64,000 nucleotides of DNA, from contig BDTY01000050.1 in NCBI GenBank assembly GCA_002897955.1, forward strand, positions 2,641 through 66,640. The letters are read 5' to 3'. Of this stretch, positions 1 through 64,000 are shown piece after piece. The stretch comes from an archaeon BMS3Bbin15 (GTDB lineage Archaea; Hydrothermarchaeota; Hydrothermarchaeia; Hydrothermarchaeales; BMS3B). Each line of letters starts with the position of its first letter. Within the stretch, counting starts at the first letter, position 1. Under the pieces are notes generated by a model. That model was not told the origin of the DNA. It saw only the letters and a list, made by a program, of their open reading frames with translations, and ran no database searches. The position numbers and the translations under genes were made by a program.

Positions 1-384
1 ATGGTTGTTCCTCATGCTATTTTTACTGGTCCTCAGCTTGCGGGAGTTGGATTAACAGATGAACAGGCAATTGAAAAAGGAATAAAATGTAAATGCAATA
101 CAGTTTCTATGGAATTAGTCCCGAAAGCCCTGGCAATTAAGAATACAAAAGGTGCTGTAAAAATGGTTGTTAATGCCGAAACTGATGAAATCACAGGTAT
201 CCACATTTTAGCACCCGAAGCAGCTGACTTAGTACATGAAGGAGTCATGATTGTCAAAAACAGAATGAAAATTGATGATGTAATAAATACATTACATATT
301 TTTCCTACACTATCTGAAGCAATAAAAATCGCTGCTCAATCATTAAGAAGAGATATAACTAAGATGAGTTGCTGTGTAGAGTGA
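1..384 (+). CDS. merA: mercuric reductase MerA, C-terminal 127 aa (5' end lies outside window)
   Basis: C-terminal interface domain of a pyridine nucleotide-disulfide oxidoreductase (FTGPQLAGVGLTDEQA). It ends in the vicinal Cys pair ...KMSCCVE that is diagnostic of MerA. Confidence 0.6.
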   Translation: MVVPHAIFTGPQLAGVGLTDEQAIEKGIKCKCNTVSMELVPKALAIKNTKGAVKMVVNAETDEITGIHILAPEAADLVHEGVMIVKNRMKIDDVINTLHIFPTLSEAIKIAAQSLRRDITKMSCCVE

Positions 385-520
385 AAAATAAGATTAAGGG
401 AGAACATTACAATTTAAGGAGAAAATGATAAAAAAAGTATAGAGCAATGCTTATATGTCTGAATTGCAGACTATAGCTAGCTTTTTGGAATTTTTGGACT
501 GCCTTTCCGCCTGAAATGCT

Positions 521-832
521 TCAGGGCTTATAGTGCCTCTCCAGCTGATTGTACCGCTTGATTATAATGGTTTTGAAATCTTCCTTAGATTTCATTATCT
601 TTCTGGCAGTTGTCTTATCACCCAGATATAAAACCCAGCTGGCAATCCACTCCGCCTCCTGTGTTGTGAAGTTATTGATATTATCTCTGAGCTCTCTGAA
701 GTTTTTTATCACCTGCTCATCCTTATAGTAGGGATTTTTCCCATCAGCTTCAAAAAGCTTCCTTGCTATTTTAGGTAAGGTTATCCTCTTTCCAATACCT
801 TTCGACCTGCCCCTTTTCTTTCTAAAAGCCAA
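521..832 (-). CDS. hypothetical small basic protein (K/R-rich N-terminus)
   Basis: 103 aa ORF with no recognisable motif. It sits between merA and the glycosyltransferase gene. Confidence 0.3.
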   Translation of the reverse strand: MAFRKKRGRSKGIGKRITLPKIARKLFEADGKNPYYKDEQVIKNFRELRDNINNFTTQEAEWIASWVLYLGDKTTARKIMKSKEDFKTIIIKRYNQLERHYKP

Positions 833-867
833 AATGTCACCTCCTATTTCTTGAGTTATCTTCCTTT

Positions 868-2043
868 TTATTGCTTATAAAATTTGATGTATCTGGATGC
901 TATAGTGTTCCAGTTGAAGAATTTTCTGGCTGCCTCCTGCCCCTGTTCACCCAGGCTTTTTACGCCCAGTGGGTCATTTATTATATAATTTATTCCCCAG
1001 GCAATCGACTCGGGGGTTGGGAATACCTTGATGCCATTTACAAAGTTGTTGATATTTTCTCCCAGCCCACCTACATCTGTGGCTACCACAGCCTTCCCGG
1101 CAGACCAGGCTTCAAGAAGCACAAGGCCAAAAGGCTCATTTCTGCTGGGAATGCATACAATATCACTGGCATTTAGAAGCTCAAGATATTCCTCATCTGG
1201 AATATATCCTAAAAACTGAACTGCATGGGAGACACCATTTTTTCTGGCAAGGTATTCAAGATGACCTCTCATGCCGCCGCCGCCTGCAATAACAAATCTT
1301 GCGTCCCAGCGGTGTCTGAGCACATGTGGTATGGCATTCACCAGAAGGTCTGGCCCCTTCTGGGTTACCAGCCGTCCTATAAAAAAGATTAGGGGTGCAA
1401 GGGGATGAATTCCATACTTTTGCTTAACCCTGCCGGGGTCAACCTCCCTTTTAAACTTCTCTGATTTTATTCCGTTGGGAATAACATCCACTTTCCAGTC
1501 AGGAATATTGTATAACCCGCCCAGTTCATTCTTCATTGTATTGGAAACAGTGGTTATTCTATCAGCGACGTAGCCACCGTACCATTCCCTGCCGGAAATT
1601 TCCCTGAATTCATACCATTCCCCGAAGGCATTCCCGTTCCTTCCCCATTCAGTAGAGTGGTAGGTTAGAATAAATTGATATCCCTTTTGAAGTTTCAGGT
1701 GGTTCAGGGCATTTATCACATGCCAGTCATGGCCATGCAGCACATCAAATTTTCCTTCCTTCTCAACTTCGTAGAACCTCTTTACCATGGAATCTGCCAT
1801 CTTATCGCAGAATTCCAGAATATTGCCGGCAGGGTCAAAGGCGCATCTTTGATATACAACACCTTCAATTTCTTCTCTGACTGGCTGGTTGTCTCCTATC
1901 CTTGTAAACAGATGTACCTCGTGTCCTTTATCTGCCAGGGCTTCGGACAGATATGTTACTGCGGGTGCCATCCCACCGACTCTGATGGAGTAGAGGGACT
2001 CCCAGGAAAACATAGCAATTTTGAGTGTCTCCATAGATACCAC
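868..2043 (-). CDS. GT-B fold glycosyltransferase (family 1 / GT4-GT5, glycogen-synthase-like)
   Basis: 391 aa. It has a C-terminal EPFGLVLLEAWSAGKAVVATDVGGL motif (E-X7-E type GT-B signature) and an N-terminal KIAMFSWES..GG pattern. Confidence 0.6.
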   Translation of the reverse strand: MVSMETLKIAMFSWESLYSIRVGGMAPAVTYLSEALADKGHEVHLFTRIGDNQPVREEIEGVVYQRCAFDPAGNILEFCDKMADSMVKRFYEVEKEGKFDVLHGHDWHVINALNHLKLQKGYQFILTYHSTEWGRNGNAFGEWYEFREISGREWYGGYVADRITTVSNTMKNELGGLYNIPDWKVDVIPNGIKSEKFKREVDPGRVKQKYGIHPLAPLIFFIGRLVTQKGPDLLVNAIPHVLRHRWDARFVIAGGGGMRGHLEYLARKNGVSHAVQFLGYIPDEEYLELLNASDIVCIPSRNEPFGLVLLEAWSAGKAVVATDVGGLGENINNFVNGIKVFPTPESIAWGINYIINDPLGVKSLGEQGQEAARKFFNWNTIASRYIKFYKQ

Positions 2044-2105
2044 AATTATCTATTCACTGTCTATTATAAATAACTTTCAATAATCAGAGTAGGGGTATGT
2101 AATTT

Positions 2106-3470
2106 TCAGAAAAGGAATTTTCTGGCCCTCACAAATCTCCATATCTGTCCGAGTTCACTTATATCATGTGTTTTAATGATATACTTGAATTCATTTAATA
2201 TCCTTCCTGGTCTCAGGTAAAACTGGGTGTATGCCTTTACAAGTAGGTCTTCGAGTTCCTCCGGTTTTAAATACTCTGTATTCATCACTCCGTGTGTGCC
2301 GTCCAGAAATTCCAGGTTTTTCCTTATTATTCTGTTATGCACCTTCTCCCAGAGTTCTGTTCCCGGTAAAGGCGTAAGAATGGAGAACTGGGCAACATCA
2401 GGGTTCAGAGTTTTCGCAAATTTTATTGTATTCTCTATCATATTTCTGGTTTCTTTAAACTCTCCAATGATGAAGCTTCCTATAATGCCCATTTCGCTGT
2501 CCTTCAGGATTTTAAAGGCCTTCTTTATCATCTCCACATTTGTTTTCTTGTTATAGCTTTCCAGCACCTCCTCATTGACGCTTTCAATGCCCATGTAAAC
2601 TGCTGTGCAGCCTGCCTCTGCCATATCCTCTACCATCCAGGGGTTTTTTATAATTGTATCAACTCTGGACATGCAGCCCCATTTTATATCCACACCCCGC
2701 TCTTTTATCTCGTTGCATATCCCCTCAACGCGTTTCGGGTCAAGGGAAAAATTGTCATCCACAAAGGAGAGTGCCTTGTATCCATACCTGAACCTGATTT
2801 CCTCTATTTCTTCCGCCACATTACCGGGACTTCTTGCCCTCCACTGCAGTCCATTCAATCTGGAAGCTGAGCAGAAGCTGCAGCCGAAGGGGCAACCCCT
2901 GCTGGAGACAGCTGAGGCCACAACTTCACCATCCATCTTCATATATCCCTTTGCTTTAAGATTGAAAAGGTGCCTTGCAGGGAATGGCAGGGTATCAAGG
3001 TCTTTGATGAAGGGTCTGTCTTGATTGCGTTTAACCTCTCCATTGGCACTGTAAGTAAGCCCCTTTATTCCTCTGAAATCCTGACCTTTTTCCAGTGTAT
3101 CTATAAGCTCAGAGAAAGTATATTCACCCTCTCCTCTGACTGCAAAGTCAAAAACATCAAAGGCATTATCATCTACAAAAGATGCATGGGGTCCGCCTAT
3201 AATCAGAGGTATGTCCGGTTCGTTATCTCTGATTCTTTTGGCGACCTTCAGGGCTTCCGGATATGTGGGTGTGAGGCTTGTTATTCCCACCGCATCATAG
3301 CTGGAAAGCCCATTATCATTCCATTTTTCCACAGATAGGTCAAGGATTTTGACATTGTGACCCCTTTTCTCCAGCACAGCGGCTATGTAACCAAGACCTA
3401 TCGGTGGCAGGTTAAGGTTGAATTCTTTGAAGCCCTTGAGAAAAGGTGGGTTAATTAGAAGCACTTTCAT
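2106..3470 (-). CDS. B12-binding domain radical SAM protein
   Basis: The N-terminus (MKVLLINPPF...IGLGYIAAVLEKRGHNVKILD) is a cobalamin-binding Rossmann-like fold. CPFGCSFC is the CxxxCxxC radical SAM motif. The likely start is the internal Met, because the ORF track begins 16 codons upstream. Confidence 0.65.
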   Translation of the reverse strand: MKVLLINPPFLKGFKEFNLNLPPIGLGYIAAVLEKRGHNVKILDLSVEKWNDNGLSSYDAVGITSLTPTYPEALKVAKRIRDNEPDIPLIIGGPHASFVDDNAFDVFDFAVRGEGEYTFSELIDTLEKGQDFRGIKGLTYSANGEVKRNQDRPFIKDLDTLPFPARHLFNLKAKGYMKMDGEVVASAVSSRGCPFGCSFCSASRLNGLQWRARSPGNVAEEIEEIRFRYGYKALSFVDDNFSLDPKRVEGICNEIKERGVDIKWGCMSRVDTIIKNPWMVEDMAEAGCTAVYMGIESVNEEVLESYNKKTNVEMIKKAFKILKDSEMGIIGSFIIGEFKETRNMIENTIKFAKTLNPDVAQFSILTPLPGTELWEKVHNRIIRKNLEFLDGTHGVMNTEYLKPEELEDLLVKAYTQFYLRPGRILNEFKYIIKTHDISELGQIWRFVRARKFLF

Positions 3471-3539
3471 ACCAGAACCCCCTCTCGTACACCAGCAGTG
3501 TAAGCTGGAAAATACCATTCTGCAACTCTATTAAATAGT

Positions 3540-5570
3540 ATAACAATCTCATGCATACTTTCCCCTCCTTTCAGGACTGCCACGAATCTGCTTTTATTTC
3601 TCTTTTGTTTTTGCTGTGTTTATCCCCTGATATTGATTTATCGAGCTCCTGCCCGTAAATCAGCAGCATATATCCCCCTTCCCTTCCTATTCCTTCCTTT
3701 ACTTTTTCCCCCATAAAAATACCTCCATATTGTACATATATATCCTTTTTGTAACAATTGAAATGTTGGAACCCATATTTCCCACCCCTATAATACCGAA
3801 CTCTGCGATTTATCTGTCATCTTCCACTGGCCGCAATAGATATCTGCAGTAAAGCCAGACATTTCTACCACCCGCCGTTGGTTGTTTGTTAGTGGTTTTG
3901 ACAGCCAGATTGTCATCTGCCCTTTGTGAATCATATATAGGACAAGGATACCAGAAAGGACGGTTTGAAGAGCATAAGAGGTTGGTTTCTTGGTTTTTTG
4001 CCGGTTGAGCCCTCTGATAGGTTTTTCATCCTTTACTGCCAATGCCATCCTTACCCGCCTTTCCCACAGAGTGTAGATTACAGCGGCCATCATCAAGACA
4101 TATCCAAGGGACGCAAGACGTTCCTGTTTCTTTAGACAGAAAGCACCTATCCATGCAGGGTTCTTTATGAATTTGAATATCCGCTCGACATTTCCCTGAC
4201 CTTTGTATTTCTCCAGAACCAATCTTGCAGGGTACTTTTTCGCATCCATCAAAGTTGTTATCAGCACGAACATCCCGCACCGCTCTAAAGCGTTATTGAC
4301 TGCGTCCTCTCTCACTAACAACCTACCGCTCAGATAATACCCTGTCTGGAATTGACGTACATCGCCCTTCTTCGGCCTTCCTCGTTTTGTCCGCTTGAGA
4401 GCCTCCGTTCTCTCTTCTATATTCCATTCAATATCGTGGTAGCCCATCTGAAAATCGGAATTATGTCTGTTGATTTCAATATATGCGTCTTCCATGCAGG
4501 CAAATCGCCTTTTCAACAGTTTCTGGATGCGTTTGCTGTTCATATCGAATTCTTTTTTGACAGACCGCTCTACGGCCTTTGTTTTTCGCTTGTCCTTGTG
4601 GTCGGAGTGGACAACCACGAACCGATACGTTTGGCCGTCTATCTCGCCGCTGGTATCCCAGACCTTGTAGGATGCGGCATCTTTCTCCTGCGAGAGCTTG
4701 CCGACAGGAGTCCATTCGTCGGTGTTGAACGCCTTCTTCTTCAGCTCATCTTCGATTCCGAATCTTCCTGGCAATCGCGAAATGATATCTATATTTGCCT
4801 CCTTGCGTATTCTGAGGTTGTTTGTTGTCACCGCTGAACTGTCGGCGATGTAAAGTAGGAATTCATCATCTTCCTCTTTTTGCATTATGTTCCTGAGGTT
4901 CTTGACCCAGCGTCCGTTGAGGGTCATGTCCGACTCGTTACCATTGGCCACTTCACCAATGATTGGAACCCCGTCTGCGGTCGTGCCCACCCCGAAGATC
5001 AATTGTTTCAGGTCTGGCCGATGGTCCTTGGAGTAACCAAGGTTGACCTGCGGAACTGTTTCGTCCTCAAAATCATCCTTGTAGGCACCATGGAACGACT
5101 TCGAGGTGGTGTCTACATGGACGGCATCGGTTGAAAGCCCATGGACCGCTATCGCGGAATTGACGACCGCCCCGAACACTTGTTGAGGGTTTGCCTCCCA
5201 TAAAGCGTCCAGCACCCTTCCAGCACGGTCATCGTTGATATCTACAACGCTAAGATCAGGTTTCCAGGGAATAAGGAGGGGGAGGGCCTTGTCTTTGAAG
5301 AACTCGTCCATTTTGTACATCTTGATGTTGACATCACCCAATATGTGATGTATGAAAAGCCCCACATAAGTCCCTGCATCGACGTTTACCTGTGTGTCGT
5401 AGGGCTGGACGATGCTGTTAATAGTCCCTGCCAGACCAATCTCTTCCATAAGTTGGCCCAATATAGGGTAATAATCCGCCCTGAGGGCATGGATGTTGCC
5501 ATATTTTTCAAACATAGTTGAATAATGCAGCCGGAATATTTAAACCTTATGACCGTTATTAGGACATAAT
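3540..5570. mobile_element. insertion sequence (IS1634-like), ends approximate
   Basis: A single transposase ORF flanked by non-coding sequence. I could not identify terminal inverted repeats by eye, so the boundaries are uncertain. Confidence 0.35.
3788..5515 (-). CDS. DDE transposase, IS4/IS1634-like family
   Basis: 575 aa. It carries the GYSKDHRPDLKQ signature that I associate with IS1634-group transposases. The size fits that family. Confidence 0.6.
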   Translation of the reverse strand: MFEKYGNIHALRADYYPILGQLMEEIGLAGTINSIVQPYDTQVNVDAGTYVGLFIHHILGDVNIKMYKMDEFFKDKALPLLIPWKPDLSVVDINDDRAGRVLDALWEANPQQVFGAVVNSAIAVHGLSTDAVHVDTTSKSFHGAYKDDFEDETVPQVNLGYSKDHRPDLKQLIFGVGTTADGVPIIGEVANGNESDMTLNGRWVKNLRNIMQKEEDDEFLLYIADSSAVTTNNLRIRKEANIDIISRLPGRFGIEDELKKKAFNTDEWTPVGKLSQEKDAASYKVWDTSGEIDGQTYRFVVVHSDHKDKRKTKAVERSVKKEFDMNSKRIQKLLKRRFACMEDAYIEINRHNSDFQMGYHDIEWNIEERTEALKRTKRGRPKKGDVRQFQTGYYLSGRLLVREDAVNNALERCGMFVLITTLMDAKKYPARLVLEKYKGQGNVERIFKFIKNPAWIGAFCLKKQERLASLGYVLMMAAVIYTLWERRVRMALAVKDEKPIRGLNRQKTKKPTSYALQTVLSGILVLYMIHKGQMTIWLSKPLTNNQRRVVEMSGFTADIYCGQWKMTDKSQSSVL

Positions 5571-5867
5571 ATGTTCGGAACGCTTATCGCATTCAGATTG
5601 AGACCACCCCAAGACCCAAACGAAGCCAGCAAGCTGGTCAAGAAATTATATGGACAGAAAACAAGCAGCCACAAAGGCCGATATCATTATCGAAGAAAGG
5701 GCATTCTTGACGAGATACCGGCACATAGGTTGATCCGGGGAGTTATTGTGGTTAGAAAGAAGGATGAAGAAAGGATACTCTCATTTCTGAGGGAATATGA
5801 CACTGAGATATTCGTCAGAAAGGTAAAGTTGACCGATGATGATTTGACGGTAATGGAAATCAAATAA
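5571..5867 (+). CDS. hypothetical protein
   Basis: 98 aa ORF immediately beside the IS. No motif recognised. Confidence 0.25.
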   Translation: MFGTLIAFRLRPPQDPNEASKLVKKLYGQKTSSHKGRYHYRRKGILDEIPAHRLIRGVIVVRKKDEERILSFLREYDTEIFVRKVKLTDDDLTVMEIK

Positions 5868-6155
5868 CAAAAAGGGAAGGTGAAAAAATATAGAAGTTTG
5901 TTCAAGAAGGGTGCGAAATGTAGGTTATAACGTGTAAGAAGCCCATTTCTGATGTCTTCGGGATTCTTGAAATCAATAAACCATGCTGAGTGGATAATGT
6001 GATTTCTGTGTTCCCCCAGCTGAACGATGCGTTTAAATACGTTGTCCAGCACTTTGGTTTCTACCGCGTATAACTCCTGTGTCTCTGCAAGCAAAGTAAC
6101 AAAGAACGGCGCTTTTTGACGTCAGCTGAATTTGAATTGTTAGAAGTTTTTCTCT

Positions 6156-6896
6156 TTATTTCTTTCTTTTATCTTTTAAATAAATTACCTTTGATTGTCC
6201 ATCGCCAACAGCTCTTTCTTCGATTTGGAATAACTTTGTTGCTGATGCAAGTTCCCCCAACTTTTTGTAACCATAGTTTCGTGGGTCAAACTCTGGTGCC
6301 TGCTTGGCAATGTTACTACCCACGGATGCAAGATAAGCCCAACCAGAATCGTCTGAAGATGCCTCAACAGCGTTTCTTAATAAATTAACGAGTTTCATGT
6401 CTTTATTAAGTTCACTGGTTGTCTTGCGTCTTATTTCCTCACTATAATCATCTTCGGAGCGCAGCACTTCAGTAAAAATAAACTTATCACACGCAGAAAC
6501 GAATGCTTTAGGGGTTTTTCTCTCCCCGAATCCATATACAAAAAGACCGGCTTCCCTTATCCTTGACGCTAACTTAGTGAAATCACTATCGCTGGATACA
6601 ATGCAAAAACCCTCAAATTTGCCAGTATAAAGTAAATCCATTGCGTCAATTATCAATGCACTGTCGGTTGCATTTTTCCCTGAAGTATATCCAAATTGCT
6701 GTATGGGCTGTATTGAATACTGTAAAAGAACTTCCTTCCATCCTTTAAGGCCTGACAGCGTCCAGTCACCATAAATCCTTTTTACATTAGCTGTCCCATA
6801 CTTTGCGATTTCCGATAGTAGCCCGTCAACAATAGAAGGTTGGGCATTGTCTGCATCTATTAATACAGCCAATTTTTCAATTTTTCCGTCTGACAT
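6156..6896 (-). CDS. NYN (PIN-like RNase) domain protein with C-terminal OST-HTH/LOTUS domain
   Basis: The N-terminus (LAVLIDADNA ... SGKNATDSALIIDAMDLL ... IVSSDSDF) matches the NYN/LabA fold. The C-terminus (LVNLLRNAVEAS..GWAYLASVGSNIAK) matches OST-HTH. Confidence 0.6.
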   Translation of the reverse strand: MSDGKIEKLAVLIDADNAQPSIVDGLLSEIAKYGTANVKRIYGDWTLSGLKGWKEVLLQYSIQPIQQFGYTSGKNATDSALIIDAMDLLYTGKFEGFCIVSSDSDFTKLASRIREAGLFVYGFGERKTPKAFVSACDKFIFTEVLRSEDDYSEEIRRKTTSELNKDMKLVNLLRNAVEASSDDSGWAYLASVGSNIAKQAPEFDPRNYGYKKLGELASATKLFQIEERAVGDGQSKVIYLKDKRKK

Positions 6897-7434
6897 ATTT
6901 TCCCTTTTATGATTTTAACGACCAAGCTCACCAGCCACTGTAAAGTGCCGGCAAATAGCGGTCCAGTTTAGCGCCTTGCTAGCGCTTTATATACATATAT
7001 GTTCCTTTATATCCATTGTAATGATATCTGAATCAGTCAATGAAACTGATGATTATAAATGTCTGTTTAACAAGCCCAAAAAACACATTTTTTGATTGTA
7101 AACCATCTAATTATTCACAATTGCCCTTTTTTAAATATCGACTACACCCTCATTTGACCTAACTAAAAAACTAAAATTGTTTTCATAAGATGATTTCGAT
7201 TATCTACGCAAAACAGACATTTAAAACGTAAAAGGACAATAGTTATATTGCGTATAACCATAATTAAGCAGGATTACATTATTTCTATGAATTTCAAATA
7301 TTTTCCAAAGACAAACAACACATATCTGATAAAATTCTTGTATTCTTCACATTCAATAATTGTTTTGGGGCCATTCACTTTCTTAACATGACCTTTCATT
7401 TTTCCTTCTTATTCTTTCAATCTCCTATCCATTT

Positions 7435-9276
7435 TTAATCACTAAAGATTCTTGAGCCTAATTTCCTGAGGTTATCCAAACCTTTTGGTTCGTTGTCAAG
7501 TAAAGGAACCATAAATAATGGTGTTTTGAACCTATTTTCTATTTCTGCCAGATATTTTTCTTGCTGTTTTCTTCTACTATTGAAAAATTTGTTTTTTCCG
7601 TAATTATTCGGTAGCAAGTAATTAACTGCAACTAAACTGGTTTCTATGCCAACCTGTTTTTTCAAGTCTTCTGATGCCCGCCATGCTTCGATTATTGGAG
7701 TATATTCGGGATATACCACAAAAACAAAAGTACTTTTTTCCTTGTTTCGCATAGCTTCTATAACATTGGCATACTTGTTTTTGGTTTCGTCAGACGTTTT
7801 CTTTGTTAATGTTCCTAAATCAATGAATCCCTTCCAGTCTGAAGGAAGCTCCAGCAATCTAAGCGTGTGCCCTGTCGGTGCTGTGTCAAAAATTATTACA
7901 TCATAGCCATCTAATTCAAAGTAGCTCATGAACTTCTCAAATGCTGCCATTTCTTCAGAGCACGGGGAGTTTAAATCTTCCTCTACTGATTTCTTTGTTT
8001 TTTCACCTTTGTCTTTAACCACTTCCAATATTCTTTTTTTATACTCTTCCAATGCTTTCCTTTGGTCTATTCTTGCAGCAAACAGATTATCCAAACCTTC
8101 AATTTTGGTGGGTTCATGCCCTATATTATCTCCGAAAATGTCGTGCAAATGAGATGCAGGGTCTGTTGTGACTATTAATGTTTTAAACCCTTTCTCTGCC
8201 AAAAACACAGATGCCGTGCAGGCAATTGTGCTTTTGCCGACACCACCCTTGCCTATAAAGAAAACATATCTTATTCCATTTAGAGGTGTAAGCATGTTAT
8301 AAACATTTTTAGCTTTTAGATTGTCTTTAAAATAGGATTTTGTTATTGTTTGTTCTTCAGATAAACCAATTTCAATAGTTTGCTTTTTATTCTCATATAA
8401 GGAATCTCCTATTTGTTTCAATAGGTTTAATCCAGAAACTTCAGATTCTAAAAGAGAGAAAAACATCATTTGAATGCCCTTGAATTCATTATTAATTCTT
8501 TTTATTGCTTTTTGTTGTTCTTCTCTTTTCTTTTTGAAAAATTCGTCAGTACATACTTCTTCTGGCAATATTCCATTTACTATCAGAATATTTGTTTTTA
8601 TTCCCAATTTGACAAGTTCTTTTGAACTTCTATTAGTTTCTAAAATAGATAAGTTTTCAGGCCTCATGACAAAGACGAAAGATGTCTTATCATTGTTTTG
8701 TAGGTATAAAATTGCCTTTTCATATTTTGATTTTGCACTCTGCAAAGAAGCGCTGGGACCAATGCACGTAGAACCGCCTTTTTCTAACTCTGCACTCCAA
8801 CCGGCTGGAAGTTCCAAAAGCCTGATAGTATGGCCTGTTGGAGCTGTATCAAATATAACAACATCATATTGCGGGTCATCCATAAATCCTATGAATTTAT
8901 CAAATGCTGCAACCTCTTCAATACAAGGACTATTTAATTGCTCTTTAATCACTTGTAGATTCCTTTCATCGAGAATCTCTTTCATTGGAGCAATAATTCT
9001 TTCTCTGTATTCTTCAGAAGCGACATCAGGACTTATTTCAATTGCAGACAAATTTTTAATTCCATTTATTTGGGTGATTTTATGGCCAATTTCTTGAGCA
9101 AACATGTCTGAAAGATTAGGAGCAGGGTCTGTTGTAACAATCAATGTTTTGTAACCTTTTTTCGCAAGCCACACAGCAGTAGCACAGCTCATTGTACTTT
9201 TACCAACTCCCCCCTTACCAGAGAAAAATATGAACTTTGTTTCACCTTTTGGGGGCATTATGCTCTCTTCAATCAT
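7435..9276 (-). CDS. arsA: arsenical pump-driving ATPase ArsA (two fused ATPase halves)
   Basis: 613 aa. It has two Walker A boxes (GKGGVGKST twice) and two DTAPTGHT metalloid-site motifs. Confidence 0.85.
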   Translation of the reverse strand: MIEESIMPPKGETKFIFFSGKGGVGKSTMSCATAVWLAKKGYKTLIVTTDPAPNLSDMFAQEIGHKITQINGIKNLSAIEISPDVASEEYRERIIAPMKEILDERNLQVIKEQLNSPCIEEVAAFDKFIGFMDDPQYDVVIFDTAPTGHTIRLLELPAGWSAELEKGGSTCIGPSASLQSAKSKYEKAILYLQNNDKTSFVFVMRPENLSILETNRSSKELVKLGIKTNILIVNGILPEEVCTDEFFKKKREEQQKAIKRINNEFKGIQMMFFSLLESEVSGLNLLKQIGDSLYENKKQTIEIGLSEEQTITKSYFKDNLKAKNVYNMLTPLNGIRYVFFIGKGGVGKSTIACTASVFLAEKGFKTLIVTTDPASHLHDIFGDNIGHEPTKIEGLDNLFAARIDQRKALEEYKKRILEVVKDKGEKTKKSVEEDLNSPCSEEMAAFEKFMSYFELDGYDVIIFDTAPTGHTLRLLELPSDWKGFIDLGTLTKKTSDETKNKYANVIEAMRNKEKSTFVFVVYPEYTPIIEAWRASEDLKKQVGIETSLVAVNYLLPNNYGKNKFFNSRRKQQEKYLAEIENRFKTPLFMVPLLDNEPKGLDNLRKLGSRIFSD

Positions 9277-9602
9277 TTTTCTCTACCGTTTAAAATTGTT
9301 TTTAGTTCATCGTAATTCAGATATTTTTGTTTGGAAGCTATCTTTCCATTGAGGGTTATTATTGGAAGTATGTCTGGACCATTTTCTTTAACTAATTGAG
9401 AAATCTCCATGTTTTCAAGAAACATATTTATGTTGAAGGATATGCTTGCCCTTATTATTTCTATGTCCTTGAATTCCATTCGCAGTTTCTTCAATGACTC
9501 ATTAAATTCTATCAGCTCTTTATCCGGCTCTGGACCACAAACTCCTGTTGAACAGCACATTGCTCCTTCATAAATAATTAAAACATTTTTTATCATACTC
9601 AT
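9273..9602 (-). CDS. arsD: arsenic metallochaperone/repressor ArsD
   Basis: The N-terminal MCCSTGVCG motif matches the ArsD Cys12-Cys13-Cys18 site. The gene overlaps arsA by 4 nt. Confidence 0.7.
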   Translation of the reverse strand: MSMIKNVLIIYEGAMCCSTGVCGPEPDKELIEFNESLKKLRMEFKDIEIIRASISFNINMFLENMEISQLVKENGPDILPIITLNGKIASKQKYLNYDELKTILNGREK

Positions 9603-9781
9603 ACCTCAACAATTTGATTTTTTTAATCAATTTAGGATATTAGTATATGCGAATATATAACTATCTTTCGGTTGGTTGTAAAATAAACTACTGCTCCAGC
9701 TTTTTATAGGCACGAAAACTTTGTTGCCTTTGGTGAAAACTTCTCATGAGCCCGATTTTATACGCATCAATAAAAGTTAGT

Positions 9782-9905
9782 TCACAGTACCTTCACCTTC
9801 CAATCAAATATATCATTGGCACAAGTTATTCCTGAAATTGCAACAGCTTCAATTCCACCGCCGGGGAAAGTTGATGCACCTGCCAGATACAAACCCTTTT
9901 GCGGA
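9782..9905 (-). pseudogene. remnant of a phytoene-desaturase/amine-oxidase family FAD oxidoreductase (C-terminal ~35 aa only)
   Basis: The ORF fragment ends ...LYLAGASTFPGGGIEAVAISGITCAND, the conserved C-terminal FAD-binding motif of the CrtI family. The upstream reading frame is unrelated. Confidence 0.3.
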
Positions 9906-10232
9906 TTTGAGGAATTACAAGAAGTAAAGAAATTGCAAAAGGAATAACCACGCCTGACCTGTTTCCCATGCCGCACAGTATCCAGTAAACAATCCATGGA
10001 ATAAAAGAAACAAGAATGTAAAGCATCCCCGGCATTTTTCTTTTATTCTGCATTGTTCCAATGCCCATAATTATGTTCACCCCCTCTTTATTATACCTTT
10101 ATACTTTTTTACCTATTTGTTTATCTGCTTACTTATACTTTATTTTACTCACGTGCATATTCATATTATTGTGATTGTTAATCGAGCTTTCTATGAAAAC
10201 TTTCAAGATGTTAGAATAAAGGATAAGAATAT

Positions 10233-10306
10233 GCGGCCGTAGTATAGCCTGGCTAGTACACGAGCCTGCCACGCTTGTAGCCCGGGTTCAAATCCCGGCG
10301 GCCGCA
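10233..10306 (+). tRNA. tRNA-Gly (GCC)
   Basis: Cloverleaf readable by eye: acceptor GCGGCCG/CGGCCGC, anticodon loop CTGCCAC, T-arm CCGGG-TTCAAAT-CCCGG, discriminator A. No encoded CCA. Confidence 0.85.
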
Positions 10307-10318
10307 TTTAATTTATAC

Positions 10319-10648
10319 TTAAATAATGCTGAGAACCTTCTTCAAATTTTCATCTTTAAGCTTATAATATCTCCACTTCCCTGCCCGTCTCTCGTTCACG
10401 GCATCAATCTCTTTGAAGCTTCTCAGATGGTGGGAAACAAGCGTCTGGTCTATTTTTAAAGCTCTTTCGAGTTCGCATACGCAGCGCTCTTTATTTTTTA
10501 TCAGAAGGGCAATCTTTAACCTTATAGGGTTTGAGAGCAGCCTGAAAATTTTCAAAAACTCCTCCACATCCGCGACTTCCAGCTCCGTATCTTCAACAGA
10601 ACACATATCCATAATATTAGATTGATGCAAACATTTAAATACTTTCAT
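10319..10648 (-). CDS. arsR: ArsR/SmtB family metalloregulator
   Basis: A winged HTH with the CVCELERAL metal-binding motif ahead of the recognition helix. It is divergent from ACR3. The real start may be the internal MDMCSV. Confidence 0.75.
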
Positions 10649-10662
10649 GTGACAAAAGCTTC

Positions 10663-11724
10663 ATGTGTATTGCCATGAATAGTAATGTTACAAACAAACT
10701 TTCATTTCTCGACCGCTTCCTCACATTATGGATTTTTCTTGCCATGGCAGCAGGTGTATCTGCCGGTTACTTCATACCCAATATCGAGTCGTTCATAACC
10801 AGTTTTCAGGTAGGCACAACAAACATACCCATCGCTCTGGGTTTAATTCTGATGATGTATCCGCCACTAGCAAAGGTGCGATATGAAAATCTGGGAGCTG
10901 TATTCCGAGACAAAAAGATCCTGGGTTTATCGCTTGTGCAGAACTGGATTATAGGACCAATACTCATGTTTTTGCTTGCCATAATCTTTCTGCACAACTA
11001 TCCACAATTCATGGTTGGTTTAATAATGATTGGACTTGCAAGATGCATCGCCATGGTGATAGTGTGGAATGAGCTTGCCAGAGGTGATACAGAATATGCC
11101 GCAGGTCTGGTTGCCTTTAACAGCATCTTCCAGGTTCTCTTCTACAGTGTATATGCCTGGGTGTTTATTACAGTTCTACCACCCCTGTTTGGACTCAAAG
11201 GTAGTCTGGTGGATGTGAGCATGGCACAGATTGCAGAGAGTGTTTTTATATATCTGGGCATTCCCTTTGTTGCAGGTATACTCACCCGTTTTCTGCTTCT
11301 GAAACGTAAAGGTATAGACTGGTACCAGAGAAAATTTATTCCAAAAATCAGCCCGATTACACTCATTGCTCTGCTATTCACAATAGTGGTAATGTTCAGT
11401 CTGAAGGGAAAGCTCATTGTGCAGATTCCAATGGATGTTGTACGAATAGCCATTCCTCTTCTGATATACTTCGTAATTATGTTTTTCGTCAGCTTCTATA
11501 TGGGAAGAAAAGTCGGGGCAGACTACTCTAAAACAGCTGCTCTGTCTTTCACAGCAGCCAGCAATAACTTTGAGCTTGCAATTGCTGTTGCTGTTGCTGT
11601 TTTCGGAATAAACTCTGGCGCAGCATTTGCAGCCGTGATTGGACCGCTGGTAGAGGTACCTGTGCTTATCAGCCTTGTCAACGTATCCCTGTGGTTTCAG
11701 CATAAAATTTTTATAGATAGCTAG
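10663..11724 (+). CDS. acr3: arsenite efflux permease, ACR3 family
   Basis: 353 aa, about 10 TM segments. The N-terminus ([20 protein letters not shown]) is typical of ACR3/ArsB of the BART superfamily. Confidence 0.8.
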
Positions 11725-11844
11725 GGCAGAATCACCATTTCAATAGCAATTACAGTGCTTCCTGAGTTAATTTTATATTCTATACAACCTGTATCTTTAG
11801 ATGATTTGATGGAACTGGATATTGAAGAACAAAACCTGAAATGG

Positions 11845-12597
11845 ATGATTGAAACCACAGACCTGACAAAAAGATTTGGTAATTTTACTGCAGTAAAAAA
11901 TTTAAATCTCAGAGTGAAAAGAGGGGAGATATATGGATTTTTAGGCCCCAATGGTGCAGGTAAAACTACCACTATTAAGATGCTCAACTGCCTTTTAAAT
12001 CCCAGCAGTGGAAGTGCAAGGATTGCTGGTTTCGATATAAGAAAGGATGCTCTCAATGTAAAGGCGATAACAGGCTATCTGCCTGAGACACCCCTTCTGT
12101 ATGACAAGCTTACAGGAAAAGAATTTCTGGATTTCATTGCAGAGCTTTATGGTGTGGACGATGCCCGAAAGGAAAGAAAAATAAACGACCTTCTCAGGAT
12201 GTTTACCCTGACAGAAAAGGCTGACAGCCTGATTCAGGGATATTCTCATGGCATGCGGCAAAAAATAGGGATTGCAGCAGCCCTTATTCATGACCCGAAG
12301 GTTCTGTTTCTGGATGAACCTACCATGGGTCTTGACCCGAAAAGTGCCAGAATGGTAAAGGATATTCTGAAAGAACTTGTAAAGAGGGGAAGCACAGTTT
12401 TTATGTCCACCCATGTTCTGGAAATTGCGGAGAAGATGTGTGATGAGGTGGGAATAGTAAATCATGGGACTCTAATAGCCAGCGGCTCCATAGAAACATT
12501 ACGTAAGTCAGAACAGGGCAATTCACTGGAAGATATCTTCCTTGAGCTCACTGGTGGGCCTGAATACCAGGATGTAATGAGATATCTGGAGGATTGA
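11845..12597 (+). CDS. ABC transporter ATP-binding protein
   Basis: Walker A GPNGAGKTT, signature YSHGMRQK, Walker B LFLDEPTMGLD. The start is taken at MIETTDLTKRFG. The ORF track allows an earlier start at 11755. Confidence 0.7.
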   Translation: MIETTDLTKRFGNFTAVKNLNLRVKRGEIYGFLGPNGAGKTTTIKMLNCLLNPSSGSARIAGFDIRKDALNVKAITGYLPETPLLYDKLTGKEFLDFIAELYGVDDARKERKINDLLRMFTLTEKADSLIQGYSHGMRQKIGIAAALIHDPKVLFLDEPTMGLDPKSARMVKDILKELVKRGSTVFMSTHVLEIAEKMCDEVGIVNHGTLIASGSIETLRKSEQGNSLEDIFLELTGGPEYQDVMRYLED

Positions 12598-12598
12598 T

Positions 12599-14212
12599 AT
12601 GGGCGCCTCCCTGACCATACTTAAATATGAGCTAATATCTTTTCTGAACAGCTACCTTAAAACAGAGTGGGGATTAATAAAGGCAGTCCTTATCGGGATA
12701 GCTTCTTTTTCTATTGCATCCATATCCTTCATATTTTCATGGTTATTCTTCATGGGACTGAAACTTTCCACAAAAGGCGTGTCCATAGAGTCCAGTTTTC
12801 TTTCCATCTTCTTTCTTATTGTATTCACATTTGTGATACTGCAAGGCTTCTCCATTGCTCTTTATACCATGTTTCTCCAGTCAAATATTATCTTCCTCAT
12901 GAAGGCACCGGTTTCCATTGGAGCCATATTCAAATCAAAGCTCGTTCAGAATGTGGCGCTGAACTCTCTCATCCCTTTCCTTTTCGGTATACCGGCTGTT
13001 CTTGCATATTTTATTTCGTTTAATTTTCCCATTATTGCCTATGTTCTTCTTTTTCCTGTGTTTTTCGCTGTGATTGTAATACCTGCAGGAATAATTATGG
13101 TGCTTATCACGATTATAATGAGGTTTATCTCGGCTAAAAGAGCAAAAGAGTTTCTGGGACTTGCGGGAGCATTTGCTGGCGCTATGTTATATATTTTAAT
13201 AAATGTTTCAATGCCAGGTAGAATAGCTTTGAACTTTAAATCTAACATGAATATTCTAAAAACTGAGTTTTTACCAAGTTCATGGGCAAGTAGCCTGTTT
13301 TCCTCCTTAAAATATGGCTCGTGGAATTCCATTCTTTATGCCTTTCTATTATTCGGGACTGCCTCTGTTGTGGTAATAATCTCCCTTCGTACAATGGAAA
13401 AACTCTTTTTTCAGGGCTGGACTGAGAGCAGGGTCTCCACGTTCAAATCTAAGAGCTCTAAAAAATCATCCTACCTAAAAAGATTGTACAGCTTTCTGCC
13501 CAGGCCTGTTCGTGCCATAGCAATAAAAGACCTTAAATCCATGCCCAGGGACATTCAATTCTGGTCCAGGATGTTTTTCCCTCTGGCACTGATGATAATC
13601 ATTATAATGAACCCTGGCTTCAGCGGCAAAACAGGTGAAATGCAGTTTTTTTTAGACCTGCTTATCCTGGGTTTTGCTGCTATGACTTTCTCCAACAATC
13701 TGCTGACAGCATCAGTTGGTAGCGAAGGCAAAGCCTACTGGATACTTCACACTTCACCTGTAAAACCAGAGGCTATATTGAAGGGAAAGCTTTCAGCCGG
13801 CCTTCTTCCCTTACTTACTATCATTTTCATAATGGCTTCGATTATTGGTTTTCTTTCAAAGTTAGGATGGTCACAATTTGCCCTGCTAATACCTGTTTCA
13901 TGGTTTTTAACCTTTGGAATCTCCTCCATATCCATAGGTATTGGCGGAGCCTTTGCAAATTTTGAAAGTGAAAATCCCAGAAAGAAGGTAAATTTTCTGG
14001 GCTCAATTGCTTCGATGGTTCTCCCAGGTGGCTATCTCATAATTGCAGTTATTCTTCTTGCATCTCCCTATATTGCCAGATATTTCGGAAAAAATATACC
14101 TGTTCTCTATATTATATCCTGGGGCTTATTATTCCTCATGACCATTTTCATAAGCTATGTTTCCATCAAAATTGGGGCAAGAACACTGGGGACACGGGAA
14201 TTTAATTTCTGA
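12599..14212 (+). CDS. polytopic membrane protein, putative ABC-2 type permease partner
   Basis: 537 aa with more than 12 hydrophobic segments. It abuts the ABC ATPase with a 1-nt gap. Confidence 0.5.
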   Translation: MGASLTILKYELISFLNSYLKTEWGLIKAVLIGIASFSIASISFIFSWLFFMGLKLSTKGVSIESSFLSIFFLIVFTFVILQGFSIALYTMFLQSNIIFLMKAPVSIGAIFKSKLVQNVALNSLIPFLFGIPAVLAYFISFNFPIIAYVLLFPVFFAVIVIPAGIIMVLITIIMRFISAKRAKEFLGLAGAFAGAMLYILINVSMPGRIALNFKSNMNILKTEFLPSSWASSLFSSLKYGSWNSILYAFLLFGTASVVVIISLRTMEKLFFQGWTESRVSTFKSKSSKKSSYLKRLYSFLPRPVRAIAIKDLKSMPRDIQFWSRMFFPLALMIIIIMNPGFSGKTGEMQFFLDLLILGFAAMTFSNNLLTASVGSEGKAYWILHTSPVKPEAILKGKLSAGLLPLLTIIFIMASIIGFLSKLGWSQFALLIPVSWFLTFGISSISIGIGGAFANFESENPRKKVNFLGSIASMVLPGGYLIIAVILLASPYIARYFGKNIPVLYIISWGLLFLMTIFISYVSIKIGARTLGTREFNF

Positions 14213-14284
14213 AATTTTCTTTCATATTAACATAATGGAAAATGGATATAGAGGTTAATCTTTGCCTTGATTTAAGGTGCTGTA

Positions 14285-14563
14285 ATGGTTGATGAAGAGA
14301 AGATTATTAATGCCCTCAAAGAAGTCATAGACCCGCATACAGGCACAAGTGTTTATGAAATGGGGCTTATCAGAGATTTGAAGGTTGGAGAAGATGATAT
14401 CTCGCTCACTTTTGTACCTTCCTCGCCATTCTGCCCACTTGGCGTGCAACTCTCCATGCAGATAAAGGAAAAGCTTCAGACTCTTGAGGGTATTGGGAAG
14501 ATAAATATTAAAGTCGAGGGTCATATTCAGGAAAAGGAGCTTAATGAGATGCTGTCCAAATAG
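14285..14563 (+). CDS. DUF59 (MIP18/FeS-assembly SUF-type) domain protein
   Basis: 92 aa with the pattern IDPHTG..V.EMGLI..L......SLTFVPSSPFCPLG, typical of DUF59. Confidence 0.55.
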   Translation: MVDEEKIINALKEVIDPHTGTSVYEMGLIRDLKVGEDDISLTFVPSSPFCPLGVQLSMQIKEKLQTLEGIGKINIKVEGHIQEKELNEMLSK

Positions 14564-14568
14564 CTGAA

Positions 14569-15806
14569 TTATGCAACCAGATATGTTGATTTTGCAGTCT
14601 TCACAGTTACTTCCCTGAATTCTCCAATTTTGCCCTCTCTGACAACCACCTGAGTATAGAAACCACTCCTTGCCAGTAATGTGTTATTCTTTCCGGGCTT
14701 TGTTATGAGGACTTTCAGCCTTTTCCCGATAAATCGCTTATTCTTCTCATAACCTATTTTTTTCATCAGTTCACTGAGCCTTCTTGAACGTTCTTTTTTG
14801 ATATAATCATGAAGACCCTCGAGTTCTGCTGCTTCAGTACCCTCTCTGGGAGAGAATCTTGTTATATTTATAATCTCTGGCTTAATCTCTTCAATCAGAC
14901 CCATAGTCTCCCCAAAGGATGCACTGTCCTCCACAGGATACCCCGCTATAATATCTGTAGATATACTGAATCTCCGGAAGTTATCTCTGAAAGTTTTCAC
15001 AATCTCCCTGAAATCCTCAACAGAATAGCCACGCCTCATATGTTTCAAAACAGTGTTGTCACCACTCTGCACAGGCAGATGAAGAAATTTGTAAATCTTT
15101 CTGTTTTTATAAATCTCCACAAGCTCATCAAGAATTTTCAGTGCAAAAGCAGGGTTCATCATACCAACCCTCACTCTGAAATCACCATCAAGATTAACTA
15201 TTTTATGCAGCAGTTGAGGAAGTCTATCATCCCTACCATCATAACCATAAGCTCCCGTGTCCTGAGCCGTAAGCTGTATCTCCCTATAACCCTGAGCTAT
15301 AGCTTCTGAAACTTCGGAAACTATGGTCTTCTGAGGAAAACTTCTGAGACTTCCTCTGGCAAGCCTTGTTGCACAGTAGCTGCATCTTCCAAGGCACCCT
15401 CTGCAATTGGAATTATTGCTATAGAGCTATTCTCATACCTTATCTTTGGATATTCATTCCTGGCCTTTTCCCTGCTTTCAATAATTTCAGAAGAATCAAG
15501 TCTGTGATTAACAAGGAAAATTTCATGGGGAGTGAGAATAGAATCGGCACCAGCTTCAATAACCTTTTCGGGAGCATATGCAGACAGACACCCTGCAACA
15601 AGCACATTCTTGCCCTGAGCCCTGAACTCCACAATTTTCCTCAATATCTTCCTCTCAGTAAAGCCCACAACAGCACAGGAGTTTATAATAACCGTATCGC
15701 TTTCCTCAATCTCACATATTCTGTGTCTCTGCGCTACCAGACCTTTAAGTATTTCTGTATCGCCATGATTCATGGTACAACCGTAGGTTAAAAAGGAGAC
15801 CTTCAT
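14569..15806 (-). CDS. MiaB-like tRNA methylthiotransferase (archaeal MtaB/CDKAL1-type) carrying one -1 frameshift
   Basis: ORF 15321..15806 is the MTTase N-terminal domain and ends at IPIAEG. Shifting by 1 nt there gives CLGRCSYCATRLARGSLRSFPQKT..., the radical SAM CxxxCxxC motif. That frame runs into ORF 14569..15174, which holds the rSAM barrel and the TRAM domain. The shift lies in a GGG/CCC run near 15397-15399. Confidence 0.65.
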
Positions 15807-15856
15807 TCTGAATTTTAAAAAGCTCTAACGAGGGCAACTATAAAAGAAGTTCTGTT

Positions 15857-16639
15857 ATGAATGTCGAGATTTTTCCTATTTCAAATTTCCCACTTGTAAG
15901 AAGAGGAGATAATATAATAAAGCTCATAGTCGATTCTCTTGAAAAATCAAAGCTGGTTCTGCAGAATGGAGATATCGTGGTAGTTACTGAGAAGATAGTT
16001 GCAAAAGCTGAGGGCAGGGTTTACACACTGAGCAATATAAAACCGGGTTCAAAAGCTTTAAAAATAGCAGAAATTACACATAAGGAGCCAGGGCTTGTGG
16101 AGCTTATTCTCAGAGAGACCGAGAGTATTCTCTATCTTGGAGAAGGTTTTCTCCTTGTGAACACAAATCAGGGTTTTGTGTGCGCCAATGCAGGAGTTGA
16201 CATGAGCAACGTGGGAGAAAACAGAGCCAAACTACTGCCAGAGAATCCTGACATAAGTGCAGAGCAGATAAGAAAAGCTCTTGAAGATATGTTTAAGATT
16301 AGAATAGGGGTGGTTATAGCTGACTCTTTTGGAAGAAGTTTCAGAGCTGGCTCCGTTGGCGTTGCAATAGGCTGCTCAGGCGTTGCAGCCCTCCAGGATA
16401 GAAGAGGGAAAAAGGACCTTTTCAGGAAAGAGCTGAAAATTACAAGAGTGGCTATGGCTGACAATATTGCCTCAATGGCAAATGCTGTAATGGGGGAAGG
16501 GAACGAAGGAATAGCTGCAGTTGTTATCAGGGGGCTCGATGTTCTGGGTGAGGGCTCTGCAGGAGACCTGAGAAGAGATATAGAGAAAGATGTTGCCTTC
16601 AAATGCCTGAAAGAAAGATATAATTACAAAAATAGATAG
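15857..16639 (+). CDS. cofE: F420-0:gamma-glutamyl ligase CofE
   Basis: 260 aa. Motifs GDIVVVTEKIVAKAEGR and CANAGVDMSNV, plus the overall architecture, match the CofE family. Confidence 0.6.
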   Translation: MNVEIFPISNFPLVRRGDNIIKLIVDSLEKSKLVLQNGDIVVVTEKIVAKAEGRVYTLSNIKPGSKALKIAEITHKEPGLVELILRETESILYLGEGFLLVNTNQGFVCANAGVDMSNVGENRAKLLPENPDISAEQIRKALEDMFKIRIGVVIADSFGRSFRAGSVGVAIGCSGVAALQDRRGKKDLFRKELKITRVAMADNIASMANAVMGEGNEGIAAVVIRGLDVLGEGSAGDLRRDIEKDVAFKCLKERYNYKNR

Positions 16640-16694
16640 GTGTAGGAGATTGCCATCAGGACATGCTTCCAGCCATGCGATGTTATACTGAACA

Positions 16695-17234
16695 CTAATC
16701 CAGCACTTTTACTCTCAGCTTTGTAAAATCTTCCTTTATCTCGACATTGAACCCCATATCCTTAAAAATCTCTTCAAGAAAAGTTCTTATAAACTTTCTT
16801 GCAGTCTCAGAACCGAAAATAAGAGTTAAATCTTTCTCATCAGTATGGCTGAGTTTAAAGAAATTACAGGCTTCAAGACGTTTTATTAATTCATAGGGTG
16901 TTCTTATCTTCTCCTTCAGCTGTTCCGCATGTGAACTTGCAACTCTACAGTGAGCTTCCCAGAACTCCTCCTGCCCGGCATCTTCACCAATGAGCCCGAG
17001 AAATAGCTGCCAGTGGTCAACATCAAGTATAACATGCTCTCCATGAGCAAGCATATCTATGTATGTTTCGACCCTGCTCTTCTCAATATCCCTGCCTTTC
17101 CTCTGCTCTGCAAAGTGCCTGAGAGCTCTTCTGAGAAGTTCACTCTGAGATAACTTTGTCTCAGCTTTAAGCTCTTCAAGAAGCTTACTTGTTTCCTTAT
17201 CAAGAGCTATGGTGATGCGAACTGGATTACGCAT
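16695..17234 (-). CDS. ribbon-helix-helix (CopG-like) domain protein
   Basis: The N-terminus (RITIALDKETSKLLEELKAETKLSQSELLRRALRHF) is an RHH motif. The remainder is unknown. Confidence 0.4.
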   Translation of the reverse strand: MRNPVRITIALDKETSKLLEELKAETKLSQSELLRRALRHFAEQRKGRDIEKSRVETYIDMLAHGEHVILDVDHWQLFLGLIGEDAGQEEFWEAHCRVASSHAEQLKEKIRTPYELIKRLEACNFFKLSHTDEKDLTLIFGSETARKFIRTFLEEIFKDMGFNVEIKEDFTKLRVKVLD

Positions 17235-17352
17235 AGATATTACTTCTCACAGGCTGCCTATTTAAAAATTTCTTCTCATTTTATGTTATTGATGAGTTAA
17301 AGCTGAATCAGACGTAGAAAATTATAAGTAATGTCAATTTTAAATTAAGCTT

Positions 17353-18075
17353 ATGAGAACTAAGGGTATCATTCTTCTTCTCATTATTATTCTAATTTCA
17401 GCAGGTTGCCTGCAGACAAACAGTGAGGGCTCATCAGGTTATTCAAAATCAAACACCACAATTTCTGTTTCAGGTGAAGGCATAGTTACGGGAGTGCCTG
17501 ACAGAGCTGTGCTCAACCTTGGCGTTGAAACCAGGGGGAATACCTCAATGGAAGCCTCGGAATCAAATTCTAGACTGAGCAGAAATCTTGTGGCGGTATT
17601 TAAGGGCATTGGAATTAATAGAACAGAAATCAAAACCTCCACTTTAACTATATCTCCAGTTTACACTTATATCAAAAAGGAGCAGAAAATTGTAGGTTAC
17701 AAAGCCATAACCAGCTTTAAGATAACCCTTAAGAATCTGAGTCTCGCAGGAATGGTTATAGATAAAGGGCTTGAAGCCGGTGCGAACAGGATGCAGGGAG
17801 TATCCTTCAAATTCAGCAAAAATAAATCAAAAGAACTTAAGGCTGTTGCTCTTAAAGAGGCTGTGGAAGATGCAACATCAAAGGCAGAAGTTATAGCTGG
17901 TGCCCTCAATGTTACACTTGGTAAGCCCATAAAAGTAACAGAAAGTTACTCATATAATCCTGTTCCCATCTACACCCCAATGACTGAAGCAATGAAAGGA
18001 GTAACTCCAGTGGAGCCCGGAGAAATGAAACTTAAAGCAGGAGTAAATATAGAGTATTCCTTCACTCAGTCTTGA
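17353..18075 (+). CDS. SIMPL/DUF541 domain lipoprotein
   Basis: A signal peptide with a lipobox-like SAGC is followed by ISVSGEGIVTGVPDRAVLNLGVETRG, which is typical of the SIMPL family. Confidence 0.6.
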   Translation: MRTKGIILLLIIILISAGCLQTNSEGSSGYSKSNTTISVSGEGIVTGVPDRAVLNLGVETRGNTSMEASESNSRLSRNLVAVFKGIGINRTEIKTSTLTISPVYTYIKKEQKIVGYKAITSFKITLKNLSLAGMVIDKGLEAGANRMQGVSFKFSKNKSKELKAVALKEAVEDATSKAEVIAGALNVTLGKPIKVTESYSYNPVPIYTPMTEAMKGVTPVEPGEMKLKAGVNIEYSFTQS

Positions 18076-21000
18076 GGAAATCCTTCAAACTCTTCTGCTC
18101 ATTACTTTCATCGTCAAAGAGGGAAGCTATACTCATTCTGAGAATCTCCACCCTCTGTTTCAGATAGCTCTCCAGAGAATATCGCTGAATAAGGTCTTCT
18201 GTGATATTTAAATACTTCTCCACACCTCCTCTCGACACAGTGAGAACAAGCTTGCCTCCACAGCGCCTGCACTTGCCTGTCAGAGGTATTCTCCTGTATT
18301 TTGCATTGCAGTTAACACACCTCACCCTCTGTGTCGAGAATGCTCTCAGATTGCCTGCAAGGTCAGGTAAAAAGTGTGTCTCAATCACCCTTCTTGCCAC
18401 ATCCTGTTCATCCACTGCCCTAATCTTTTTTGCAAGAGCAAGCTGTTTCTCAAGTTTCTCAGTCATCTCTCCAAGGGTTTTGTATGCAGATGTAAGGGGA
18501 GCAAGATTTATATCACTGGTATCATGGGTAAAGCCAAGATTATGGTAAGCTTCGTCAGTTCCCAGGCGGGAGGACACTGTCTCTATAATATCCTCAAATT
18601 CCTGTGGCCTTGCATACCTGAGTGTTGCCTCATAAAATTCAAGAGGGTACCCTGAAACAATGTCTATGTTATGAGCTTCATGGTCCACCTCACTTGGATC
18701 AAGATGGGTTGTAAGAACAAGAGGAGCATCCATTGTACTCCCTCTTGTTGAGGGCAGAAACTTCCTTGAAAAGTTAAGAAGAGCATCCATGAGAAGAAAA
18801 ACTCCATCCTCATCGCCATCACAGTTGTAGGCAAAGATATTATTTACAGGTACAATATGAGAGGGCTCCACATTCAGAGAAATCACATAAGAGGAATCTG
18901 ACGGAGCTGTCCTCTTCTCAACTATTTCATCAAACCAGACCTCACCATTTCCTTTATCCACTCCCTTAGGAGAAATAAGTAATTCTCCAACCTTCATATC
19001 CATTGCATATTTCTCCTCAATCTTATTCTTGAAGAAAACAGGAAATTTGTGGTCAGGGGTTACTCTGATTTCTCTACCACTGTGGGTTTTAAGATATATC
19101 AGATAATCTGGTGAGGTATGAATAGAAACCTCTTTTACTTCACCTTTAATAATTCTTTTTTCAGATAAATTATAAGAAGAAACAAAGATTCTATCTTCAG
19201 GCATAAGTATTCTGGTTCCAAAACTATCCTCTGATTTCCCACTGCAATAGCTCACCAGATGTCTGAGACTGATATACCCTTTTCCATACACATAAATTTT
19301 TTCATCAGGATGAAAACAGTTCCTTCTCTTTGCTGCATGAAAATAGGGATGGGCATAGCCTGCATTGGCTTTTGAGAAACCAGCAATCCTTCCGAGAATG
19401 GCTGCTGAAGTATGAGGTGCAAGCCCCAGCACAAGATGCCCGACAAGGTCTTCTTTATTTTCAGCCCTGTAGTATGGCTCAAGTCCATAGAACTTAACCA
19501 GCAGTTCGTCAATAAACTTTGTAACTTTAAGAAGATAATCTGCACCGGAAAGAGGAAGTATAATATCCTGAGGCTTGAGCTCAAGAATCTGCTCCTCATC
19601 CACAAGAGGTTCACCCTTATTATCCCTGTCATAACCAAGCATTTTCAGTATCTCAAGACTTACCATTACCTCTCTGGGTCTGAAGTGTGTCAAAGGTATA
19701 TCTGTAGAGTCAAATCTTATTGTACCATCCTTGAAAACATATACTCCATGCCTGGCTCTGAGAAGCCCTTTCTCAATAGGCTCTGGAATCTTATAGAGAG
19801 ATGTCATTCCTATTATACCTTTGACAACCTCTCTACCAGAGCTGCCCACTCTTGCTTTTGCTCTTTCGTATAGAGTTTTAATGTCAATTTCACGTTCAGA
19901 ATACAGGTTCAATCTGGAGCTGCATTTCGGGCATGTGCTCTCCCTTATATCCCCTGTATATCCACAACTCTGGCATTTTCTTTTAAAAACTGTGGGCTCA
20001 CCACAGCGCTGGCAGAGAGTTGTTATACCTACCTTTGAACAGCTCTCACAGTATCTATACACAACTTCAATCTTAATTTTACCCTTCCTGACTGCCTTCT
20101 CTACCTCCCTTGTTTTTCCTCCATTTCTGCCTATGGGAAAGAGAACATTTACAGCAGGAGACATCTTTCTTTCTTTTGCCTTTTCAGGTCTGCCCATCCT
20201 GAGACCTATGTAGCTCGGTGCCTTCTCCCTTACCTTAATTCCAAAGGAATTCACAAGTTCCATGGTGCTCTCTACCTTTGAACATGCCTCCTCAAAGTTT
20301 CCATTTACCAGACCAAAACAATAAAGAAGGGCTTTAAATTCCTGAAGAACAATATAGCGAGCTTCAACCCTGTGGGGCACACCAAGAAACTCAAGAAGAC
20401 GCTTTTCCCGACTCAGAGGAACATAGAGTTCTTCATCCCTGACCTCACCCTTTTTTAGCATGTTGTGGAGCAATTTCATGTCTTCAAGGGTTAAGTCATG
20501 ATAGAAGTATGTATAGCGCGGATGAAGAGGGATTCCAAGCTCTTCTGAAATTCTGATGGCAATTTCTTCATCAGGAATATTTTCAATGTCCAGATATTCT
20601 GTGTACTTACTCTTTTTCTCTCTCTCAAGCTCCTGAACCCACCACTCCTCACAGTAACCCGCAGGAATTAAAATATGATTGTTTTCAAGGAAATCCCCAT
20701 AATTCACCAGAATATCCCCCATGAAGAGTATCTCGTCCACATCTTCTCTTACTTCTAAAGCCTGAGAATAGCTCTCAACCCTTAAAACACTTCCATCCTT
20801 AAGCCTGACTATTGGCCCATCAATTGTATCACAGGGAGTAACAGCTGTGCCCTTACCAGGCCTCTCAGTCTTCAGCTGAGTGCCTATAGCTATAAAGTCA
20901 TCAGTCAGAACCATAGTCGCAGGATGCATGCTCATGGCAGCGAAACCAGAGTTTCTGCTCCTGCCATAGCGAAGTCTGAAGCCTCCCTTTTCCGAGGGAT

Positions 21001-21916
21001 GGGAGAGTACAGGTCTGCCTGCCACAAGTTCTTTAATATACTTGAAGCTGGGCTCTATTTTAACATCCTTCTCTTCACTGTCATCTGTAACTCTTGAGGC
21101 AGCAAACTCGCCAAGCCATTCCCAGCTTTCAAAGCCCAGCTTATTCACGTACTTCAGAATCTTGCCTACCTTCTGGAGCACACCCTCAGCAAGAACAAGC
21201 ACAGCCCCTCCTCTCAGAGAATTGGTTTCAATCCTCTCAAGATTTCTGTAACCACTCACCTCAACCTTTTCGGTTGGCTCCCCTGTTATCTCCACAGGTA
21301 TGTTTTTTACAGCTTTTCTTATATCCTGCGGTTCTGGATGATACTGCAACCTTGCAGCCTCGGTATTGTAAAGGTCAACCTCCTCAACAAACCTCTCTAT
21401 CTCATCATCAGTCGGTTTATAAGATTTAAGACCAAGACCCACTCTTATGGCATCGCCTACAAGCACAGCAAGAGCCTGAGCAGAGCCACCTGCCGACCTT
21501 ATGGGCCCTGCAAAGTATATGGCAAGGTAGTCTGTACCATCATTATTTTTTTTAATCCTCACCTTTACTATACCCTCAAGCGGTGCAGCCACAATTCCTT
21601 CCGTTATCAGGGCAAGAGAAGTTCTGAGAGCCTGCTCGGCAGTTTTTTCCATGCCTTCAAATCTTCCGAATTTTCCCTTAACAATCTCTCCAGCTATCTT
21701 TATTGCTGCCTCCTCATTACTCATCTCCTCCACGAGCTCTCTTATTCTGGGTGCAACCCCTTTCGGCCCAACCAGACCTTCAACACGCTCTGCCATATCC
21801 TTTGCAAAGGGTATCTCAGGCTCAAGCTCCGGGTCAAAACCTCTACTTCTGGCTTTCAGAGCTATACTATGTGCTCTCTTCACCCCTTCTTCCAGTGAAC
21901 GAAAATAATCTTCCAT
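18062..21916 (-). CDS. polC: DNA polymerase II (PolD) large subunit DP2, intein-containing
   Basis: 1284 aa. It has the DP2 N-terminus and Zn-finger clusters. The catalytic motif HPYFHAAKRRN/CDGDED is interrupted by a 165-aa insertion. Confidence 0.9.
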   Translation of the reverse strand: MEDYFRSLEEGVKRAHSIALKARSRGFDPELEPEIPFAKDMAERVEGLVGPKGVAPRIRELVEEMSNEEAAIKIAGEIVKGKFGRFEGMEKTAEQALRTSLALITEGIVAAPLEGIVKVRIKKNNDGTDYLAIYFAGPIRSAGGSAQALAVLVGDAIRVGLGLKSYKPTDDEIERFVEEVDLYNTEAARLQYHPEPQDIRKAVKNIPVEITGEPTEKVEVSGYRNLERIETNSLRGGAVLVLAEGVLQKVGKILKYVNKLGFESWEWLGEFAASRVTDDSEEKDVKIEPSFKYIKELVAGRPVLSHPSEKGGFRLRYGRSRNSGFAAMSMHPATMVLTDDFIAIGTQLKTERPGKGTAVTPCDTIDGPIVRLKDGSVLRVESYSQALEVREDVDEILFMGDILVNYGDFLENNHILIPAGYCEEWWVQELEREKKSKYTEYLDIENIPDEEIAIRISEELGIPLHPRYTYFYHDLTLEDMKLLHNMLKKGEVRDEELYVPLSREKRLLEFLGVPHRVEARYIVLQEFKALLYCFGLVNGNFEEACSKVESTMELVNSFGIKVREKAPSYIGLRMGRPEKAKERKMSPAVNVLFPIGRNGGKTREVEKAVRKGKIKIEVVYRYCESCSKVGITTLCQRCGEPTVFKRKCQSCGYTGDIRESTCPKCSSRLNLYSEREIDIKTLYERAKARVGSSGREVVKGIIGMTSLYKIPEPIEKGLLRARHGVYVFKDGTIRFDSTDIPLTHFRPREVMVSLEILKMLGYDRDNKGEPLVDEEQILELKPQDIILPLSGADYLLKVTKFIDELLVKFYGLEPYYRAENKEDLVGHLVLGLAPHTSAAILGRIAGFSKANAGYAHPYFHAAKRRNCFHPDEKIYVYGKGYISLRHLVSYCSGKSEDSFGTRILMPEDRIFVSSYNLSEKRIIKGEVKEVSIHTSPDYLIYLKTHSGREIRVTPDHKFPVFFKNKIEEKYAMDMKVGELLISPKGVDKGNGEVWFDEIVEKRTAPSDSSYVISLNVEPSHIVPVNNIFAYNCDGDEDGVFLLMDALLNFSRKFLPSTRGSTMDAPLVLTTHLDPSEVDHEAHNIDIVSGYPLEFYEATLRYARPQEFEDIIETVSSRLGTDEAYHNLGFTHDTSDINLAPLTSAYKTLGEMTEKLEKQLALAKKIRAVDEQDVARRVIETHFLPDLAGNLRAFSTQRVRCVNCNAKYRRIPLTGKCRRCGGKLVLTVSRGGVEKYLNITEDLIQRYSLESYLKQRVEILRMSIASLFDDESNEQKSLKDFLKTE
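18824..19318 (-). other. mini-intein (about 165 aa, no homing endonuclease domain) in DP2
   Basis: The insertion starts with Cys (CFHPDEKIY...) directly after AAKRRN. It ends ...NIFAYN and is followed by the +1 Cys of CDGDED. The resulting extein junction reconstitutes the canonical DP2 catalytic motif. Coordinates are from codon counting and are accurate to about 1 nt. Confidence 0.75.
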
Positions 21917-21917
21917 A

Positions 21918-23396
21918 TCAGATGAACTCCATTTTCACAATTTTGAGAGTCTGAAGGTCAACAACAGGTATTTTTCCAGGTGTGGGTTGAAGATTTACCT
22001 TTTTCTGGAAGGAAGTCTGTGACTGAAATGTGCCAGAGTTTATTACCAGAGTATTTCTGTAGGTGAGATGGTCAAAGGTATGAACATGACCCATGTGAAG
22101 AATTTCAGGCAACTCTTCAAGTATGAGGTAATCAGTATTTTCTGGGGCCAGAGGTACTTTTCCTCCATAAATTGGAGATAGATGCCTCTTCTTCAGAAGG
22201 CTGAGCATGGCTTTGGCCGGCTTTGTATAGCTCATGCCAGGTATGGCTGAAATTATATCATCAAGACTCCTCCCATGGTAGCTCACCACTCTAACGCCGT
22301 GAAGCTCTGCAGTTAAGGGGTTACCTGTCATGTGAATTCTTGGGTCTTCATAGTACTCCTGGACAAAATCTTCACTTATAGCAGGCTGAGGTTCAGCCTG
22401 CCTTGTGGCATCGTGGTTGCCTGGCGTTATAATAATTTCAATATAATCAGGAATCATACTGAGATATTCATAGAATTTAGCATACTGCTTATGAATATCC
22501 CTGATAACAAGTTCTTCCTTCTGTTCAGGGTAAATCCCAACTCCATCAACAATATCTCCTCCAATAACGATATACTTAACCTTCGAGGCAAGCTCTCTCT
22601 GGGAACTATTACCCTCTTCCATGCGAAGCCATTTTATAAATCTGAGAAAAACGTCGTCGAGGAATTTGGCACTTCCTACATGCACATCTGAAATAAGAAC
22701 TGCAACAACAGGGTCGGGGCTCTTTCTCACCTCCCTGTTAATAGGAACATCGGGGAAGAAAATCTCATTAACAATGAAGAGACCTCTGCCATATTTTCCT
22801 TTCAACCCTATTATTTCATCTGTTACTATCTCAGTGGAAATCTTTTTTAAATCTTCATCTCTATTCAGTATCAATGCATTGGATATTCCACTGGGGTCTT
22901 CAAGCTCAATTAAAATATGCCCCCTTTTTGTTTCCTTTTTATTATTCACTATACCGATAATGGAACTCTCAGAAGGAGAGTGATTTTTCACAATCTCAAT
23001 TAGATTTGAGCCTGTAAGAGCCTGCCTGTTTTTCAGAACTTTACCAAGAACCTCGTATCTATGATTAAAAAATTTAACAAAATTGTTTATATTGCCTGAA
23101 GTGAAACTTTTTGAAGTTATGTCCTTACTGCGACTTATTTTTATATCAGCATCATATTCTTCAGCTGTTACCTTTTTTCTCCCTTTAATTATAACCTCAG
23201 TTTTTTTTTCATTTCCATTTTTTATTTCATCAAGAAGTTCCTGGGTTACGACGGAAGTGCCCTTCCGCTTTGTGATATCCAGAATCCTGCTCATATCCAA
23301 CTCTGAAGAGCAAAGCTGTCTCAGTTCTCCGAGTACAGAGGGATGGATATTGATATTACAATCAAGAAACCTGCATAGAATTTCAGTTTTATTCAT
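21918..23396 (-). CDS. polB: DNA polymerase II (PolD) small subunit DP1 (3'-5' exonuclease, calcineurin-like phosphoesterase)
   Basis: 492 aa. It carries metallophosphoesterase motifs (GDIVDGVG, GNHD). It sits directly upstream of DP2 with a 1-nt gap. Confidence 0.85.
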   Translation of the reverse strand: MNKTEILCRFLDCNINIHPSVLGELRQLCSSELDMSRILDITKRKGTSVVTQELLDEIKNGNEKKTEVIIKGRKKVTAEEYDADIKISRSKDITSKSFTSGNINNFVKFFNHRYEVLGKVLKNRQALTGSNLIEIVKNHSPSESSIIGIVNNKKETKRGHILIELEDPSGISNALILNRDEDLKKISTEIVTDEIIGLKGKYGRGLFIVNEIFFPDVPINREVRKSPDPVVAVLISDVHVGSAKFLDDVFLRFIKWLRMEEGNSSQRELASKVKYIVIGGDIVDGVGIYPEQKEELVIRDIHKQYAKFYEYLSMIPDYIEIIITPGNHDATRQAEPQPAISEDFVQEYYEDPRIHMTGNPLTAELHGVRVVSYHGRSLDDIISAIPGMSYTKPAKAMLSLLKKRHLSPIYGGKVPLAPENTDYLILEELPEILHMGHVHTFDHLTYRNTLVINSGTFQSQTSFQKKVNLQPTPGKIPVVDLQTLKIVKMEFI

Positions 23397-23422
23397 ACTG
23401 TTATCCTGAGAAATATTAACAT

Positions 23423-24658
23423 TTATAGCAATAGTTTCTGAGTGATTATATAATTCCTCAGACTGCTGAGCCTGACATCTTCAAGAATACAATCTTTTAT
23501 TCTTGAGATTGGCACTTCAAGCTTTATCTCCTTTGTTCTTCCATATCTTCCCTTGCTTATTACCTTCGAGTTGAGAATACCAAGAAGATCAAGCTCTGAA
23601 ATTAAATCCGATACTCTTCTCTGAGTAAGCGGGTCTATGGAAACATACCTGCACAGACTCGTGTAGATATCGTAAATTTTACCTGTGCTTATAAACTTCT
23701 CCTTCCTCTCCTCGAGGTAAATCACGGCATAGAGTAAAAGCTTTGACTGGGTCGGAAGTGTCTGGATAGCTTCAACTATATTGTCCGATTCAATCTTGCT
23801 GTTAGCTTTTCTGACATGCCTTTCTGTAGCTATACTTGCATTCTCCCTTTCAGCCACCTCTCCACTCACCCTCAAAAGGTCAAGGGCCTTTCTTGCGTCA
23901 CCATGGTCACGAGCTGCAAGAGCGGAGCATAGAGGTATGACATACTCATCGAAAGAACCTTCCAAAAAGGCGAGCTCAGCCCTTCTCTTGAGAATATCCT
24001 CAAGCTGCTTTGCATTATAAGGCTTGAAAATTATTTCATCTCTTCCGAGGGTGCTTAAAACTCTATTATCCAGATAATCAGTAAATTTAAGGTCATTTGA
24101 TATACCTATAACACTCAATTTCGAATTTTTTAGTTCAGAGTTTATTCTTGTCAGGTAATATAAAACTGAATCTCCATGTTTACCTACTATTCTATCTATT
24201 TCATCCAGAACAACTATTATAATATTATTCTCACTATCCGCTCCCTCCTTAAAAGAGTCATAAACTTTATCTGTAGGCCAGCCTGTAAAGGGAACATTCT
24301 TTCCAAACTCATTTGCAAGAGTGCAGAGAATTCTATACTGGGTGTTTACAAGTTCACAGTTTATATATACAGTTTTTATATTGAAATCAACTTTCGAGCT
24401 TGCTCTCTCAAGCTCACTGCACACAAACTTTGTCACTATTGTTTTCCCTGTTCCACTCTTGCCATATATAAGCACATTAGAAGGGGTCTCCTCTTTAAGC
24501 GAAGGAGCTATAAGAGAAGCCAAATATTTTATCTCTTCCTCCCTGTGAGGCAATTCATCTGGAGTATAAGAATGTCTTAATACCTCCCTATCTTTAAATA
24601 TAGGCTGCTTCTTTAAAAAAGGTTCAAATATTCCTGTAAAAGAGCTTTTGCTATCCAT
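23423..24658 (-). CDS. cdc6: Orc1/Cdc6 replication initiator
   Basis: AAA+ Walker A GKSGTGKT, Walker B VVLDEID, C-terminal winged helix. It is adjacent to the polD genes. Confidence 0.85.
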   Translation of the reverse strand: MDSKSSFTGIFEPFLKKQPIFKDREVLRHSYTPDELPHREEEIKYLASLIAPSLKEETPSNVLIYGKSGTGKTIVTKFVCSELERASSKVDFNIKTVYINCELVNTQYRILCTLANEFGKNVPFTGWPTDKVYDSFKEGADSENNIIIVVLDEIDRIVGKHGDSVLYYLTRINSELKNSKLSVIGISNDLKFTDYLDNRVLSTLGRDEIIFKPYNAKQLEDILKRRAELAFLEGSFDEYVIPLCSALAARDHGDARKALDLLRVSGEVAERENASIATERHVRKANSKIESDNIVEAIQTLPTQSKLLLYAVIYLEERKEKFISTGKIYDIYTSLCRYVSIDPLTQRRVSDLISELDLLGILNSKVISKGRYGRTKEIKLEVPISRIKDCILEDVRLSSLRNYIITQKLLL

Positions 24659-24959
24659 AACTGATATCTCCTCGACCTAATTAGCATTGATAAGAGCAGG
24701 TATTCTTTTGTAGTCAGTATATATATTACTTATGTCTATCCAAGCTTTCTTTCTTGTAGAGTCTGCTTACCACACTATCACAGAGACCCCATTATTTCTA
24801 CTGGAAACATTATTGTGAAGTATGTTATTGCAATATCTGTTCAAAAGATTTATATATGATAATATCGTAAATTTCAGATGGATATTTTATTACTCCTTAT
24901 TTTTATATCATTCTATTTTATTACTCCTTTTGTTCTATAGGAAATATAGGGGGTGGGTG
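24659..24959. other. putative replication origin (oriC) region upstream of cdc6
   Basis: A 300-bp AT-rich intergenic region with ORB-like elements (TCTACTGGAAAC at about 24794; GGAAATATAGGGGGTGGG at about 24948). It has AT-rich unwinding stretches and a 16-bp direct repeat ATTTTATTACTCCTT at about 24884 and 24914. Confidence 0.5.
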
Positions 24960-25487
24960 TCAGTACTCCAGATTATCGAGAAGTTTTCTAATTTCTCTTA
25001 TATTCCTCATAAGTCCTTCAAATTCTTCAAGATAAACCTTCTTTTTTAGACTTTTATTTAGGTTTATATTGAAAAAAAAGCTGTAGTAATTATGATATTT
25101 TATTGAAATATCAAAATATTTCTTTTCTAGGTTTTCTGGAGTGTCATAGAGCTTTATTATTTCAATCTTAAGATTTTTAATTTCTTTTTTTATATCTTCT
25201 TTCACTCTTCTCATCAATCTATTCCAGTAAATATCGTTTATATCTCTCCTTCTCTTCCCTTCCAGTAATATTCCAGCTTCTTCTGATTCTCCATACGGAC
25301 CAGGAATAAAAGTTTCTTCACTTATCCTGTTCTCTTCTTTTTTTAAAAGAAGTATTTTATTCTCTATAATTAATGTGTTTAATAAACTTTCAAGTTTTTT
25401 ATGTGGAATACTCTTAGCTATTACCTTCAAATCATCTGGCTTTAAATAATTTAAAGAATTTACAGTAAAGATAATATCTTCTTTCAT
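24960..25487 (-). CDS. hypothetical Lys/Glu-rich protein
   Basis: 175 aa, very AT-rich coding sequence, no recognisable motif. Confidence 0.3.
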   Translation of the reverse strand: MKEDIIFTVNSLNYLKPDDLKVIAKSIPHKKLESLLNTLIIENKILLLKKEENRISEETFIPGPYGESEEAGILLEGKRRRDINDIYWNRLMRRVKEDIKKEIKNLKIEIIKLYDTPENLEKKYFDISIKYHNYYSFFFNINLNKSLKKKVYLEEFEGLMRNIREIRKLLDNLEY

Positions 25488-25744
25488 ATTTTTATAGTTT
25501 CCAGTTCGCTGCTGACATTCCAGATGAGAGTTCTGGCATGCAGAGGCAGGTTTCTATCATTGCTTATCTCTTCGAGAATATATATAGCTGAGCTGACTCT
25601 TACTCCCATGTCTTTACCCTTATTGAGAAGTGTAGTTCTTGCTTCTTCTGCAGCTCTTCTGATATTCCTGGGAACTGAAGTATCTTCAATTAACTGGCTC
25701 AGCACCTTACATATCTGTTCAACTTTAGTCTCTTCATCAGTCAT
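25484..25744 (-). CDS. small conserved archaeal protein (UPF0147-like)
   Basis: 86 aa. The motif SVPRNIRRAAEEA recalls the UPF0147 family. This assignment comes from memory only. Confidence 0.35.
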   Translation of the reverse strand: MTDEETKVEQICKVLSQLIEDTSVPRNIRRAAEEARTTLLNKGKDMGVRVSSAIYILEEISNDRNLPLHARTLIWNVSSELETIKI

Positions 25745-25834
25745 ACCTATTCCTCCTTATATCAAAAATCGTCTGTAAGAATTACTATCTGTAAGTTTTA
25801 ATTATTATAAAAGGTTAACGTTTAGATTTATTCT

Positions 25835-26155
25835 ATGGTAGAAGATTCTTCTATAAAAAAGATGGCAGAGTATCTCCTTTCTGGAGCAACCATGCTGGCA
25901 TATCACTGCCCGAACTGCAGCCTCCCGATTTTCAGGAAGGATAATAAAGCCTTCTGTCCTGAATGTGGCGAAGTTGTTATTGTTAAGGAGGGTGAAGAAG
26001 AAAAGAAGAAGGCCGTGGAATCTGACGATTCTGGCTATTCTAAAGTTATAGTTTCCAAAAGAGAAGAGCTTCTGGAACGCCTCAAGACCGAAAAAGACAT
26101 CAGAATAATCAATGAAATTCTTGATGCTATAAGGAAAATTAATGAGCTTCTTTAA
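25835..26155 (+). CDS. zinc-ribbon protein (UPF0148 / Sjogren autoantigen-1-like)
   Basis: 106 aa with two Cys pairs, CPNCSLPIF...CPECG, forming a C4 Zn ribbon. Confidence 0.45.
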   Translation: MVEDSSIKKMAEYLLSGATMLAYHCPNCSLPIFRKDNKAFCPECGEVVIVKEGEEEKKKAVESDDSGYSKVIVSKREELLERLKTEKDIRIINEILDAIRKINELL

Positions 26156-27836
26156 TATCTCTGAACTTCAGGTCTCCATCTACAAGCTTTTTAACAAAAG
26201 CTGGAACTTCATCTATTTTAACTCTAACCTGTTCGGTTGTGTCTCTATCTCTTAAAGTAACCGTTTTACTTTCTATACCATCAAAGTCGATGGTTATGGA
26301 ATATGGAATTCCTGCCTCGTCGCTTCTGGCATATCTTCTTCCTATGGAATCATTCTCATCATAGTAGGTAAAAATACCTTTTCTTTTCATTATGTCAGAA
26401 ATATCCAGAGCAATCTCCGGCAGAGGTTCCTTCTTCACAAGCGGGAAGATTGAACCTTTCATCGGAGCCAGTGCTGGAGATATTCTCAGAACATTTTTCC
26501 CTTCCCTCTCAATGTAAGATGTTTCAAGTATGGAATAAAGAATTCTGTCTATACCAAAGCTGGGCTCAATAACATGAGGATTAAATTTTTCACCAGTAAT
26601 TTTCTTTTTAGTCTCTTTTATACTGAAGTACTCTCTACTGATAGTATAAACCTCTCCTTCCAGTTCAATCTTTATATCATCTTCAGCCTCTTCCGGGGAG
26701 AGATTTCTTATTTTTTCTGCAATATCTCCTGCCTTTGATTTGAAAGCTGGTCCGAGCTTATTCATCAATGGTTCAATCTTAATTTCTCTGACAATTTCTG
26801 GTTGGGCATATTCTCTGAAAGCTTTTAGCTCCGTTCCACTCCCTTTTTCATGTGCCTTGAGGTCATAGTCTGTTCTGTCAGCAATACCAACCACTTCAAT
26901 CCAGCCAAATCGCCTTGTGTAAATCTCTGCATCCCAGCAGTCCCTCGCATAATGTGCCATCTCTTCTAAAAGATGCTGTCTGAATCTTAGCTTTTCTTCA
27001 GGAATACCACAGGCAAGCAGGAAATTTTTGGTGTGTACAATATAATAGGATAGGAATTCATGAGCGATAATTTCTCTGTCAACAGATTCTCTTGCAGTGA
27101 TTTCAATAGTATTATCTCTATCTCTGGGCAGAAGCCTTACCTTCTCCTCTGCATACTGCTGAAATTTTGTGTGATTATTATTTCTGGGGTCAATAAATAT
27201 TTCAACTTCAGCCTGGGTAAACTCTCTCAGCCTGATAAGACCCTGCCTGGGCGAAATTTCATTTCTATAAGCCCTGCCTATCTGAGCTACTCCAAAGGGA
27301 AGCTTTCTTCTGTAGAAGTTGTAGAGTCTTGTGAAAAGTATGAACATACCCTGGGCAGTTTCAGGACGAAGATAGCCAACTTTGCCTTTTCCTGGGCCTA
27401 TGTAGGTTTTGAACATTAGATTGAAAGTTTTAACCTTACCCAAGCTGCCAGGACACTCAGGACACTTTATATTCCTTTCTTTTATTAAACTGTCTATTTT
27501 ATCGGGGCTGAGCCCTTCTGCCTCTATGTCACAGGACTGAAGAAGATGGTCCGCTCTGAAGAAGCTACCACATTTTGTACATTCGACTATAGGGTCAGTG
27601 AAGTTGCCTGTGTGCCCTGATGCTATAAAAACTTCTTCTGGCGATATTGTGGGTGAGGATATTTCCAGAAAGCCCTCCTGAAGGCAGAAGTAGTTTCTCC
27701 ACAGGTCCTCTATATTCTTTTTCAGGAGTGCACCGAGCGGGCCATAGTCATAAAAACCGCTCAGTCCTCCATAAATTTCAAAACTGGGATAAAGGAAGCC
27801 TCGTCTGACAGCTATCTCAATAATTTTTTCGTGCAT
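26139..27836 (-). CDS. glyS: glycyl-tRNA synthetase (archaeal/eukaryotic alpha2 type)
   Basis: 565 aa. The N-terminus FLYPSFEIYGGLSGFYDYGPLG and the class II motifs are present. Confidence 0.85.
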   Translation of the reverse strand: MHEKIIEIAVRRGFLYPSFEIYGGLSGFYDYGPLGALLKKNIEDLWRNYFCLQEGFLEISSPTISPEEVFIASGHTGNFTDPIVECTKCGSFFRADHLLQSCDIEAEGLSPDKIDSLIKERNIKCPECPGSLGKVKTFNLMFKTYIGPGKGKVGYLRPETAQGMFILFTRLYNFYRRKLPFGVAQIGRAYRNEISPRQGLIRLREFTQAEVEIFIDPRNNNHTKFQQYAEEKVRLLPRDRDNTIEITARESVDREIIAHEFLSYYIVHTKNFLLACGIPEEKLRFRQHLLEEMAHYARDCWDAEIYTRRFGWIEVVGIADRTDYDLKAHEKGSGTELKAFREYAQPEIVREIKIEPLMNKLGPAFKSKAGDIAEKIRNLSPEEAEDDIKIELEGEVYTISREYFSIKETKKKITGEKFNPHVIEPSFGIDRILYSILETSYIEREGKNVLRISPALAPMKGSIFPLVKKEPLPEIALDISDIMKRKGIFTYYDENDSIGRRYARSDEAGIPYSITIDFDGIESKTVTLRDRDTTEQVRVKIDEVPAFVKKLVDGDLKFRDIKEAH

Positions 27837-27850
27837 ATAAAAACCTGCAG

Positions 27851-28693
27851 TTAAAGTACAGCCTTAATAAGGTCACTATCTCTTACAATTCCTATAAGGT
27901 CTCCTTCTGCATTTATAACTGGAATCTGTTCTATTCTATTTTTTGCCATTCTTTTTGCTGCTTCACTTATAGCTGTCTTTTTCCTAACAATAACAACCTT
28001 ATCAACCATAATATCCTTTACGACCCTGTCAGGAAATTCAAGACGTTTTTTTGTAATATATATTATATTCTTGGTATCCCAGCCCCATTTATCGCCTTCT
28101 GTACCTCCTGAGAGCTCGGATTTAACTGTACTTTCACTAACTTCAAGAACTTTAAGAAGGTCAGTATCTCCAATAATTCCAGTAAATTTACCTTCATCAT
28201 TGAGAACAGGTAGGGCCCTTTCTCCAGAAAGATTCATAATTTCGTAGGTTACCTTCAGGGGGTTTTTCTCCCACATGCTGGTTATTCTGCTTGCCATATA
28301 CTTTTCAACCGGGTCCGTAAGACCAAGTTTTGAGATATAACGCCAGACAATATCACTCACTGTTATTAACCCCACAAGCTCTGAATTCTCAATTACAGGA
28401 AGTCTTCTGAACTCTCCACGGGAGAATATTTCTACAGCTTCCCTGATATCAGCCTCTGGTGAAATAGTTCTCACATCTCTTGTCATCAGAAGAGCCAGCT
28501 GTTCCTCTTCCGGATTTCTGGCAAAATCCTCTCTTGTAACTATGCCAAGAAGTTCTTTTGTACCTCTCTTCACAACAGGTAAACAGGAGATATTCTCTTT
28601 TAGTATTGTCTTTATAGCATCAGCCCTGCTTCCAGGAATTTTGACATAAATTACCGTATCTGTCATAATTTCTCTGACTTTCACGGATTCCAC
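27851..28693 (-). CDS. CBS-domain protein (four CBS repeats)
   Basis: Repeated hydrophobic/G pattern typical of CBS pairs (V.EIMT..V..V......LPVV...G.L.GIVT..D). Confidence 0.7.
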
Positions 28694-28699
28694 CTCGAC

Positions 28700-29134
28700 T
28701 TATTTGTGTACGACCAGGACAGGACAGGGAGAGGTTCTTATAATCTTTTCTGCAACACTACCAAGAAGAAATTTATCTAAACCTGTTCTTCCAGAGGTAC
28801 CCATAACAATAAGATCAGCCTGAATTTCCTTAGCTGTTTTTACTATTTCCTCAGCAGGAACTCCTTCTTTTGCAATTTTTTCAAACTTTATTCCATTTTC
28901 AGTTGCTTTTTTCTCTATGTATTTCATGGCGGTATCACTTTCAGCTTTCAGTAAATTTTTCATATTTTCCCATACTATCTCCGTCGGAAGACCTGCAAAA
29001 GCGCTTATGTCAACCACATATATGGCATAAAGTTCTGCGTTCAGAGCCTCTGCGAGGTTGATGGCATGGGTAACTGCCTTATTAGCTGTATCTGATCCAT
29101 CCGTGGGTATAAGAATTCTTCTGTACAACCTCAT
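28700..29134 (-). CDS. universal stress protein UspA family
   Basis: ILIPTDGSD ... [35 protein letters not shown]. Confidence 0.75.
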
Positions 29135-30195
29135 TCCTCCATTATAATTTTAATAATATCACTTTTTTCGAATCTATGTATAATTCCTAATGTCGGATTA
29201 TATATATATCTATTGTTTCTGAATACAACAAAGTCTGCAATGTTGCCCTCTTCAAGGGAATTGTCATCCAGCTTCAAAATTTTTCTTCCGTTAATCGTTG
29301 CAGCTTTGAGCACCTCGGTTGCACTGAATCTGTAATCTCTGCTCTGTGCCCTTGCTATTTTGAATATAAATTCAGCCTCTCTGAGCATACTGAGGGAGTT
29401 GACCATAACATTGTCTGTGCCAATAGCAGTGAGAGTATTTTCAAGAATATCCTTAATTCTTGGCAGGCCAACGGCAAGTGTGGCATTGGCTCTTGGGCAT
29501 AATACAGCTTTTGTCTTACTTTTAAATATCTCTTCAAGACTTTCTTCATCTGCCTGGGTCAGATGGACAATAAAATCAGGCCTGAGCTTTAAAGCTTCTT
29601 TTATGTCATCTTTAACTTCGCCTGCATGCAGTGCAAAGAGTTTTTTTCCATTTTTTGCAAGTTTTCGAAGATTTTTGAGTGTATTAAAGTCGTATGCATC
29701 AGTGCTACTTATTCCAAAACCATGGGAATATTCAAGGACTTTTTCTGGATTATCTCCATTCAATCTGCCGAGGATTATTCCCTTTATTTTTATTTTATCG
29801 AGGGCATCTTTCAGGAGTTTTACTCCTTCTATTCCTCCCTCTCTGAAGTCTGCAAAGGCACCCGTACCCTGCGATTTCATCTCCTTCAGGGCATACTCTA
29901 TGCTAGCCTTAACTTTTTCTCTGTCTTCGATGACTCTGAATTTTAATCCTTCTGCTCCTACTCTCTCCTCGATACTGTTATAAATGCCGTAGTCCTGGGC
30001 AGAGGTATCTCCTGTATGAACATGAGCATTTGTGAAGCTCGGGCATACTATGCCTCCTTTTAAATCTTCAAAGCTCTTTGAAGGTCTACCTTCTCCTATC
30101 TCCTTAATTTTTCCATCTCTTACTACAATGTATCCTCGAGTTATTTCGAAGTCACTGCCATCGAGGATTATAGCATTTCCATATATTTTTTCCAT
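29131..30195 (-). CDS. amidohydrolase superfamily metal-dependent hydrolase
   Basis: HxH metal motif (SFTNAHVHTGD), LHAGE, and the later His/Asp motifs of the TIM-barrel amidohydrolases. Confidence 0.6.
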   Translation of the reverse strand: MEKIYGNAIILDGSDFEITRGYIVVRDGKIKEIGEGRPSKSFEDLKGGIVCPSFTNAHVHTGDTSAQDYGIYNSIEERVGAEGLKFRVIEDREKVKASIEYALKEMKSQGTGAFADFREGGIEGVKLLKDALDKIKIKGIILGRLNGDNPEKVLEYSHGFGISSTDAYDFNTLKNLRKLAKNGKKLFALHAGEVKDDIKEALKLRPDFIVHLTQADEESLEEIFKSKTKAVLCPRANATLAVGLPRIKDILENTLTAIGTDNVMVNSLSMLREAEFIFKIARAQSRDYRFSATEVLKAATINGRKILKLDDNSLEEGNIADFVVFRNNRYIYNPTLGIIHRFEKSDIIKIIMEE

Positions 30196-30308
30196 TATAT
30201 GCTATTGAGCCTTTAATTGGATTTAAATTTGTGCCTGTTCTCTACAGCTGACGAAGTGGATTATTACCTTGCAGGTGGAAAGAAAATCATGTAAAGTTAA
30301 AAAGAAGA

Positions 30309-30381
30309 TGGACCCGCCGGGATTTGAACCCGGGGCCTCTCGCATGCCAAGCGAGCGATCTACCATCTGAGCTACGGGCCC
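30309..30381 (-). tRNA. tRNA-Ala (GGC)
   Basis: The reverse complement folds as a cloverleaf: acceptor GGGCCCG with a G3:U70 pair (the Ala identity element), anticodon loop TTGGCAT, T-arm CCGGG-TTCAAAT-CCCGG. Confidence 0.85.
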
Positions 30382-30450
30382 TACGTGAATTTTTGGGAGT
30401 TAGCAATAGTAATCATTTATGAAAAGAAATATATAGACAGTGAAGGAAGT

Positions 30451-31428
30451 ATGGATAAGGAGGTTGAAGAAATAATTCGCCTTGGTAATGGAGTGGAGCT
30501 TTTTGTTGATGGCACCAGAATACTGCTCGACCCGAGAAGGGCAGAGGGTTTGAGTTTTGTTTCCCATGCTCATTCCGACCATGCACCTTCGAAAGTCTCT
30601 GGCGAGGTAATTTCCACTGAAGAGACAGGAGAGTTACTCTCAAGACACTTTTCCACTCTTGCATACGAGCAGAAATTTGAAAACCTTGGAGTCAGCTTCA
30701 GGTTAATACCTTCGGGGCACATGCTGGGTTCTTCTCAGGTGGTTATAGAGAATGGCTTCAAGGTTATTTATACAGGGGACCTTCATCTTGAGGGAGGAGC
30801 AACCTCTGGCATGGGGGTTGTTGAAGGATGCGATATCCTTATAATTGAATCAACTTTCGGAAGCCCCTTCTATATTCTGCCAGACCGTGAGTATGTTTTG
30901 GGAGAGATTAAAGACTGGATTGAAGACTGCTTTTCAAGGGGTGACGTGCCTGTACTTCTTGGTTACTCTCTGGGCAAAGCTCAGGAGATAATAAAGCTTC
31001 TCTCAGGGGATTATAAACTCGGGCTCCACAGAGCAGTTTATGAGAACTGCAGGAAATATGAAGCTCTCGGCGTAAATCTTGGCAGCTATGAGCTTTATTC
31101 TGAAAACATAAGAGAGGAAAAAGAGGATAGAGTTCTTATCTTTCCGCCAGCAGCGAGAAATTCTCTAAAGGGAAACTTCAAGAAGGCGCTTCTCAGCGGC
31201 TGGGCACTGCATGGAGCAACAAAATTTAAATTCAGAGTAGATGAGGCTTTTGCCATAAGCGACCACAGTGATTTCAATGGCCTTGTAAATTACGTAGAAA
31301 AGGCATCGCCTCAGGTGATTTATACTTTACATGGCTTTGCCGAGGAATTTTCAGATGAGCTTAAAGCAAGAGGTTTCTATGCCAGCCCTCTGACAAAGAA
31401 GCAGACAGGACTAAACCATTTTCTTTAA
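30451..31428 (+). CDS. metallo-beta-lactamase fold hydrolase (beta-CASP-like RNA-processing exonuclease family)
   Basis: HxHxDH motif SHAHSDHAP. The start is set at MDKEV because the upstream part of the ORF overlaps the tRNA-Ala gene. Confidence 0.6.
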   Translation: MDKEVEEIIRLGNGVELFVDGTRILLDPRRAEGLSFVSHAHSDHAPSKVSGEVISTEETGELLSRHFSTLAYEQKFENLGVSFRLIPSGHMLGSSQVVIENGFKVIYTGDLHLEGGATSGMGVVEGCDILIIESTFGSPFYILPDREYVLGEIKDWIEDCFSRGDVPVLLGYSLGKAQEIIKLLSGDYKLGLHRAVYENCRKYEALGVNLGSYELYSENIREEKEDRVLIFPPAARNSLKGNFKKALLSGWALHGATKFKFRVDEAFAISDHSDFNGLVNYVEKASPQVIYTLHGFAEEFSDELKARGFYASPLTKKQTGLNHFL

Positions 31429-32283
31429 TCTGTGATATTTTGCAAGAACCTTGAAGATTATTTTTGATGCAAGTACAGGTGTGTAGCTGTCATAGCGTGG
31501 TGCCACCTCTGTGATATCAAGGCCTGCCAGATCAATCTCACCCAGAAAGGCAAGCATCAGAATAAAGTCGAAGAAGAATATTCCGGGGGGCTCGGGATTG
31601 CAAACTCCTCTGGCATCCTTCGGGTCAAAGAAGTCCATATCTATTGACATATAAACTTTTTTTCCCTTTAGCATTTTTGAAAGCCTTGCCACAAGCATTT
31701 CAATATCGTAACACTCACCGAAGGGAATAAATTTAATTCCTTCCTCTCTGACAGCGTCAAGCTCCTCTCTGCAGGCGCTTCTCACACCAACAGCCAGAAC
31801 ATTATCCTTCCCTGTTATCTCTGAAACTCTCTTAAGCGTGCAGGCATGGGAATATCTATTACCCAGGTAATCTTCTCTGAAATCAAGATGAGCATCAAGG
31901 GAAAGAAAAAACGGCTTTTTCTTAAAACCTTCAAGTGCAAAAGCGGAGATAGTATGTTCACCTCCAAGGATAACAGGCTTTGCTCCTCTGCTTAAAATCT
32001 CAGCAACAGTTTCCTTCACTCTGGTTTTTGTCTCCTTTACATTTCCAAAGGAAACTTCAACATCACCTATATCAGCAATTTTTAGGCTGAGAAGGTCAAA
32101 ATCTTCAAGGAGGTCATAGTCCTCCACCTCTCTAGAGGCTTCCCTTATTGCTGCTGGTGCTTCTCGAGAGCCTCCTCTAAATGTCTCGCTGCTGTCAAAT
32201 GGCACACCAAATACAGCATACTCGGCTTCTTCCAACTCAAGCTCTCTTCTTGCGAAAGTGAAAGGAGATGTGAACAGATTCAT
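31411..32283 (-). CDS. speB: agmatinase (arginase/ureohydrolase family)
   Basis: Mn-binding motifs GGEHTIS, SLDAHLDF and SIDMDFFDP. It is adjacent to aIF5A, as is common in archaea. Confidence 0.75.
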   Translation of the reverse strand: MNLFTSPFTFARRELELEEAEYAVFGVPFDSSETFRGGSREAPAAIREASREVEDYDLLEDFDLLSLKIADIGDVEVSFGNVKETKTRVKETVAEILSRGAKPVILGGEHTISAFALEGFKKKPFFLSLDAHLDFREDYLGNRYSHACTLKRVSEITGKDNVLAVGVRSACREELDAVREEGIKFIPFGECYDIEMLVARLSKMLKGKKVYMSIDMDFFDPKDARGVCNPEPPGIFFFDFILMLAFLGEIDLAGLDITEVAPRYDSYTPVLASKIIFKVLAKYHRLKKMV

Positions 32284-32285
32284 TT

Positions 32286-32684
32286 CTACCTGACACGCAT
32301 AATCTTTCTTCTTCCCAGCGTCTGTATATACTCGACTTCTGCGCCCTCAATAATATCCTTACCTTCAAGCTCCTCCTTACTAGGAACTGTTGTCTCGAAG
32401 GTTTCATAGTTTAAAAGGTCCATAATCTGGACAGTATCTCCCATTATTGATAGCACCTGTCCTGCCTTCCTTTCAATCATGGGAAATTCAATCTTGGCAT
32501 CAGTGGGAGCAACAAGGCTCCTTTTTTGATTGTCAAATAATCCTATTCCGACAACATTTGCTTTTGCATGACCATGCTTTCCTGTCTTGGCTGTTGTGAA
32601 ACTTACCACCCTGCAGGGCTCACCATCGATAATAATATACTTACCAATTTTTATCTGATTTACTTCTCCTTGTTTCACAGACAT
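32286..32684 (-). CDS. eif5a: translation initiation factor 5A (aIF-5A)
   Basis: 132 aa. Hypusine-loop TGKHGHAK. Confidence 0.85.
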   Translation of the reverse strand: MSVKQGEVNQIKIGKYIIIDGEPCRVVSFTTAKTGKHGHAKANVVGIGLFDNQKRSLVAPTDAKIEFPMIERKAGQVLSIMGDTVQIMDLLNYETFETTVPSKEELEGKDIIEGAEVEYIQTLGRRKIMRVR

Positions 32685-32840
32685 TTTAATCCTCCTTATA
32701 AAAGTTTACCTCATATACTATATAAGTATATATAAAAAGTTTAGGGTGAGTATAAACCACCCGGTGGATATTTAATATATATACACACATGGACTTTCAT
32801 CTCTGGAAAGGTTTATAAATAACAGAAAGGTTAGACGTTT

Positions 32841-33455
32841 ATGGACAGGAATGATGTAAGGAAGCTTTATTCGATTGGTAATGCAAAATGGTATGACCCT
32901 TTAAGGCGTATATATGGTAAGTCATTTCTTTCTAAAGCAGAGGATGACCTGGCTACTTTTTTAAAAGATAATTTGGATGGAAGTAAGACTGTTCTGGAAC
33001 TGGGTTGTGGCACAGGAGCAAACTTAGAAAAGATATACTCTCTTGACATTGAATTTAAAAAGTACCTGGGTCTGGACTTTTCACCATACATGTTGAAGAT
33101 TGCGAAGAATAAATTCAGGAATAACTCCATAGTTGAATTTAGGGAGACAGACATTACAGAGCTGGATGACATAAAAGAGCAATTTGATATTATAATCTGT
33201 ATTATTGTGATATCCCATCTCCAATCCAGGCCAGATTTTGTTAATCGGTCACAGAAATTATTGGGTAAAAACGGGAAATTTTTTTTAATTGTACACACAG
33301 AGCCTGAATGGTATATCAATTTCTGGCTATCCCCTTTTATATGGCTATCCAGAATGAACCTGATATCGGATGATGAAATTAAAAAATTTGAGAATGTAAA
33401 GGCCATAAATAAATATTCAGGAAGTCTGATAACAGCAATTGAAATTCATAGATAA
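32841..33455 (+). CDS. class I SAM-dependent methyltransferase
   Basis: Motif I VLELGCGTGAN, motif II DIIICIIV. Confidence 0.65.
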   Translation: MDRNDVRKLYSIGNAKWYDPLRRIYGKSFLSKAEDDLATFLKDNLDGSKTVLELGCGTGANLEKIYSLDIEFKKYLGLDFSPYMLKIAKNKFRNNSIVEFRETDITELDDIKEQFDIIICIIVISHLQSRPDFVNRSQKLLGKNGKFFLIVHTEPEWYINFWLSPFIWLSRMNLISDDEIKKFENVKAINKYSGSLITAIEIHR

Positions 33456-33541
33456 TAATTTAAACCTTAATTAGTAAATGGATATAGTTCTTCTTGGCTT
33501 ATACTTGAGATATATTTATCAAAATAAGGAGTAAAATTGTT

Positions 33542-35809
33542 ATGTCACCAGGACAGAGAGGTCAGAATTCGGATATTGAGGTCAAACTGAATAGGGACCT
33601 TGGCCTCTTCGATATAACAATGATAGGTATTGCAGGTATGATTGGGGCAGGCGTTTTTGCCTTGACCGGTATTGCAGCGGGGGTTGCGGGTCCTGCTCTT
33701 ATTCTCGTTTTTTTGTTTAATGGAGTTATAGGTCTTATTACTGCTGCATCCTATGCTGAACTTGGTTCTGCCCTTCCCGGTGCGGGAGGAGGTTATGTCT
33801 GGATAAAAGAGACATTTCCGTCATCTTTCGGGTTTCTTGCCGGCTGGATAGACTGGTTTGCACATAGTGTTGCCTGCTCGCTATATGCTGTGACCTTTGG
33901 AGTTTTTATGGCAGCGATTCTTTTTCCAGCTATTCCCCTGCCCAGAAGTCTGCTTGCCAAAGTTTCGTCATTCATTGCAATCTCCTTCCTGACATATATA
34001 AATTATAGAGGAGTTAAGGAAACAGGAAGGGTTGGTGGTTTCGTTACTGTCTTAAAAGTCCTCATTCTTGTCGTGTTTGTTAGTTTCGGTATTTACAAGA
34101 CTCTTGGCAGACCGGACTGGATAATGCAATTCAGTAATCCTTCTTTCACCCCTACGGGCTTGATTGGAATTCTTGCTGCAATGGGACTCACATTTATCGC
34201 CTTCGAAGGTTTTGAGATAATCGTTCAGAGCGGTGAGGAGGTCAAAAGTCCTGCAAAGAACATACCCAGAGCGATCTTCATATCCTTATTTGTGGCTATA
34301 GTGGTTTATGTTCTGGTGGCTTTTACAGTCTTGGGAGCTATTAAAACACCGAATGGAAGTCCGAGCTGGGTTTTTCTTGGCAAACTTGCAGAAATGGGGT
34401 TGATAAACGTTTCAAATCAGATAATGCCTTATGGAACATTTGTACTCCTGATTGCTGGACTGATTTCTACAATAAGTGCGATGAATGCAACAATTTACTC
34501 ATCCTCCAGGATATCTTTTGCCCTGGCAAGGGATGGCTATCTTACCAGCAGGCTTGCACATATCAATGAAAAAACAAAAACACCCCATGTTGCAGTTTTC
34601 TTTACATATATTATAATTACGACAATAGCTCTACTTCTTCCAATAGAGGCTGTAGCTGCTTCGGCTGATATAATGTTTATCCTTCTGTTCATTCAGGTGA
34701 ATCTTGTGCTCATAATCCTTAGGTTTAGAGCTCCGAATCTTAAAAGGACTTTCAGAGTTCCCCTTGTCCCATATCTTCCTATAATAGCAATCTCTCTTCA
34801 GGTAATTATCGCATATTTCATGGTAACCAGGGTTGCAAATGGATTTATGGCTTTTGTAACTTCTATTGCATGGATATTTCTGGGTGTTATTATTTATTTC
34901 ACATATTCCAGAAAGAAAGAAAGAAAGAAATTGGAGAAAGAATTTAAAACAGTATTTGAGGAGAAGGCTGTGAGAAAGGTTGCATACAGAATTCTTGTGC
35001 CAGTTGGTAATCCTGCTACAGCAAAAAAGCTGATAGACTTTGCGAACCTGATTGCAAGGTCAAGAAAAGGTGAGATTGTCTTACTTTCAGTATTAACATT
35101 ACCCCAGCAAACACCTCTTTACGCAGGGAAAAAATATGTTGAAGAGAGAAAGAATTTTCTCAGAAAGCTCATAAGTGAGGCTGGAGATGTTCCCACCAGT
35201 GGTATTCTGAAGGTTGCTCACAGTACCTCTGAAGCTATCCTGAATACAATCGAGGAGGAAAAGATAAATCTCGTAATTCTGGGGTGGAGAGGAAGAACTT
35301 TCAGAAGGGATTTCATTCTTGGAAGTACTATCGACCCTATAATTTTAAAGGCATCCTGTGACGTTATGGCTGTGAGATTTGAATCTGGCTTTGAAGCAAA
35401 GAAGATAAAGAAAATCCTTATTCCGACTGCGGGAGGTCCCCATGGGTACATGGCAGCAGAAATTGCCAAGGATTTACAGAAGGTTACAGGGGCGGAGGCG
35501 GCACTAATTTATGTGGCAGGTGATGAAAGGGGCATGAAGCTTGGCAGAGCTTATGTTGATGATACCAGAAGGGCAGTAGGAATAGAGGCTGATAGTATAG
35601 TTAAATTATCGGATGACCGCATCGGTACTATTGCTGAGGAGATTAAGAGGTATGACATAGTTGTAATTGGAGCAACACATGAGACTTTCATGAAAAACTT
35701 CATAAAAGGTGTTTTTCCGGAGAGAGTTGCAAGAAAAACTGAAAAGACTGTTGTTATGGTGAGGAGAAAGCTTAAGATAAAAGATATTTTTTGGAAGTGG
35801 CCTTTTTAA
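33542..35809 (+). CDS. APC-family amino acid permease fused to tandem C-terminal UspA domains
   Basis: About 12 TM segments with an APC-type N-terminus. The C-terminal 280 aa contain two Usp-like modules. Confidence 0.7.
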   Translation: MSPGQRGQNSDIEVKLNRDLGLFDITMIGIAGMIGAGVFALTGIAAGVAGPALILVFLFNGVIGLITAASYAELGSALPGAGGGYVWIKETFPSSFGFLAGWIDWFAHSVACSLYAVTFGVFMAAILFPAIPLPRSLLAKVSSFIAISFLTYINYRGVKETGRVGGFVTVLKVLILVVFVSFGIYKTLGRPDWIMQFSNPSFTPTGLIGILAAMGLTFIAFEGFEIIVQSGEEVKSPAKNIPRAIFISLFVAIVVYVLVAFTVLGAIKTPNGSPSWVFLGKLAEMGLINVSNQIMPYGTFVLLIAGLISTISAMNATIYSSSRISFALARDGYLTSRLAHINEKTKTPHVAVFFTYIIITTIALLLPIEAVAASADIMFILLFIQVNLVLIILRFRAPNLKRTFRVPLVPYLPIIAISLQVIIAYFMVTRVANGFMAFVTSIAWIFLGVIIYFTYSRKKERKKLEKEFKTVFEEKAVRKVAYRILVPVGNPATAKKLIDFANLIARSRKGEIVLLSVLTLPQQTPLYAGKKYVEERKNFLRKLISEAGDVPTSGILKVAHSTSEAILNTIEEEKINLVILGWRGRTFRRDFILGSTIDPIILKASCDVMAVRFESGFEAKKIKKILIPTAGGPHGYMAAEIAKDLQKVTGAEAALIYVAGDERGMKLGRAYVDDTRRAVGIEADSIVKLSDDRIGTIAEEIKRYDIVVIGATHETFMKNFIKGVFPERVARKTEKTVVMVRRKLKIKDIFWKWPF

Positions 35810-36131
35810 TAGTTGATTTTACTGTCGTGTTTAAGTTATTGCATCAGGGAAAATTTATATTTTAGGCAAAGATGTGCACTGGAAAAGAAAAAGATAGTAT
35901 ATTCTGCTACCTCTTCCAGAGCTGATAATTTATATACACCAGCATTATTTAAAGATATTACCAGACATAAAGAGGCCCTTCATAGACCCAGGGTCTCTGT
36001 TTACAAATAAATCAATCGCATGTATCCAACGTTTATCACTACATCACCTAAAAAAAGACTGTTTTTAAAAAATATAACTATATCCGAGAGCATGGAAAAA
36101 GTAAGCCCGGCCAAAAAGATGGCCGGTTTTT

Positions 36132-36207
36132 ATAGCGGGGGGTCGATTTGAACGACCGGTCTCCGGGTTATGAGCCCGGCGGGATGGACCTGGCTACCCC
36201 ACCCCGC
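36132..36207 (-). tRNA. initiator tRNA-Met (CAT)
   Basis: The reverse complement has the A1:U72 acceptor pair, three consecutive G:C pairs at the base of the anticodon stem (CCGGG/CCCGG), and anticodon loop CTCATAA. These are archaeal initiator features. Confidence 0.8.
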
Positions 36208-36595
36208 TTCAGAACTTACAGGGGGTAACCGGATTTATAAAGAACTTTCCCGAGTGCAGTGTTTTTGAAATTGCACTTCAGGCATGAAAATATCTGTACT
36301 GTTAAAGTAGATGAAGTTAGGGTATGCGGAATGCATGCTACAATATATACATAACTATTTGATTTACGTAAGATTTTTAAACATGTAAATCAACCTAACA
36401 TCTTACCTATAATTATAACGGAAAGTATTTAAGTATTGAATTGGTTTAAACATTTGTTAAAGTTTGTATATAGCTCTCGGTTCATATGGTGATACAATGC
36501 TCAGATTATTTGTTTGCAGTTGCATGAAAGTTCATGATAATTCAGATGGAACTATGGAGGAGAGTGAGGTTACATTATGACAAGGAGAGATACTT

Positions 36596-37198
36596 ATGTC
36601 CATGGAGCAAGTTGAAAAGATAGTTAAGAAGATTAATGAGGATGCCGAAGCAGAAGCTTCAAAAATTCTTAATGAAGCAAGGACTCAGGCTGAAAAGATA
36701 AAAAGAGATGCCAATGTGGAAGCTGATGAAATTTATAGTGAGATACTTCCAAAATATGAACGAGAGGCTGAACAGGAAAAGCAGAGAATTGTGGCCAATG
36801 CTAAGCTAAGGGCAAGAAAGGCTGTACTTGATGCAAGGGAAGATGTAATAAAGCTTGCTTTCAATGCGGCTGGGACAAAGCTACAGAAACTGCCAAAAAA
36901 AGATTACACAAAGGTCCTCGAAAAGCTAATCCTCGAGGGAGTTGAGGCCATTGATGCCGATACGGTTGTTATAGCAAGAAAGGAGGATTCAAGGGCTATA
37001 ACTTCTGCCCTTCTTAAGAGGGTCTCAGAAAAGACAGGTTTCAAAGTGACCAAGGCCAGAGAGTATATCAATGTCATGGGTGGGGTTGTACTCAGAAGCA
37101 GCGATGGCAAAATTGAGGTAAACAACACATTTGAGACAAGGCTTGAGAGGTTCAGGGATGAGCTGAGAAAAGAGGTTGCTGAGGTTCTTTTTAGTTGA
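36596..37198 (+). CDS. atpE: A-type (A1A0) ATP synthase subunit E
   Basis: 200 aa. Charged N-terminal coiled coil EAEAEASKILNEARTQAEKI and a globular C-terminal domain. Confidence 0.8.
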   Translation: MSMEQVEKIVKKINEDAEAEASKILNEARTQAEKIKRDANVEADEIYSEILPKYEREAEQEKQRIVANAKLRARKAVLDAREDVIKLAFNAAGTKLQKLPKKDYTKVLEKLILEGVEAIDADTVVIARKEDSRAITSALLKRVSEKTGFKVTKAREYINVMGGVVLRSSDGKIEVNNTFETRLERFRDELRKEVAEVLFS

Positions 37199-37207
37199 GG
37201 TATATCT

Positions 37208-37525
37208 ATGAAAATTAGTATTGTTGCTGACTTTGATACAGTCACTGGCTTCCGTATTGCCGGTGTCAGGGAAGCCTTTGTTGTATATTCTCCTGAGGAT
37301 GCCCTTGAGAAAATAAAGCATCTGATTAAAAAAGAGGATATTGGCATAGTTATAACAACAGAGAGAATTCTGGATAAGATAAGGCAACAGGTTGCAGAGT
37401 TGCTGGAAGGTAAAAATTTTCCTCTTATTGTTGAGGTACCTGATAAAGACGGCAAGATAGAGAAGAAGGTTGACCCTATTAATGAACTTATAAAGCGTGC
37501 AATTGGAGTTGAAATTAAAGTTTAG
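37208..37525 (+). CDS. atpF: A-type ATP synthase subunit F
   Basis: 105 aa. MKISIVADFDTVTGFRIAGV. Confidence 0.8.
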   Translation: MKISIVADFDTVTGFRIAGVREAFVVYSPEDALEKIKHLIKKEDIGIVITTERILDKIRQQVAELLEGKNFPLIVEVPDKDGKIEKKVDPINELIKRAIGVEIKV

Positions 37526-37536
37526 GAGGTTAGACT

Positions 37537-39306
37537 GTGGCAGAAGGAAAGATAGTAAAGGTTGCAGGTCCCGTTATGAAGGCTGAAGGAATGCGAGGGG
37601 CTATGATGTATGAAGTGGTAAGAGTGGGCAATTATAAGCTCATGGGTGAAATCATCCAGCTTGAAGATGATATAGCCACGATTCAGGTTTATGAGGAAAC
37701 TGCCGGTATAAAGCCAGGTGAACCGGTTATAAGTACAGGTGCACAGCTCAGTGTTGAGCTCGGTCCTGGAATTTTGAAGCAGATTTATGATGGAGTGCAG
37801 CGCCCCCTTGAGGTTATAAGGAAGGAGAGTGGCACTTTCATTGCCCGGGGTATCGAGGTTCCCAGCCTTGACAGAAATAAAAAGTGGGAATTCACTCCTC
37901 TCGTTAAAGTCGGTGATAAGGTTGAAGGTGGCGATTTTCTTGGTGAGGTTCCGGAGACAGAGCTTATAACCCACAGAATAATGGTACCTCCTGGCATAAG
38001 CGGAGAGGTTGTTGAGATAGCTCAGAAGGGTAGTTATATAATTGAGGAGATAATTTCAAAGATAAAAACTGAGAAAGGGGAAAAAGAGGTTAATATGTAT
38101 CAAAAGTGGCCTGTGAGAATACCACGACCACTGAAAAAGAAACTTGACCCCGAGACACCTCTCATATCAGGTCAGAGGATTCTTGATACATTCTTCCCTG
38201 TAGCCAAAGGCGGCACTGCTGCCATACCTGGGCCATTTGGCGGGGGTAAGACTGTAACCCAGCACCAGCTTGCAAAGTGGTGCGATGCGGAGATTATAGT
38301 CTATGTTGGTTGCGGAGAGCGTGGTAATGAGATGACAGAAGTGCTTGAGGAGTTTCCGCACCTCACAGACCCCAACTCGGGCAAGCCCCTCATGGAAAGA
38401 ACTGTACTCATTGCAAATACATCAAATATGCCAGTCGCTGCCAGAGATGCCAGTGTTTATACAGGAATAACCTTTGGCGAATACTTCAGAGATATGGGTT
38501 ACAATGTGGCTTTGATGGCAGACTCAACCTCGAGATGGGCAGAGGCCATGAGAGAGATTTCAGGCAGACTTGAGGAGATGCCAGGTGAAGAGGGTTATCC
38601 TGCTTACCTTGCATCGAGGCTTGCCAACTTCTATGAAAGGTCAGGAAGGGTTGAAACTATAGGCACAAATAAGAGAGAAGGTTCTCTAACTGTTGTGGGT
38701 GCGGTTTCTCCACCAGGCGGTGATTTTTCCGAGCCTGTTACACAGAACACTTTGAGAATAACAAAGGTTTTCTGGGCTCTTGATGCCAGTCTTGCTGATA
38801 GGAGGCATTTCCCTGCAATTAACTGGCTGAGAAGCTATTCTCTTTATCTTGACACAGTGAGAGACTGGTGGGAGAAGAAAGTAGATGAGAGATGGTATGA
38901 GTTCAGAACAAAGGCTATGGCTCTGCTCCAGAAGGAATCTGAACTTCAGGAGATTGTTCAACTCGTGGGTCCTGATGCCCTGCCTGAGAAGGAGAGAGTT
39001 GCACTCGAAGGAGCAAGAGTTATAAGAGAAGATTTTCTGCAGCAGAATGCTTTCCATGAGGTTGATACCTACTGTAGTGTAACAAAACAGTTCAAGATGC
39101 TTGATATAATGCTGGAGTTCTATGACCGTGCCAATGAATCGGTTAACAGAGGAGCTTCAGCCAAGGCTATTGCAGAAATGAGTGTCAGGGATGACCTCTC
39201 AAGGTTGAAGTATGTTGAAGAGAGTAAAGTTGATGAGGCTCTTGCGAAAATCAGGACAAATATGAAAGCTGAATTCGAAAAGCTTGTTACCAAGGTGGTG
39301 GCATAA
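37537..39306 (+). CDS. atpA: A-type ATP synthase catalytic subunit A
   Basis: 589 aa. P-loop GPFGGGKT and the non-homologous region typical of A/V-type A subunits. Confidence 0.9.
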
Positions 39307-40700
39307 TGGTAAGTCATATTAGAGAGTATACTTCAGTTACAGGTGTTGCAGGACCTCTTATGATTGTTGAAGATGTGGAGGGCGTGGCTTACGGTGAAAT
39401 TGTTGAGATTGAGACACCACAGGGGGAAAATAGAAGAGGTCAGGTACTTGAGGCATATGAGGGTAAAGCCATTGTTCAGGTTTTTGAGGGCACGGGAGGT
39501 ATAGACACCAAGGTTACAAAGGTCAGATTTACAGGCTCAACACTTAAGCTTGGTGTAAGTATGGACATGCTGGGCAGAATTTTTGATGGCACTGGCAAGC
39601 CCATAGACGGTGGCCCAGAGATAATTCCTGAGAAGAGTCTGGATATTAATGGAGAGCCCATGAACCCTGCCTCGAGAGAGTTTCCAAGGGATTTCATTCA
39701 GACAGGCATATCAACAATAGATGGAATGAACACACTTGTCAGAGGTCAGAAGCTTCCAATTTTCTCTGGTTCAGGTTTGCCCCACAATGAGCTTGCTGCC
39801 CAGATTGCAAGGCAGGCCAAGGTTCTTGGTGAGGAGGAAGAGTTTGCGGTGGTCTTTGGTGCTATGGGTATAACCTACGAGGAAGCAAGCTTTTTCATGA
39901 CAGATTTTGAGCGTACCGGTGCTCTTGAAAAGGTTACAGCTTTTCTGAATCTTGCAAATGACCCTACCATAGAGAGAATTATCACTCCGAGAATGGTGCT
40001 GACAACTGCAGAGTATTTTGCATATGAGAAGGATATGCATGTACTTGTGATTCTCACAGACCTTACAAACTACTGCGAAGCCTTGAGAGAAATTGCGGCT
40101 GCTCGTGGTGAGGTGCCTGGAAGAAGAGGTTACCCGGGTTACATGTACACAGATCTGGCAACCATGTATGAGAGAGCTGGTAAGGCAGCTGGTTCCAGAG
40201 GCTCTATAACCCAGATGCCAATATTAACCATGGCGGATGATGACATAACCCACCCTATTCCAGACCTCACTGGTTATATTACTGAGGGTCAGATTGTTCT
40301 TTCAAGAGAGCTTCACAGGAAGGGCATATACCCTCCAGTTGATGTTCTTCCAAGCCTCTCAAGGCTGATGAAGGGAGGAATAGGTAAAGGAAAAACAAGA
40401 GAGGACCATGCCAATGTGAGTGACCAGCTCTACAGTGCCTATGCTGAGGGCAGAGACCTCAGAGACCTTGTTGCTGTTGTGGGTGAAGAAGCTCTCACAG
40501 AAAAGGATAGGAAGTACCTTGAATTTGCTGATAGGTTTGAGAGGGAATATGTCACTCAGAGTAAGGATGAAGACAGGGATATCTTAAGAACCCTCGAGAT
40601 AGGATGGGACCTTCTGAGCATTCTGCCTGAGAGAGACCTCAAGAGAATCAAGGAAGATTATATCAAGAGTTATCATCCTAAATATGTGCAGGAGAAATAG
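39306..40700 (+). CDS. atpB: A-type ATP synthase subunit B
   Basis: 464 aa. Regulatory subunit without an intact P-loop. It overlaps atpA by 1 nt. Confidence 0.9.
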
Positions 40701-40702
40701 GC

Positions 40703-41359
40703 ATGGCAGAGCTGATTGAAGGCGTAAATCCAACCCGAATGGAACTTCTCAAGCTCAAGACAAAGGTAAAGCTGGCCAGAAAGGGACATAGATTGCTTAA
40801 GGAGAAGAGAGATGCCCTTATAGTGGAGTTCTTCAATATCCTTGAGGAAGCTCGTGGAATAAGGCGAAGAGCGGAGAGGTCTCTGGCAGATGCTTTTATA
40901 GCAATTATTCTTGCGCAGTCAACTCTTGGTGTGCTCAAGGTCAGGGAGGTGAGTTTTGCTGTGAAAGAGACTCATGAGGTGAACACTGTTACAAGGAGTA
41001 TAATGGGTGTGAGAGTTCCGGTGCTGGAGATTGAGGATGAGAATAGAACTCTCATGGAAAGAGGTTACAGTTTGAGTGATACAAACTATATGGTTGATGA
41101 GGCAGCGAAGAAGTTTGAAGAAGCTCTGACTGCTGTTGTTGAGCTGGCTGAGGTTGAGAGCAGTATAAGGCTTCTTTCTCAGGAGATTAAAGTTACCAAG
41201 CGGAGAGTGAATGCTCTTGAGAATATTGTCATGCCAAGGCTTGATGCAACAGTTAAGTACATAAGAATGCGTCTTGATGAGATGGAGAGGGAAAACTTCT
41301 TCAAGCTCAAGAGAATCAAGGCATCCCAGGAGAGAAAAGAGGCTGAAGCAACTGCTTAG
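40703..41359 (+). CDS. atpD: A-type ATP synthase subunit D
   Basis: 218 aa. Conserved MAELIEGVNPTRMELLKLK N-terminus. Confidence 0.85.
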   Translation: MAELIEGVNPTRMELLKLKTKVKLARKGHRLLKEKRDALIVEFFNILEEARGIRRRAERSLADAFIAIILAQSTLGVLKVREVSFAVKETHEVNTVTRSIMGVRVPVLEIEDENRTLMERGYSLSDTNYMVDEAAKKFEEALTAVVELAEVESSIRLLSQEIKVTKRRVNALENIVMPRLDATVKYIRMRLDEMERENFFKLKRIKASQERKEAEATA

Positions 41360-41408
41360 TCCTCTTCCCCTCAAAACCTCCGTAGATGTTATTTAGCTAT
41401 GAAATTTT

Positions 41409-41819
41409 ATGGATAGAATTGACAGGCTTCTATCGAGACAGCTTCAGTCTATGAACAGACATCTGGCAAAGGAGAAGAAAGTTCTCGAGCAACTTCTTGA
41501 GGAGGAGAAGCCAGAAGTAATTCTCCGTGATGGAATGCCTCATTTTTTCAATAAAAAGGAACTTGAACTTATTGCCGGGCTTCTGCCAGAAGAGAAGCAC
41601 AGAATTCTCAGGCTTCCAATTTATATAGAGTTGAGCTCTTCAAAGTTTGGAAGGGGTACAGCACGGGTATGTGGTATACCTGAGGTTATGGTTATATCAA
41701 AGCTTCTGGATAAAAAGGCTGAGGGCGATGAAATGTTTATCTATCGTCCAGAGATAAGAATAATAAGAAAGAAACTTCCAACCACAACTCAGTATATGTT
41801 AACCGCAACTTTAGATTGA
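41409..41819 (+). CDS. conserved archaeal protein of unknown function (possibly DUF61/UPF0216-like)
   Basis: 136 aa. The family assignment is from memory only. Confidence 0.35.
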   Translation: MDRIDRLLSRQLQSMNRHLAKEKKVLEQLLEEEKPEVILRDGMPHFFNKKELELIAGLLPEEKHRILRLPIYIELSSSKFGRGTARVCGIPEVMVISKLLDKKAEGDEMFIYRPEIRIIRKKLPTTTQYMLTATLD

Positions 41820-42129
41820 AGTCTTGAAATCTTCTCTGCCTTCTTTTCGCCTATGCCTGGCACCTGCATTAACTCTTTTTTGCGGCAGAGAAAACCTTTT
41901 TAGGCGTACCGAAGTGCATCAGAAGCCTTTATGCCAATTCTGTTCCGATTTTTGACAGGCCTGCAACAAGAAAAAGCTGCCTTTCATAGAACTCCTGCAT
42001 CTTTGGTTTATACCTTATTCTAGTCTTTGTTGTCCTATCTTCTTTATGTTCCCTTTTTGTCAGGCTGAAGATAGCTTCTGCTCCAATTTCTGATAAAATT
42101 TCAGGAATGCCTGAGTTTTTTTGTGCACA

Positions 42130-42903
42130 TCAGCTATTATCTTCATTCCTCACATTCAAAAATGCTGTTGGTGTGGCTATGCTTATATATGTATAAATAA
42201 TAGCCTGGATTAACCTGCCCCCTATAAATAAAATTAAAACAAGAGCGAAGGCTTTGCCCTGCATTTTGGTTATAGAAGCAACAATAAGCATTAAAATAAT
42301 GAGAAGAGAGAAGAAGAGATTCAAAATTATAATCTCCTTTCTGTTTTTCATCCCCATGTTGAAGCTCATAGAGAGAGCTTCAAGACTTCCAAGCCTGTCA
42401 ATTACTGCTGAAGGAATTGCAAAAAAGAAAACTAATGCAAAAATTACAAAGGAAAGGATTGCTAAAATAAAAGAGACAATTATAAGGGATGGAATATTAA
42501 ATACAAGAGCAAGAACAGTAGGGATTAAGATAAAAAACATGGATATGGATATAAAAACAAGGGAAACTATACCAAGTATAAAGAGTACCTTTCCCTGCTT
42601 CAGCGTGTTTATGAGTGCTCTTATGAGGGATATCTCTCTCTCATTGTGATAGTCCTCTGCTATAACAGAGTACATACCGTATATTATCATATCCAGGGCA
42701 AGAAGAAAGATAGAAAACAGGGCAAGAAGTGCAAGCCCCCTGATAATTTGTTCTACATTACCTGCTTTAGAAATAACCACAACCTCTGCTGCTTTCAGTA
42801 TAAATATTGTATATAGGGCTGTTGTAAATACTCTCGGCAGGAAGAGTTTTGGTTCTTCCATTATAATCTTCAGGGACTTCTTAAGAATAAGTAAAATTTC
42901 CAT
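42130..42903 (-). CDS. integral membrane protein, unknown function
   Basis: Multiple TM helices. The start is placed at the internal Met to avoid a 120-nt antisense overlap with sepF. Confidence 0.4.
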   Translation of the reverse strand: MEILLILKKSLKIIMEEPKLFLPRVFTTALYTIFILKAAEVVVISKAGNVEQIIRGLALLALFSIFLLALDMIIYGMYSVIAEDYHNEREISLIRALINTLKQGKVLFILGIVSLVFISISMFFILIPTVLALVFNIPSLIIVSFILAILSFVIFALVFFFAIPSAVIDRLGSLEALSMSFNMGMKNRKEIIILNLFFSLLIILMLIVASITKMQGKAFALVLILFIGGRLIQAIIYTYISIATPTAFLNVRNEDNS

Positions 42904-42974
42904 CGTCTCGAAAACCTTATATATCCACGACTTTAAAAAGTTTACATAGGAAATTCCCGTGAAGGAGGATTTGT

Positions 42975-43403
42975 ATGGTATTCGAGAATATTCTGAAAAG
43001 GTTTCAGAGATATCCTTCGAGAAGTTACACCAATCTTGATGATTATTTTGAACTGGAAGTTCAAGAGAGTTATGAAAGGCAAGGTGCTTCTCCAAGATTA
43101 ATAAAGGTATGTAAACTCAGAAACTTTGCAGATATAAATAGTTCTGCGCGCGATCTGGGTAGTGGTAATGTTGTAATTCTCGATATAAAACCTCTTGCAG
43201 AGAGGAGTATAAACGAGTTAAAACTTGCTATAGATGAGATAAAGGAGATAGTTAAAAGCATGAATGGAGATATAGCTGGTTTAAGTGACTATCACCTTAT
43301 TTTAACCCCACATACCATGAAGATTGAGCGCGGTGAGAAACAAAAAAAAAGCGGTTTTGACGAAGTGATGGAAAACATAAGGAAGAGAACAGGCAATGGG
43401 TAG
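42975..43403 (+). CDS. sepF: cell division protein SepF homolog (DUF552)
   Basis: 142 aa. NVVILDIKPL...LKLAIDEIKEI...GDIAGL matches the archaeal SepF core. Confidence 0.6.
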   Translation: MVFENILKRFQRYPSRSYTNLDDYFELEVQESYERQGASPRLIKVCKLRNFADINSSARDLGSGNVVILDIKPLAERSINELKLAIDEIKEIVKSMNGDIAGLSDYHLILTPHTMKIERGEKQKKSGFDEVMENIRKRTGNG

Positions 43404-43902
43404 TGTATTATGTCCTGCCTGCAGCTCATCAGGGGTACTGCTTGATTTTCATGTCCACACCATTCCCTACTTTGGTGAGGTAATGGAGAGTATTCTGGTA
43501 TGTAAAGACTGCAACTACAGGCATGTGGATGTTCAGATACTTGAGAATAAAGAACCCTGCAGGTATATTCTCGAGGTGAGTTGTGAGGAAGGCATGAGTG
43601 TAAGAGTTGTACGTTCCAGCATGGGCAGGATAATCATACCCAAGCTCGGAGTTGAAATTTCTCCGGGTGGTGACTCACAGGGTTTCATATCAAATATTGA
43701 AGGTGTGCTTGATAGGGTTTCCATGGCAGTGAGGACAGCCACGCACTGGTCAGATGATGAGGAAAAAAAGATGAAGGCAGAAATACTTCTTGGTAGGATA
43801 GATGATATTAAGGATGGAAAGGAGAAAGTTACTGTAATTATCGAAGACACATCAGGTAACAGTGCAATAATCTCTGATAAAGCAATAAAGGAGAAAATAT
43901 GA
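43396..43902 (+). CDS. ZPR1-type zinc finger protein
   Basis: CPACSS ... CKDCNY C4 finger, followed by the ZPR1 beta-sandwich pattern. Confidence 0.65.
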   Translation: MGSVLCPACSSSGVLLDFHVHTIPYFGEVMESILVCKDCNYRHVDVQILENKEPCRYILEVSCEEGMSVRVVRSSMGRIIIPKLGVEISPGGDSQGFISNIEGVLDRVSMAVRTATHWSDDEEKKMKAEILLGRIDDIKDGKEKVTVIIEDTSGNSAIISDKAIKEKI

Positions 43903-44387
43903 ACTTTTCACCACCGACTGAGAGTGAGTTAGAGTTGATAAGGGAAGGCTCTATGGAATATGGAGCAGACATTCTTAGACCTATCAGGGGAAGAAGCCTT
44001 CTTGTTGCGCATGGCAGGAGGGAAGTTTTTCTTGTGTCTGAGGGGGCTGGTAAGCTTATGGAGAATTTAGATGGTGCTTACTGTGCAGGACTCAGCCTAG
44101 GGGAAATTAAAGGTAAGAAGTTCAGGCTTGGGCTTGAAGGCGCTTTTCTGATTGCAAGGGAGGCGGCTAACAGAGTTGTGGTGAATGATAAGGGCGAGCA
44201 GTTATCTTTATATGGTAGAGATATATTTATAAATTCAGTATTACGATATCCTCCTCTTAAGGAAGGCATGAAGTGCCTTATAGTCAACAGGCATGAGGAA
44301 CCTCTTGCTCTGGGAATTTTCAGAGGTGGAAGGGTATTTGTAGAGAATGTAAAAGATAGAGGATGGTATTTAAGAAAAGGCGGATAG
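43899..44387 (+). CDS. Nip7-like protein with C-terminal PUA domain (UPF0113)
   Basis: 162 aa. The C-terminus (CLIVNRHEEPLALGIFRGG) is a PUA fold. Confidence 0.5.
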   Translation: MNFSPPTESELELIREGSMEYGADILRPIRGRSLLVAHGRREVFLVSEGAGKLMENLDGAYCAGLSLGEIKGKKFRLGLEGAFLIAREAANRVVVNDKGEQLSLYGRDIFINSVLRYPPLKEGMKCLIVNRHEEPLALGIFRGGRVFVENVKDRGWYLRKGG

Positions 44388-45142
44388 GAGTTGATGATGT
44401 GGTACTTGAAAAAGGTGATTTTGTCAGGATAAGTTATATAGGAAAGATAAAGGATACCGGTGACGTTTTTGATACAACAATCGAAGAAGTGGCTAAAGAA
44501 GCAGGAATTTACAGTGACAAGGTGACCTTCAGGTCTGAATCTGTTATTATCGGTGCAGGACATGTTATTAAGGGTCTGGATGAAGCTTTAATAGGCCTTG
44601 AGGTTGGAGAGAAGGAGGTAATTGAGGTTCCTCCTGAGAAGGCGTACGGAGTCAGAGACCCGAGTATGGTAAAGACCTACCGTCTCAAAGAGTTCAAGAA
44701 GCATGGATTGAAGCCCCATCCCGGTATGACGGTGGATATTGAAGGAAAAAAAGGCAGGGTTCAGAATGTCAGTGCTGGCAGGGTTGTGGTTGATTTTAAT
44801 TCTGAGCTTGCTGGTAGGGCAGTTACCTATGAAATAAATGTGGAGGAGAAGGTGAATAAGCTTGAGGAAAAGATAAGGCTTCTCATGGAACGCTACTTCT
44901 CCTACATTAATGGTAATGATAGCGATATAAAGTGTGAAGGTGAAAAAGCTGTGATTTTTCTGCCAGACGCTGTCAGGCTACACTCGGATGCTTTCGTTGC
45001 CAAACAGCTTCTTGCAAATGACATATTTACCCATCTTGAGTTGAAGGAAGTCGAATTCAGGGAGATTTTCAGAAAGGAAGAGGAAGAAAAAGAAGTCAAA
45101 GAGGAGGAGGAGGCAGAGGTCAAAGAGGAAAAAGAGGATTAA
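44363..45142 (+). CDS. long-type archaeal FKBP peptidyl-prolyl isomerase with an acidic/basic C-terminal tail
   Basis: GDFVRISYIGK ... VIKGLDEALIGLEVGEK FKBP core with an IF insertion. A GTG at about 44399 (VVLEKGDFV) with an upstream GGAG is the more likely real start. Confidence 0.75.
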   Translation: MVFKKRRIGVDDVVLEKGDFVRISYIGKIKDTGDVFDTTIEEVAKEAGIYSDKVTFRSESVIIGAGHVIKGLDEALIGLEVGEKEVIEVPPEKAYGVRDPSMVKTYRLKEFKKHGLKPHPGMTVDIEGKKGRVQNVSAGRVVVDFNSELAGRAVTYEINVEEKVNKLEEKIRLLMERYFSYINGNDSDIKCEGEKAVIFLPDAVRLHSDAFVAKQLLANDIFTHLELKEVEFREIFRKEEEEKEVKEEEEAEVKEEKED

Positions 45143-45576
45143 GTCTTGGGCCTTAAAGTTACTGCAATAAGCTCAAGGCTGAGGGGGCATTTTATTTTTC
45201 TATTTACTTCTTCAACAATCACTTTTTCGTTTTTCTCCAGACCTTCTGGTCTGCATCTTATATAATTCTTGCATAGCACATTTATACACTCTACAGGTTC
45301 AAAGTTCAGGCTTGCTCTGGGTATAGCTTTCTTTGGCTGAATTGCTGCTTCACTGCTTGCCTCTTCCACCTCGACAACCTTTGCCTTGCCATATATTTTG
45401 CATCTGTGCTCAAAGTTGCGTACATCAACAATTATGTACTTTCTACCAGTGACGAGATTTTTAATGCATACGTTGTAGAGAGAGCAGTCTTTACATTTGC
45501 TGCTTTCATGATAACTGACAAATTTATAACCTTTTTTTGCATGGGCTTCATCTATTAATGTGATAATTCTCTTCAT
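45139..45576 (-). CDS. conserved archaeal Cys-containing protein (UPF0179-like)
   Basis: 145 aa. It overlaps egsA by 4 nt. The family assignment is tentative. Confidence 0.35.
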   Translation of the reverse strand: MKRIITLIDEAHAKKGYKFVSYHESSKCKDCSLYNVCIKNLVTGRKYIIVDVRNFEHRCKIYGKAKVVEVEEASSEAAIQPKKAIPRASLNFEPVECINVLCKNYIRCRPEGLEKNEKVIVEEVNRKIKCPLSLELIAVTLRPKT

Positions 45577-46622
45577 TCAATCACTCCTGTATATATTGCA
45601 GCCTTTTCTGCTTTATCTTTATCAATATTGAGATGTTCGAGTATAGTATATCGATGTGGTTTTATCTTCTTTGCACTGACAAGAGCATCCACAATCAGCC
45701 TGCTATCAATATCAAGCTCCTCTGCAGTTGTTGGAGCGCCTATGTTTTTCAGGGCATCTCTTACTGCACACCAGTCTCCCCCATGAAGGTACATCGTCAT
45801 TATTGACCCTACAGCGCACTGTTCGCCGTGAAGAGCTGGCTTCTCAGCCAGTATGTCCAGAGCATGACTGAACTTGTGCTCTGAGCCTGAGGCAGGTCTT
45901 GATGAGCCTGCAATGCTCATGGCAACTCCACATGAAATAAGAGCTTTTATAACTTTTCTGATAGCAGCCTCTCCTCTTTGAGGTATTTCATTTTCTGCAT
46001 GAACAATAATTTCTGCTGCCATTTCTGACATGGCAATAGAATATTCACTTATCTCTTCATCCTTCACCTGTCTGGCGAGCATCCAGTCTTTTACCGAAGT
46101 ATACTTTGAGATTACATCGCCGCATCCACTTGCTAATAATCTGTATGGAGAAGATTTTATTATGTCTGTGTCAGCAACAACAGCAATTGGAGGCTCGGCA
46201 GCTCTTGAAGTTACTCCTCTACTGTTTTTTATTGAAGCTATTGCACTGGCTATGCCGTCATGGCTTGCTGCTGTGGGAATACTCACAAATTCAAGACCTG
46301 CAATTTTCGATGCAAGTTTTGCAACATCTATTACCCTGCCTCCACCGGCAGCAGCAATGAAGTCTGCTTTAATCTTTTTTGAAATATCAACCACATTTTT
46401 AACACTTTCTTCACTGGCCTCTCCAATCTTCTCCATCTCAACCTCGAAGTTATCATTCATAAGAGAGGCAAGCCTTCCGCCGGCTATCCTGTAAGTTGTC
46501 TCACCAGTTACAATGAGAACTTTTTTTCCCAATCTGAGCTCATCGCATACTTCAGGTACTCTTTCAAGCACATTCTTTCCAATGATTACCTCTCTGGGAA
46601 GTTTCATCACCTTTGCTCTCAT
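45573..46622 (-). CDS. egsA: glycerol-1-phosphate dehydrogenase [NAD(P)+]
   Basis: 349 aa. Fold of the iron-dependent ADH / glycerol dehydrogenase superfamily, and the G1PDH-typical N-terminus LPREVIIGKNVLERV. Confidence 0.75.
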   Translation of the reverse strand: MRAKVMKLPREVIIGKNVLERVPEVCDELRLGKKVLIVTGETTYRIAGGRLASLMNDNFEVEMEKIGEASEESVKNVVDISKKIKADFIAAAGGGRVIDVAKLASKIAGLEFVSIPTAASHDGIASAIASIKNSRGVTSRAAEPPIAVVADTDIIKSSPYRLLASGCGDVISKYTSVKDWMLARQVKDEEISEYSIAMSEMAAEIIVHAENEIPQRGEAAIRKVIKALISCGVAMSIAGSSRPASGSEHKFSHALDILAEKPALHGEQCAVGSIMTMYLHGGDWCAVRDALKNIGAPTTAEELDIDSRLIVDALVSAKKIKPHRYTILEHLNIDKDKAEKAAIYTGVIE

Positions 46623-46738
46623 CGAATTATATTTTATTTATTGAAATATAAAGCTTATTAGAAGTATAATTGTATATTTTCAATATAGTTGAACAATCAA
46701 AAAAGAGAAAGAATTAAAATTAAATAAAAAGAAGCCGC

Positions 46739-48076
46739 TCAGAGCAGCTTGTAGTACTTTTCCAGCTCCCAATCATGGACCTGAACTCTGTATTCGTCCC
46801 ATTCATCCTTCTTGAGAAGAAGAAGGCTATCAAATACATGGTCGCCCATTGTATTGCGCATAAGTTCGGAATTTTCAAATTCAGACATTGCCTCTCCGAG
46901 ATTTGCTGGAAGACTGCCTATTCCAAGCTCCTTCTGCCTTGCCTCTGTCATGTGGAAAATGTTCTCTTCTATGGGGTCTGGAATTTCAAGCTTCTCTTTT
47001 ATTCCAGCAAGACCTGCACTTAGCATGGCAGCAAAGGCAAGGTAAGGGTTACATGCAGGGTCAGGTGATCTGAACTCCATTCTTGTGGCCTTTTCCTTTC
47101 CTGGCTTGTAGAGTGGAACTCTTATCATAGCGGACCTGTTCCTTCTTGCCCAGGAGACATAGACAGGAGCTTCATAACCTGGAACAAGTCTCTTATAGGA
47201 GTTCACCCACTGGGCGAGAACAAGAGTGATTTCCCTGGCATACTTGAGGCACCCTGCTATATACTGTTTTCCGGTATCTGAGAGGTACCACTTGTCGTCA
47301 GCATCAAAGAAGGCATTTTTACCGTCTAATGTAAATAGACTCTGGTGTGTATGCATTCCTGAGCCATTCTCTCCGAAGATTGGCTTGGGCATGAAAGTAC
47401 CATATAAATCATTCTGGCTTGCTATTGCCTTTACAGCCATCCTGTAAGATAGAGCATTATCAGCCATGGTTAAGGCATCGGTATAGCGCAGGTCAATTTC
47501 ATGCTGACTTGGAGCTACTTCGTGGTGGGAGTACTCCACCCTTATATTCATCGATTCAAGGGCAAATATAATCTGCCTTCTAACATCTTCGGCAGTGTCA
47601 AGAGGTAATAAGTCAAAGTATCCGCCTAAATCTGTGACCTCGGGACTTTCCATAGATTTGAATAAAAAGAACTCAAGTTCTGGACCCACATTCATTGTGT
47701 AACCCATTTTCTTTGCATCTTCAACAGTACGCTTGAGTGTATATCTGGGGTCACCTTCAAACGGTCTTCCTTCAGGAGTGAGAATATCGCAAACTATCCT
47801 GCCCACCTTTTTATCCTGGGGTCTCCATGGTAGCAGTGTAAATGTATCAAGGTCTGGCATGGCTATCATGTCGCTCTCATGAATTGGCGTATAACCAAGA
47901 ATGGAGCTTCCATCAAAACCCATACCCTCGTCTATGGCTGTTTCCAGCTCTCTTGCAGGTATTGCAAAGCTTTTCAACACTCCCAGAACATCTGTAAACT
48001 GAAACTTCACAAAAGCTACATCTTTCTTCTCTACTATGTTAAAAATCTTCTGTTTTTTCTCCTCTAAGCTGCTCAT
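46739..48076 (-). CDS. glnA: glutamine synthetase type I
   Basis: 445 aa. Characteristic GS-I motifs (FDGSS, GMHTHQS, NPYLAFAAM). Confidence 0.85.
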   Translation of the reverse strand: MSSLEEKKQKIFNIVEKKDVAFVKFQFTDVLGVLKSFAIPARELETAIDEGMGFDGSSILGYTPIHESDMIAMPDLDTFTLLPWRPQDKKVGRIVCDILTPEGRPFEGDPRYTLKRTVEDAKKMGYTMNVGPELEFFLFKSMESPEVTDLGGYFDLLPLDTAEDVRRQIIFALESMNIRVEYSHHEVAPSQHEIDLRYTDALTMADNALSYRMAVKAIASQNDLYGTFMPKPIFGENGSGMHTHQSLFTLDGKNAFFDADDKWYLSDTGKQYIAGCLKYAREITLVLAQWVNSYKRLVPGYEAPVYVSWARRNRSAMIRVPLYKPGKEKATRMEFRSPDPACNPYLAFAAMLSAGLAGIKEKLEIPDPIEENIFHMTEARQKELGIGSLPANLGEAMSEFENSELMRNTMGDHVFDSLLLLKKDEWDEYRVQVHDWELEKYYKLL

Positions 48077-48237
48077 TGAAATACCTCCTGTTAATCTATT
48101 TCAATCTATTTTTTCAGTAGTATTACTAAATATACAACCCTTTATAAAGCTATTTAAGAGGTGTTATGAAATTTTATGAAAATTCTGATTTGAGTAATAT
48201 ATGATGACAGGCTTTATATACTTAACATGATAATGAT

Positions 48238-48247
48238 ATCATATGAT
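48238..48247. promoter_or_regulatory. perfect palindrome ATCATATGAT upstream of merB (candidate operator)
   Basis: The same 10-mer recurs at about 48977 upstream of the ArsR-type regulator gene. Confidence 0.4.
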
Positions 48248-48284
48248 ACCTTGGTCATTTTTAATGTGGCCGACCATGTAGCGG

Positions 48285-48941
48285 GTGATTATCATGAAAA
48301 GGCTTATGGAGCAAATCGGAGAAGCGGTGAGAGGTCGGATAGGGGAGGCAGAATTAAGCCACCTTGAGAACGAAATCCGGAAATGCATACTGAGGGGGTT
48401 TGCGAGAGGAGGCAGAGCCCCTGCCCCTGAAGAAATTGCGGCAGAGCTGGTTCTGCCCATTGACACAGTCAGCAAAACTATAGAAAAGCTTGGAAATGCC
48501 GACATTCTGCTGAGTAAAGGAGGTCATATTATATCCGCGTATCCTTTCTCAGCTGTTGAAACGCGTCACAGGGTGATTTTTGAGGATGGGCATGAGGTCT
48601 ATGCTCTCTGCGCCACCGACGCTCTTGGTATTCACTTCATGCTGGGTGATAATATAACCATACTCTCAAGATGCCCGGAATGCGAAGATGAGATTAGAAT
48701 TGTAGTCAAGGAGGGCAGGATAACCTCTGCAACCCCTGAGGATGCTGTTGAATTTGTTGGTGATAGGGAGAGGTGCGGATGCACAGCGGAAACCATGTGC
48801 CCTTTCATCAACTTCTTCTGCTCCCAGGAGCATCTGGAGGCGTGGAGATTGAAAAATTTAGAATACAGAGATGGGGAGATTTATTCACCAAACGAAGCCT
48901 TGGAATACGGCAGGTCTATATTTGGAGATTTTGTAAAATAA
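48285..48941 (+). CDS. merB: organomercurial lyase MerB
   Basis: YALCATDAL aligns with the MerB catalytic Cys96/Asp99 motif. CPFINFFCSQEH corresponds to the Cys159 region. Confidence 0.65.
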   Translation: MIIMKRLMEQIGEAVRGRIGEAELSHLENEIRKCILRGFARGGRAPAPEEIAAELVLPIDTVSKTIEKLGNADILLSKGGHIISAYPFSAVETRHRVIFEDGHEVYALCATDALGIHFMLGDNITILSRCPECEDEIRIVVKEGRITSATPEDAVEFVGDRERCGCTAETMCPFINFFCSQEHLEAWRLKNLEYRDGEIYSPNEALEYGRSIFGDFVK

Positions 48942-48976
48942 TTGCGAAAGTTTTATATAATTTATATGATACTCTA

Positions 48977-48986
48977 ATCATATGAT
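48977..48986. promoter_or_regulatory. second copy of palindrome ATCATATGAT, with the ATATGATAC half-site repeated 13 nt upstream
   Basis: It lies directly upstream of the ArsR-family gene, as expected for an autoregulatory operator. Confidence 0.4.
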
Positions 48987-49320
48987 GTATGAATCATTCA
49001 AACTCTTCGCAGGCGTGCTATCCAACCGTACCCGCTTCGACATAGTGATGCTGCTCATGAAGAAGGAGATGAGCGTTCTTGAGCTGTGCAGTGAGAGCGG
49101 TTATGAGCAGAGCAGGGTATCTCACAACCTCAGGTGTCTCCTCAACTGCGGTTTTGTTGATGTGGAACAGCAGGGCAGGAGGCGTGTTTACAGCCTTAAC
49201 CATGAAATGAAGGATTTAATATCAGGAATGGAAAATCATATCCAGCTTTATGAAGTCAGGCTGAGAAAGTGCGATATTCTGAGGGAGGAGGGCATAACTT
49301 CTATCAGGGTGGAAAGATGA
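48982..49320 (+). CDS. ArsR/SmtB-family HTH regulator (probable metal-responsive repressor of the mer locus)
   Basis: Winged HTH MSVLELCSESGYEQSRVSHNLRCL. Confidence 0.7.
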   Translation: MMYESFKLFAGVLSNRTRFDIVMLLMKKEMSVLELCSESGYEQSRVSHNLRCLLNCGFVDVEQQGRRRVYSLNHEMKDLISGMENHIQLYEVRLRKCDILREEGITSIRVER

Positions 49321-49751
49321 AAGGCAGAAAATTAAATCCTGTACTTATTCTGTTCATTTTAGTTGCAGTTTTTTTTGTAGTTTATAATCTGTATCCTTTA
49401 TTCGGTGGAAATAACCCTGGAGAATTAAAAAATTTGAATAACCAGTCATACAGCAGCAAAACACCTGTAATTTACTACTTCTGGCTCCAGTGCACGGAGT
49501 GCGAGTCGACAAATAAGGCAGTGTCGGAAGCTGCTGAACATTACAGGGGGAAAATTGAATTTAGATTGATAAATGTAGTAACAAACAAGAATGCTAAATC
49601 TATTGCAAATATGTTTGGTGTGAAATATGTCCCATACCTTGTATTTTTAGACGGGAATGGAAATCTACTGAAGAAAAAGGGTGGAGAAACGAGTTACAGG
49701 GAAATTACAGAAATTATAGAAAATCTGTATCCCAAAGTTAAGGAAGGATGA
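49314..49751 (+). CDS. membrane-anchored thioredoxin-fold protein (CxxC)
   Basis: N-terminal TM helix, then VIYYFWLQCTEC (CxxC) and a cis-Pro region KYVPYLVFLDGNG. The ATG overlaps the regulator stop in an ATGA arrangement. Confidence 0.5.
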   Translation, partial: KMKGRKLNPVLILFILVAVFFVVYNLYPLFGGNNPGELKNLNNQSYSSKTPVIYYFWLQCTECESTNKAVSEAAEHYRGKIEFRLINVVTNKNAKSIANMFGVKYVPYLVFLDGNGNLLKKKGGETSYREITEIIENLYPKVKEG

Positions 49752-49752
49752 A

Positions 49753-50013
49753 ATGGGAGATAAAAAGAAAAAGCGTGGCATAATTGTAGCAGCAGGTGGA
49801 TTGATTGGTCTGATTACTGCCTCAGCCTGCTGCCTGCCTGTGGTTGCCGTGCTACTGGGTGGTCTTGGTGGAATAAGTCTCGTTATTGCAATTGCAACAT
49901 ACAAGCTGCCTTTAACTCTCCTGGGAATAGGTCTTATACTGTTGAGCCTGTGGTACTATATGAGAGAGGATAAATGTGAGAAGTGTAATCTCGAAAAGGA
50001 GGTAAAAAAATGA
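49753..50013 (+). CDS. MerF/MerT-like small mercury transporter (two TM, vicinal Cys)
   Basis: TM1 carries SACCLPVV, the CC-(L/V)-P motif of MerT/MerF. A second Cys pair, CEKC, sits at the C-terminus. Confidence 0.45.
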   Translation: MGDKKKKRGIIVAAGGLIGLITASACCLPVVAVLLGGLGGISLVIAIATYKLPLTLLGIGLILLSLWYYMREDKCEKCNLEKEVKK

Positions 50014-50708
50014 AATTTGAAATAGAGGTGATGGCTGAGAAGGTTTGCAAAAGGTGTGAAACAGAGGGTATGAAAGTTGTACCTCTAACTCTGGGGGTGC
50101 ATGTAAAGGAGGAGTATTGGGACAAAATAGACGAGGACTTTTACTTCTGTCCTTCACAGGAGTGCGATGTGGTGTACTTCAACAATGTTAAGGATGTTTA
50201 CCTCACAGAGGCTGAGGTTAAAACAAGGGTAGGAATTAAAGAAGATTCTGAGCCAAAGCCTCTGTGTTATTGCAACAGGGTTACGGATGAAATGCTCAGG
50301 AAGGCGATTATCGAGGAGAAGTGCTGTTCCACTCTCGAGGGTGTTCAGGAGGTTACGAATGCGGGGAAGGGCAGGTGGTGCCTGACAACAAATCCCTCTG
50401 GCAGGTGCTGCGAGTGGTATCTCAAGGATATAATAAACTCATATCTGAGTCAGGTGGAGGTTGAAGCTTCGGAGGATGTGAAGAAGGAGAAAGCTTTGAA
50501 GAGGCTGGTGCTGAAGGTTACAGGAATGACATGTCAGGGCTGCGTGGGAGTTGTCAGGGGTAACCTGGAGAGTGTGGGAGCAGGCAAAGTCAGAGTGTCT
50601 CTCAGCGGGGGTAAGGCAGAGATGCTTGTGCCTCAGAGTGATAGCGCTGAAAAGTTTGTGAAGGCTGTCAGGAATGCCGGGTATGAGGCAGAGGTTGTGG
50701 GAAGGTGA
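50010..50708 (+). CDS. CopZ-like metallochaperone: Cys-rich N-terminal domain fused to a C-terminal HMA domain
   Basis: The C-terminus LKVTGMTCQGCVGVV is an HMA GMTCxxC motif. The N-terminal 130 aa carry about 11 Cys (CKRC, CPSQEC, CYC, CCS, WCL, RCCEW). This resembles the Zn/[2Fe-2S] domain described for Archaeoglobus CopZ. Confidence 0.55.
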   Translation: MKFEIEVMAEKVCKRCETEGMKVVPLTLGVHVKEEYWDKIDEDFYFCPSQECDVVYFNNVKDVYLTEAEVKTRVGIKEDSEPKPLCYCNRVTDEMLRKAIIEEKCCSTLEGVQEVTNAGKGRWCLTTNPSGRCCEWYLKDIINSYLSQVEVEASEDVKKEKALKRLVLKVTGMTCQGCVGVVRGNLESVGAGKVRVSLSGGKAEMLVPQSDSAEKFVKAVRNAGYEAEVVGR

Positions 50709-50859
50709 GTTTGTAAAAGTATGGGGGTTGTACTACTAACTATATTTGAATGTAAAGAGGAGCACTGACTAAAATAGTATTTGAAGAGAATATAATAGAA
50801 AGGAGTAGAAATGCTTATAAAACCAGGTATAAAAATATAATGGAACTGGGTGTAAAATA

Positions 50860-51186
50860 ATGTTTATAATAAAGTCTCTGGCCCTCTTTGTCCTTGCAGG
50901 TCTTGCTGAGATTGGAGGTGGATATCTTGTGTGGCAGTGGTATCGAGAGAGTCACAGCATTTATATTGGTGTCCTGGGTGCCATAATCCTTGTGCTTTAC
51001 GGCATAATTCCCACCTTCCAGCCTGCCAGTTTCGGCAGGGTATATGCTGCTTATGGCGGTATCTTCATCGTTATGGCCATATTATGGGGCTGGATGATAG
51101 ATAAAAAGCCTCCTGATATCTTTGAACTAATAGGTGGGGGTATATGCGTGATTGGAGTATTCATAATAATGTACTGGCCAAGGTGA
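50860..51186 (+). CDS. UPF0060 (YnfA) family small membrane protein
   Basis: 108 aa, four TM segments. RVYAAYGG motif identical to E. coli YnfA. Confidence 0.7.
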   Translation: MFIIKSLALFVLAGLAEIGGGYLVWQWYRESHSIYIGVLGAIILVLYGIIPTFQPASFGRVYAAYGGIFIVMAILWGWMIDKKPPDIFELIGGGICVIGVFIIMYWPR

Positions 51187-51283
51187 TCAACTCCTCCGTT
51201 GTTAATGAGAGAAATGGATAACCATGACAGGATTATTTACCAGTGAAACTGAGATGAACAAGCCATTCAATTTAGCCCTCTAC

Positions 51284-51350
51284 TATTTAAATACTTTTTA
51301 AATGGTTACATCTCAGAATAATTTGAGTATTTAAATACTTTATAAATGGA
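51284..51350 (+). promoter_or_regulatory. tandem duplicated TATA-box-like element upstream of tbp
   Basis: The 23-mer TATTTAAATACTTT(T/A)TAAATGG occurs at 51284 and again at 51328. TTTAAATA matches the archaeal TATA consensus. Confidence 0.4.
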
Positions 51351-51362
51351 GGTAACACCCCA

Positions 51363-51902
51363 ATGAGCAATGTAAAAATTGAGAATGTCGTTGCTTCAAC
51401 ATCTCTTGGACAAAAGTTTGACTTAGGATTGATAACAGTCAGTCTTGACAAAGTTGAGTATGAGCCTGAACGGTTTCCTGGTCTGGTTTATCATCTGGAT
51501 GAGCCAAAGGCTGCAGCTTTGATTTTCGGTTCAGGTAAGATAGTATGCACTGGAGCTAAGAGCATTGAACAAGCCACTCTTGCTATTAAGAGGACAATTG
51601 AAAAGATAAAAGGCGCAGGTATAGATATAAAGGCTGAGCCTGAGGTTGTAGTTCAGAATGTTGTGGCAACAGCCAATCTCCATGCTGAGCTTAATCTTGA
51701 TGCTATTGCAATAGCTCTTGATAATACAGAATATGAGCCAGAGCAATTCCCTGGTCTTGTGTATAGAATGAGTAAACCAAAAGTTGTACTCCTGCTCTTC
51801 GGTTCAGGAAAGATGGTATGTACCGGTGCCAAAAGTGTAAATGACGCTGAGATGGCAACTGAGAATGTCAAAAAAACCCTTCAGGAGCTGGGTTTAATAT
51901 AG
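51363..51902 (+). CDS. tbp: TATA-box binding protein
   Basis: 179 aa. Two imperfect direct repeats. IENVVASTSLGQKFDL / VQNVVATANLHAELNL. Confidence 0.9.
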   Translation: MSNVKIENVVASTSLGQKFDLGLITVSLDKVEYEPERFPGLVYHLDEPKAAALIFGSGKIVCTGAKSIEQATLAIKRTIEKIKGAGIDIKAEPEVVVQNVVATANLHAELNLDAIAIALDNTEYEPEQFPGLVYRMSKPKVVLLLFGSGKMVCTGAKSVNDAEMATENVKKTLQELGLI

Positions 51903-51911
51903 GGCGAGAGC

Positions 51912-52553
51912 ATGGCAATTTCAGATTACGACTATAATACTTTGCTGGAAAAAGCATATGAAGAGCTTCCCGAGAAGGTTAAGGAGCATTCCCGTTTTGA
52001 GCCGCCTGTAATATCTTCTATAGTTCAGGGCAAGCTGACAGTGATTCAGAATCTCAGCGAGGTTGCCAAGGCCATAAACAGAACCCCTGACATGCTCACA
52101 AAATGGCTTCTAAGGGAGCTGGGTACCTCTGGTGTTTTTGAAAGCGGACACCTTGTGGTAAAGGGACATTTCAGACAGCACCAGATACAGGAGAAGTTTA
52201 TTGCCTTCCTGAATCAGTATGTTATCTGCCCTGAATGTGGAAGGCCTGATACAAAGATTGTGAAGGAGGATAGAGTCAATTTCCTCAAGTGCGAAGCATG
52301 TGGTTCGAGGCATCCGCTGGGTGGCATAAAGGCATCGACAAGAAAGGTTGAGAAGAGATTCAAACCTTCGGTGGGTGAAGAGATAATTGTTGATATAACA
52401 AGTACCGGTAAGAAGGGTGACGGTGTTGCTCATTCTGGCGATTATATAATATATGTCAGAGGTGGCGTTAGAAGAGGACAGAAAGTCAAGGCAAAAATAA
52501 CAGGCGCTCAGGGAACAAGAGTCTTTGCTCAGGCGATGGAAATAGTGGAATGA
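51912..52553 (+). CDS. eif2b: translation initiation factor 2 beta subunit with C-terminal TRAM-like domain
   Basis: The core has a C4 zinc ribbon CPECGRPDT...CEACG. The C-terminal 60 aa (GEEIIVDITSTGKKGDGVAHSGDYIIYVRGGVRRGQKVKAKITG) match the TRAM fold. Confidence 0.8.
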   Translation: MAISDYDYNTLLEKAYEELPEKVKEHSRFEPPVISSIVQGKLTVIQNLSEVAKAINRTPDMLTKWLLRELGTSGVFESGHLVVKGHFRQHQIQEKFIAFLNQYVICPECGRPDTKIVKEDRVNFLKCEACGSRHPLGGIKASTRKVEKRFKPSVGEEIIVDITSTGKKGDGVAHSGDYIIYVRGGVRRGQKVKAKITGAQGTRVFAQAMEIVE

Positions 52554-53236
52554 TAAAAGCTCTTCTGTTTGATATAGACGATACTCTCTACGACAGCACA
52601 ACGCTTGCTGAAATGGCAAGACGTAACTCGGTTAGAGCAATGATAGACTCAGGGCTGCCGTTTAGAGATGAGCAGGAGCTGTATGAGAAGCTCCTGCACA
52701 TAATCAAAACCTTTGGCTCTAACTATCCGAGGCACTACGACGAACTTCTCAGATATTTAAATATCCCCTGGAACCCTAAAATTGTTGCAGCAGGTATTGT
52801 TGCCTATGAGCATACCAAGTTTGGCTATCTCAAGCCCTTTCCGGGTGTTATCCCTTCTCTTATCAGGCTCAGAGAGAAGTTCAGGCTTGGTGTTGTATCC
52901 AACGGCATAGCAATAAAGCAGTGGGAGAAGCTTATCGCTCTTGGACTTAGCCATTTTTTTGATATTTTTGTTACCTCAGGAGAAGCTGGTGTTGAGAAAC
53001 CTTCAGTTGAGATTTTTACTCTTGCAGCAGAGAAGCTCGGGCTTGACCCGGAGGAGTGCCTGATGATAGGTAATAAAGTTGATGTGGATATAACAGGGGC
53101 AGGGAATGCTGGAATGAAAACTATATGGTTCAGAAGGGAAGAAAATGCTTATCTGAAGCATGAAGGAGAAAGTGCTGACTATATAATAGAAAGCTTCTTT
53201 GAACTCATACCTCTCATAGAAGAGATTATTCAATAA
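52550..53236 (+). CDS. HAD-superfamily hydrolase
   Basis: Motif I LFDIDDTLYD, motif II VVSNG, motif IV GNKVDVD. Confidence 0.65.
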   Translation: MIKALLFDIDDTLYDSTTLAEMARRNSVRAMIDSGLPFRDEQELYEKLLHIIKTFGSNYPRHYDELLRYLNIPWNPKIVAAGIVAYEHTKFGYLKPFPGVIPSLIRLREKFRLGVVSNGIAIKQWEKLIALGLSHFFDIFVTSGEAGVEKPSVEIFTLAAEKLGLDPEECLMIGNKVDVDITGAGNAGMKTIWFRREENAYLKHEGESADYIIESFFELIPLIEEIIQ

Positions 53237-53627
53237 TAACTCCGCCGTCTTTGAGTATGGTTATTTCAATTTTTTCTTTTACAACTCTACCCTGAATTTT
53301 ATCAGGAACACTCCTTTTAATCTTATCAATCAGCGAGAGAGTATTTTCCTTTACCTTTATATTGCATATGGTGGCGCAGGAGAAAACCTCTTTTGGTACA
53401 TTGAAGATATCCTCGCCATCCTTAATTTCAATTACCTTAGGAGAACCGATTTTCCTGAATAGGTCAAGAGTTGCATTTGCCTTCTCTACATTTTTTCTTG
53501 CTCTCTTTTCTGTTATGCTTATATTTGCTCTTGTTGTACCCAGCATACCTGCAATTGCAGCCTGAGTATGTCCCTTTGCTCTCAGTTCAAGAATTTTTAT
53601 CTGCATGGGTGTGAGAAAGGTATTCAT
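53226..53627 (-). CDS. tfx: DNA-binding protein Tfx
   Basis: LTPMQIKILELRAKGHTQAAIAGMLGTTRANISITEKRA matches the Tfx LuxR/sigma-70-region-4-like HTH. Confidence 0.65.
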   Translation of the reverse strand: MNTFLTPMQIKILELRAKGHTQAAIAGMLGTTRANISITEKRARKNVEKANATLDLFRKIGSPKVIEIKDGEDIFNVPKEVFSCATICNIKVKENTLSLIDKIKRSVPDKIQGRVVKEKIEITILKDGGVIIE

Positions 53628-53690
53628 GGCTATTCCTTGTCTTGAAGAGACTTAAAGTTTTCAATAGTTAAATTCAGTTAATATGTTGCT

Positions 53691-54491
53691 ATGCTTACAA
53701 AGAGAATTATACCCTGTCTGGATGTCAAGGATGGAAGAGTGGTTAAGGGCGTGCATTTTAAGAATCTGAGAGATGCTGGTTCGCCTGTGGAACTTGCTCA
53801 GGTTTACAATGAGCAGGGGGCAGATGAACTTGTTTTTCTTGATATAAGTGCAAGCCATGAAGGCAGAAAGACGATGGTTAAGGTGGTTGAGGCTACAGCT
53901 GACCAGATTTTTATTCCTCTTACAGTTGGAGGGGGAATAAGTGAGGTTGAGGATATAAGGGGAATTCTCAAGGCGGGTGCGGATAAAGTTGCCATTAATA
54001 CTGCAGGCATTAAAAATCCTGAGATTCTTTCTGGTGGAGCCAGACGTTTTGGAAACCAGTGTATTGTATCAGCTATTGATGCAAGAAGGGTATATGAAAA
54101 TAGAGAGGATAGAGATGTTATTGAAACTTCCAGGGGAAAATGCTGGTTTGAGGTTTATATATATGGTGGGAGAGAACCTACTGGTATAGATGCTGTGGAA
54201 TGGGCTAAAAGGGTTGAGAAGCTGGGTGCTGGTGAGATTCTATTGACCAGTATGGATGCTGATGGTACAAAGGATGGCTTTGATATTGAACTTACCAGAA
54301 CTATTTCTGAAGCTGTCAATATACCGGTTATAGCCAGTGGGGGTGCAGGTGAACTTGAGCATTTCTATGAAGCCTTTGCTTCTGCGAGGGCTGATGCAGC
54401 GCTGGCTGCTTCAATCTTTCATTATCACGAATATACTGTTGGGGATATTAAGAGGTATCTTAAGGAAAAGGGCATTCCTGTGAGGCTTTGA
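53691..54491 (+). CDS. hisF: imidazole glycerol phosphate synthase cyclase subunit HisF
   Basis: [17 protein letters not shown]-terminus and (beta/alpha)8 motifs. Confidence 0.9.
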
Positions 54492-54495
54492 TAGA

Positions 54496-55098
54496 ATGAG
54501 GATAGCTATAGTAGACTACGGAATGGGAAATCTTAGGAGTGTTTATAGAGCTTTTGAATATGCCGGGGCCAGGCCTGTAATAACTTCCAGTGTCGAGGAG
54601 ATTGAGGCCAGCGATGCTTTGATTCTCCCTGGCGTGGGAGCCTTTGAGGATGCTATGGCAAATCTTCTGCCTCTGAGAGAGGTTATAGTTGATAGTGCCG
54701 GGAAGAAGCCTATTCTGGGAATATGTCTTGGGCTGCAGCTTTTCTTCAGTGAGAGTGAGGAGTCCAGACTGGGAGAGAGTGGGCTGGATATTATTAAGGG
54801 TAAGGTGGTCAGGCTTCCCAAAAATGTTAAAATTCCACATATGGGCTGGAACAGTATTGAAATTAAGAAGGAGAGTAGAATTCTCGAGGGGATTAAGGAT
54901 GGTGAGTACTTTTACTTTGTCCACTCTTACTATGCTGTGCCTCAGGAGGATGTTGTGGTTGCTACCACAGGTTATTCTGTTGATGTTCCTGCTATTCTGG
55001 AGAAGGACTCGGTTTTTGCAACCCAGTTCCACCCTGAGAAGAGCGGAAGGGCAGGTTTGAAAATAATTAAGAATTTCGTGGAGATTGCGAGGGAGTAG
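54496..55098 (+). CDS. hisH: imidazole glycerol phosphate synthase glutaminase subunit HisH
   Basis: MRIAIVDYGMGNLRSV, catalytic Cys in GICLGLQ, HPEKS. Confidence 0.85.
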   Translation: MRIAIVDYGMGNLRSVYRAFEYAGARPVITSSVEEIEASDALILPGVGAFEDAMANLLPLREVIVDSAGKKPILGICLGLQLFFSESEESRLGESGLDIIKGKVVRLPKNVKIPHMGWNSIEIKKESRILEGIKDGEYFYFVHSYYAVPQEDVVVATTGYSVDVPAILEKDSVFATQFHPEKSGRAGLKIIKNFVEIARE

Positions 55099-55114
55099 TT
55101 ACAAGATAATCACT

Positions 55115-56746
55115 TTACGTTCTAAAAAGTTCAATAAACTCGAATTTCTCCACGTCAAACAGCCCTTTATCACTCAGCTTTATTCTGGGAATGACCAGCA
55201 AAGCCATAAATGAAAGTGTCATAAAAGGTGATTTCAGTTCAGAACCAAGAGATTTTGCCATACTATCTACTTTAATATATTTTTCTGCTACTTCCGAATA
55301 GCTCCTATCACTCATAAGGCCTGCTATTGGTAAAGGTAAGACAGCCTCCTCATCAGATACAGCACATATACCTCCATTGTTCTCAATAATCAGATTGACA
55401 GCCCTGCATATATCTCTGTCAGATACCCCGACAGCTATAATATTATGGGAATCATGAGCCACACTTGAGGCAATAGCTCCTTCTGTAAGACCAAAATTTT
55501 TCACAAAACCAGTTCTCACCACACTCTTCCCATAGCGATTCACCACAGCTATTTTCAGTATATCTCTCTCAATATCAGATACAGCATATCCATCAGCTAT
55601 ATATGGAGGAAGAATAAGTTTACCTGTTACAATCTGGCCATCCAGTGCTTCAATAACAACCATATCACCTCTGCTATACTTGACTCTGAAATCCTCTGTT
55701 TTCTTCTCCTCTGCTTTAAAATTATTCATAACTTCAGGGGTTTTTCTGTTGATGAATGTTCTACCTTCTTCTGCCACAATTTCTCCGTTTATAACTGTTT
55801 TGAGTACATTAAAATCCTTCAGATTATCCACAATAAGAAAATCAGCAGAGTCCCCTCTTTTCAGCAGTCCAGCATCCAGGCTGTAGTGAAGTACAGGATT
55901 TACACATGCAACCTTTAAGACTTTTATTGCGTCGATACCATAATTTACCGCCCTTTTCACAATACTGTTAATATGTCCATTTACCAGGTCATCAGGGTGC
56001 TTATCATCACTGCAGAACATAAAGTTTTTATAATGCTCTTCCAGAAGAGGAATAAGCTCCTCAAAGTTACTTACTGCTGAACCTTCCCTGATGTTCAATA
56101 TCATACCAAGGCCTAGCTTTTCTTCTGCTTCATCTCTGGTAAGGCATTCATGGTCGGTTGATATTCCAGAGCTTATATATTTCTCAAGTTTCTGTCCTCT
56201 CAATCCGGGGGCATGGCCATCTACTGGCTTTGAGTATCTTTTAGAAAGGCTGATCTTTTTAATCAGCTCGGGATTGCCTTCCAGAACGCCAGAGAAGTTC
56301 ATCACCTCACCCAGGCATTTTATTTCACCCAGCTTCAGAAGTTCTTCCACCTCCACGGTACCAAGAACTGCACCGCTGCTATCAAAGTCTGTTGCAGGCA
56401 CACAGGAGGGAGCGCTGAAGTATAGTTTCATGAGCACAGCTTTTGAATCTTCTATCATATATTTCACACCCTCTATGCCAAGAACATTGGCAATCTCGTG
56501 AGGGTCGCACACTGCACCAACTGTACCATGAATTACTGCTACTCTGGCAAACTCTGAAGGTGGAAACATGGAACTTTCAATGTGAATATGAGAATCTATA
56601 AACCCTGGAATAATATAATTTTCATAATTTTTCTTTTCCTGTGAAATCTCCAGTATTCTGCCATGAGATATTTTAAGGGTGCCCGGGTAAACTCTGGAGT
56701 TCAGGACATCAACTATATTGCCAGAAAGTGTTTTTATCTTACCCAT
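55115..56746 (-). CDS. ade: adenine deaminase
   Basis: 543 aa. PGFIDSHIHIESSM metal-binding motif, and the size and architecture of the Ade family. Confidence 0.75.
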   Translation of the reverse strand: MGKIKTLSGNIVDVLNSRVYPGTLKISHGRILEISQEKKNYENYIIPGFIDSHIHIESSMFPPSEFARVAVIHGTVGAVCDPHEIANVLGIEGVKYMIEDSKAVLMKLYFSAPSCVPATDFDSSGAVLGTVEVEELLKLGEIKCLGEVMNFSGVLEGNPELIKKISLSKRYSKPVDGHAPGLRGQKLEKYISSGISTDHECLTRDEAEEKLGLGMILNIREGSAVSNFEELIPLLEEHYKNFMFCSDDKHPDDLVNGHINSIVKRAVNYGIDAIKVLKVACVNPVLHYSLDAGLLKRGDSADFLIVDNLKDFNVLKTVINGEIVAEEGRTFINRKTPEVMNNFKAEEKKTEDFRVKYSRGDMVVIEALDGQIVTGKLILPPYIADGYAVSDIERDILKIAVVNRYGKSVVRTGFVKNFGLTEGAIASSVAHDSHNIIAVGVSDRDICRAVNLIIENNGGICAVSDEEAVLPLPIAGLMSDRSYSEVAEKYIKVDSMAKSLGSELKSPFMTLSFMALLVIPRIKLSDKGLFDVEKFEFIELFRT

Positions 56747-56864
56747 AATGCTAGATATAAATTCAGAAATAAAAGCCTGCTGGATATTGATGCTGTGGTT
56801 GTGTATAATATTTTTGTGAGTAAAACATAAGCCAGCATATTCCCATGATTGATATTGACCCTTC

Positions 56865-57533
56865 TTATTCTATCCTGAGTAGATATCCGTTATATCTTAG
56901 CCATTTCTTATAGATTTCATAATCTTGCATTAACGTTTTAACTTTAAGCCAGAATGATTTTGAGTGATTTCTTTCTTCCAGATGGATTAATTCATGAACA
57001 ACAACATAATCTATAACAGATAAAGGCGCCATTATTAAGCGCCATGAAAAGTTCAGGTTGCCATTTGGACTGCAGGAGCCCCATCTTTTCTGAGCGTTGG
57101 TAATGTTTATTCTGCTGTATTTCAATCCTTTTTTGCTGGCATACCACTGAACTCTTTCAGATATTTTTTCATGGGCTTTTTCTTTATACCATTTAATAAA
57201 AATCTCTTTTGCCAGTATTTGATATTCTTTTGAAAGATAAAATCGATTTTCAAATTTTAAAGGAGTTTTGTCGTCCACCAAGGTTAATCTGTAACTCTCG
57301 CCAAGATACAGAAAATCTTCTCCGTCTACAAACTTCTTTCTGGAAAATTTTGGGTTTCTTGATAGGATTTCCTTTTTCTTTTTTTCTATCCACTTTTTAT
57401 GTTTCAAAACAATATTTTCGATGGTGAGTGTATCAATACCAAAAGGTGCTCTTACTATTAAAGTTGCATCATCGGTTATTTGAATTGCAATGCCAGTTCT
57501 TTTCGTTCTTATTATCTCATCTATTTCTTCCAT
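56865..57533 (-). CDS. DUF45 / YgjP-like zinc metallohydrolase (WLM-type HExxH)
   Basis: WGSCSPNGNLNFSWRL and HELIHLEERNHS motifs. The gene is AT-rich. Confidence 0.65.
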   Translation of the reverse strand: MEEIDEIIRTKRTGIAIQITDDATLIVRAPFGIDTLTIENIVLKHKKWIEKKKKEILSRNPKFSRKKFVDGEDFLYLGESYRLTLVDDKTPLKFENRFYLSKEYQILAKEIFIKWYKEKAHEKISERVQWYASKKGLKYSRINITNAQKRWGSCSPNGNLNFSWRLIMAPLSVIDYVVVHELIHLEERNHSKSFWLKVKTLMQDYEIYKKWLRYNGYLLRIE

Positions 57534-57794
57534 TTTATTCTCCGTGTATGTGGCATGCAGGTTCAGCAGTTTCTTTGATTTTATCTCTTTTGTGTGTTAT
57601 TGTTTTTCAAAATCAATCGAGTAATTCCTTCTCTATAAGGTGAGCATGGTGATGACGAAAAATTTATGTGTTGTAAAACCCAATTAGTATAGGAGGTAAA
57701 TATATGAGGTGGGAGATTTGGAATTTGGATGTTTTTTTATTTTATGGATTGTATAATAGTCGTAAAATACAGTTTAAATCAGGAGGTGGAAGAT

Positions 57795-59720
57795 ATGAAA
57801 GAATTTGATACAAGGGGCAGGAGTATAGAGGATTCAACCATAGACCCTGCCAATGTGGAACTTTTGAAAATAGCAAAAAAGGATGGAATAGATACAGCTT
57901 TTGACAGGGTTCAGAAGCAGGAGCCAAAGTGCAAATTCTGCGAGGAAGGAGTCTCTTGCAGGAACTGTAATATGGGCCCATGTAGAATTACCCAAAATTC
58001 ACCCAGAGGGGTATGCGGTGCCACGGCTGATACTATGGTTGCCAGAGGACTTCTCCAGAATACAATAGGAGGGGCGGCATCCCATATGGACCATGCAAGA
58101 CATGTGGCTATACTTTTACGGGAGGCTGGCATGGGTAATGCTCCATATAAGATTAAGGATGAGGCAAAGCTTAGAAGGATTGCCGGGGATCTAGGAATTG
58201 AAGGGGCTGACACAAAGGATAAAAAGCTGCTTGCCATGGAGGTGGCAAACAGGGCTCTGCAGGACCTGGGAAGGCAGCACGGCGAAGATGCCATGGACTG
58301 GATTAAACTGCATGCCCCTGAGGAGCGTATTGATACATGGAAAAAACTTGGCATTCTACCATTCGGTGGAAATGTTGTGGTAAATGAAGGTATGCACAGG
58401 AGAACTATGGGTGTGGATGCAGACCCTGTAAACATAATACTTGGTATGCTGAAAACAGGTATTGTCGATGGGTATGGCGGCCTTGCTATGTCAACGGATT
58501 TGCAGGATATTCTTTTTGGAAGCCCAAGTCCAAAAATTTCAGAGGCTGGGCTCGGTGTACTCAGGGAAGACTATATCAATATTTCCACACATGGCCATGT
58601 GCCCCTGCTCTCAGAGAAGATTGTGGATGCAGCCGAAGAGCTGGAGGAAGAGGCAATAAAGGCTGGAGCAAAGGGTATAAATGTGGTGGGACTTTGCTGT
58701 ACTGGAATAGAGCTACTGGAAAGAAAGGGGATTCCCATAGCAGGAAATGAATTGAATACTGAGACTGCCATTATAACCGGGGCTATGGAAGCTGTGGTGG
58801 TAGATTATCAGTGTATATATCCGGGGCTTGTGCCTGTGGCAGATAATTTCCATACTAAAGTTATCACCACTGCCGATATCGCAAAGATTCCTGGCGCAGA
58901 ACACATAGAGTTCAATGAAAAAGAAGCTGATGAGGTTGCTAAAAAGATTGTGAGACTGGCAATAGATAACTTCAAGAATAGGGACCCGAAGAGGGTTAAC
59001 ATACCAAATGTAAAGTCCAAAGTTATGGCAGGTTTTACCCCTGAGGTTTTGCTGGCGGTACTCTCTAAAATTAACAAAGAGGACCCGTTAAAACCTCTGG
59101 TGGACGCTATCACTGAAGGTAAAATCCGTGGTGCAGTGGCTATTGTGGGCTGTAATAATCCAAGGGTAAAACATGATTTCATGAATGTTGGGATTGCCAG
59201 AGAGCTCATAAAGCGCAATGTACTTGTGATATCTACTGGATGCGTTGCCACAGCCCATGCAAAGTCAGGGCTTATGAATCCTGACACAGCCTATAAGGAG
59301 GCAGGAGAGGACCTTCAGGGTGTATTGAAAGTTCTGGGCAGGGCTGCTGGTATGGAGGCTCTGCCACCTGTACTAAACTTTGGCTCATGTGTGGACAACT
59401 CCAGGATAGGAGACCTTTTGAAGGCACTCTCTGACAGGATTGGTGTGCCAATAAAGGACCTCCCTGTGCTTGCCAGCGCACCGGAATATACAACTGAGAA
59501 AGCACTTTCTATAGGCACATGGGCAGTAAGCCTTGGGGTTACCACCCATGTAAATCCGCCGCCGAGAATTTCAGGCAGCCAGCTTGTGACAAAAATACTG
59601 ACAGAGGATGCGGAAGGCCTGGTCGGGGCCACTGTTTTTACCGGCTCTGACCCTGTGGAAACAGCCAGAGTAATGATAGAAAAGATAGAAGAAAAAAGAA
59701 GAAAACTGGGCTTGAATTAA
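57795..59720 (+). CDS. cooS: Ni-dependent carbon monoxide dehydrogenase catalytic subunit CooS
   Basis: N-terminal Cys cluster CKFCEEGVSCRNCNMGPCRI (B/D-cluster ligands). Length about 640 aa. The start is set at MKEFD, preceded by GGAGGTGG. Confidence 0.8.
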   Translation: MKEFDTRGRSIEDSTIDPANVELLKIAKKDGIDTAFDRVQKQEPKCKFCEEGVSCRNCNMGPCRITQNSPRGVCGATADTMVARGLLQNTIGGAASHMDHARHVAILLREAGMGNAPYKIKDEAKLRRIAGDLGIEGADTKDKKLLAMEVANRALQDLGRQHGEDAMDWIKLHAPEERIDTWKKLGILPFGGNVVVNEGMHRRTMGVDADPVNIILGMLKTGIVDGYGGLAMSTDLQDILFGSPSPKISEAGLGVLREDYINISTHGHVPLLSEKIVDAAEELEEEAIKAGAKGINVVGLCCTGIELLERKGIPIAGNELNTETAIITGAMEAVVVDYQCIYPGLVPVADNFHTKVITTADIAKIPGAEHIEFNEKEADEVAKKIVRLAIDNFKNRDPKRVNIPNVKSKVMAGFTPEVLLAVLSKINKEDPLKPLVDAITEGKIRGAVAIVGCNNPRVKHDFMNVGIARELIKRNVLVISTGCVATAHAKSGLMNPDTAYKEAGEDLQGVLKVLGRAAGMEALPPVLNFGSCVDNSRIGDLLKALSDRIGVPIKDLPVLASAPEYTTEKALSIGTWAVSLGVTTHVNPPPRISGSQLVTKILTEDAEGLVGATVFTGSDPVETARVMIEKIEEKRRKLGLN

Positions 59721-59726
59721 GGACAA

Positions 59727-59754
59727 TTTTTTCCCCCTTTTTTTCTTTTTTTTT
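59727..59754 (+). terminator. oligo-T tract (archaeal intrinsic terminator) after cooS
   Basis: TTTTTTCCCCCTTTTTTTTCTTTTTTTTT immediately downstream of the stop. Confidence 0.4.
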
Positions 59755-60022
59755 AGAACTCGAATTTTATTGAAACTAACATCGGGCTTAAGGGAAGTTT
59801 TGCCGTAGGCAAATTTGAGTGGAAGAAACTACAAGACTTCGCAGTCTCTTAATGCTTGTTATATTTGTCTGAGCGATGACCAAGGGCTAGGGGCGTAGGA
59901 TTTTTTGTTTTTAGAAAAAAGAAAATAAGGGGCATCTTGTTTTGGTTCTTTTTCTAAAAGAACATTTAGGGTGTCTTTAAAAGAGAAAATTTAATAAATA
60001 TGGTGATTATATTATAATTATA

Positions 60023-62818
60023 ATGAATGAAAAAGAAACTAGAGAGCAGTTAATAGACAAACAGTTAAAAACTGCTGGATGGCTTAAGAAGTATATTAAA
60101 GAAGAAGTAAATTCTGTTAAATCTAATTTTAAAACTAAGGAATATGTGCTGTCTCAAGGTAGAGAGGATAATTCTGGAAGATTTATAGATTACTTACTGC
60201 TGGCTGAAGATAATAGTCCAATTGCTTTAATTGAAGCAAAAAAATTCTCTGTTTCAGAAGATAAAGGAAGGGCTCAATCAAGAACTTATCTTAAAAATAT
60301 TGAATCTCAAACAAAGGAGAAAATTCCGATTTTTTTAACTAATGGTAATAAATGGCTTCTTATAACTCAGGACGGAGTTGAGAGTTATGTTAGCGGACCT
60401 TTTTCTCAATCTGACTTAAAGAGAAGAATGGAACTTTTTAGGAAGAGAAGAGACCCGACTAAAATAAACATTGGGAAGATTGTAGATAGACCAAAGAGCA
60501 TTCTTATTGTAAAACAAATGATGGAACATATTCAGATTGGGTATAAATCTGCTTTAATCAATATGGCTACTGGAACAGGAAAAACAAGAGTTGCTATGGC
60601 TGTGATTGATGTTCTTTTAAGGTCAAATATTGTAAGAAATGTTTTATTCATTGCTGATAGAATTGCATTGGCTAATCAGGCAAAATCTGCTGGCTTCAAG
60701 GAGTTTTTTTCTGAGGCAGTTGTTGATTTAAGAGAAAGTCCGAAGAGTTTTCCAAATGGACTATATGTTTCAACAGTTCAAACGTTAAGGAGTGGGAAAA
60801 CTAAGAAATTTTTTGAAAGTTTTAGTCCTGGCTTTTTTGATTTGATTATTTTTGATGAAGCCCACAGGTCAATTTATGATCCAAATAGATTAATTTATAA
60901 ATATTTTGATGCAATAAAAATAGGTCTTACAGCAACACCCTCAACAGCCGAAAGTAGAAACACTTATGAGTTATTTGAATGTGAGGGAGATAAGCCAACA
61001 GTTGAATATTCTTATGATGAAGCTATAAGAGATGGAGTTTTAGTTCCATATAACGCAGAGATGATTGATACAAAGATTCTTTCGTTAGGAATAGACGGGG
61101 CAAGTTTAACAAGACAGCTTCAAGACCAATTAAGAAAACAGGAAGAAGACCCAAATTATACTATGCTTCCAGGTTCTTCATTCGCTAAGGTTTTCATGGA
61201 TGATAAAACCAATGAGTTAGTAATTAGGGAGTTTATGAATAGGTGCTACAAATCTGATGAAGGAAAACCTGCAAAAACGATTTTCTTTTGTGCAAATATC
61301 AAACATGCAGAGCATATCAAGAAAATTTTTAATAAGTTATTTCCTGCTGTAAGTAATGAAGTTCAAATGATTGTTTCTGATATATATAGGTATACTGACG
61401 AGATTTCAAGATTCAAACTTGATTCCGAGCCAAGAATTGCTTTGTCTGTTGGTGTTTTAGATACTGGAATTGATATTCCAGAAGTATGCAATTTAGTTTT
61501 TGCAAAACCTGTTTTTTCAGGAATAAGGTTCTGGCAAATGCTCGGAAGAGGAACTAGAAACTTAAGATCATGTAAACATAAGGAATGGCTTCCAAACAGA
61601 GAGAAAAACGATTTTTTGATTTTAGACTTTACTATTGGCGGACATTCAAATATAAAATATCATCATCTTAAAGAAGCTAAAGAGAGAAAACCTGGAACAG
61701 ACACTCTTACAAAAATTTTCTTGAATAGGGTTGAATTATTAAAGAAAGGATTAAATGCTAAACAGAAAGAATTTGTTGAAACTAAAATTGTTTATGAAGT
61801 TGATTCTTTAGATAAGGATTCTTTTATTGTAAGAGAAAAACTTCCGTTAATTAATAATATTTTAGATACTGTAAAAAATCCCTCAACCCCTATGATTGTT
61901 GCAGAGAGAACTGCTGAATATGGTGAAAAGGTTAAGAAAAGAGTGCAAAGAAAGTTTGATTTAAAAGATTACGTCAATGAATTAAGAAACGAAATTGCTC
62001 CTCTTATTTCATTAAATCCTGGAAAGAATCCTCTTGTTTCTTCATTTATTCTTCAAGTTGAAAAATTGTTTAAGTTTATCTTAGATGATGATAAAGATGG
62101 AATATATAAAATTCAAGAACATGTAAAGGAAAATATGGAGAATATTTTGCAGAAAGATAATTTAGAAGCCGTGCAAGAAAAGAAGGAAGATATTTTGAAA
62201 GTTTTTCAAGAGAATTTCTGGGATGAATTGACTTTTGAAGATGTTGAATTTATTATAATTGAGCTTGCTCCATTGATGGTTTATTATGAAAAAAATCCTA
62301 AGAGGATGCTTCAAGTTGATGCTCCTGATATAATTTTGAAAGTTGAGGAATTCAAAAAAGAAGTCAAGGAAGATGAAGAATTAAAAAAATTCTTAGAGAC
62401 AAACTCTCTTGTTAATAAGATTAGGAAAGGAGAAGGTATTACTCCTTCTGAGCTTCTTGAGTTAGAAAAGCAATTAAGCGCATTGAGACCTGAGATGACT
62501 ATTGACAATGTTCAGAGAATTCTAAAGATTGACTTCTTGCTCTTCATAAGAGAGATATTGAGTTTAAAGCAGGAATATGACCCTCGCGTTTTGATAGAAA
62601 GAGAATTTAATAAACATATTATTGAGAAAAATCAGAATTATACTTCTGAGCAGATTAAGTTTTTGCAGATTTTGAAAAAGGTTTTTGCTCGAACTAAACA
62701 CATTGAATTAAAGGATTTTACTGTTCCGCCTCTTTCTAATGAAAGACCTCTTGACAAGTTTCAGGATTCTGAGTTGCAGAAGATAGTTATTGAGTGTAAT
62801 AAGATTAAGATGATGTGA
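60023..62818 (+). CDS. type I restriction enzyme HsdR-like nuclease-helicase (no adjacent hsdM/hsdS in the window)
   Basis: 931 aa. The N-terminus (TREQLIDKQLKTAGW, then D...IEAKK) is a PD-(D/E)xK nuclease. SF2 helicase motifs I MATGTGKT, II FDEAH, III LTATP, VI QMLGRGTR. The C-terminal 370 aa are K/E-rich and unassigned. Confidence 0.7.
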   Translation: MNEKETREQLIDKQLKTAGWLKKYIKEEVNSVKSNFKTKEYVLSQGREDNSGRFIDYLLLAEDNSPIALIEAKKFSVSEDKGRAQSRTYLKNIESQTKEKIPIFLTNGNKWLLITQDGVESYVSGPFSQSDLKRRMELFRKRRDPTKINIGKIVDRPKSILIVKQMMEHIQIGYKSALINMATGTGKTRVAMAVIDVLLRSNIVRNVLFIADRIALANQAKSAGFKEFFSEAVVDLRESPKSFPNGLYVSTVQTLRSGKTKKFFESFSPGFFDLIIFDEAHRSIYDPNRLIYKYFDAIKIGLTATPSTAESRNTYELFECEGDKPTVEYSYDEAIRDGVLVPYNAEMIDTKILSLGIDGASLTRQLQDQLRKQEEDPNYTMLPGSSFAKVFMDDKTNELVIREFMNRCYKSDEGKPAKTIFFCANIKHAEHIKKIFNKLFPAVSNEVQMIVSDIYRYTDEISRFKLDSEPRIALSVGVLDTGIDIPEVCNLVFAKPVFSGIRFWQMLGRGTRNLRSCKHKEWLPNREKNDFLILDFTIGGHSNIKYHHLKEAKERKPGTDTLTKIFLNRVELLKKGLNAKQKEFVETKIVYEVDSLDKDSFIVREKLPLINNILDTVKNPSTPMIVAERTAEYGEKVKKRVQRKFDLKDYVNELRNEIAPLISLNPGKNPLVSSFILQVEKLFKFILDDDKDGIYKIQEHVKENMENILQKDNLEAVQEKKEDILKVFQENFWDELTFEDVEFIIIELAPLMVYYEKNPKRMLQVDAPDIILKVEEFKKEVKEDEELKKFLETNSLVNKIRKGEGITPSELLELEKQLSALRPEMTIDNVQRILKIDFLLFIREILSLKQEYDPRVLIEREFNKHIIEKNQNYTSEQIKFLQILKKVFARTKHIELKDFTVPPLSNERPLDKFQDSELQKIVIECNKIKMM

Positions 62819-62881
62819 ATTTGTAAACTTAAGTTTACAAATATAAGAAGCTTTATAAAGTACTTTGAATAACCTTCTATT

Positions 62882-63283
62882 ATGGCAATAGAAAAATGGG
62901 ATAATAAGTATGATGTTAAGACGGTATCAGCCAAACTTACTCAAAGAGATTTTTCTCATTTTAAGGATTATTGTGATAAAAAAGGCGTGAAAGTTTCTAC
63001 CCAACTTAAACAATTGATAAAGCAAGAGATTGATAATCCTATTTCTGTTAATGTCGCAGGAAAAAGTTTGTTTGTATATAATCCTGCAAGAGATAATTTC
63101 AGCTGGAGAGCAATTTTAGATAAGGGAATTATATCTTATATTGAAGATGATTTAAATTTTGAGTTTTTATCACAGTTAAAGGAAGCAATAGATAAAGCAA
63201 TAGATGAAAGAAACACATTCATTCAGAAGACAAAAGATGATTCTGTTTCAATACCAGGGCAGATTGTGAGGAGGGGGTTATGA
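62882..63283 (+). CDS. hypothetical protein
   Basis: 133 aa, AT-rich. Its stop overlaps the start of the next gene (ATGA). Confidence 0.3.
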   Translation: MAIEKWDNKYDVKTVSAKLTQRDFSHFKDYCDKKGVKVSTQLKQLIKQEIDNPISVNVAGKSLFVYNPARDNFSWRAILDKGIISYIEDDLNFEFLSQLKEAIDKAIDERNTFIQKTKDDSVSIPGQIVRRGL

Positions 63284-64000
63284 AAGAAGAATTAATAGTT
63301 TCAAATAATTCAATTAAAGATAAAATTCATACAATCAGAGGGCTTCAGGTAATACTTGATAGTGATTTAGCTGTACTTTATGATGTTCCAACAAAAGTAT
63401 TAAATCAAGCAGTCAAAAGAAACATTGATAGATTTCCTATAGATTTTATGTTTCAGCTAACAAAAGGAGAAGCAAAAAACTTGATGTCGCAAAATGCGAC
63501 TTCAACTATTTTTAGTTTAAGGTCACAAATTGTGACCATAAAAAATAAAAGAGGCGCTCATAGAAAATATTTACAATACGTTTTCACTGAACAAGGCGTT
63601 GCTATGCTCTCTGGAATTCTGAGAAGTAAGAAGGCGATTGAAGTGAGTATTCAGATAATGAGAGCTTTTATTTCAATGCGTAAATTTATTTTTCAAAATG
63701 CTGAAATATTTAGAAGGTTAGATACTGTTGAAAGAAAACAATTAGAATCTCAAATAAAAACAGATAAAAATTTTGAACGAATTTTTGAGGCAATTGAAAG
63801 TAAAGAACTTGTTAAAAAACAAGGGCTCTTTTTTGACGGACAGATATTTGATGCTTATAAGTTTGTTTCTGATTTAATAAGAAGCGCAAAAAAATCAATT
63901 GTGTTAATTGATAATTTCGTTGATGATTCTGTTTTGACATTGTTTTCTAAAAGAAGAATTAATGTGGGTGTGGTAATTTATACAAAAATCATCACAAAAC
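63280..64000 (+). CDS. ORF6N-domain protein (phage antirepressor N-terminal-like), 3' end outside window
   Basis: This ORF is not in the supplied track because it runs off the window. ATG at 63280 is preceded by GAGGAGGGGG. The N-terminus (IRGLQVILDSDLAVLYDVPTKVLNQAVKRNIDRFPIDFMF ... RSQIVT...RGAHRKY..YVFTEQGVAMLSGIL) matches the ORF6N/KilA-N-like fold. Confidence 0.55.
   Translation, partial: MKEELIVSNNSIKDKIHTIRGLQVILDSDLAVLYDVPTKVLNQAVKRNIDRFPIDFMFQLTKGEAKNLMSQNATSTIFSLRSQIVTIKNKRGAHRKYLQYVFTEQGVAMLSGILRSKKAIEVSIQIMRAFISMRKFIFQNAEIFRRLDTVERKQLESQIKTDKNFERIFEAIESKELVKKQGLFFDGQIFDAYKFVSDLIRSAKKSIVLIDNFVDDSVLTLFSKRRINVGVVIYTKIITK

Follow-up and report, generated by a model that had tools for sequence, protein, structure and literature searches.

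A putative class-1 mini-intein with a Tyr-Asn terminus at the known PolII site of DNA polymerase D in a Hydrothermarchaeota-like archaeon

The PolII mini-inteins of Pyrococcus abyssi (Pab) and P. horikoshii (Pho) (2LCJ, 5BKH, 7OEC) interrupt the large subunit (DP2) of the archaeal DNA polymerase D (PolD) at AAKRRN/CDGDED, and splicing has been shown experimentally for both. The catalytic residues of P. abyssi DP2 are D956 and D958, and the loop that bears them holds the intein insertion site (PMC4996933). According to PMC7708050, PolD is essential and is the replicative polymerase in most archaea. Roles in splicing have been assigned to the Thr and His of block B (PMC8175363, PMC4031507) and, in the Pab PolII intein, to Ser166 and the block-F His (PMC8175363).

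Class-1 inteins without a penultimate His (position G:6 of block G) have also been described. Among them are the cyanobacterial DnaE inteins, with Ala or Ser at that position, and the archaeal and viral inteins of Chen, Benner and Perler (2000); they are reported, in the papers that cite that work for the compensation, to complete the canonical four steps without the G:6 His. Other residues, and in particular the block-F His, then aid the cyclisation of Asn (PMC5050341, PMC7664689, PMC4031507); the block-F His is able to take over the role of the penultimate residue, and inteins of this kind do splice (PMC5050341, PMC7664689). Changes at the penultimate position alter the splicing rate in other inteins (PMC5050341). 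The mini-inteins of Pyrococcus CDC21 (MCM; 6RPQ, 6RPP) lie at another site in another host protein, and have the canonical His-Asn end.

Here we use the term window to refer to the whole stretch of DNA that was analysed (64,000 nt), and window intein to refer to the 165-aa insert in its DP2 gene. The gene lies on the minus strand at 18062..21916 and encodes a precursor of 1284 aa including the intein, as judged from the open reading frame and its translation, Pfam and the NCBIfam DP2 equivalogs. Its reading frame is unbroken across all 1284 codons and matches PolC_DP2_N, PolC_DP2_central and PolC_DP2_cat (E 1e-116 to 1e-143, Pfam), with the PolC_DP2_cat match broken into two by the insert. In translation, the N-extein (aa 1-866; 19319..21916, minus strand) ends with HPYFHAAKRRN, the 11 codons before the insert (19319-19351). 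The insert itself (precursor aa 867-1031; 18824..19318, minus strand) runs from CFHPDEKIYV to NNIFAYN, and is followed by a C-extein of 253 aa plus stop (18062..18823, minus strand), which starts with CDGDED, the catalytic loop bearing the catalytic aspartates (6 codons, 18806-18823). An earlier note on this DNA had put the insert at exactly these coordinates, leaving the minus strand unstated. It had also placed the insertion in the catalytic motif at an Asn/Cys junction, with Cys at both position 1 and position +1, and the flanking codons and the translation read exactly so. Splicing would leave a DP2 of 1119 aa, which is exactly the length of the DP2 of an intein-free relative (P0002).

The small subunit DP1 (21918..23396; PF04042 DNA_pol_E_B, PF00149 Metallophos) is directly upstream of DP2, and an Orc1/Cdc6 initiator gene (23423..24658; Cdc6_C, Cdc6_lid, AAA) is upstream of DP1, both on the minus strand in the same orientation as DP2, which belongs to an orc1/cdc6-DP1-DP2 operon. 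A replication origin upstream of orc1/cdc6 was considered and rejected, as the region holds one ORB-like 13-mer and a 21-nt direct repeat, without statistical enrichment. The copies of DP2 were assessed within the 64-kb window, and a second, intein-free copy may lie elsewhere in the genome.

The insert matches the families PF14890 (Intein_splicing; E 1.4e-10) and TIGR01445 (intein_Nterm; E 4.5e-14), and is covered by the intein-containing DP2 model of NCBIfam (NF011302) at model positions 932-1098. Against the sequences of solved PDB inteins (phmmer), the best match is the CDC21 intein 6rpq (E 1.3e-13), and 5bkh aligns end to end, from N/CF through HQ/C, with the same junction. The AF2 model, based on an alignment of DP2-site mini-inteins that excluded the 488-aa P0003 intein described below, is nearly all beta-strand with one short helix (pLDDT 92.4; pTM 0.86), and pLDDT falls only at residues 121-130 of the insert (mean 73). 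By Foldseek, the model superposes on several intein crystal structures with TM scores of 0.83-0.89 (0.89 for the PhoCDC21-1 intein, 6rpq; 0.89 for 7oec; 0.85 for the Pab PolII intein, 2lcj), and each of the 50 listed matches (E ≤ 2.2e-5) is to a Hint domain of an intein, a Hedgehog protein or a BIL. The CDC21 inteins are the best solved matches in both sequence and structure, and MCM inteins are among the closest non-DP2 relatives in a search of 1.8 billion proteins. An exhaustive search of representative proteins with the intein gave 97 matches; a word-indexed protein search with the intein alone, using an index that is insensitive to short domains, gave 15 candidates and no significant match. 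No further intein was found in the six-frame translation of the window with an HMM of DP2-site mini-inteins, a specific model that very different inteins could escape.

Class 1 is indicated by the Hint fold, the N-terminal Cys, the block-B TxxH, the C-terminal Asn with Cys+1, and the existence of empty-site alleles. The one class-1 feature absent is the penultimate His, which is highly conserved, yet documented as dispensable and not strictly defining. Class-3 (WCT) inteins have no nucleophile at position 1 and instead carry a Trp(B:12)/Cys(F:4)/Thr(G:5) triplet (PMC5050341). That class, or another non-class-1 mechanism, is ruled out here by Cys1, Phe at B:12, Ser at F:4 and Ala163 at G:5. We are confident that the insert works as a class-1 mini-intein in this Hydrothermarchaeota-like archaeon and that it belongs to the known PolII/DP2 (polC) insertion-site allele. 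Its splicing is inferred, with indirect support from purifying selection and from its place in an essential catalytic loop.

The site is empty in close relatives, where the earlier note had suggested looking for an empty site. The DP2 of P0002/L003, which is 82% identical, reads RRNCDGDED without interruption, and among the best 120 DP2 homologues the site is empty in 71 and filled in 37 (12 were not parsed). The Asn/Cys junction of HAAKRRN/CDGDED is common to the window intein, the Pho PolII intein 5bkh and 40 other DP2 inteins. The earlier note had named two observations that would speak against an intein, namely the same segment occurring as a conserved non-intein domain in orthologues and the lack of a predicted Hint fold; most orthologues are uninterrupted, and the structure prediction gives a Hint fold at high confidence. 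It is extremely improbable that the insert is instead a lineage-specific accessory domain kept in the mature DP2. Its in-frame presence, and nothing more, fits such a domain, but the insert is missing from the 82%-identical relative and most homologues, it has the Hint fold and its splice-junction residues are intact, and it interrupts the catalytic loop one residue ahead of the catalytic Asp. In addition, its composition is unlike that of the host gene (GC 35.8%, versus 44.5% for the exteins), and is below that of every 495-nt window of the exteins.

The residues expected of a working intein are in place. Cys1 of block A (19316..19318), the predicted step-1 nucleophile, is invariant in an alignment of DP2-site mini-inteins (A1), and position 1 is Cys in 41/41 sampled DP2-site inteins. 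The block-B motif T87-P-D-H90 (19049..19060) supplies the B:7 Thr and the B:10 His, and the block-F core S147-LNVEPS-H154 (18857..18880) supplies Ser at F:4 and the conserved block-F His. C1, T87, H90 and H154 are invariant across the 12-13 DP2-site mini-inteins of alignments A1 and A2. At the C-terminal splice junction (18821..18829), aligned and translated, Tyr164 replaces the penultimate His and is followed by Asn165 and Cys+1 (18821-18826); all of these features are on the minus strand. The Tyr-Asn ending was correctly read in the earlier note.

The Pyrococcus PolII inteins and the window intein are both 160-185 aa long, with a short linker replacing the endonuclease, and have in common Cys1/Cys+1, TxxH, Ser at F:4, the block-F His and the Hint fold (TM 0.85-0.89). 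Their identity is only about 22-27%, and the Pyrococcus inteins end in His-Gln rather than Tyr-Asn. Splicing has been shown for Pab and Pho, whereas the window intein is known from sequence and model.

A decayed remnant that no longer splices, which would make the interrupted DP2 a pseudogene or an inactive or altered polymerase, might be suspected from the absence of the penultimate His, the Ser rather than the commoner Asp at F:4, and the deletion of the endonuclease. We regard this as very unlikely. Ser at F:4 is also found in the splicing-competent Pab PolII intein, characterised inteins without the penultimate His splice (PMC5050341, PMC7664689), and the window intein retains, as invariant residues, every nucleophile as well as the block-B TxxH and the block-F His. 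The 1284-codon reading frame is intact, the gene sits within the orc1/cdc6-DP1-DP2 operon, and the identical 1284-aa protein is found on 6 metagenome contigs, two of which are shown, each from a different sequencing run. The closest intein-bearing allele (L001/P0001; DP2 94% identical) differs from that of the window more in the intein than in the exteins (protein identity 85% and 95%, respectively). From this one pair of sequences, whose inteins differ by 27 non-synonymous and 26 synonymous changes, dN/dS is 0.23 for the intein and 0.11 for the exteins; judging from these codons, the intein is under purifying selection. Lastly, the terminus (A/V)YN is conserved among lineage members that are roughly 55-59% identical, which also argues against decay.

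The Tyr-Asn ending was called non-canonical in the earlier note. This holds with respect to inteins in general, since a penultimate His is present in 107/110 related inteins of other host proteins, but not at the DP2 site, where it is present in only 7/41 sampled inteins and absent in 34/41. DP2-site endings without His include GQ, GN, KQ, YN, AN, SN, AQ, NN, YQ and FQ, among others, and Tyr or Phe at G:6 also occurs in Methanocaldococcus DP2 inteins (YQ, FQ). By comparison of sequences, then, Tyr-Asn is one ordinary variant of the DP2-site allele. We found no mention of Tyr at G:6 in the cited literature on class-1 inteins without the G:6 His. The further claim that such an ending implies altered chemistry is an overstatement, since published inteins without the penultimate His follow the same four-step pathway and the block-F His154 is present and invariant in the DP2-site alignment. 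Those inteins and the window intein differ in host protein and sequence.

The variability of block G at this site can be read in other ways. It is conceivable, though improbable, that the intein splices conditionally and acts as a gated post-translational switch on the activation of PolD. Gating could be by redox state (through a Cys1-Cys+1 disulfide or Cys25), by temperature, or by metal or DNA that binds to the acidic CDGDED loop, and the unusual block G would adjust the speed of step 3. At the same site, the Pab PolII intein is blocked by a Cys1-Cys+1 disulfide and needs reductant and high temperature to splice in vitro (PMC8175363, PMC5874633). The window intein has the same Cys pair, plus a Cys25 that is conserved in its own lineage only. 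Rate shifts upon penultimate-residue changes in other inteins (PMC5050341), and the exceptional variability of block G at the DP2 site, also fit a switch. However, relaxed constraint predicts a variable block G equally well, the sequence offers nothing to tell a regulated from a constitutive intein, and a regulatory need is not evident because most close relatives do without the intein. A more speculative proposal, to which we give little credence, is that the DP2-loop inteins have as a family been freed from the block-G constraint (His in ∼17%, versus ∼97% in MCM and other hosts, with switching between terminal Asn and Gln). Catalysis of Asn/Gln cyclisation would be assisted by the acidic C-extein loop CDGDED, perhaps with Mg2+ bound, and the strictly conserved Tyr164 would be its intein-side partner in this lineage. 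If this were true, the folding or the metal loading of the polymerase active site would be linked to splicing, and hence to the activation of PolD.

The window intein belongs to a separate sub-lineage, characterised by CFHP...DxFGT...(A/V)YN, whose full-length member retains LAGLIDADG. This member, from Candidatus Pyrohabitans sp. (P0003), is a same-site intein of 488 aa with a LAGLIDADG endonuclease of ∼320 aa (PF14528), and is 59% identical to the window intein over the splicing domain. P0003 and its shortened relatives share the site, the block-F SLNVEPSH and the (A/V)YN end with the window intein, but P0003 keeps the endonuclease that the window copy has lost. The shortened inteins are of 203 aa (L002), 175 aa (P0121) and 165 aa (the window and L001/P0001), with three different deletion end points, those of the window being common to L001/P0001 only. 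The (A/V)YN terminus is found in every lineage member identified (the window, L001/P0001, L002, P0121 and P0003). The three shorter versions with their different end points indicate that the window copy is an endonuclease-deleted derivative, and the linker KGVDKGNGEV (intein aa 118-127; 18938..18967, minus strand), which in the alignment stands in place of the P0003 endonuclease, is by the same comparison a deletion scar. A full-length, endonuclease-bearing intein is ruled out by this 10-residue linker, where P0003 has ∼320 aa with two LAGLIDADG motifs. In agreement with the earlier note, the insert has no match to homing-endonuclease families, even at E ≤ 1.

A transfer of the intein from MCM to DP2 was suggested by the best PDB match, which is a CDC21 intein, but seems less likely, since the N-terminal CFHPDTKI...DDFGT region is common to other inteins at the DP2 site (P0072, P0144, P0063, P0136). 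On the sequences, common descent within the DP2 allele is the simplest reading of its origin. A LAGLIDADG-bearing ancestor would have undergone internal deletion of its homing endonuclease to leave the degenerate descendant seen here.

In the proposed route, a single chain of 1284 aa is translated, in which the intein parts AAKRRN from the catalytic loop CDGDED, so that the precursor is presumably not an active polymerase. The intein would fold as a Hint domain and excise itself in the standard four steps. Cys1, aided by Thr87 and His90, would attack the Asn(-1)-Cys1 bond to give a thioester, and the N-extein would pass to Cys+1 by trans-thioesterification. Asn165 would then cyclise to a succinimide and release the intein; the aid normally given by the penultimate His would come from the invariant His154 and/or neighbouring groups, and Tyr164 may serve as a conserved, lineage-specific packing or hydrogen-bonding residue. 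Finally, an S-to-N acyl shift would yield RRN-CDGDED and the 1119-aa DP2. Because the insertion is in the loop with the catalytic residues D956/D958 and PolD is essential, splicing would be required, and the intein would now persist only because an essential polymerase needs it to splice precisely.

Both the insertion site and the intein type were already known, and current understanding is unchanged. The window intein, a small Cys1/Cys+1 mini-intein of thermophile origin that ends in Tyr-Asn, offers an additional natural variant for intein engineering and for studies of step 3 without the penultimate His. For annotation, the mature catalytic subunit of PolD should be taken as 1119 aa rather than 1284 aa, with an active site that would form only after protein splicing. 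For the family, the series of 488 (with LAGLIDADG), 203, 175 and 165 aa, together with the empty sites in close relatives, presents a cycle of intein invasion, decay and loss within one phylum.

The DP2 reading frame (18062-21916, minus strand; 1284 codons) contains an insert of exactly 165 codons, running from Cys to Asn at 18824-19318 (minus strand), between the codons for HPYFHAAKRRN (19319-19351, minus strand) and those for CDGDED (18806-18823, minus strand). The precursor translation reads ...GYAHPYFHAAKRRN up to the insert, CFHPDEKIYVYGKGY...VPVNNIFAYN within it, and CDGDEDGVFLLMDALLNFS... after it. Domain matches identify the predicted host protein as DP2, the large subunit of PolD: Pfam PolC_DP2_N, PolC_DP2_central and PolC_DP2_cat match with E values of 1e-116 to 1e-143, the NCBIfam DP2 equivalogs match as well, and in the Pfam search the insert splits the PolC_DP2_cat match in two. 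DP2 is the last gene of a same-strand, head-to-tail array (18062-24658, minus strand) that begins with orc1/cdc6 (23423-24658, minus strand), with DP1 (21918-23396, minus strand) between the two. The nearest genomes are Hydrothermarchaeota-type MAGs, namely "Methanobacteriota archaeon SZUA-158" (locus L001; 94% identity) and "Candidatus Hydrothermarchaeota archaeon" (locus L003; 82% identity). The identical DP2 protein occurs on six metagenome contigs; for the two contigs listed, the sequencing runs differ.

Two further features of the surroundings may be mentioned. Upstream of orc1/cdc6 lies an AT-rich spacer of about 300 nt (24659-24959), which may be a replication origin; a 21-nt sequence (TATTTTATTACTCCTT...) is directly repeated in it, at 24883 and 24914, and it has a single ORB-like 13-mer (TTCTACTGGAAAC, 24796-24808), which shows no enrichment relative to shuffles. 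The window also encodes a prismane/CO-dehydrogenase family protein (57729-59720, plus strand) and an F420-0:gamma-glutamyl ligase (15857-16639, plus strand), both compatible with a Hydrothermarchaeota-like carboxydotroph, as well as a type I restriction R subunit (ResIII + EcoEI_R_C; 60023-62818, plus strand).

Sequence and predicted structure agree that the insert is an intein. Searched alone, it matches two intein models, TIGR01445 intein_Nterm with E 4.5e-14 and PF14890 Intein_splicing, whose gathering score it exceeds, with E 1.4e-10; no other Pfam family matches at E ≤ 1, and therefore it has no LAGLIDADG or HNH domain. The earlier note had judged it too short for a LAGLIDADG endonuclease. 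Its PDB sequence matches are the Pyrococcus CDC21 inteins 6rpq (1.3e-13) and 6rpp and the PolII inteins 5bkh, 7oec and 2lcj; the 5bkh alignment spans N-CFPGD... to ...THQ-C, an extein junction identical to that of the window intein. An AlphaFold2 model, built on an alignment of 12 DP2-site mini-inteins, has a mean pLDDT of 92.4 and a pTM of 0.86, and is nearly all beta-strand with one short helix, residues 121-130 being the only soft region. The Hint fold, whose absence would have spoken against an intein, is thus predicted: Foldseek against the PDB places the model closest to 6rpq (TM 0.89), 7oec (0.89) and 2lcj (0.85), and all 50 matches listed are Hint domains, the best three being followed by RadA, VMA, TFIIB, DnaB and KlbA inteins and by Hedgehog and BIL domains.

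The alternative of a non-intein accessory domain of DP2 is contradicted by this fold and also by empty sites in relatives, and we consider it scarcely credible. We parsed the best 120 DP2 homologues by two flanking motifs: 71 have an uninterrupted ...RRNCDGDED (or ...RRD-, ADGDED), 37 are interrupted by 160-513 aa at precisely this point, and 12 were not parseable. The second-closest homologue (P0002, from L003; 82% identical) has an empty site and is 1119 aa long, which is 1284 minus 165, so that the 165 aa are not a conserved part of orthologous proteins. Within this set the +1 residue is Cys in every intein-bearing allele and Ala in nine intein-free alleles. The intein DNA is compositionally foreign (GC 35.8% versus 44.5% for the exteins; GC3 30.3% versus 40.6%), and no 495-nt extein window reaches its low GC. 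Two other homologues of 1652 aa, P0077 and P0113, are interrupted at this site by 513 and 509 aa that end ...NVLWSNQLFQVR directly before CDGDED. The last residue is Arg in place of Asn or Gln, and a block-F His is not evident ahead of it; these inserts are either non-splicing or have an unusual C-terminal reaction.

The invariant columns of the DP2-site mini-intein alignment are Cys1, Ile8, Pro70, Thr87 and His90 (the block-B TxxH) and His154 (the block-F His); the remaining residues of the class-1 set, Asn165 and Cys+1, are present too. Position F:4 is Ser147, as in the splicing-competent Pab PolII intein (Ser166; PMC8175363). The class-3 (WCT) signature is absent, the corresponding residues being Phe at B:12, Ser at F:4 and Ala at G:5. 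The only departure from the general intein consensus is Tyr164, at the penultimate position where His is expected. In the pathway that we propose, Thr87 and His90 would aid an N-to-S acyl shift at Cys1 (step 1), the N-extein would be moved to Cys+1 by trans-thioesterification (step 2), Asn165 would cyclise with help from His154 and with some conserved role for Tyr164 (step 3), and an S-to-N shift would give the 1119-aa DP2 (step 4). The catalytic aspartates of P. abyssi DP2, D956 and D958, lie in a DPBB-2 loop that joins beta31 to beta32 and holds the intein site in several species (PMC4996933). The insert interrupts the protein one residue before the first catalytic aspartate, and the unspliced precursor should therefore be catalytically dead. 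The Cys1/Cys+1 pair would allow a redox trap of the type described for the Pab PolII intein (PMC8175363, PMC5874633). A regulated, conditionally splicing version of the same intein, which would be a subset of the main explanation, has nothing specific to support it and is unlikely.

The Tyr-Asn end is unusual for inteins in general, as the earlier note held, but not at this site. Among representative-search matches, 107 of 110 intein C-termini from other host proteins, largely MCM, end in His-Asn. Among 41 DP2-site inteins, all of which begin with Cys, the last two residues are GQ (7), GN (6), HQ (6), YN (4), KQ (4), AN, SN, AQ, NN and VR (2 each), and HN, RQ, YQ and FQ (1 each); Gln is terminal in 22, and the penultimate His is present in only 7, so that its loss (34/41) is the rule. 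Block G is strikingly relaxed across the family at this site, with extein assistance and relaxed constraint as candidate causes. The G:6 His helps Asn to cyclise (PMC4031507, PMC8175363), but several inteins without it still splice via compensatory residues (PMC7664689). According to PMC5050341 (citing Chen, Benner & Perler 2000; Kerrigan et al. 2009), an upstream block-F His is able to take over its role; putting the His back can speed, slow or not change the reaction (PMC5050341). "Altered chemistry" therefore overstates the case, because the pathway is not altered in these accounts (PMC7664689, PMC5050341), and the wording that finds support is "differently assisted step 3". The earlier interpretation is otherwise essentially right, its "non-canonical" aspect being routine for a DP2-site allele.

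When 1.84 billion representative proteins were searched exhaustively with HMMER, one match alone fell below 1e-30: a Pyrohabitans-like DP2 fragment (P0121) whose 175-aa intein occupies the same site. Across all searches, the lineage CFHP(D/E)EKI ... SLNVEPSH ... (A/V)YN has five members: the window intein (165 aa, ending AYN), P0121, those of SZUA-158 (L001/P0001; 165 aa, 85% identical, with exteins 95% identical) and Hydrothermarchaeota S141_67 (locus L002, 3578-4186; 203 aa), and a 488-aa form in Candidatus Pyrohabitans sp. (P0003) with PF14528 LAGLIDADG and two LAGLIDADG-type motifs. All five keep Cys25 (19244-19246, minus strand; ...VSYCSGK...), which other DP2-site inteins lack; this residue could pair with Cys1 or Cys+1 in a redox role, or could just be structural. 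Relative to P0003, the short forms (203, 175 and 165 aa) have three different deletion end points, and therefore the endonuclease has undergone at least three independent losses. The linker KGVDKGNGEV (18938-18967, minus strand), which overlaps the sole low-confidence stretch of the model, is the deletion scar in the window intein. In Pyrohabitans jungbluthii (L004) the DP2 match is 3357 nt, the length expected of an intein-free 1119-aa DP2; the clade thus has invaded and decayed alleles side by side with apparently empty ones.

Compared with L001, the dN/dS of the intein is 0.23 (27 non-synonymous and 26 synonymous differences), and that of the exteins 0.11. On this comparison the intein evolves faster than the exteins yet is clearly under purifying selection, as expected of an element that still needs to splice. 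That it is a dead remnant is very improbable given this ratio, the intact reading frame, the invariant catalytic residues, the conservation of the terminus and the location in an operon.

The window intein is thus a PolII/DP2 mini-intein, of a long-known kind, and represents a new sub-lineage in Hydrothermarchaeota. Our literature search found no mention of inteins in Hydrothermarchaeota, and so this specific instance appears to be undescribed. It brings no new principle, and its chief use lies in two by-products: a clean endonuclease-loss series and the family-wide relaxation of block G at the DP2 site. The intein states in Pyrohabitans/Hydrothermarchaeota (488 aa; 203, 175 and 165 aa; empty in P0002/L003 and, by match length, in L004) together trace the invasion-decay-loss cycle as a compact natural series.

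What the first reader, a model, noticed from the sequence alone, without database searches (positions are those of the whole stretch)
24659..24959. Putative oriC with ORB-like boxes and a duplicated 16-mer upstream of cdc6-polD
The 300-bp AT-rich spacer upstream of cdc6 contains TCTACTGGAAAC (10/12 match to the archaeal ORB core TCCAGTGGAAAC). It also contains GGAAATATAGGGGGTGGG, a GGAAA core followed by a G-string as in full ORBs. AT-rich unwinding stretches are present (ATATATATTACTTATG, TTTATATATGATAATATCG). ATTTTATTACTCCTT occurs twice 15 bp apart. The arrangement cdc6 then DP1 then DP2 next to an origin is the canonical euryarchaeal layout.
Basis: partly seen in the sequence, partly recalled or inferred. 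Interest (0 to 1): 0.55.

Follow-up and report, generated by a model that had tools for sequence, protein, structure and literature searches.

The report
Archaeal replication origin upstream of orc1
The 300-bp spacer is a standard archaeal chromosome replication origin: two initiator-binding boxes face each other across an easily melted AT-rich stretch, next to the initiator gene; it is ordinary in kind, but no description of it for this uncultured hydrothermal lineage turned up.

Summary
The window comes from the MAG "archaeon BMS3Bbin15". On the minus strand it encodes orc1/cdc6, polD-DP1 and polD-DP2.

The 301-bp spacer upstream (24659-24959) holds two full origin recognition boxes (ORBs), each a dyad plus a G-run. 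ORB-B is at 24783-24806 (-) and ORB-A at 24933-24956 (+). They are inverted, with dyads facing inward, and flank a 126-bp stretch that is 79% AT and includes the least stable 80-bp segment of the whole 64 kb.

- A matrix trained only on ORBs from related genomes ranks these two sites first and second in the window (35.1 and 18.7 bits; the shuffle maximum averages 13.8).
- The same matrix finds the two genetically essential ORBs of Sulfolobus islandicus oriC1, in the same polarity.
- The layout is conserved in eight related genomes, and the same ORB type lies upstream of orc1 in 61 of 76 other euryarchaeal loci.

In vivo firing cannot be tested here. Verdict: a new member of a known kind, of low to moderate interest. 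A conserved promoter-like element inside the AT-rich stretch is unexplained.

The parts
23423..24658 (-). orc1/cdc6 initiator gene (411 aa), first gene of the orc1-DP1-DP2 cluster
   Evidence: Pfam Cdc6_C 5.2e-33 and Cdc6_lid 1.8e-25. NCBIfam equivalog NF001625 scores 591 bits against a cutoff of 501. The best solved relatives are S. solfataricus Cdc6-1 (2qby_A, 2.5e-110) and A. pernix ORC1 (2v1u_A, 3.7e-100), with the winged-helix recognition helix and the GRYGRTKEI wing conserved.
24667..24673 (-). Shine-Dalgarno-like GAGGAGA 8 nt upstream of the orc1 ATG
   Evidence: Read directly from the sequence. A GGAGA motif is conserved at this place in the relatives. Its role is inferred.
24717..24728 (-). 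Probable orc1 TATA box (TAATATATATAC).
   Evidence: Conserved as ATTATATATA about 60-70 nt upstream of the ATG in the closest relatives, and identical in the close strain. It resembles other promoters of this genome. It lies outside the ORB pair. Its role is inferred.
24749..24761 (-). Weak mini-ORB C (CTCTACAAGAAAG), 45 nt downstream of ORB-B and about 20 nt upstream of the orc1 TATA box
   Evidence: It scores 8.2 bits, which is chance level on its own (71 such sites in the window). Position supports it: a forward ORB lies 45-47 nt after ORB-B in 6 of 9 genomes. It is identical in the close strain.
24783..24806 (-). ORB-B, a full origin recognition box TTCCAGTAGAAATAATGGGGTCTC. The dyad is at 24794-24806 and faces the AT-rich stretch. 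The G-run is at 24787-24790 (CCCC on the + strand).
   Evidence: Best site of the whole window for a matrix trained on relatives only: 35.1 of a possible 37.6 bits, against a shuffle maximum of 25. Conserved in all relatives. Identical in the close strain.
24807..24932 (.). AT-rich duplex unwinding element (DUE) between the two dyads, 126 bp and 79% AT
   Evidence: The least stable 80-nt segment of the entire 64 kb starts at 24843. The 40-nt minimum starts at 24883 and is in the top 0.02%. The equivalent region is 72-86% AT in eight relatives.
24840..24856 (+). Conserved element inside the DUE that is not an ORB: TTCAAAAGATTTATATA. It reads as a BRE+TATA-like motif (the two core archaeal promoter elements) pointing away from orc1.
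   Evidence: A TATWWAW-N4-8-YGAW motif lies 69-79 nt from the ORB-A dyad in 8 of 9 genomes, although the DUE length varies from 126 to 288 nt. It resembles this genome's promoters. Its function is unknown.
24883..24898 (+). 16-mer direct repeat, copy 1 (TATTTTATTACTCCTT)
   Evidence: It lies in the least stable 40 nt of the DUE. Both copies carry the same G-to-A difference in the close strain.
24914..24929 (+). 16-mer direct repeat, copy 2, 31 nt after copy 1
24933..24956 (+). ORB-A, a full origin recognition box TTCTATAGGAAATATAGGGGGTGG, inverted relative to ORB-B. The dyad is at 24933-24945 and faces the DUE. The G-run is at 24949-24953. It abuts the stop codon of the 175-aa ORF.
   Evidence: Second-best site of the window at 18.7 bits, with about 0.05 such sites expected per 64 kb. 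An inverted full ORB sits at this place in all eight relatives. In the close strain the dyad reads TTCTACTGGAAAT, nearer the consensus.
21918..23396 (-). PolD small subunit DP1 (492 aa)
   Evidence: Pfam DNA_pol_E_B and Metallophos. The gene order is conserved in the relatives.
18062..21916 (-). PolD large subunit DP2 (1284 aa, with an intein)
   Evidence: Pfam PolC_DP2_N, PolC_DP2_central and PolC_DP2_cat, plus Intein_splicing.

Best explanation
The spacer 24659-24959 is a chromosomal, Orc1-dependent replication origin of the oriC1 type, with an ORB-DUE-ORB layout. The organism is the uncultured archaeon BMS3Bbin15.

Proposed mechanism:
1. One Orc1 monomer binds each full ORB with fixed polarity. 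The winged-helix domain sits on the dyad (TTCYANWRGAAAT) and the AAA+ initiator-specific motif on the GGGG run 4 nt further on.
2. ORB-A and ORB-B are inverted with their dyads inward, so the two initiators face each other across the 126-bp AT-rich stretch.
3. ATP-bound Orc1 loads MCM there. The duplex melts first in its least stable part, 24843-24922, which includes the two 16-mer repeats.
4. A third, weak box (mini-ORB C) lies 45 nt beyond ORB-B, just upstream of the orc1 TATA box. It probably adds cooperative binding and couples origin occupancy to orc1 transcription.

Shown here: the sequence elements, their significance, polarity and conservation, the instability of the stretch between them, and the type of initiator. 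Inferred from Sulfolobus, Aeropyrum and Pyrococcus work: Orc1 binding, MCM loading, and firing in vivo.
For: - Initiator. The adjacent gene is an Orc1-1-type initiator whose closest solved relatives are the ORB-bound S. solfataricus Cdc6-1 and A. pernix ORC1.
- ORB significance. A matrix built from relatives only ranks ORB-B and ORB-A first and second among about 128,000 positions. Both exact matches to the full-ORB pattern lie in the spacer.
- Cross-check against a proven origin. The same matrix scores the two genetically essential ORBs of S. islandicus oriC1 at 24.1 and 17.8 bits, in the same arrangement of dyads inward and G-runs outward (sequence from PMC12141716; origin anatomy).
- Unwinding element. 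The stretch between the dyads is 79% AT and includes the least stable 80-nt segment of the window.
- Conservation. Eight genomes with Orc1 65-78% identical keep an inverted distal ORB, then an AT-rich stretch, then forward ORBs, while the rest of the spacer cannot be aligned. A strain with 99% identical Orc1 keeps ORB-B and mini-ORB C unchanged.
- Generality. In 61 of 76 other euryarchaeal orc1 loci, a site of at least 14 bits lies within 900 nt upstream. The density is 2.31 per kb there against 0.079 per kb elsewhere. Inverted ORB pairs were found in 38 loci, many flanking AT-rich stretches of about 110-240 nt.
- Skew. After removing the coding-strand effect, the GC3 skew change point fits best between 21.9 and 29.1 kb, a range that includes 24,809. 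Only 15 of 2000 permutations did as well.
- Literature. ORB clusters next to cdc6 are the accepted signature of archaeal origins (PMC1904270; PMC4640148; PMC4010727).
Against: - No functional data can be had here.
- The raw cumulative GC skew reaches its minimum near 33 kb, about 8 kb from the spacer. This coincides with the switch in gene orientation and is explained by coding-strand skew. The corrected analysis has low resolution.
- The roughly 5.5 kb to the right of the spacer is mostly transcribed toward it.
- ORB-A is a degenerate copy at 18.7 bits, and mini-ORB C is at chance level on its own.
- Some archaea, such as T. kodakarensis (PMC5663688, listed), grow without using their ORB-bearing origin. 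A canonical origin sequence therefore does not prove use.
Confidence: 0.85

Rival explanations
1. The ORBs are only autoregulatory operators of the orc1-polD promoter, or the locus is a dormant origin. Orc1 binds here to control its own transcription, while replication starts elsewhere or by recombination.
For: Mini-ORB C lies about 20 nt upstream of the probable orc1 TATA box, and ORB-B lies 45 nt further. Some archaea with a canonical ORB origin do not need it (PMC5663688, listed), and dormant origins exist in haloarchaea (PMC4595724). The raw GC-skew minimum is 8 kb away.
Against: An operator role does not explain the distal inverted ORB-A, the conserved dyad-inward polarity, or the extreme instability of the stretch between the boxes. 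Origin and autoregulation are not exclusive in known systems. The corrected skew is compatible with this site.
Confidence: 0.1
2. It is the origin of an integrated plasmid or virus that carries its own Orc1 gene, not the chromosomal origin.
For: Archaeal mobile elements often carry orc1 genes with cognate ORBs (established knowledge). The window contains a transposase and a low-GC restriction island.
Against: The orc1 gene sits in the housekeeping cluster aaRS-p27-UPF0147-175 aa-orc1-DP1-DP2. That cluster is syntenic in genomes down to 65% Orc1 identity. The protein passes the chromosomal ORC1 equivalog model. The mobile-looking genes are 20-35 kb away.
Confidence: 0.02
3. It is a chance resemblance in an AT-rich promoter spacer.
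For: Mini-ORB-like 13-mers are scattered through the window, 71 sites of at least 8 bits.
Against: The full ORBs score far above every shuffle. They are inverted around the least stable DNA of the window. They are conserved in position and polarity across nine genomes.
Confidence: 0.01

Closest known systems
Sulfolobus (Saccharolobus) islandicus / solfataricus oriC1, ORB3-DUE-ORB2, bound by Orc1-1
   Same: - The ORBs are short, about 22-24 bp, with the G-run 4 nt after the dyad.
- There are two inverted ORBs with dyads inward, flanking an AT-rich stretch of roughly 100 bp.
- The orc1-1-type gene is adjacent.
- The window's matrix recognises both essential Sulfolobus ORBs (PMC12141716).
- The initiator is the closest solved relative (2qby_A).
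   Different: - The Sulfolobus ucm motif (ATTATACAAAAG), which is bound by the protein UBP, does not match beyond chance.
- A different conserved element, TATA-like plus YGAA, sits in the AT-rich stretch.
- The host is a euryarchaeon-like lineage with PolD genes downstream.
- The number of origins in this genome is unknown.
Pyrococcus abyssi / furiosus oriC (Thermococcales)
   Same: The gene order is oriC-cdc6-dp1-dp2. The ORBs are inverted around AT-rich DNA and share the dyad core TTCCAGTGGAAAT (PMC1904270).
   Different: - Pyrococcus ORBs are 34 bp, with the G-run about 8-9 nt after the dyad. They score only 8-9 bits with this matrix.
- The Pyrococcus origin is about 800 bp with many mini-ORBs and has a second ORB cluster inside dp1. 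No such cluster is seen here.
- This origin spans only about 174 bp from ORB to ORB.
oriC1 of other euryarchaea (Methanosarcinales, Methanomicrobiales, Methanocellales, some Archaeoglobi, haloarchaea)
   Same: The same 21-nt ORB type lies upstream of the orthologous orc1, with inverted distal and forward proximal copies. AT-rich stretches of about 110-240 nt are common (review PMC4010727).
   Different: - Those origins usually have 3-7 strong ORBs. This one has two, plus a degenerate third.
- Haloarchaeal ORBs carry an extended G-string.
- The position-locked element in the AT-rich stretch was not found at that position in other orders (0 of 29 loci).
Aeropyrum pernix oriC1 ORBs (22 bp; ORC1-ORB4 crystal structure 2v1u)
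   Same: The ORB is short, with a dyad followed closely by GGGG. The initiator is 3.7e-100 to 2v1u_A. The 22-bp length is cited in PMC1904270.
   Different: The exact A. pernix ORB sequence was recalled from memory and not checked here. The host is a crenarchaeon.

Membership tests
Archaeal Orc1/Cdc6-dependent origin (oriC1 type, ORB-DUE-ORB) | Adjacent initiator gene of the Orc1-1 / Cdc6-1 clade | tested here: met
   Pfam Cdc6_C and Cdc6_lid. NCBIfam NF001625 at 591 bits against a cutoff of 501. 2qby_A at 2.5e-110.
Archaeal Orc1/Cdc6-dependent origin (oriC1 type, ORB-DUE-ORB) | At least two ORBs (dyad plus G-run) beyond chance expectation | tested here: met
   The sites score 35.1 and 18.7 bits and are the top two of the window. 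The shuffle maximum averages 13.8. Both exact pattern matches fall in the spacer.
Archaeal Orc1/Cdc6-dependent origin (oriC1 type, ORB-DUE-ORB) | ORBs in inverted orientation flanking an AT-rich, easily melted stretch, with the same polarity as proven origins | tested here: met
   Dyads face inward and G-runs outward, as in S. islandicus oriC1. The stretch is 79% AT and includes the least stable 80-mer of the 64 kb.
Archaeal Orc1/Cdc6-dependent origin (oriC1 type, ORB-DUE-ORB) | Conservation of the elements at orthologous loci | tested here: met
   Eight relatives and one close strain. In addition, 61 of 76 other euryarchaeal loci.
Archaeal Orc1/Cdc6-dependent origin (oriC1 type, ORB-DUE-ORB) | Strand-composition switch at the locus | tested here: inconclusive
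   The raw skew minimum is near 33 kb and follows gene orientation. The orientation-corrected GC3 skew change point lies at 21.9-29.1 kb, with 15 of 2000 permutations doing as well. Only 64 kb were available.
Archaeal Orc1/Cdc6-dependent origin (oriC1 type, ORB-DUE-ORB) | Specific binding of the cognate Orc1 to the ORBs | not testable with these tools
   This needs gel-shift, footprinting or ChIP experiments.
Archaeal Orc1/Cdc6-dependent origin (oriC1 type, ORB-DUE-ORB) | Initiation in vivo (marker frequency, 2D gels, autonomous replication) | not testable with these tools
Thermococcales-type oriC (Pyrococcus) | Long 34-bp ORBs, many mini-ORBs over about 0.8 kb, and a second ORB cluster inside dp1 | tested here: not met
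   Pyrococcus ORB1 and ORB2 score 8-9 bits because their G-run is spaced differently. The spacer is only 301 bp and holds three boxes. There is no enrichment in dp1.
Crenarchaeal ucm/UBP-containing origin | The ucm motif ATTATACAAA(AG) midway in the AT-rich stretch | tested here: not met
   There is one 2-mismatch match in the AT-rich stretch, against 0.28 expected.

The most novel reading that the evidence does not exclude
Besides the ORBs, the AT-rich stretch carries a third class of functional element, found in this lineage. It is a BRE/TATA-like motif at 24840-24856 on the + strand, locked 69-79 nt from the distal ORB in 8 of 9 genomes. It points away from orc1, toward the two 16-mer repeats and ORB-A. 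The two repeat copies differ from those of a close strain in the same way, which suggests concerted evolution. On this reading the motif is either an origin-internal promoter whose transcription or TBP/TFB binding helps open the origin, or the binding site of an unknown accessory factor. The second case would be analogous to, but different from, the Sulfolobus ucm/UBP pair.
Probability: 0.25. Interest if true: 0.5.

Novelty: new member of a known kind. Interest (0 to 1): 0.25.

Why it matters
- It locates the likely replication start of an uncultured hydrothermal archaeon (BMS3Bbin15, related to Hydrothermarchaeales). My two literature searches found no origin description for this lineage.
- It gives a compact ORB-DUE-ORB unit of about 174 bp, close to the minimal Sulfolobus oriC1 design but in a PolD-bearing lineage.
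- This supports the view that oriC1 with a short ORB is ancestral and widespread.
- It also provides anchor coordinates for orienting MAG contigs.
- It provides a small set of conserved elements that are not ORBs, which could be tested for accessory-factor binding.

Tried and rejected
- The ORB core alone as evidence: at chance level.
- A Thermococcales-like second ORB cluster inside dp1: a few weak mini-ORB-like 13-mers near 22.8 kb, but no enrichment.
- A second origin in the window: the next best full-ORB hit (58711-58734, 14.4 bits) is at chance level and lies inside a Prismane/CODH-family gene.
- A known RNA in the spacer: Rfam found none.
- The Sulfolobus ucm motif: not present beyond chance.
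- The element inside the AT-rich stretch as a pan-euryarchaeal feature: not found at the same position in 29 other loci. Many of those stretches do contain some TTTATATA-like run.
- A 20-codon ORF starting at the ATG at 24877, which would fit a leaderless transcript from that element: frame-shifted in the close strain and absent in the relatives, so rejected as a gene (my own reading).
- Raw GC skew as a locator: dominated by coding-strand skew.
- The 175-aa neighbour as an origin factor: no family or PDB match. The AlphaFold model was too poor to search with (pLDDT 51). A deeper alignment could not be submitted.
Close relatives were obtained through exact-protein look-ups instead.

Full report
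**Observation**

The duplicated 15-mer is in fact a 16-mer, TATTTTATTACTCCTT, at 24883 and 24914. Its period is 31 nt and the gap is 16 nt.

The three minus-strand genes to the left of the spacer are:
- an Orc1/Cdc6 initiator (23423-24658; Pfam Cdc6_C 5.2e-33),
- PolD DP1 (21918-23396),
- PolD DP2, which contains an intein (18062-21916).

To the right, also on the minus strand, lie a 175-aa orphan ORF, a UPF0147 protein, a class II aminoacyl-tRNA synthetase and a CBS protein. A p27-like gene lies on the plus strand.

The exact Orc1 and 175-aa sequences belong to the MAG "archaeon BMS3Bbin15", which NCBI lists as unclassified Archaea. The nearest named Orc1 relatives are Candidatus Hydrothermarchaeales MAGs at 60-68% identity.

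**Is it more than chance?**

That is not significant: TCCANTGGAAA with up to two mismatches occurs 103 times in the window against 100 expected.

The region becomes significant once it is read correctly. On the minus strand the first box is TTCCAGTAGAAATAATGGGGTCTC, a dyad followed 4 nt later by a G-run. The second box, TTCTATAGGAAATATAGGGGGTGG, is a full ORB on the plus strand.

- The only two exact matches in 64 kb to a full-ORB pattern both lie in the spacer.
- To avoid circularity I trained a 24-nt matrix on 13 ORBs taken only from related genomes.
- It ranks ORB-B (24783-24806, minus strand; 35.1 of a possible 37.6 bits) and ORB-A (24933-24956, plus strand; 18.7 bits) first and second among all positions on both strands.
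- In 200 shuffles the best score averaged 13.8 and never exceeded 25.0. About 0.05 sites of at least 18.7 bits are expected per window.

**Anatomy**

The two ORBs are inverted, with their dyads facing each other and their G-runs outward. They enclose 126 bp (24807-24932) that are 79% AT.

- With nearest-neighbour energies, the least stable 80-nt segment of the entire window starts at 24843.
- The least stable 40-nt segment inside the pair starts at 24883, exactly over the two 16-mers. It is in the top 0.02% of the window.

It is conserved as ATTATATATA about 60-70 nt upstream of the orc1 start in the closest relatives and is followed by a GGAGA ribosome-binding motif. It is best read as the orc1 TATA box.

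A third, degenerate box (mini-ORB C, 24749-24761) is at chance level on its own at 8.2 bits. It sits 45 nt after ORB-B, however, and six of nine genomes have a forward ORB 45-47 nt after ORB-B.

**Comparative evidence**

Exact-protein look-ups gave eight related genomes with Orc1 65-78% identical. Seven keep the same neighbourhood, aaRS-p27-UPF0147-174 aa-spacer-orc1-DP1-DP2. L087 has different upstream genes.

Their spacers are 313-581 bp and are otherwise unalignable. All nine genomes, counting the window, share:
- an inverted full ORB abutting the upstream gene,
- an AT-rich stretch (72-86% AT),
- then one or more forward ORBs.

A strain with 99% identical Orc1 differs at about 5% of spacer positions but keeps ORB-B, mini-ORB C and the TATA box unchanged. 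Its ORB-A dyad reads TTCTACTGGAAAT, closer to the consensus.

More broadly, 76 orc1 loci from other euryarchaeal orders were scanned.
- 61 have at least one ORB of this type scoring 14 bits or more within 900 nt upstream. The density is 2.31 per kb there against 0.079 per kb in the rest of each locus.
- 38 show an inverted ORB pair, often around AT-rich stretches of about 110-240 nt.

**Comparison with proven origins**

The S. islandicus oriC1 fragment used by Dhanaraju et al. (PMC12141716, supplementary oligonucleotide P23) contains the two ORBs whose mutation abolishes origin firing. My matrix scores them 24.1 and 17.8 bits, in the same arrangement of dyads inward and G-runs outward. ORB-A of the window, at 18.7 bits, is thus as good as a functional Sulfolobus ORB.

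The window's Orc1 is closest among solved structures to the ORB-bound S. solfataricus Cdc6-1 (2qby_A, 2.5e-110) and A. pernix ORC1 (2v1u_A, 3.7e-100). The winged-helix recognition helix and the wing are nearly identical.

Pyrococcus ORB1 and ORB2 (PMC1904270) share the dyad but place the G-run further away, and they score only 8-9 bits. The Thermococcales-specific second ORB cluster in dp1 is not evident here.

The locus therefore has the Pyrococcus gene order but the Sulfolobus/Aeropyrum type of short ORB. The Sulfolobus ucm motif is not present beyond chance.

**Skew**

The raw cumulative GC skew has its minimum near 33 kb. Nearly every gene has a positive coding-strand skew, and gene orientation flips near 32.7 kb, so the raw curve follows transcription.

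I fitted plus-strand GC3 skew per gene as an orientation term plus a replication-side term.
- The best change points lie between 21.9 and 29.1 kb, and 24,809 is among the best four.
- The sign is the one expected for an origin.
- Only 15 of 2000 permutations gave an equal improvement.

This is compatible with the ORB site but too coarse to be decisive.

**Mechanism**

By analogy with the Sulfolobus, Aeropyrum and Pyrococcus systems:
1. Orc1 monomers bind ORB-A and ORB-B with fixed polarity.
2. They face each other across the AT-rich stretch.
3. In the ATP-bound form they recruit MCM there.
4. Melting should start in the 24843-24922 segment.
5. Mini-ORB C, next to the orc1 TATA box, probably links origin occupancy to orc1-polD expression.

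The sequence features are shown here. Binding, loading and firing are inferred.

**Rivals**

- An operator-only or dormant-origin reading cannot be excluded, because some archaea do not use their canonical origin (PMC5663688, listed). It does not, however, explain the distal inverted ORB or the extreme instability between the boxes.
- A mobile-element origin is unlikely, given the conserved housekeeping synteny and the equivalog-level match of the Orc1.
- Chance is excluded.

**Unexplained extras**

- A TATWWAW-N4-8-YGAW element lies 69-79 nt from the ORB-A dyad in 8 of 9 genomes, although the ORB-to-ORB distance varies from 126 to 288 nt.
- Read on the strand opposite to orc1 (window 24840-24856, TTCAAAAGATTTATATA), it resembles this organism's BRE+TATA promoters. 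It points away from orc1, through the 16-mers and ORB-A. It is not found at that position in other orders.
- Both 16-mer copies carry the same G-to-A difference in the close strain. This suggests concerted evolution or selection for identical copies.

These features are the only parts of the locus that go beyond the standard picture.

**Verdict**

This is a canonical Orc1-type origin, a new member of a known kind, in a lineage for which my two literature searches found no origin description.

Noticed in passing
window 24840-24856 (+): A conserved BRE/TATA-like element inside the AT-rich stretch, TTCAAAAGATTTATATA. It is locked 69-79 nt from the distal ORB in 8 of 9 related genomes and points away from orc1. 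It is neither an ORB nor the Sulfolobus ucm motif.
   Followed up: partly
window 24883-24898 and 24914-24929; L096 and L097: Both copies of the 16-mer repeat carry the same G-to-A difference in a strain whose Orc1 is 99% identical, which suggests concerted change. The closest relatives, L083 and L086, have RATGAAATA pairs at the same places with a period of about 30 nt.
   Followed up: partly
window 24960-25487 (-): A 175-aa ORF whose stop codon abuts ORB-A. It is conserved in this position in 7 of the 8 related genomes (all but L087) and shares PEEN, GPN and NLExxYFDLSIKYH motifs with its counterparts. It has no Pfam, NCBIfam or PDB match. The AlphaFold model was poor (pLDDT 51; helical C-terminal half).
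   Followed up: partly
L089, L092, L093, L094, L095 (spacer upstream of orc1): Relatives with larger origins have a further forward ORB whose dyad is followed by a C-run instead of a G-run, for example GAAATGATACCCCCTCCC. In four of the five it lies 45-47 nt after the main forward ORB; in L092 it is the first forward ORB. The window lacks this variant.
   Followed up: no
window 18062-21916 (-): The PolD large subunit DP2 carries an intein (Pfam Intein_splicing, about residues 913-1116). The DP2 genes of the related genomes are 1105-1122 aa and lack it.
   Followed up: no
window 60000-64000: A low-GC block (about 30% against 40%) encodes a type I restriction enzyme R subunit (60023-62818, +). 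It is probably a horizontally acquired defence island.
   Followed up: no
window 3788-5515 (-): A DDE transposase with a DUF4277 domain, that is, an insertion sequence.
   Followed up: no
window 25484-25744 (-): A UPF0147 protein that also matches the NCBIfam 'stationary phase-response protein' family (SRE_fam). It is part of the conserved block next to the origin.
   Followed up: no
window 58711-58734 (+): The third-best full-ORB-like site, at 14.4 bits. It lies inside a Prismane/CO-dehydrogenase-family gene and is within chance expectation.
   Followed up: yes

Follow-up and report, generated by a model that had tools for sequence, protein, structure and literature searches.

A candidate 32-bp double-dyad operator shared by the merB and arsR promoters of an archaeal metal-resistance locus

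Both promoters of a merB–arsR locus in the window (the whole archaeal DNA stretch analysed here, 64 kb) carry the same 32-bp element, composed of two abutting dyads ATGA-N8-TCAT|ATGA-N8-TCAT at 48227–48258 and 48966–48997. Among 29 distinct promoters of archaeal MAGs and metagenomes, its architecture hardly varied, and it strictly co-occurred with one clade of ArsR proteins. Based on this comparison, the element represents a well-supported candidate binding site for the neighbouring ArsR-type repressor, as part of what would be an ordinary metal-resistance switch. The whole proposal, i.e., that an autoregulated ArsR/SmtB-type repressor acts on 32-bp operators at both promoters and is released by metal, is regarded by us as likely.

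Operator anatomy and promoters

A first-pass annotation of this DNA had described one perfect 10-bp palindrome in front of both merB and arsR. This sequence, ATCATATGAT, is its own reverse complement and was found in exactly two copies in the window, at 48238–48247, where it forms the junction of dyads 1 and 2 of the merB promoter (P1), and at 48977–48986, where it includes the ATG (48982) with which arsR starts; neither copy was assigned to a strand. A scan of the 64 kb allowing one mismatch revealed no additional copies. Since dinucleotide shuffles gave an expectation of 0.20 copies, with two or more copies in 3 of 100 shuffles, the copy number alone is only modestly significant; the pair was judged non-random because of its position and conservation, and a chance origin was ruled out by position, extended pattern and conservation. 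Both copies begin 18 nt past the last base of an identical TTTATATA, with a constant offset of 739 bp. The half-site ATATGATAC from the same annotation was recovered as well, at 48241–48249 and 48964–48972 and nowhere else in the window (0.41 copies expected), in non-equivalent positions: the copy at 48964 is the left arm of dyad 1 of the arsR promoter (P2), the one at 48241 the left arm of P1 dyad 2. The AT-rich sequence with TATA-like boxes described between the palindromes did not hold up in this form, as the intervening DNA is mostly merB coding region and the first TATA box sits upstream of copy 1.

All four ATGA-N8-TCAT matches of the window fall within the two operator sites, which are given here on the forward strand. 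P1 harbors dyad 1 at 48227–48242 (spacer taatgata), with half-sites that are invariant in the 29 promoters, and dyad 2 at 48243–48258 (spacer taccttgg) in the non-coding 5' leader of merB. P2 harbors dyad 1 at 48966–48981 (spacer tactctaa), a pattern match conserved in the promoter set, and dyad 2 at 48982–48997 (spacer tgtatgaa), spanning arsR codons 1–5 and the first base of codon 6 (MMYES). P1 and P2 can be aligned over about 40 bp, in which the spacers have diverged and all four half-sites are identical. The 31-nt pattern ATGA-N8-TCATATGA-N8-TCA was matched without mismatch only at these two sites of the window, with 0.29 matches expected even if two mismatches are allowed. Because the entire 32-bp site is palindromic about the central TCAT|ATGA, binding by two dimers, by a tetramer or with a third central dimer cannot be told apart by sequence.

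Since the organism is an archaeon, the promoters were read as TATA/BRE type; sigma-70 promoter logic was set aside in view of the host and a TBP gene at 51363–51902. The TATA box TTTATATA was located on the forward strand at 48213–48220 for P1 and, by sequence and promoter comparison, at 48952–48959 for P2. In P1, it lies at −30 to −23 from the central ATG, as in most promoters of arsR orthologues; in 24 of 25 arsR promoters the box begins at −28 to −32. The arsR ATG forms the centre of the P2 operator inside the palindrome, and from this position of the start codon a leaderless arsR mRNA is predicted. For P1, the TATA spacing suggests a transcription start near 48243. A role as RNA hairpin or attenuator was dropped, with the arsR transcript being predicted to begin at the ATG and the 4-bp arms being too short for stable stems.

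Gene content, putative regulator and effector

The gene merB (48294–48941, forward strand like all genes described here; SD-like GGGTGAT 5 nt upstream) encodes a 215-aa organometallic lyase of the MerB family (Pfam MerB, PF03243; 113 bits vs. a cut-off of 27). Aligned to MerB structures, its motifs 'LCATD' (Cys-x-x-Asp) and 'MCPF' fall on the catalytic positions, the catalytic residues being Cys96, Asp99, and Cys159 (PMC8261052). The protein stayed below the NCBIfam equivalog cut-offs for MerB (75.8 vs. 193) and SaoL (86.5 vs. 140). It is followed by arsR (48982–49320), encoding a metalloregulator of 112 aa with matches to HTH_5 (PF01022; E = 9.7e-12, 45 bits vs. a cut-off of 22) and NF033788 (67.4 bits vs. 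55). These matches, together with the Cys/Asp/Cys triad of MerB, agree with the gene identities given in the first-pass annotation. Further downstream, the operon comprises a gene for a membrane-anchored thioredoxin-like protein (49317–49751, Pfam Thioredoxin), which is absent from L001 and L019, a gene for a small MerT-like membrane protein with a Cys-Cys motif (49753–50013, weak MerT/MerTP matches), and a gene for a CopZ-like metallochaperone (50010–50708) combining zf_CopZ, BFD [2Fe-2S], and HMA domains. Orthologous operons revealed the gene order arsR-merTP-copZ(-merA), and CopZ-like orthologues come after arsR in most related loci.

The AlphaFold model of the regulator (mean pLDDT 88.5) displayed the ArsR/SmtB fold α1-α2-α3-αR-β1-β2-α5, with helices at residues 2–14, 16–27, 32–39, 43–56, and 74–96 and a hairpin at 59–72. 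The best PDB sequence matches were SmtB, NmtR, and CzrA. Cys36, Cys52, Cys56, and Cys97 were invariant across 34 homologues; in the model, Cys52 and Cys56 are located at the end of helix 4 and Cys97 just past helix 5. A search against Pfam and NCBIfam resulted in no MerR-family match for the regulator, and a bacterial MerR-family regulator, marked by a MerR-type HTH at the N-terminus, a coiled-coil dimerisation helix and an operator within a promoter of 19-bp spacer, was rejected on this ground and on that of the archaeal TATA promoter.

From sequence and model we infer the identity of the binder, its stoichiometry, the mode of occlusion, the start sites and the effector as follows. The operator would straddle the transcription start of an archaeal TATA promoter, from about −16 to +16, and is most likely bound by the 112-aa ArsR/SmtB protein, probably as two dimers, one per 16-bp dyad. 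The bound repressor might block recruitment of RNA polymerase or initiation, downstream of TBP/TFB. P2 would be the regulator's own promoter, with its second dyad inside the first five codons of arsR, and P1 a second copy of the promoter–operator module, driving merB via a leader of about 51 nt. A thiophilic metal would release the repressor and derepress both units by binding to the invariant cysteines, presumably the pair Cys52/Cys56 where the recognition helix ends plus Cys97 behind helix 5, with Cys36 as a possible further ligand. Such a mechanism would be textbook for the family, namely an ArsR/SmtB repressor at an inverted repeat of its own promoter.

The effector is most likely Hg(II), the product of MerB acting on organomercurials, and release would be brought about by Hg(II) or organomercurials. 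It could also be another soft metal, because the window operon has no merA, the sole trace being a 3' end 48 kb away (window 4–381), and because about half of the orthologous operons contain just an HMA-domain membrane protein or transporter and the CopZ-like chaperone, with no merA within 5 kb. The operator would then be read correctly, its effector would be Cd(II), Pb(II), Cu(I), Ag(I), or thiol oxidation, and the association with merB and merA would be secondary. We consider this unlikely, as the operons of L011, L014, and L016 encode a bona fide MerA (the L011 protein scored 548.7 bits against the MerA equivalog TIGR02053, above its cut-off of 454.45), this operator precedes MerB-family genes in no fewer than three lineages, namely the window group, L011, and L035–L037, and NCBIfam gives a MerTP-like match, albeit one below the cut-off, for the second gene.

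The cysteine positions also speak for an effector other than mercury, since they match the ligands of CmtR (Rv1994c), the α4C-type Cd/Pb sensor of Mycobacterium tuberculosis, in which Cys57, Cys61, and Cys102 bind Cd and Pb (PMC1665450). In the BLASTP alignment, the CmtR pair Cys57/Cys61 corresponds without gap to Cys52/Cys56 of the window protein, and Cys97 follows 41 residues on, in the same spacing as Cys102. Like the regulator proposed here, CmtR is autoregulatory, and cooperative binding to multiple operator sites has been reported for it, according to the citation of Chauhan et al. 2009 in PMC3338718. However, identity is just 33% over 61 residues, and the protein does not appear to be a CmtR orthologue, scoring 32.9 bits against the equivalog NF047906 (cut-off 150). 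It further differs in having Cys36 of helix 3 as an additional, fourth invariant cysteine, in its archaeal host and in the mer-type gene context.

Conservation across promoters and alternative readings

The conserved sites precede orthologues of the 112-aa ArsR (36–97% identity) or merB-like genes situated ahead of those orthologues. Half-sites reached 1.6–2.0 bits per position in the 29 promoters vs. 0.1–1.2 bits for the N8 spacers. With at most one mismatch, the operator was detected in 33 of the 38 examined loci encoding the clade, in addition to the window. Of the remaining five, three (L012, L031, and L032) are contigs truncated so that hardly any or no DNA is left upstream, and the other two (L033 and L034) have another palindrome. 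The operator was not found at loci whose ArsR relatives, 28–43% identical, fall outside the clade, nor at merB loci of Methanoperedens, Dehalococcoidia, and Nitrospirota without this clade. The Methanoperedens merB-merA loci (L002, L003, L007, and L009) were rejected as orthologous contexts, having a different ArsR (38–41% over 71 aa) and no motif, and were used solely as negative controls. The first-pass reading had presupposed an infrequent motif, and the scans are in line with this: the window yielded no extra copies, and all sites with no or one mismatch in 375 kb of related loci precede either an arsR orthologue or a merB-like gene, with the other pattern matches (1–2 mismatches) overlapping or abutting those same sites.

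Judged from the alignments, the half-sites are under purifying selection, because they are identical in P1 and P2 and across the 29 promoters, down to 36% regulator identity, whereas the spacers have diverged. The segment YEQSRxSHNLxCLLNCGFV of the recognition helix is invariant in 34 proteins, which matches the invariance of the half-sites.

The block TCATATGA is the most conserved of all, with 1.8–2.0 bits over 8 positions. Together with the perfect palindrome at both promoters, this could indicate that the 10-bp ATCATATGAT alone is the complete site for one regulator dimer. Yet ATGA exactly 8 nt 5' and TCAT exactly 8 nt 3' of the centre are conserved equally, so that the outer half-sites would be left unexplained, and the central TCA/TGA triplets lie 5 bp apart centre to centre vs. 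11 bp in characterised 12-2-12 operators (PMC8790569); a palindrome acting on its own is thus very unlikely. Since conservation over the 29 promoters defines four half-sites, the palindrome is, by this comparison, the mere junction of two 16-bp dyads within a larger functional unit. What stands of the two-promoter metalloregulator locus described at first are the tandem promoters with the same operator and the ArsR-family gene, but not the 10-bp palindrome as the binding unit.

The central ATG is both start codon and predicted start site in 25 arsR promoters, at a nearly constant distance from the TATA box, and the conserved bases might be taken for basal promoter, initiator or leaderless-translation signals at the arsR start. 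We regard this as highly improbable: the half-sites are kept at merB promoters whose central ATG does not serve as a start codon (window P1, L001, L019, and L011), the TATA box is 5–9 bp nearer to the operator at L011, L035, and L037, so that the motif is not fixed to one basal-promoter position, and the motif is confined to where this ArsR clade occurs. Furthermore, to our knowledge the invariant ATGA at −16 to −13 matches none of the known archaeal core elements.

Dyad 2 is retained in merB leaders with four different spacers (window, L001, L019, and L011). It is non-coding in the first three, and in L011 its last half-site overlaps the merB ATG. Codon 5 of arsR has A at its synonymous third position in 22 of 23 orthologues, compared with a commonest base of at most about 60% at other four-fold sites. 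Both patterns show a constraint at the DNA level. Dyad 2 of the arsR promoters is confounded with coding constraint, and independent non-coding support comes from about two lineages, the window/L001/L019 group and L011.

Between near-identical strains, a segment comprising merB and P2 (48248–48986, 739 bp, no strand assigned), bounded by the palindrome copies, was variable. The L018 contig is devoid of exactly the 739 bp between the palindromes, its flanks being 98.5% and 98.0% identical, and its two flank alignments overlap by exactly the 10-bp ATCATATGAT. As a tentative reading, to which we give rather less than even weight, the operator might double as a modular cassette boundary, the gene and the second promoter–operator being lost, and possibly gained, by recombination between operator copies. 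If so, loss would exactly restore a working autoregulated arsR, the operator would also set the N-terminus of the regulator (MMYES), and the repeated recruitment of merB-type genes under one sensor in different archaeal lineages would be explained. The L018 contig and the alignment of P1 and P2 at a fixed 739-bp offset could also be expected if the window copies were a relic of promoter duplication or cassette insertion, with the palindrome being only a recombination junction. Descent and function are compatible, however, and with diverged spacers next to four half-sites that remained unchanged and are the same across the 29 promoters, there is only a slim chance that the copies are nothing else. 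Binding by another protein instead of ArsR, e.g., by an N-terminal helix-turn-helix region of MerB, for which the matches to Sigma70_r3 and HTH_20 in Pfam are weak and below the cut-off, is scarcely credible, since the operator is present at many loci without merB (L013, L014, L016, L018, L020, and L024–L030) and missing from merB loci without this ArsR clade.

Relation to known systems

Read as an ArsR/SmtB operator, the element can be placed beside the 12-2-12 operators of this family, which were experimentally defined by a TGA-N8-TCA core, e.g., AATACCTGAACA-GA-TGTTCAAGTATT, and which occur singly or paired at or near the start site, repression being relieved by metal (PMC8790569). The window operators are of this type, with ATGA-N8-TCAT present twice per promoter and kept in the 29 promoters. 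In common with SmtB at smtA, ZiaR, CzrA, AztR, and AzuR are a winged-helix ArsR/SmtB regulator and an imperfect TGA-N8-TCA inverted repeat. In contrast to those systems, the two 16-bp dyads abut, with their inner arms fused into a perfect TCATATGA, the promoter has the TATA and BRE elements of archaea, the start codon of the regulator lies at the centre of the site with the second dyad within the coding sequence, and the predicted sensory cysteines are found at α4 and C-terminal positions instead of the α3N and α5 sites.

A double-dyad operator combined with a leaderless arsR was not found in the literature searched, and a search for the motif or for ArsR-regulated mer genes in methane-cycling archaea resulted in nothing specific. 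A study of an archaeal mercury-methylation regulator (PMC10349881) was set aside, as it concerns a toxin-antitoxin gene beside hgcAB and is unrelated. MerB is rare in archaea, with 11 of 1959 genomes (PMC8261052). For uncultured archaea that are relatives of methane-cycling lineages, and in which the regulation of mer genes is unstudied, the comparative evidence defines the candidate cis-element and the likely sensor of mercury/organomercury resistance genes. The 32-bp site can serve as a probe for EMSA and footprinting and as a regulon search pattern in MAGs, and it is a candidate part for biosensors of Hg.

ArsR-type repressors of mer operons, named 'MerR', are known from Sulfolobus solfataricus and Streptomyces lividans and repress in the absence of Hg (PMC3466566). 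As likened by description, these are likewise repressors of the ArsR family, not the MerR family, that are encoded with mer genes. Work by Schelert and colleagues in 2006 is said to have described the Sulfolobus protein as binding an inverted repeat beside the TATA box. The Sulfolobus mer genes comprise merH (TRASH), merA, and merI, while the loci described here harbor merTP and a copZ-like gene, in some cases joined by merA and merB.

Gene content and promoters of the merB locus

ORFs were called over the locus and assigned to families by Pfam and NCBIfam profile matches. This resulted in genes for a MerB-family lyase (48294-48941; Pfam score 113 bits, with the catalytic motifs Cys-x-x-Asp and MCPF, and short of the equivalog cut-offs for MerB and SaoL in NCBIfam), a 112-aa ArsR/SmtB regulator (48982-49320; HTH_5, NF033788 over cut-off), a membrane thioredoxin-like protein (49317-49751; Pfam Thioredoxin), a small MerT-like protein with a Cys-Cys motif (49753-50013; weak MerT and MerTP matches), and a CopZ-like chaperone (50010-50708; zf_CopZ, BFD, and HMA domains). 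A gene for a YnfA/UPF0060 membrane protein (50860-51186, PF02694) comes after this operon and may be part of the regulon; a homologue (37% identity) likewise follows the arsR orthologue of the public contig L039 (1616-2005). Since an ORF downstream of YnfA (51363-51902) encodes TBP and the nearest public contig, L001, with a MerB 92% identical to that of the window, is labelled as Methanobacteriota archaeon, the promoters are to be read as archaeal TATA/BRE type.

Direct reading of the region confirmed the 10-bp palindrome that the first-pass annotation had placed at both promoters: ATCATATGAT is self-reverse-complementary and lies at 48238-48247 and 48977-48986, while the half-site ATATGATAC, also as claimed, occurs at 48241 and 48964 and nowhere else in the window. 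The whole 64 kb contained just these two copies of ATCATATGAT, with none added when one mismatch was permitted; dinucleotide shuffling gave an expectation of 0.20, and two copies were reached in 3 of 100 shuffles. The copy count by itself is only modestly significant, and the geometry of the copies is the stronger evidence. An identical TTTATATA, the TATA box of each promoter, is found at 48213-48220 (P1, ahead of merB) and 48952-48959 (P2, ahead of arsR), its last base 18 nt ahead of each ATCATATGAT start, so that both promoter regions align at a constant 739-bp offset. The operator of P1 (48227-48258) has the same spacing to its TATA box as in arsR promoters, so that transcription should begin near 48243 and leave a leader of about 51 nt, ending in GGGTGAT 5 nt ahead of the merB ATG at 48294. 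P2, with its operator at 48966-48997, is a predicted leaderless arsR promoter. No Shine-Dalgarno-like sequence was found ahead of the arsR ATG; on P1 read-through transcripts, arsR would accordingly be poorly translated, and this would account for the retention of P2. In contrast to the two operators of the window, the public locus L011 has only one, upstream of merB, and the end of its merB overlaps the start of arsR.

Architecture of the predicted operator

We compiled 34 ArsR orthologues with their DNA contexts, added merB loci, and aligned 29 distinct promoters on the ATG within TCATATG. The half-sites were near-invariant (ATGA at -16 to -13, TCAT at -4 to -1, ATGA at 0 to +3, and TCAT at +12 to +15; 1.6-2.0 bits per position), while both 8-nt spacers varied (0.1-1.2 bits per position). 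This defines ATGA-N8-TCAT|ATGA-N8-TCAT as the unit: two 16-bp dyads abut, and the palindrome corresponds to their junction together with one more base to either side. ATGA-N8-TCAT has four matches in the window, all of them in the two operators, and the 31-nt search form of the double dyad matched without mismatch at 48227 and 48966 only (0.29 expected with up to two mismatches). It occurred nowhere else in the window, including a second, distant ArsR-like coding segment (10349-10561, minus strand; 36% identity over 72 aa). The reading as a two-promoter metalloregulator operon was right in outline, but its true element is the 32-bp double dyad at the predicted starts. Comparatively, this double dyad is well supported as the putative operator of an ArsR/SmtB clade with CmtR-like cysteines heading mer-type operons. 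Two features are less ordinary: the operator contains a start codon, and copies of it flank the merB indel.

Of the 25 arsR promoters, in which the central ATG is the start codon, 24 have a TATA box beginning between -28 and -32, with a conserved AA just before it; with the TATA centre at about -26.5, a leaderless arsR mRNA is predicted. Dyad 2 then extends from the start codon through codon 5 to the first base of codon 6 (ATG ATG TAT GAA TCA T). Codon 5 specifies Ser, Ala, or Thr, and its four-fold degenerate third position was A in 22 of 23 sequences, compared with at most about 60% for the commonest base at other four-fold sites of arsR. At merB promoters, ATGA and TCAT of dyad 2 are kept around four spacers (taccttgg, cgcattgg, catgttgg, and cgtatctg); the dyad lies in the non-coding merB leader in the window, L001, and a further public contig, L019, and at L011 the merB start codon overlaps with the final half-site of the dyad. 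The codon-5 bias and the merB-promoter dyads separate constraint on the predicted operator from coding constraint.

Experimentally defined ArsR/SmtB 12-2-12 operators are single or paired, lie at or overlapping the start site, and have a TGA-N8-TCA core, e.g., AATACCTGAACA-GA-TGTTCAAGTATT (PMC8790569). Measured between centres, their triplets are spaced by 11 bp, but the TCA and TGA of the window's central palindrome by only 5 bp. An 11-bp spacing suits one winged-helix dimer on one DNA face; at 5 bp, the 10-bp palindrome alone is therefore unlikely as a dimer site. We favour a model in which each dyad would bind one regulator dimer, the two being centred 16 bp from each other. The symmetry of the whole 32 bp would also suit a tetramer, or a further dimer at the centre. 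CmtR is reported, by the title of a paper cited in PMC3338718, to bind multiple operator sites cooperatively.

Distribution among loci and indel polymorphisms

In 375 kb of fetched loci, the pattern (up to one mismatch) was found only directly upstream of an arsR of this clade or of a merB-like gene with such an arsR behind it in one gene string; remaining matches (one or two mismatches) overlap or abut those same sites. Besides the window, 33 of 38 fetched loci encoding a clade orthologue (36-97% identity) carried it, and the recognition-helix segment YEQSRxSHNLxCLLNCGFV was invariant in all 34 proteins, paralleling the half-sites. Of the five loci without it, three (L012, L031, and L032) lie on truncated contigs that leave little or no DNA upstream, and the other two (L033 and L034) have a different palindrome in place. 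This perfect TGACATATGTCA (TGA-N6-TCA) lies about 60-40 nt (in L033 at about 1760-1790) upstream of an arsR homologue that is 44% identical and has a TTG start led by a Shine-Dalgarno sequence; the palindrome may represent a variant form of the operator, placed in a promoter of bacterial type. Among the fetched loci, the pattern was absent where ArsR relatives are only distant (28-43% identity, outside the clade), from Methanoperedens merB-merA loci, which have a different ArsR, and from bacterial merB loci. The absence of the double dyad implies a different regulator-operator pair at these Methanoperedens loci. In L002, L003, L007, and L009, merA directly follows merB, a gene for a Cys-rich protein precedes merB, and the different ArsR-like gene lies about 3 kb upstream. 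In a more distant lineage (L035 1528-3070, L036, and L037), the double dyad is followed by a 298-aa MerB-like ORF, a small Cys-rich ORF, and the arsR orthologue; the distance from TATA box to operator is shorter by 5-7 bp, and the MerB-like ORF may start at the operator's first ATGA.

The public contig L018 lacks exactly 739 bp of the window (48248-48986; merB and P2), matching it at 98.5% and 98.0% identity to either side, and both flanking alignments overlap by one remaining ATCATATGAT (L018 2458-2467). Its leaderless arsR is predicted to be driven by P1, and the remaining operator keeps every half-site intact, its four substitutions being clustered in the left flank and spacer of dyad 1. 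An insertion or an assembly artefact is possible; a deletion in L018, putatively by recombination between the two operator copies, is the more parsimonious reading, since both promoters and merB are retained in L001 and L019, which are less closely related (about 94% identical). A second indel polymorphism affects the same operon: L001 (4997-5000) and L019 (5309-5312) are without 642 bp (window 49291-49932), so that the thioredoxin-like gene is gone, the MerT-like gene largely so, and arsR is truncated after residue 103.

Putative sensor cysteines and effector

Cys36, Cys52, Cys56, and Cys97 were invariant among the 34 orthologues. In an ungapped alignment to CmtR (sequence verified against PDB 2jsc), Cys52/Cys56 pair with Cys57/Cys61, and Cys97 has the same 41-residue spacing as CmtR Cys102. 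In CmtR, Cys57, Cys61, and Cys102 are Cd/Pb ligands (PMC1665450). Orthology to CmtR itself was ruled out (NF047906, 32.9 bits against a cut-off of 150).

Orthologous operons have the order arsR-merTP-copZ(-merA), the L011 reductase is over the MerA equivalog model cut-off, and at least three lineages have a MerB-family gene under this operator. Judged from this gene content, the orthologous operons point to mercury as the effector. Mer operons with ArsR-type repressors are already known from Sulfolobus solfataricus and Streptomyces lividans (PMC3466566). Another soft metal seems rather unlikely, and is given weight because about half of the orthologous operons show no merA within 5 kb and the window operon has none. 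The only merA sequence in the window, at 4-381 (plus strand), is a 3' fragment cut by the window start; its mercuric reductase product shares 70% identity with the C-terminal 126 aa of L011 MerA. The organism therefore has merA, 48 kb from the merB/arsR locus.

Follow-up and report, generated by a model that had tools for sequence, protein, structure and literature searches.

A likely ArsR-regulated mer-type operon with a CopZ-like chaperone and a decayed merA in a hydrothermal archaeon

Positions 48213–50708 of the window, the whole 64,000-nucleotide stretch of archaeon BMS3Bbin15 DNA analysed here, likely form a single transcription unit consisting of a TATA box, a palindromic operator and the genes merB, arsR, trx, mini-merT and copZ. 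We read it as a modular mer-type operon under ArsR control, with which an anaerobic hydrothermal archaeon would handle organomercury and Hg(II). The merA gene at the start of the window is a pseudogene, and the operon together with this dead gene offers a natural case for how cells cope with mercury without MerA. The link between CopZ and mer genes, the Trx-MerT cassette and the recurrent loss of merA appear to be undescribed so far. The features are as follows.

1..384, + strand: 3′ end of the merA pseudogene, last 127 codons, ending MSCCVE (sister assemblies show the rest of the gene)
48213..48220, + strand: candidate archaeal TATA box of the merB operon (TTTATATA), read from the sequence
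48233..48249, + strand: candidate operator for ArsR, palindromic with core TCATATGA, lying between TATA box and start codon
48294..48941, + strand: merB, organomercurial lyase of a divergent anaerobe/archaeal subfamily, 215 aa (profile match, signature residues)
48982..49320, + strand: arsR-family metalloregulator with three conserved cysteines, C52, C56 and C97 (profile match, Cys conservation)
49317..49751, + strand: trx, membrane-anchored thioredoxin-fold protein, 144 aa, one N-terminal TM helix, C59-T-E-C62 (profile match, AlphaFold model)
49753..50013, + strand: two-TM "mini-MerT", 86 aa, C26-C27 in TM1 (ASACCLP), cytoplasmic C75-x-x-C78 (sub-threshold MerT/MerTP matches, alignment)
50010..50708, + strand: copZ, CopZ-like metallochaperone, Zn/[2Fe-2S] N-domain and C-terminal HMA domain, GMTC175QGC178 (profile and PDB matches)
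50826..50840, + strand: AT-rich TATA-like element 20–34 nt upstream of ynfA, putative and read from the sequence
50860..51186, + strand: ynfA, UPF0060, SMR-like membrane protein (profile match)

All six plus-strand open reading frames reported at 48285–51186 in a preliminary description are present and co-directional, in the order merB, arsR, trx, mini-merT, copZ and ynfA. The arsR/trx and mini-merT/copZ pairs overlap by 4 bp, trx and mini-merT are 1 nt apart, merB and arsR are separated by 40 bp, and 151 bp lie between copZ and ynfA. Profile searches place five of the six proteins (MerB, ArsR, Trx, CopZ and YnfA) in their families above threshold. All five operon genes are intact. The dN/dS values of merB, arsR and copZ are 0.11–0.26 in comparisons with L006 and L001 (merB, 0.17 against L006; arsR, 0.11; copZ, 0.15), with 0.14 for glnA, and purifying selection acts on all three genes.

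MerB scores 113 bits against Pfam MerB PF03243 (gathering score 27) and contains the YALCATDAL motif. Its start is assigned to the conserved ATG at 48294; the longest open reading frame opens at GTG 48285. Alignment to the solved MerB structures identifies C109, D112, C130 and C172 as the equivalents of C96, D99, C117 and C159, and all four residues are invariant across 21 homologues. Family membership suggests that MerB would cleave the C-Hg bond with this Cys/Asp/Cys site. The best NCBIfam match is the SaoL "organometallic lyase" model; because the score is below the NCBIfam MerB equivalog cutoff, as it is below that of SaoL, the substrate could be an organometal other than organomercury. 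The proposed reading as an archaeal organomercurial/mercury locus is supported.

Upstream of merB, CTTTATAT is kept in L006, L001 and L002, and the core TCATATGA is common to these three loci and the window; the L001 version is a perfect 16-bp palindrome, TGCATCATATGATGCA. The second gene encodes an ArsR-type regulator, as proposed, with 45 bits to HTH_5 and 67 bits to NF033788 (cutoff 55). The C-L-x-N/W-C-G motif and the C-terminal cysteine are kept in 11 of 11 aligned MerB-linked ArsRs, Armatimonadota included. The three-Cys repressor would sit on the palindrome just downstream of the TATA box and be released upon binding of Hg(II) or an organomercurial. We infer that it is a functional analogue of MerR, and mer operons of S. 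solfataricus and S. lividans are known to be controlled by ArsR-type repressors (PMC3466566).

The thioredoxin-fold CxxC membrane protein, whose ATG at 49317 lies in an ATGA overlap with arsR as had been noted, scores 29.8 bits against Pfam Thioredoxin (threshold 23.5). Its AlphaFold model shows a TM helix (residues 8–25), a linker and a thioredoxin fold with an rmsd of ~1.8 Å to thioredoxins, and the positive N-terminus predicts that the domain faces outward. A search of 5.8 billion proteins returned one near-identical copy (99%) and only one further homologue, in L058 (48–51% identity). The adjacent 86-aa protein, which had been read as MerT/MerF-like, is below every curated threshold (16.5 bits to Pfam MerT; gathering score 32.9), and a search with the Pfam MerF profile gave no match. 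Nine of its ten nearest relatives among 1.8 billion representatives match the MerT/MerTP models, and its alignment covers TM1, TM2 and the cytoplasmic Cys pair in Tn501 MerT and in the MerT-HMA fusions of mer loci, with TM3 missing. Judged from these alignments, it belongs to the MerT superfamily as a two-helix protein that scores below threshold, so that the proposed MerT/MerF assignment holds as a distant kinship; its topology of two TM helices and two Cys pairs is MerF-like. Unlike the MerTP fusions (NCBIfam NF033556), it lacks the HMA domain and the third helix and is paired with the thioredoxin-fold protein. Homology and topology suggest that the outward-facing CxxC protein stands in for periplasmic MerP and passes Hg(II) to the Cys pair in TM1 of mini-MerT, from which the cytoplasmic CxxC of the same protein would hand it on.

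The CopZ-like protein is of the Archaeoglobus Zn/[2Fe-2S] kind with an HMA domain (GMTCQGC), as previously suggested: it scores 55 bits to zf_CopZ, 26.4 bits to Fer2_BFD and 30 bits to HMA, and its N-domain, with 11 cysteines, scores 155 bits to A. fulgidus CopZ-NT (AF0346; PDB 2HU9). Both proteins have the zf_CopZ Zn site, the BFD-like [2Fe-2S] site and the C-terminal HMA domain with GMTCxxC, and all nine N-domain cysteines of A. fulgidus CopZ are kept. The window protein differs in an extra vicinal pair, C105-C106, located in a 4-residue insertion and kept in all nine fused CopZs, down to 56% identity. It is below the NCBIfam cutoffs of the stand-alone N-domain families NF047645 and NF045877. 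The only characterised homologue is a copper chaperone. The partners of the fused CopZs are ArsR, MerB, MerT-HMA (MerTP) or MerA, a CopA-type copper ATPase adjoins none of the nine fused-CopZ loci, and no mer gene is nearby at three of them (L050, L052 and L053). Both MerB and the transporter may supply Hg(II) to the chaperone, which would bind it via its HMA CxxC, possibly also via the vicinal pair, and thus serve as a stand-alone counterpart of the NmerA domain. Among acceptors of Hg(II) from MerB, NmerA is the most efficient, according to Hong et al. (2010) as cited in PMC4525700.

The locus is built from a conserved core and variable parts. Gene order suggests that the core is promoter/operator-merB-arsR-copZ; the three genes recur in L001, L006 and L046, and L001, L006/L046 and the window make up at least three species in which the core occurs without merA. 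The gene content between arsR and copZ varies: the closest species has no gene there, another has a MerT-HMA fusion, and the window and one divergent lineage have trx and mini-merT. MerT-HMA fusions occupy this slot in L002, L009, L048 and L051, and the 86-aa protein can be aligned to helices one and two of these fusions and to their Cys motifs. The collinear locus of the closest species, L006, differs by an indel of exactly trx and mini-merT, which shows a variable "transporter slot". In the divergent lineage (L058), the order ArsR-Trx-miniMerT-CopZ is preserved, the mini-MerT orthologue, 59% identical, keeps both of its Cys motifs, and the Trx and mini-MerT pair as a whole retains its Cys motifs at 48–59% identity. 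A CopZ N-domain protein adjoins MerB in Geobacter, Methanoregula, Methanomicrobiales and Methanosarcinales, and ArsR-CopZ occurs without mer genes in L047 and L050. As a set of six, the genes are not conserved: the complete block is found only in assemblies of the window's own population, neither trx nor ynfA was found in any of 35 MerB-centred loci of other species or in the CopZ-centred loci of other organisms, and the one locus with trx in this comparison was L049, a fragment of the window's population. The proposed block is partly rescued by the four-gene order kept in L058.

Intact core MerA lies directly beside merB, arsR and copZ in relatives (L002, order merB-arsR-MerTP-copZ-MerA; 549 bits to TIGR02053, cutoff 454), and MerA adjoins MerB of the same subfamily in about half of 35 species-level loci. 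The N-termini of eight neighbouring MerAs were read, and none has an NmerA domain. Because core-only MerA often adjoins merB or copZ in relatives, the operon is better described as modular mer-type than as a new self-contained relay, and a relay replacing MerA as the ancestral design is contradicted. In relatives, Hg(II) would then pass to the core-only MerA encoded next door.

No merA adjoins the operon, as the preliminary description had stated, and its suggestion that reduction of Hg(II) may rely on the MerA 48 kb away is refuted for that copy, because it is a pseudogene. The full gene was read from sister assemblies whose sequence matches window positions 1–3771 with 100% identity. It carries a stop just past the start (MMKN*IERFD) and deletions of residues 62–104 and 204–260, leaving three pieces in two frames, and the lesions are identical in five assemblies (L041, L054–L057). 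This is the only mercury reductase gene visible in the genome. The end-point of Hg(II) must therefore differ from this MerA, and may be sequestration on the Cys-rich chaperone, sulfide precipitation, an unlinked reductase or efflux. The alternative "different route" also mentioned earlier becomes more interesting given the pseudogene, the recurrent erosion of merA and the purifying selection on merB, arsR and copZ.

One such route is detoxification independent of MerA, in which the pathway ends at the Fe-S CopZ-like protein and merA is dispensable and decays. Once reduced by ferredoxin, the [2Fe-2S] domain could in turn reduce Hg(II) bound to thiols of the HMA domain or the CC pair to Hg(0), or the Cys-rich protein and sulfur-trafficking partners could sequester Hg(II) as thiolate or sulfide. 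In favour are the N-domain of A. fulgidus, which is reportedly redox active toward Cu(II), TusA, a cysteine-desulfurase-like gene and DsrE as neighbours in L050–L052, and the extra conserved vicinal pair of the CopZ clade. The merA pseudogene in a genome with merB, arsR and copZ under purifying selection also favours independence, as do merA remnants by intact merB or copZ in L007, L034 and L048, the merA-less merB-arsR-copZ of L001 at the syntenic site where L002 has merA, and the ~50% of MerB genomes without MerA, for which alternative sinks have been proposed (PMC8261052). However, L002 has the same CopZ together with an intact MerA next to it, and L026 has a stand-alone N-domain together with MerA, so that CopZ does not replace MerA by design. 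A [2Fe-2S] cluster carries a single electron, whereas Hg(II)/Hg(0) requires two, experimental precedent is lacking, and a second merA may lie elsewhere in the genome. We consider this explanation unlikely.

An importer without working MerA would be expected to sensitise cells, and MerB without MerA lowers bacterial MeHg resistance, according to Krout et al. (2022) as cited in PMC10349881. It is therefore possible that the operon is a remnant in decay or serves another purpose. As a remnant, it would have lost its reductase recently and be on its way out, with no coherent function beyond residual MerB activity. The merA fragments, 74–77% identical to an intact orthologue and free of internal stops, suggest recent inactivation, a transposase is near merA, and locus content varies strongly among close relatives. 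Against decay stand the five intact genes with dN/dS as low as that of glnA, the merA-less core of several species and the Cys motifs retained in L058, which make a remnant quite improbable. It is very improbable that the locus serves copper/silver or general thiophilic-metal/organometal homeostasis around ArsR-CopZ, in which case the substrate of MerB would be an organometallic compound without mercury, for although the copper function of the CopZ homologue (PDB 2HU9), the mer-less ArsR-CopZ loci, the SaoL match with a sub-cutoff MerB score and the link of YnfA to thallium resistance point that way, the CopA-type ATPase and the defining SAO features are absent, equivalog-level MerA and MerT-HMA fusions occur in the same operons, and all four MerB signature residues are present.

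The mer-type operon most closely resembles the broad-spectrum mer operons (merR-T-P-A-B, e.g. Tn501/R831b) and the ArsR-regulated mer operons of Sulfolobus/Saccharolobus and Streptomyces (Boyd and Barkay, 2012, PMC3466566; Christakis et al., 2021, PMC8261052). Shared with these systems are the MerB signature, the replacement of MerR by an ArsR-type repressor (S. solfataricus and S. lividans), a MerT-like protein with Cys pairs in TM1 and the cytoplasm, an HMA-domain Hg-binding protein and, in the window's relatives, immediately adjacent MerA. In contrast to them, the window has no functional merA as far as visible and no MerP, with the anchored thioredoxin-fold protein beside the transporter; the transporter has two TM helices instead of three, and a Zn/[2Fe-2S] domain, not MerA, is the fusion partner of the HMA domain. 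Most archaeal mer operons described so far consist of merA by itself or of merA together with arsR and a TRASH-domain gene (PMC3466566).

The selenocysteine-assisted organometallic (SAO) system (Haft and Gwadz, 2022, bioRxiv 10.1101/2022.07.06.499078) also combines an anaerobe MerB-like lyase (SaoL) with thioredoxin-like and Cys-rich metal-handling proteins. Several window proteins match the models SaoL, TsoR, CopZ_Nterm_CU, UxxU and MerT/CopZ selenoprotein weakly, all far below cutoffs. MerB has C-P in place of the CU or CC dipeptide of SaoL, and the ABC transporter, SaoE, SaoC, SaoD and selenocysteines are missing. SAO families are reported to be exclusively bacterial, whereas the window organism is archaeal, and MerA linkage in its relatives points to detoxification, whereas energy metabolism has been proposed for SAO.

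YnfA belongs to its proposed family (PF02694, 142 bits; NF002586, 137.5 bits, cutoff 114). The TATA-like element upstream suggests a separate promoter, and ynfA is probably a neighbour outside the operon; in L006 an NrtS-like gene occupies its position after copZ. A thallium(I)-resistance phenotype is described for UPF0060 (Price et al.), and YnfA is possibly a soft-metal efflux protein.

The window locus is a modular archaeal mer-type operon, which is marked by a clade of Fe-S chaperones, a cassette of a thioredoxin-like (Trx-like) protein with an 86-aa "mini-MerT", and a recurrent loss of merA with merB kept. The six co-directional genes at 48285–51186 are present exactly as given in the preliminary description, and their family assignments are listed below.

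Genes of the locus, with profile scores in bits against the gathering score or cutoff
48285–48941, + strand: MerB-like protein; Pfam MerB PF03243, 113.2 against a gathering score of 27
48982–49320, + strand: ArsR; HTH_5, 45 against 22; NF033788, 67.4 against a cutoff of 55
49317–49751, + strand: Trx-like protein; Thioredoxin, 29.8 against a gathering score of 23.5
49753–50013, + strand: 86-aa protein; Pfam MerT PF02411, 16.5 against a gathering score of 32.9 (sub-threshold)
50010–50708, + strand: CopZ-like protein; zf_CopZ PF18423, 55.2 against 28.4; Fer2_BFD PF04324, 26.4 against 26.0; HMA PF00403, 30.2 against 24.8
50860–51186, + strand: YnfA/UPF0060 protein; PF02694, 141.6 against 24.9; NF002586, 137.5 against 114

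A candidate TATA box (48213–48220) lies upstream of merB and is followed by a palindrome with the core TCATATGA (48233–48249), which is a candidate operator. Both elements are kept in the window, in the closest other species (L006) and in the relatives L001 and L002, and the L001 palindrome is perfect over 16 bp. The operon is packed with 4-bp overlaps, one 1-nt gap and one 40-bp gap. In S. solfataricus and S. lividans, mer operons are known to be controlled by ArsR-type repressors (PMC3466566). An Rfam scan of the window found nothing in or beside the mer locus and matched only three tRNAs, at 10233–10306 (+), 30309–30381 (−) and 36133–36208 (−).

The profile search upholds the MerB assignment. 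The protein, which starts at a conserved ATG at 48294, covers PF03243 profile positions 1–126 of 126 and matches the MerB2 structure 5c17 (E = 4e-11) and R831b MerB (E = 1e-7). All the signature residues are present: C109, D112, C172 and C130 align with C96, D99, C159 and C117 (R831b numbering) of the solved MerB structures, and the four are invariant in 21 subfamily members. These residues are the MerB criterion of Christakis et al. 2021 (PMC8261052), in which C96, D99 and C159 are catalytic and C117 is structural. The scores remain below the NCBIfam equivalog cutoffs (75.7 against 193 for NF009710 and 65.8 against 200 for NF033555). By sequence, the window MerB belongs to a divergent subfamily distinct from the characterised proteobacterial or Gram-positive type, and cleavage of C-Hg bonds is its predicted activity. 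The subfamily also has invariant or near-invariant cysteines outside the canonical signature (C133, C164/C166 and C179; alignment A1), and C130-P-x-C133 together with C(G)C166 and C179 could make up a further metal site of four cysteines. Its Nitrospirota members carry an N-terminal extension of ~40 aa, for a total of 255 aa. In the regulator, a C-L-x-N/W-C-G motif (C52 and C56) and a C-terminal C97 are common to all 11 MerB-linked ArsRs aligned, two of them from Armatimonadota, and the three cysteines could plausibly provide a three-thiolate Hg(II) site.

The Trx-like ORF begins at the ATG of an ATGA overlap with arsR, a start that is backed by its sole distant homologue. In the AlphaFold model (mean pLDDT 77, about 87–94 within the fold), a TM helix (residues 8–25) and a disordered linker precede a classical thioredoxin fold that lies ~1.8 Å rmsd from thioredoxins, with C59-T-E-C62 at the N-terminus of helix 1. 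Among 5.8 billion proteins, a single homologue was found besides a 99% copy. It is encoded on L058, an 879-bp contig of a divergent lineage from another hydrothermal metagenome, where an ArsR C-terminus is followed by the Trx-like gene (48–51% identity, C-V-E-C), a 76-aa mini-MerT (59% identity, with ASACCLP and CEKC both retained) and the start of CopZ. The ArsR-Trx-miniMerT-CopZ order is therefore conserved across substantial divergence, and the Trx-like protein and the mini-MerT form a real cassette. The idea that the two genes are species-specific orphans was dropped, since the L058 homologue sits in this same order.

The assignment of the 86-aa protein to MerT/MerF stands in part. Its Cys motifs and its nearest relatives are of the MerT type, but every profile score is sub-threshold and no Pfam MerF match was found at E ≤ 0.1. 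There are weak matches to four NCBIfam MerT-type models, among them MerTP NF033556 (22.8 against 180) and NF010314 (19.9 against 150). A HMMER search of 1.84 billion representatives yielded only 14 relatives at E ≤ 1e-3; nine of the ten scanned match MerT, MerTP or MerT/CopZ-fusion models, all under the curated cutoffs. The phmmer matches include the MerT-HMA fusions of the mer loci L002 and L009, which are the MerT-HMA fusions among the MerB loci. ASAC26C27LP aligns with ASACCLGP of Tn501 MerT, a vicinal Cys pair followed by Pro in TM1, and C75-EK-C78 aligns with the cytoplasmic pair C-KPGEV-C of MerT. The alignment to MerT and to the MerT-HMA fusions of mer loci spans TM1, TM2 and the cytoplasmic Cys pair, and stops before TM3, so the protein, with its two hydrophobic helices, falls short of the three helices of MerT. 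We class it as a MerT-superfamily protein with two helices, MerF-like in topology but outside the MerF family by sequence.

All three domains of the CopZ-like protein score above threshold, in agreement with the HMA and Zn/[2Fe-2S]-type domains first recognized in it. Its N-domain matches the N-terminal domain of A. fulgidus CopZ (PDB code: 2HU9) with 155 bits and keeps all nine of the A. fulgidus N-domain cysteines (C13, C16, C47, C52, C86, C88, C124, C133 and C134), and the HMA motif is GMTC175xxC178. The protein has the A. fulgidus-type CopZ architecture, with predicted Zn and [2Fe-2S] cofactors. An extra vicinal pair, C105-C106, is present in all nine fused CopZ proteins (N-domain and HMA in one chain), down to 56% identity, and lies within a 4-residue insertion that is absent from A. 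fulgidus CopZ and from stand-alone N-domain proteins. A metagenome scan with the fused-CopZ alignment gave eight loci, six from other organisms and five of these annotated.

Fused-CopZ loci of the scan
L047 and L050: ArsR-CopZ
L048: ArsR-MerTP-CopZ, then a merA remnant
L051: MerTP-CopZ
L052: CopZ, a Trx-like gene and a DsrE gene
L053: CopZ alone

No gene for a CopA-type copper ATPase adjoins any of the nine fused-CopZ loci examined, and the copper-chaperone reading was rejected on this absence of CopA from every locus. Several of the loci carry sulfur-trafficking genes behind the fused CopZ, which recall SaoT and SaoD of the SAO system: TusA and a class-V aminotransferase (cysteine-desulfurase-like) lie 3´ of CopZ at L050:8847–10296 and L051:6766–8191, where there is no merB, and a 197-aa Trx-like protein and DsrE follow CopZ at L052:969–1882, a locus also without merB.

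To define the conserved unit, ORFs of 35 species-level MerB loci were searched with the window proteins. The MerB subfamily is large and well conserved (~55–68% identity) and occurs in Methanoperedens, Methanomicrobiales, Hydrothermarchaeota, Nitrospirota, Geobacter and Dehalococcoidia. Trx-like and YnfA proteins are absent from all 35 MerB loci of other species. The six-gene block had been put forward as a unit, and in full it is limited to assemblies of the same population (L042–L045 and L049). L006, whose MerB is 92% identical, keeps the gene order of the window from about 44,000 up to and including arsR, omits window ~49,292–49,958, precisely the stretch of the trx and 86-aa genes, and picks up again in copZ. 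L001 and L002 occupy one chromosomal site (EamA ... KaiC-like), with merB-arsR-copZ in the former versus merB-arsR-MerTP-copZ-merA in the latter. The gap in L006 and the gene contents of L001 and L002 therefore define a merB-arsR-copZ core, with a slot of variable transporter content where arsR meets copZ and with merA as an optional addition at the 3´ end. Fused CopZ stands beside MerB in these close relatives (L001, L002 and L006). NCBIfam has models for stand-alone CopZ N-domain families, and stand-alone N-domains above the NF047645 cutoff stand beside MerB in Geobacter, Methanoregula, Methanomicrobiales and Methanosarcinales. MerA adjoins MerB in about half of the 35 loci. It is directly adjacent in L002, L003/L008, L009, L011, L014, L019, L022, L023, L025 and L026, adjacent but frameshifted in L017 and L032, and ~2.5 kb off on the opposite strand in L038. 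The L002 MerA scores 549 bits against the MerA equivalog model (cutoff 454).

YnfA was rejected as an operon member, because it is absent from every other-species locus, it is separated from copZ by a 151-bp gap that contains an AT-rich TATA-like element, and in L006 another gene, NrtS-like, follows copZ in its place. In bacteria, resistance to thallium(I) is a conserved phenotype of UPF0060, and the gene is sometimes a neighbour of czcD or zntA (Price et al., bioRxiv 10.1101/072470); simple co-location in a metal-rich habitat is plausible.

The window also encodes, at positions 1–384, the C-terminal 127 residues of an enzyme of the MerA type, with MSCCVE at its end, ~48 kb from merB and 82% identical to the MerA beside MerB in L009. 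The sister assembly L041 matches window 1–3771 at 100% identity and runs 2.2 kb beyond, where merA has an in-frame stop just after the start (MMKN*IERFD) and lacks residues 62–104 and 204–260, with the three remaining pieces in two frames. Four further assemblies from different sequencing runs have identical lesions (five assemblies in total), which shows a genuine merA pseudogene rather than a fault of assembly. No functional MerA was found for this genome in the window and the matching assemblies, where the pseudogene is the sole merA, and the suggestion that this distant copy supplies the reductase fails. The earlier interpretation is upheld in part: the locus is of the mer type with the named families, but its six-gene block is not conserved and its distant MerA is dead. 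About 3.4 kb from the pseudogene, a DDE transposase (DUF4277 and DDE_Tnp_1) is encoded at 3788–5515 (−); L041 breaks and rejoins at the transposase, and L041 1–270 equals window 5652–5921 in the opposite relative orientation.

In this background, merB, arsR and copZ have dN/dS values of 0.11–0.26 versus L006 and L001 (glnA, 0.14) and are under purifying selection. Other lineages, too, show repeated erosion of merA next to an intact merB or copZ. At L007:10670–11134 (Methanoperedens BE2012), a merA remnant of ~460 bp retains residues 1–55, 308–352 and 417–463, and merA is reduced to its last 33 codons at L034:11222–11320 and to its last ~57 codons at L048:1396–1566. The merA genes at L017:7893–9294 and L032:480–1869 have one frameshift each, which could be a sequencing error. 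At L034:10004–10655 (Methanosarcinales METP1), merB by the merA remnant is split into two overlapping ORFs of 131 and 120 aa; this may reflect decay of the entire module or a mistake in assembly.

The best NCBIfam match of the window MerB is SaoL (NF040728), and membership in the SAO system was considered. The score is sub-threshold (86.5 bits against a cutoff of 140), C172-P173 stands where SaoL has a CU/CC dipeptide ~50 residues from the C-terminus, and none of the SAO neighbours (the ABC transporter SaoA/P/B, SaoX, SaoE, SaoC, SaoT and SaoD) is found at the window locus. SAO families are reported as bacterial only (Haft & Gwadz). An SAO identity was rejected on the score, the missing CC/CU, the absent nine-gene neighbourhood and the archaeal host. 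Compared with a broad-spectrum mer operon with an ArsR regulator, the window locus would work alike. However, its reductase is dead, MerP is absent and a Trx-fold partner stands beside the transporter, MerT is cut to two helices, and HMA occurs as a fusion with a Zn/[2Fe-2S] module. A literature search found no described link between CopZ and mer and no Trx-MerT cassette.

As a mechanism, ArsR would sense Hg and derepress the operon, and the anchored, presumably outward-facing Trx-fold CxxC protein would play the part of MerP for the mini-MerT. To our knowledge, Archaea have no closed periplasm, so anchoring of the Trx-fold protein makes sense. MerB would cleave C-Hg bonds, and the CopZ-like protein would accept Hg(II) both from MerB and from the transporter, in the manner of a free-standing NmerA. 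NmerA is absent from all eight neighbouring MerAs with N-termini read, and no other acceptor takes over Hg(II) from MerB as well as NmerA does (Hong et al. 2010, cited in PMC4525700). In the relatives, Hg(II) would then pass to MerA; in the window genome, the candidate end-points are sequestration, sulfide precipitation, an unlinked reductase, Fe-S-mediated reduction and efflux. A bolder proposal is that the Fe-S CopZ clade and the three-Cys ArsR form the core of a MerA-independent mercury handling in hydrothermal and other anaerobic archaea, in which the chaperone reduces or immobilises the Hg(II) released by MerB or imported. We consider this improbable. If true, it would explain the repeated decay of merA beside intact merB/copZ and how "MerB-only" organisms survive demethylation. 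Across the loci, no anti-correlation between the CopZ N-domain and MerA was seen; both combinations occur, and the distribution of loci therefore lends no support to a replacement of MerA.

Work on mercury cycling has yet to settle how MerB-only organisms dispose of the Hg(II) that they produce. MerB has been recorded in archaea but is rare there (11 of 1959 archaeal genomes), MerB demethylation in archaea has not been demonstrated (PMC8261052), and ~50% of MerB-encoding genomes are without MerA (Christakis et al. 2021; PMC8261052). MerB without MerA has proved harmful in bacteria (Krout et al. 2022). The window locus offers a compact natural test case, with an intact, selectively maintained merB operon that encodes its own regulator, a predicted uptake module and an Fe-S/HMA chaperone of predicted redox capacity, in a genome whose merA is dead, and close relatives carry the same operon with or without merA. 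It adds as candidate mer parts an ArsR subfamily with three conserved cysteines and a defined palindromic operator, a membrane-anchored thioredoxin-fold protein paired with a two-helix MerT, and a stand-alone counterpart of NmerA joined to an Fe-S domain.

Two observations concern the MerB subfamily at large. Its hosts at L013–L035 (Geobacter, Methanoregula, Methanomicrobiales, Nitrospirota and Dehalococcoidia) overlap with lineages known to carry the hgcAB mercury-methylation genes. In Methanoperedens, a further accessory set for this subfamily comes before merB-merA (L003:3027–5936, also L008 and L014) and consists of an ArsR with the same three cysteines, a double-ABC ATPase of 704 aa, an ORF of 55 aa and a small 4Fe-4S ferredoxin.
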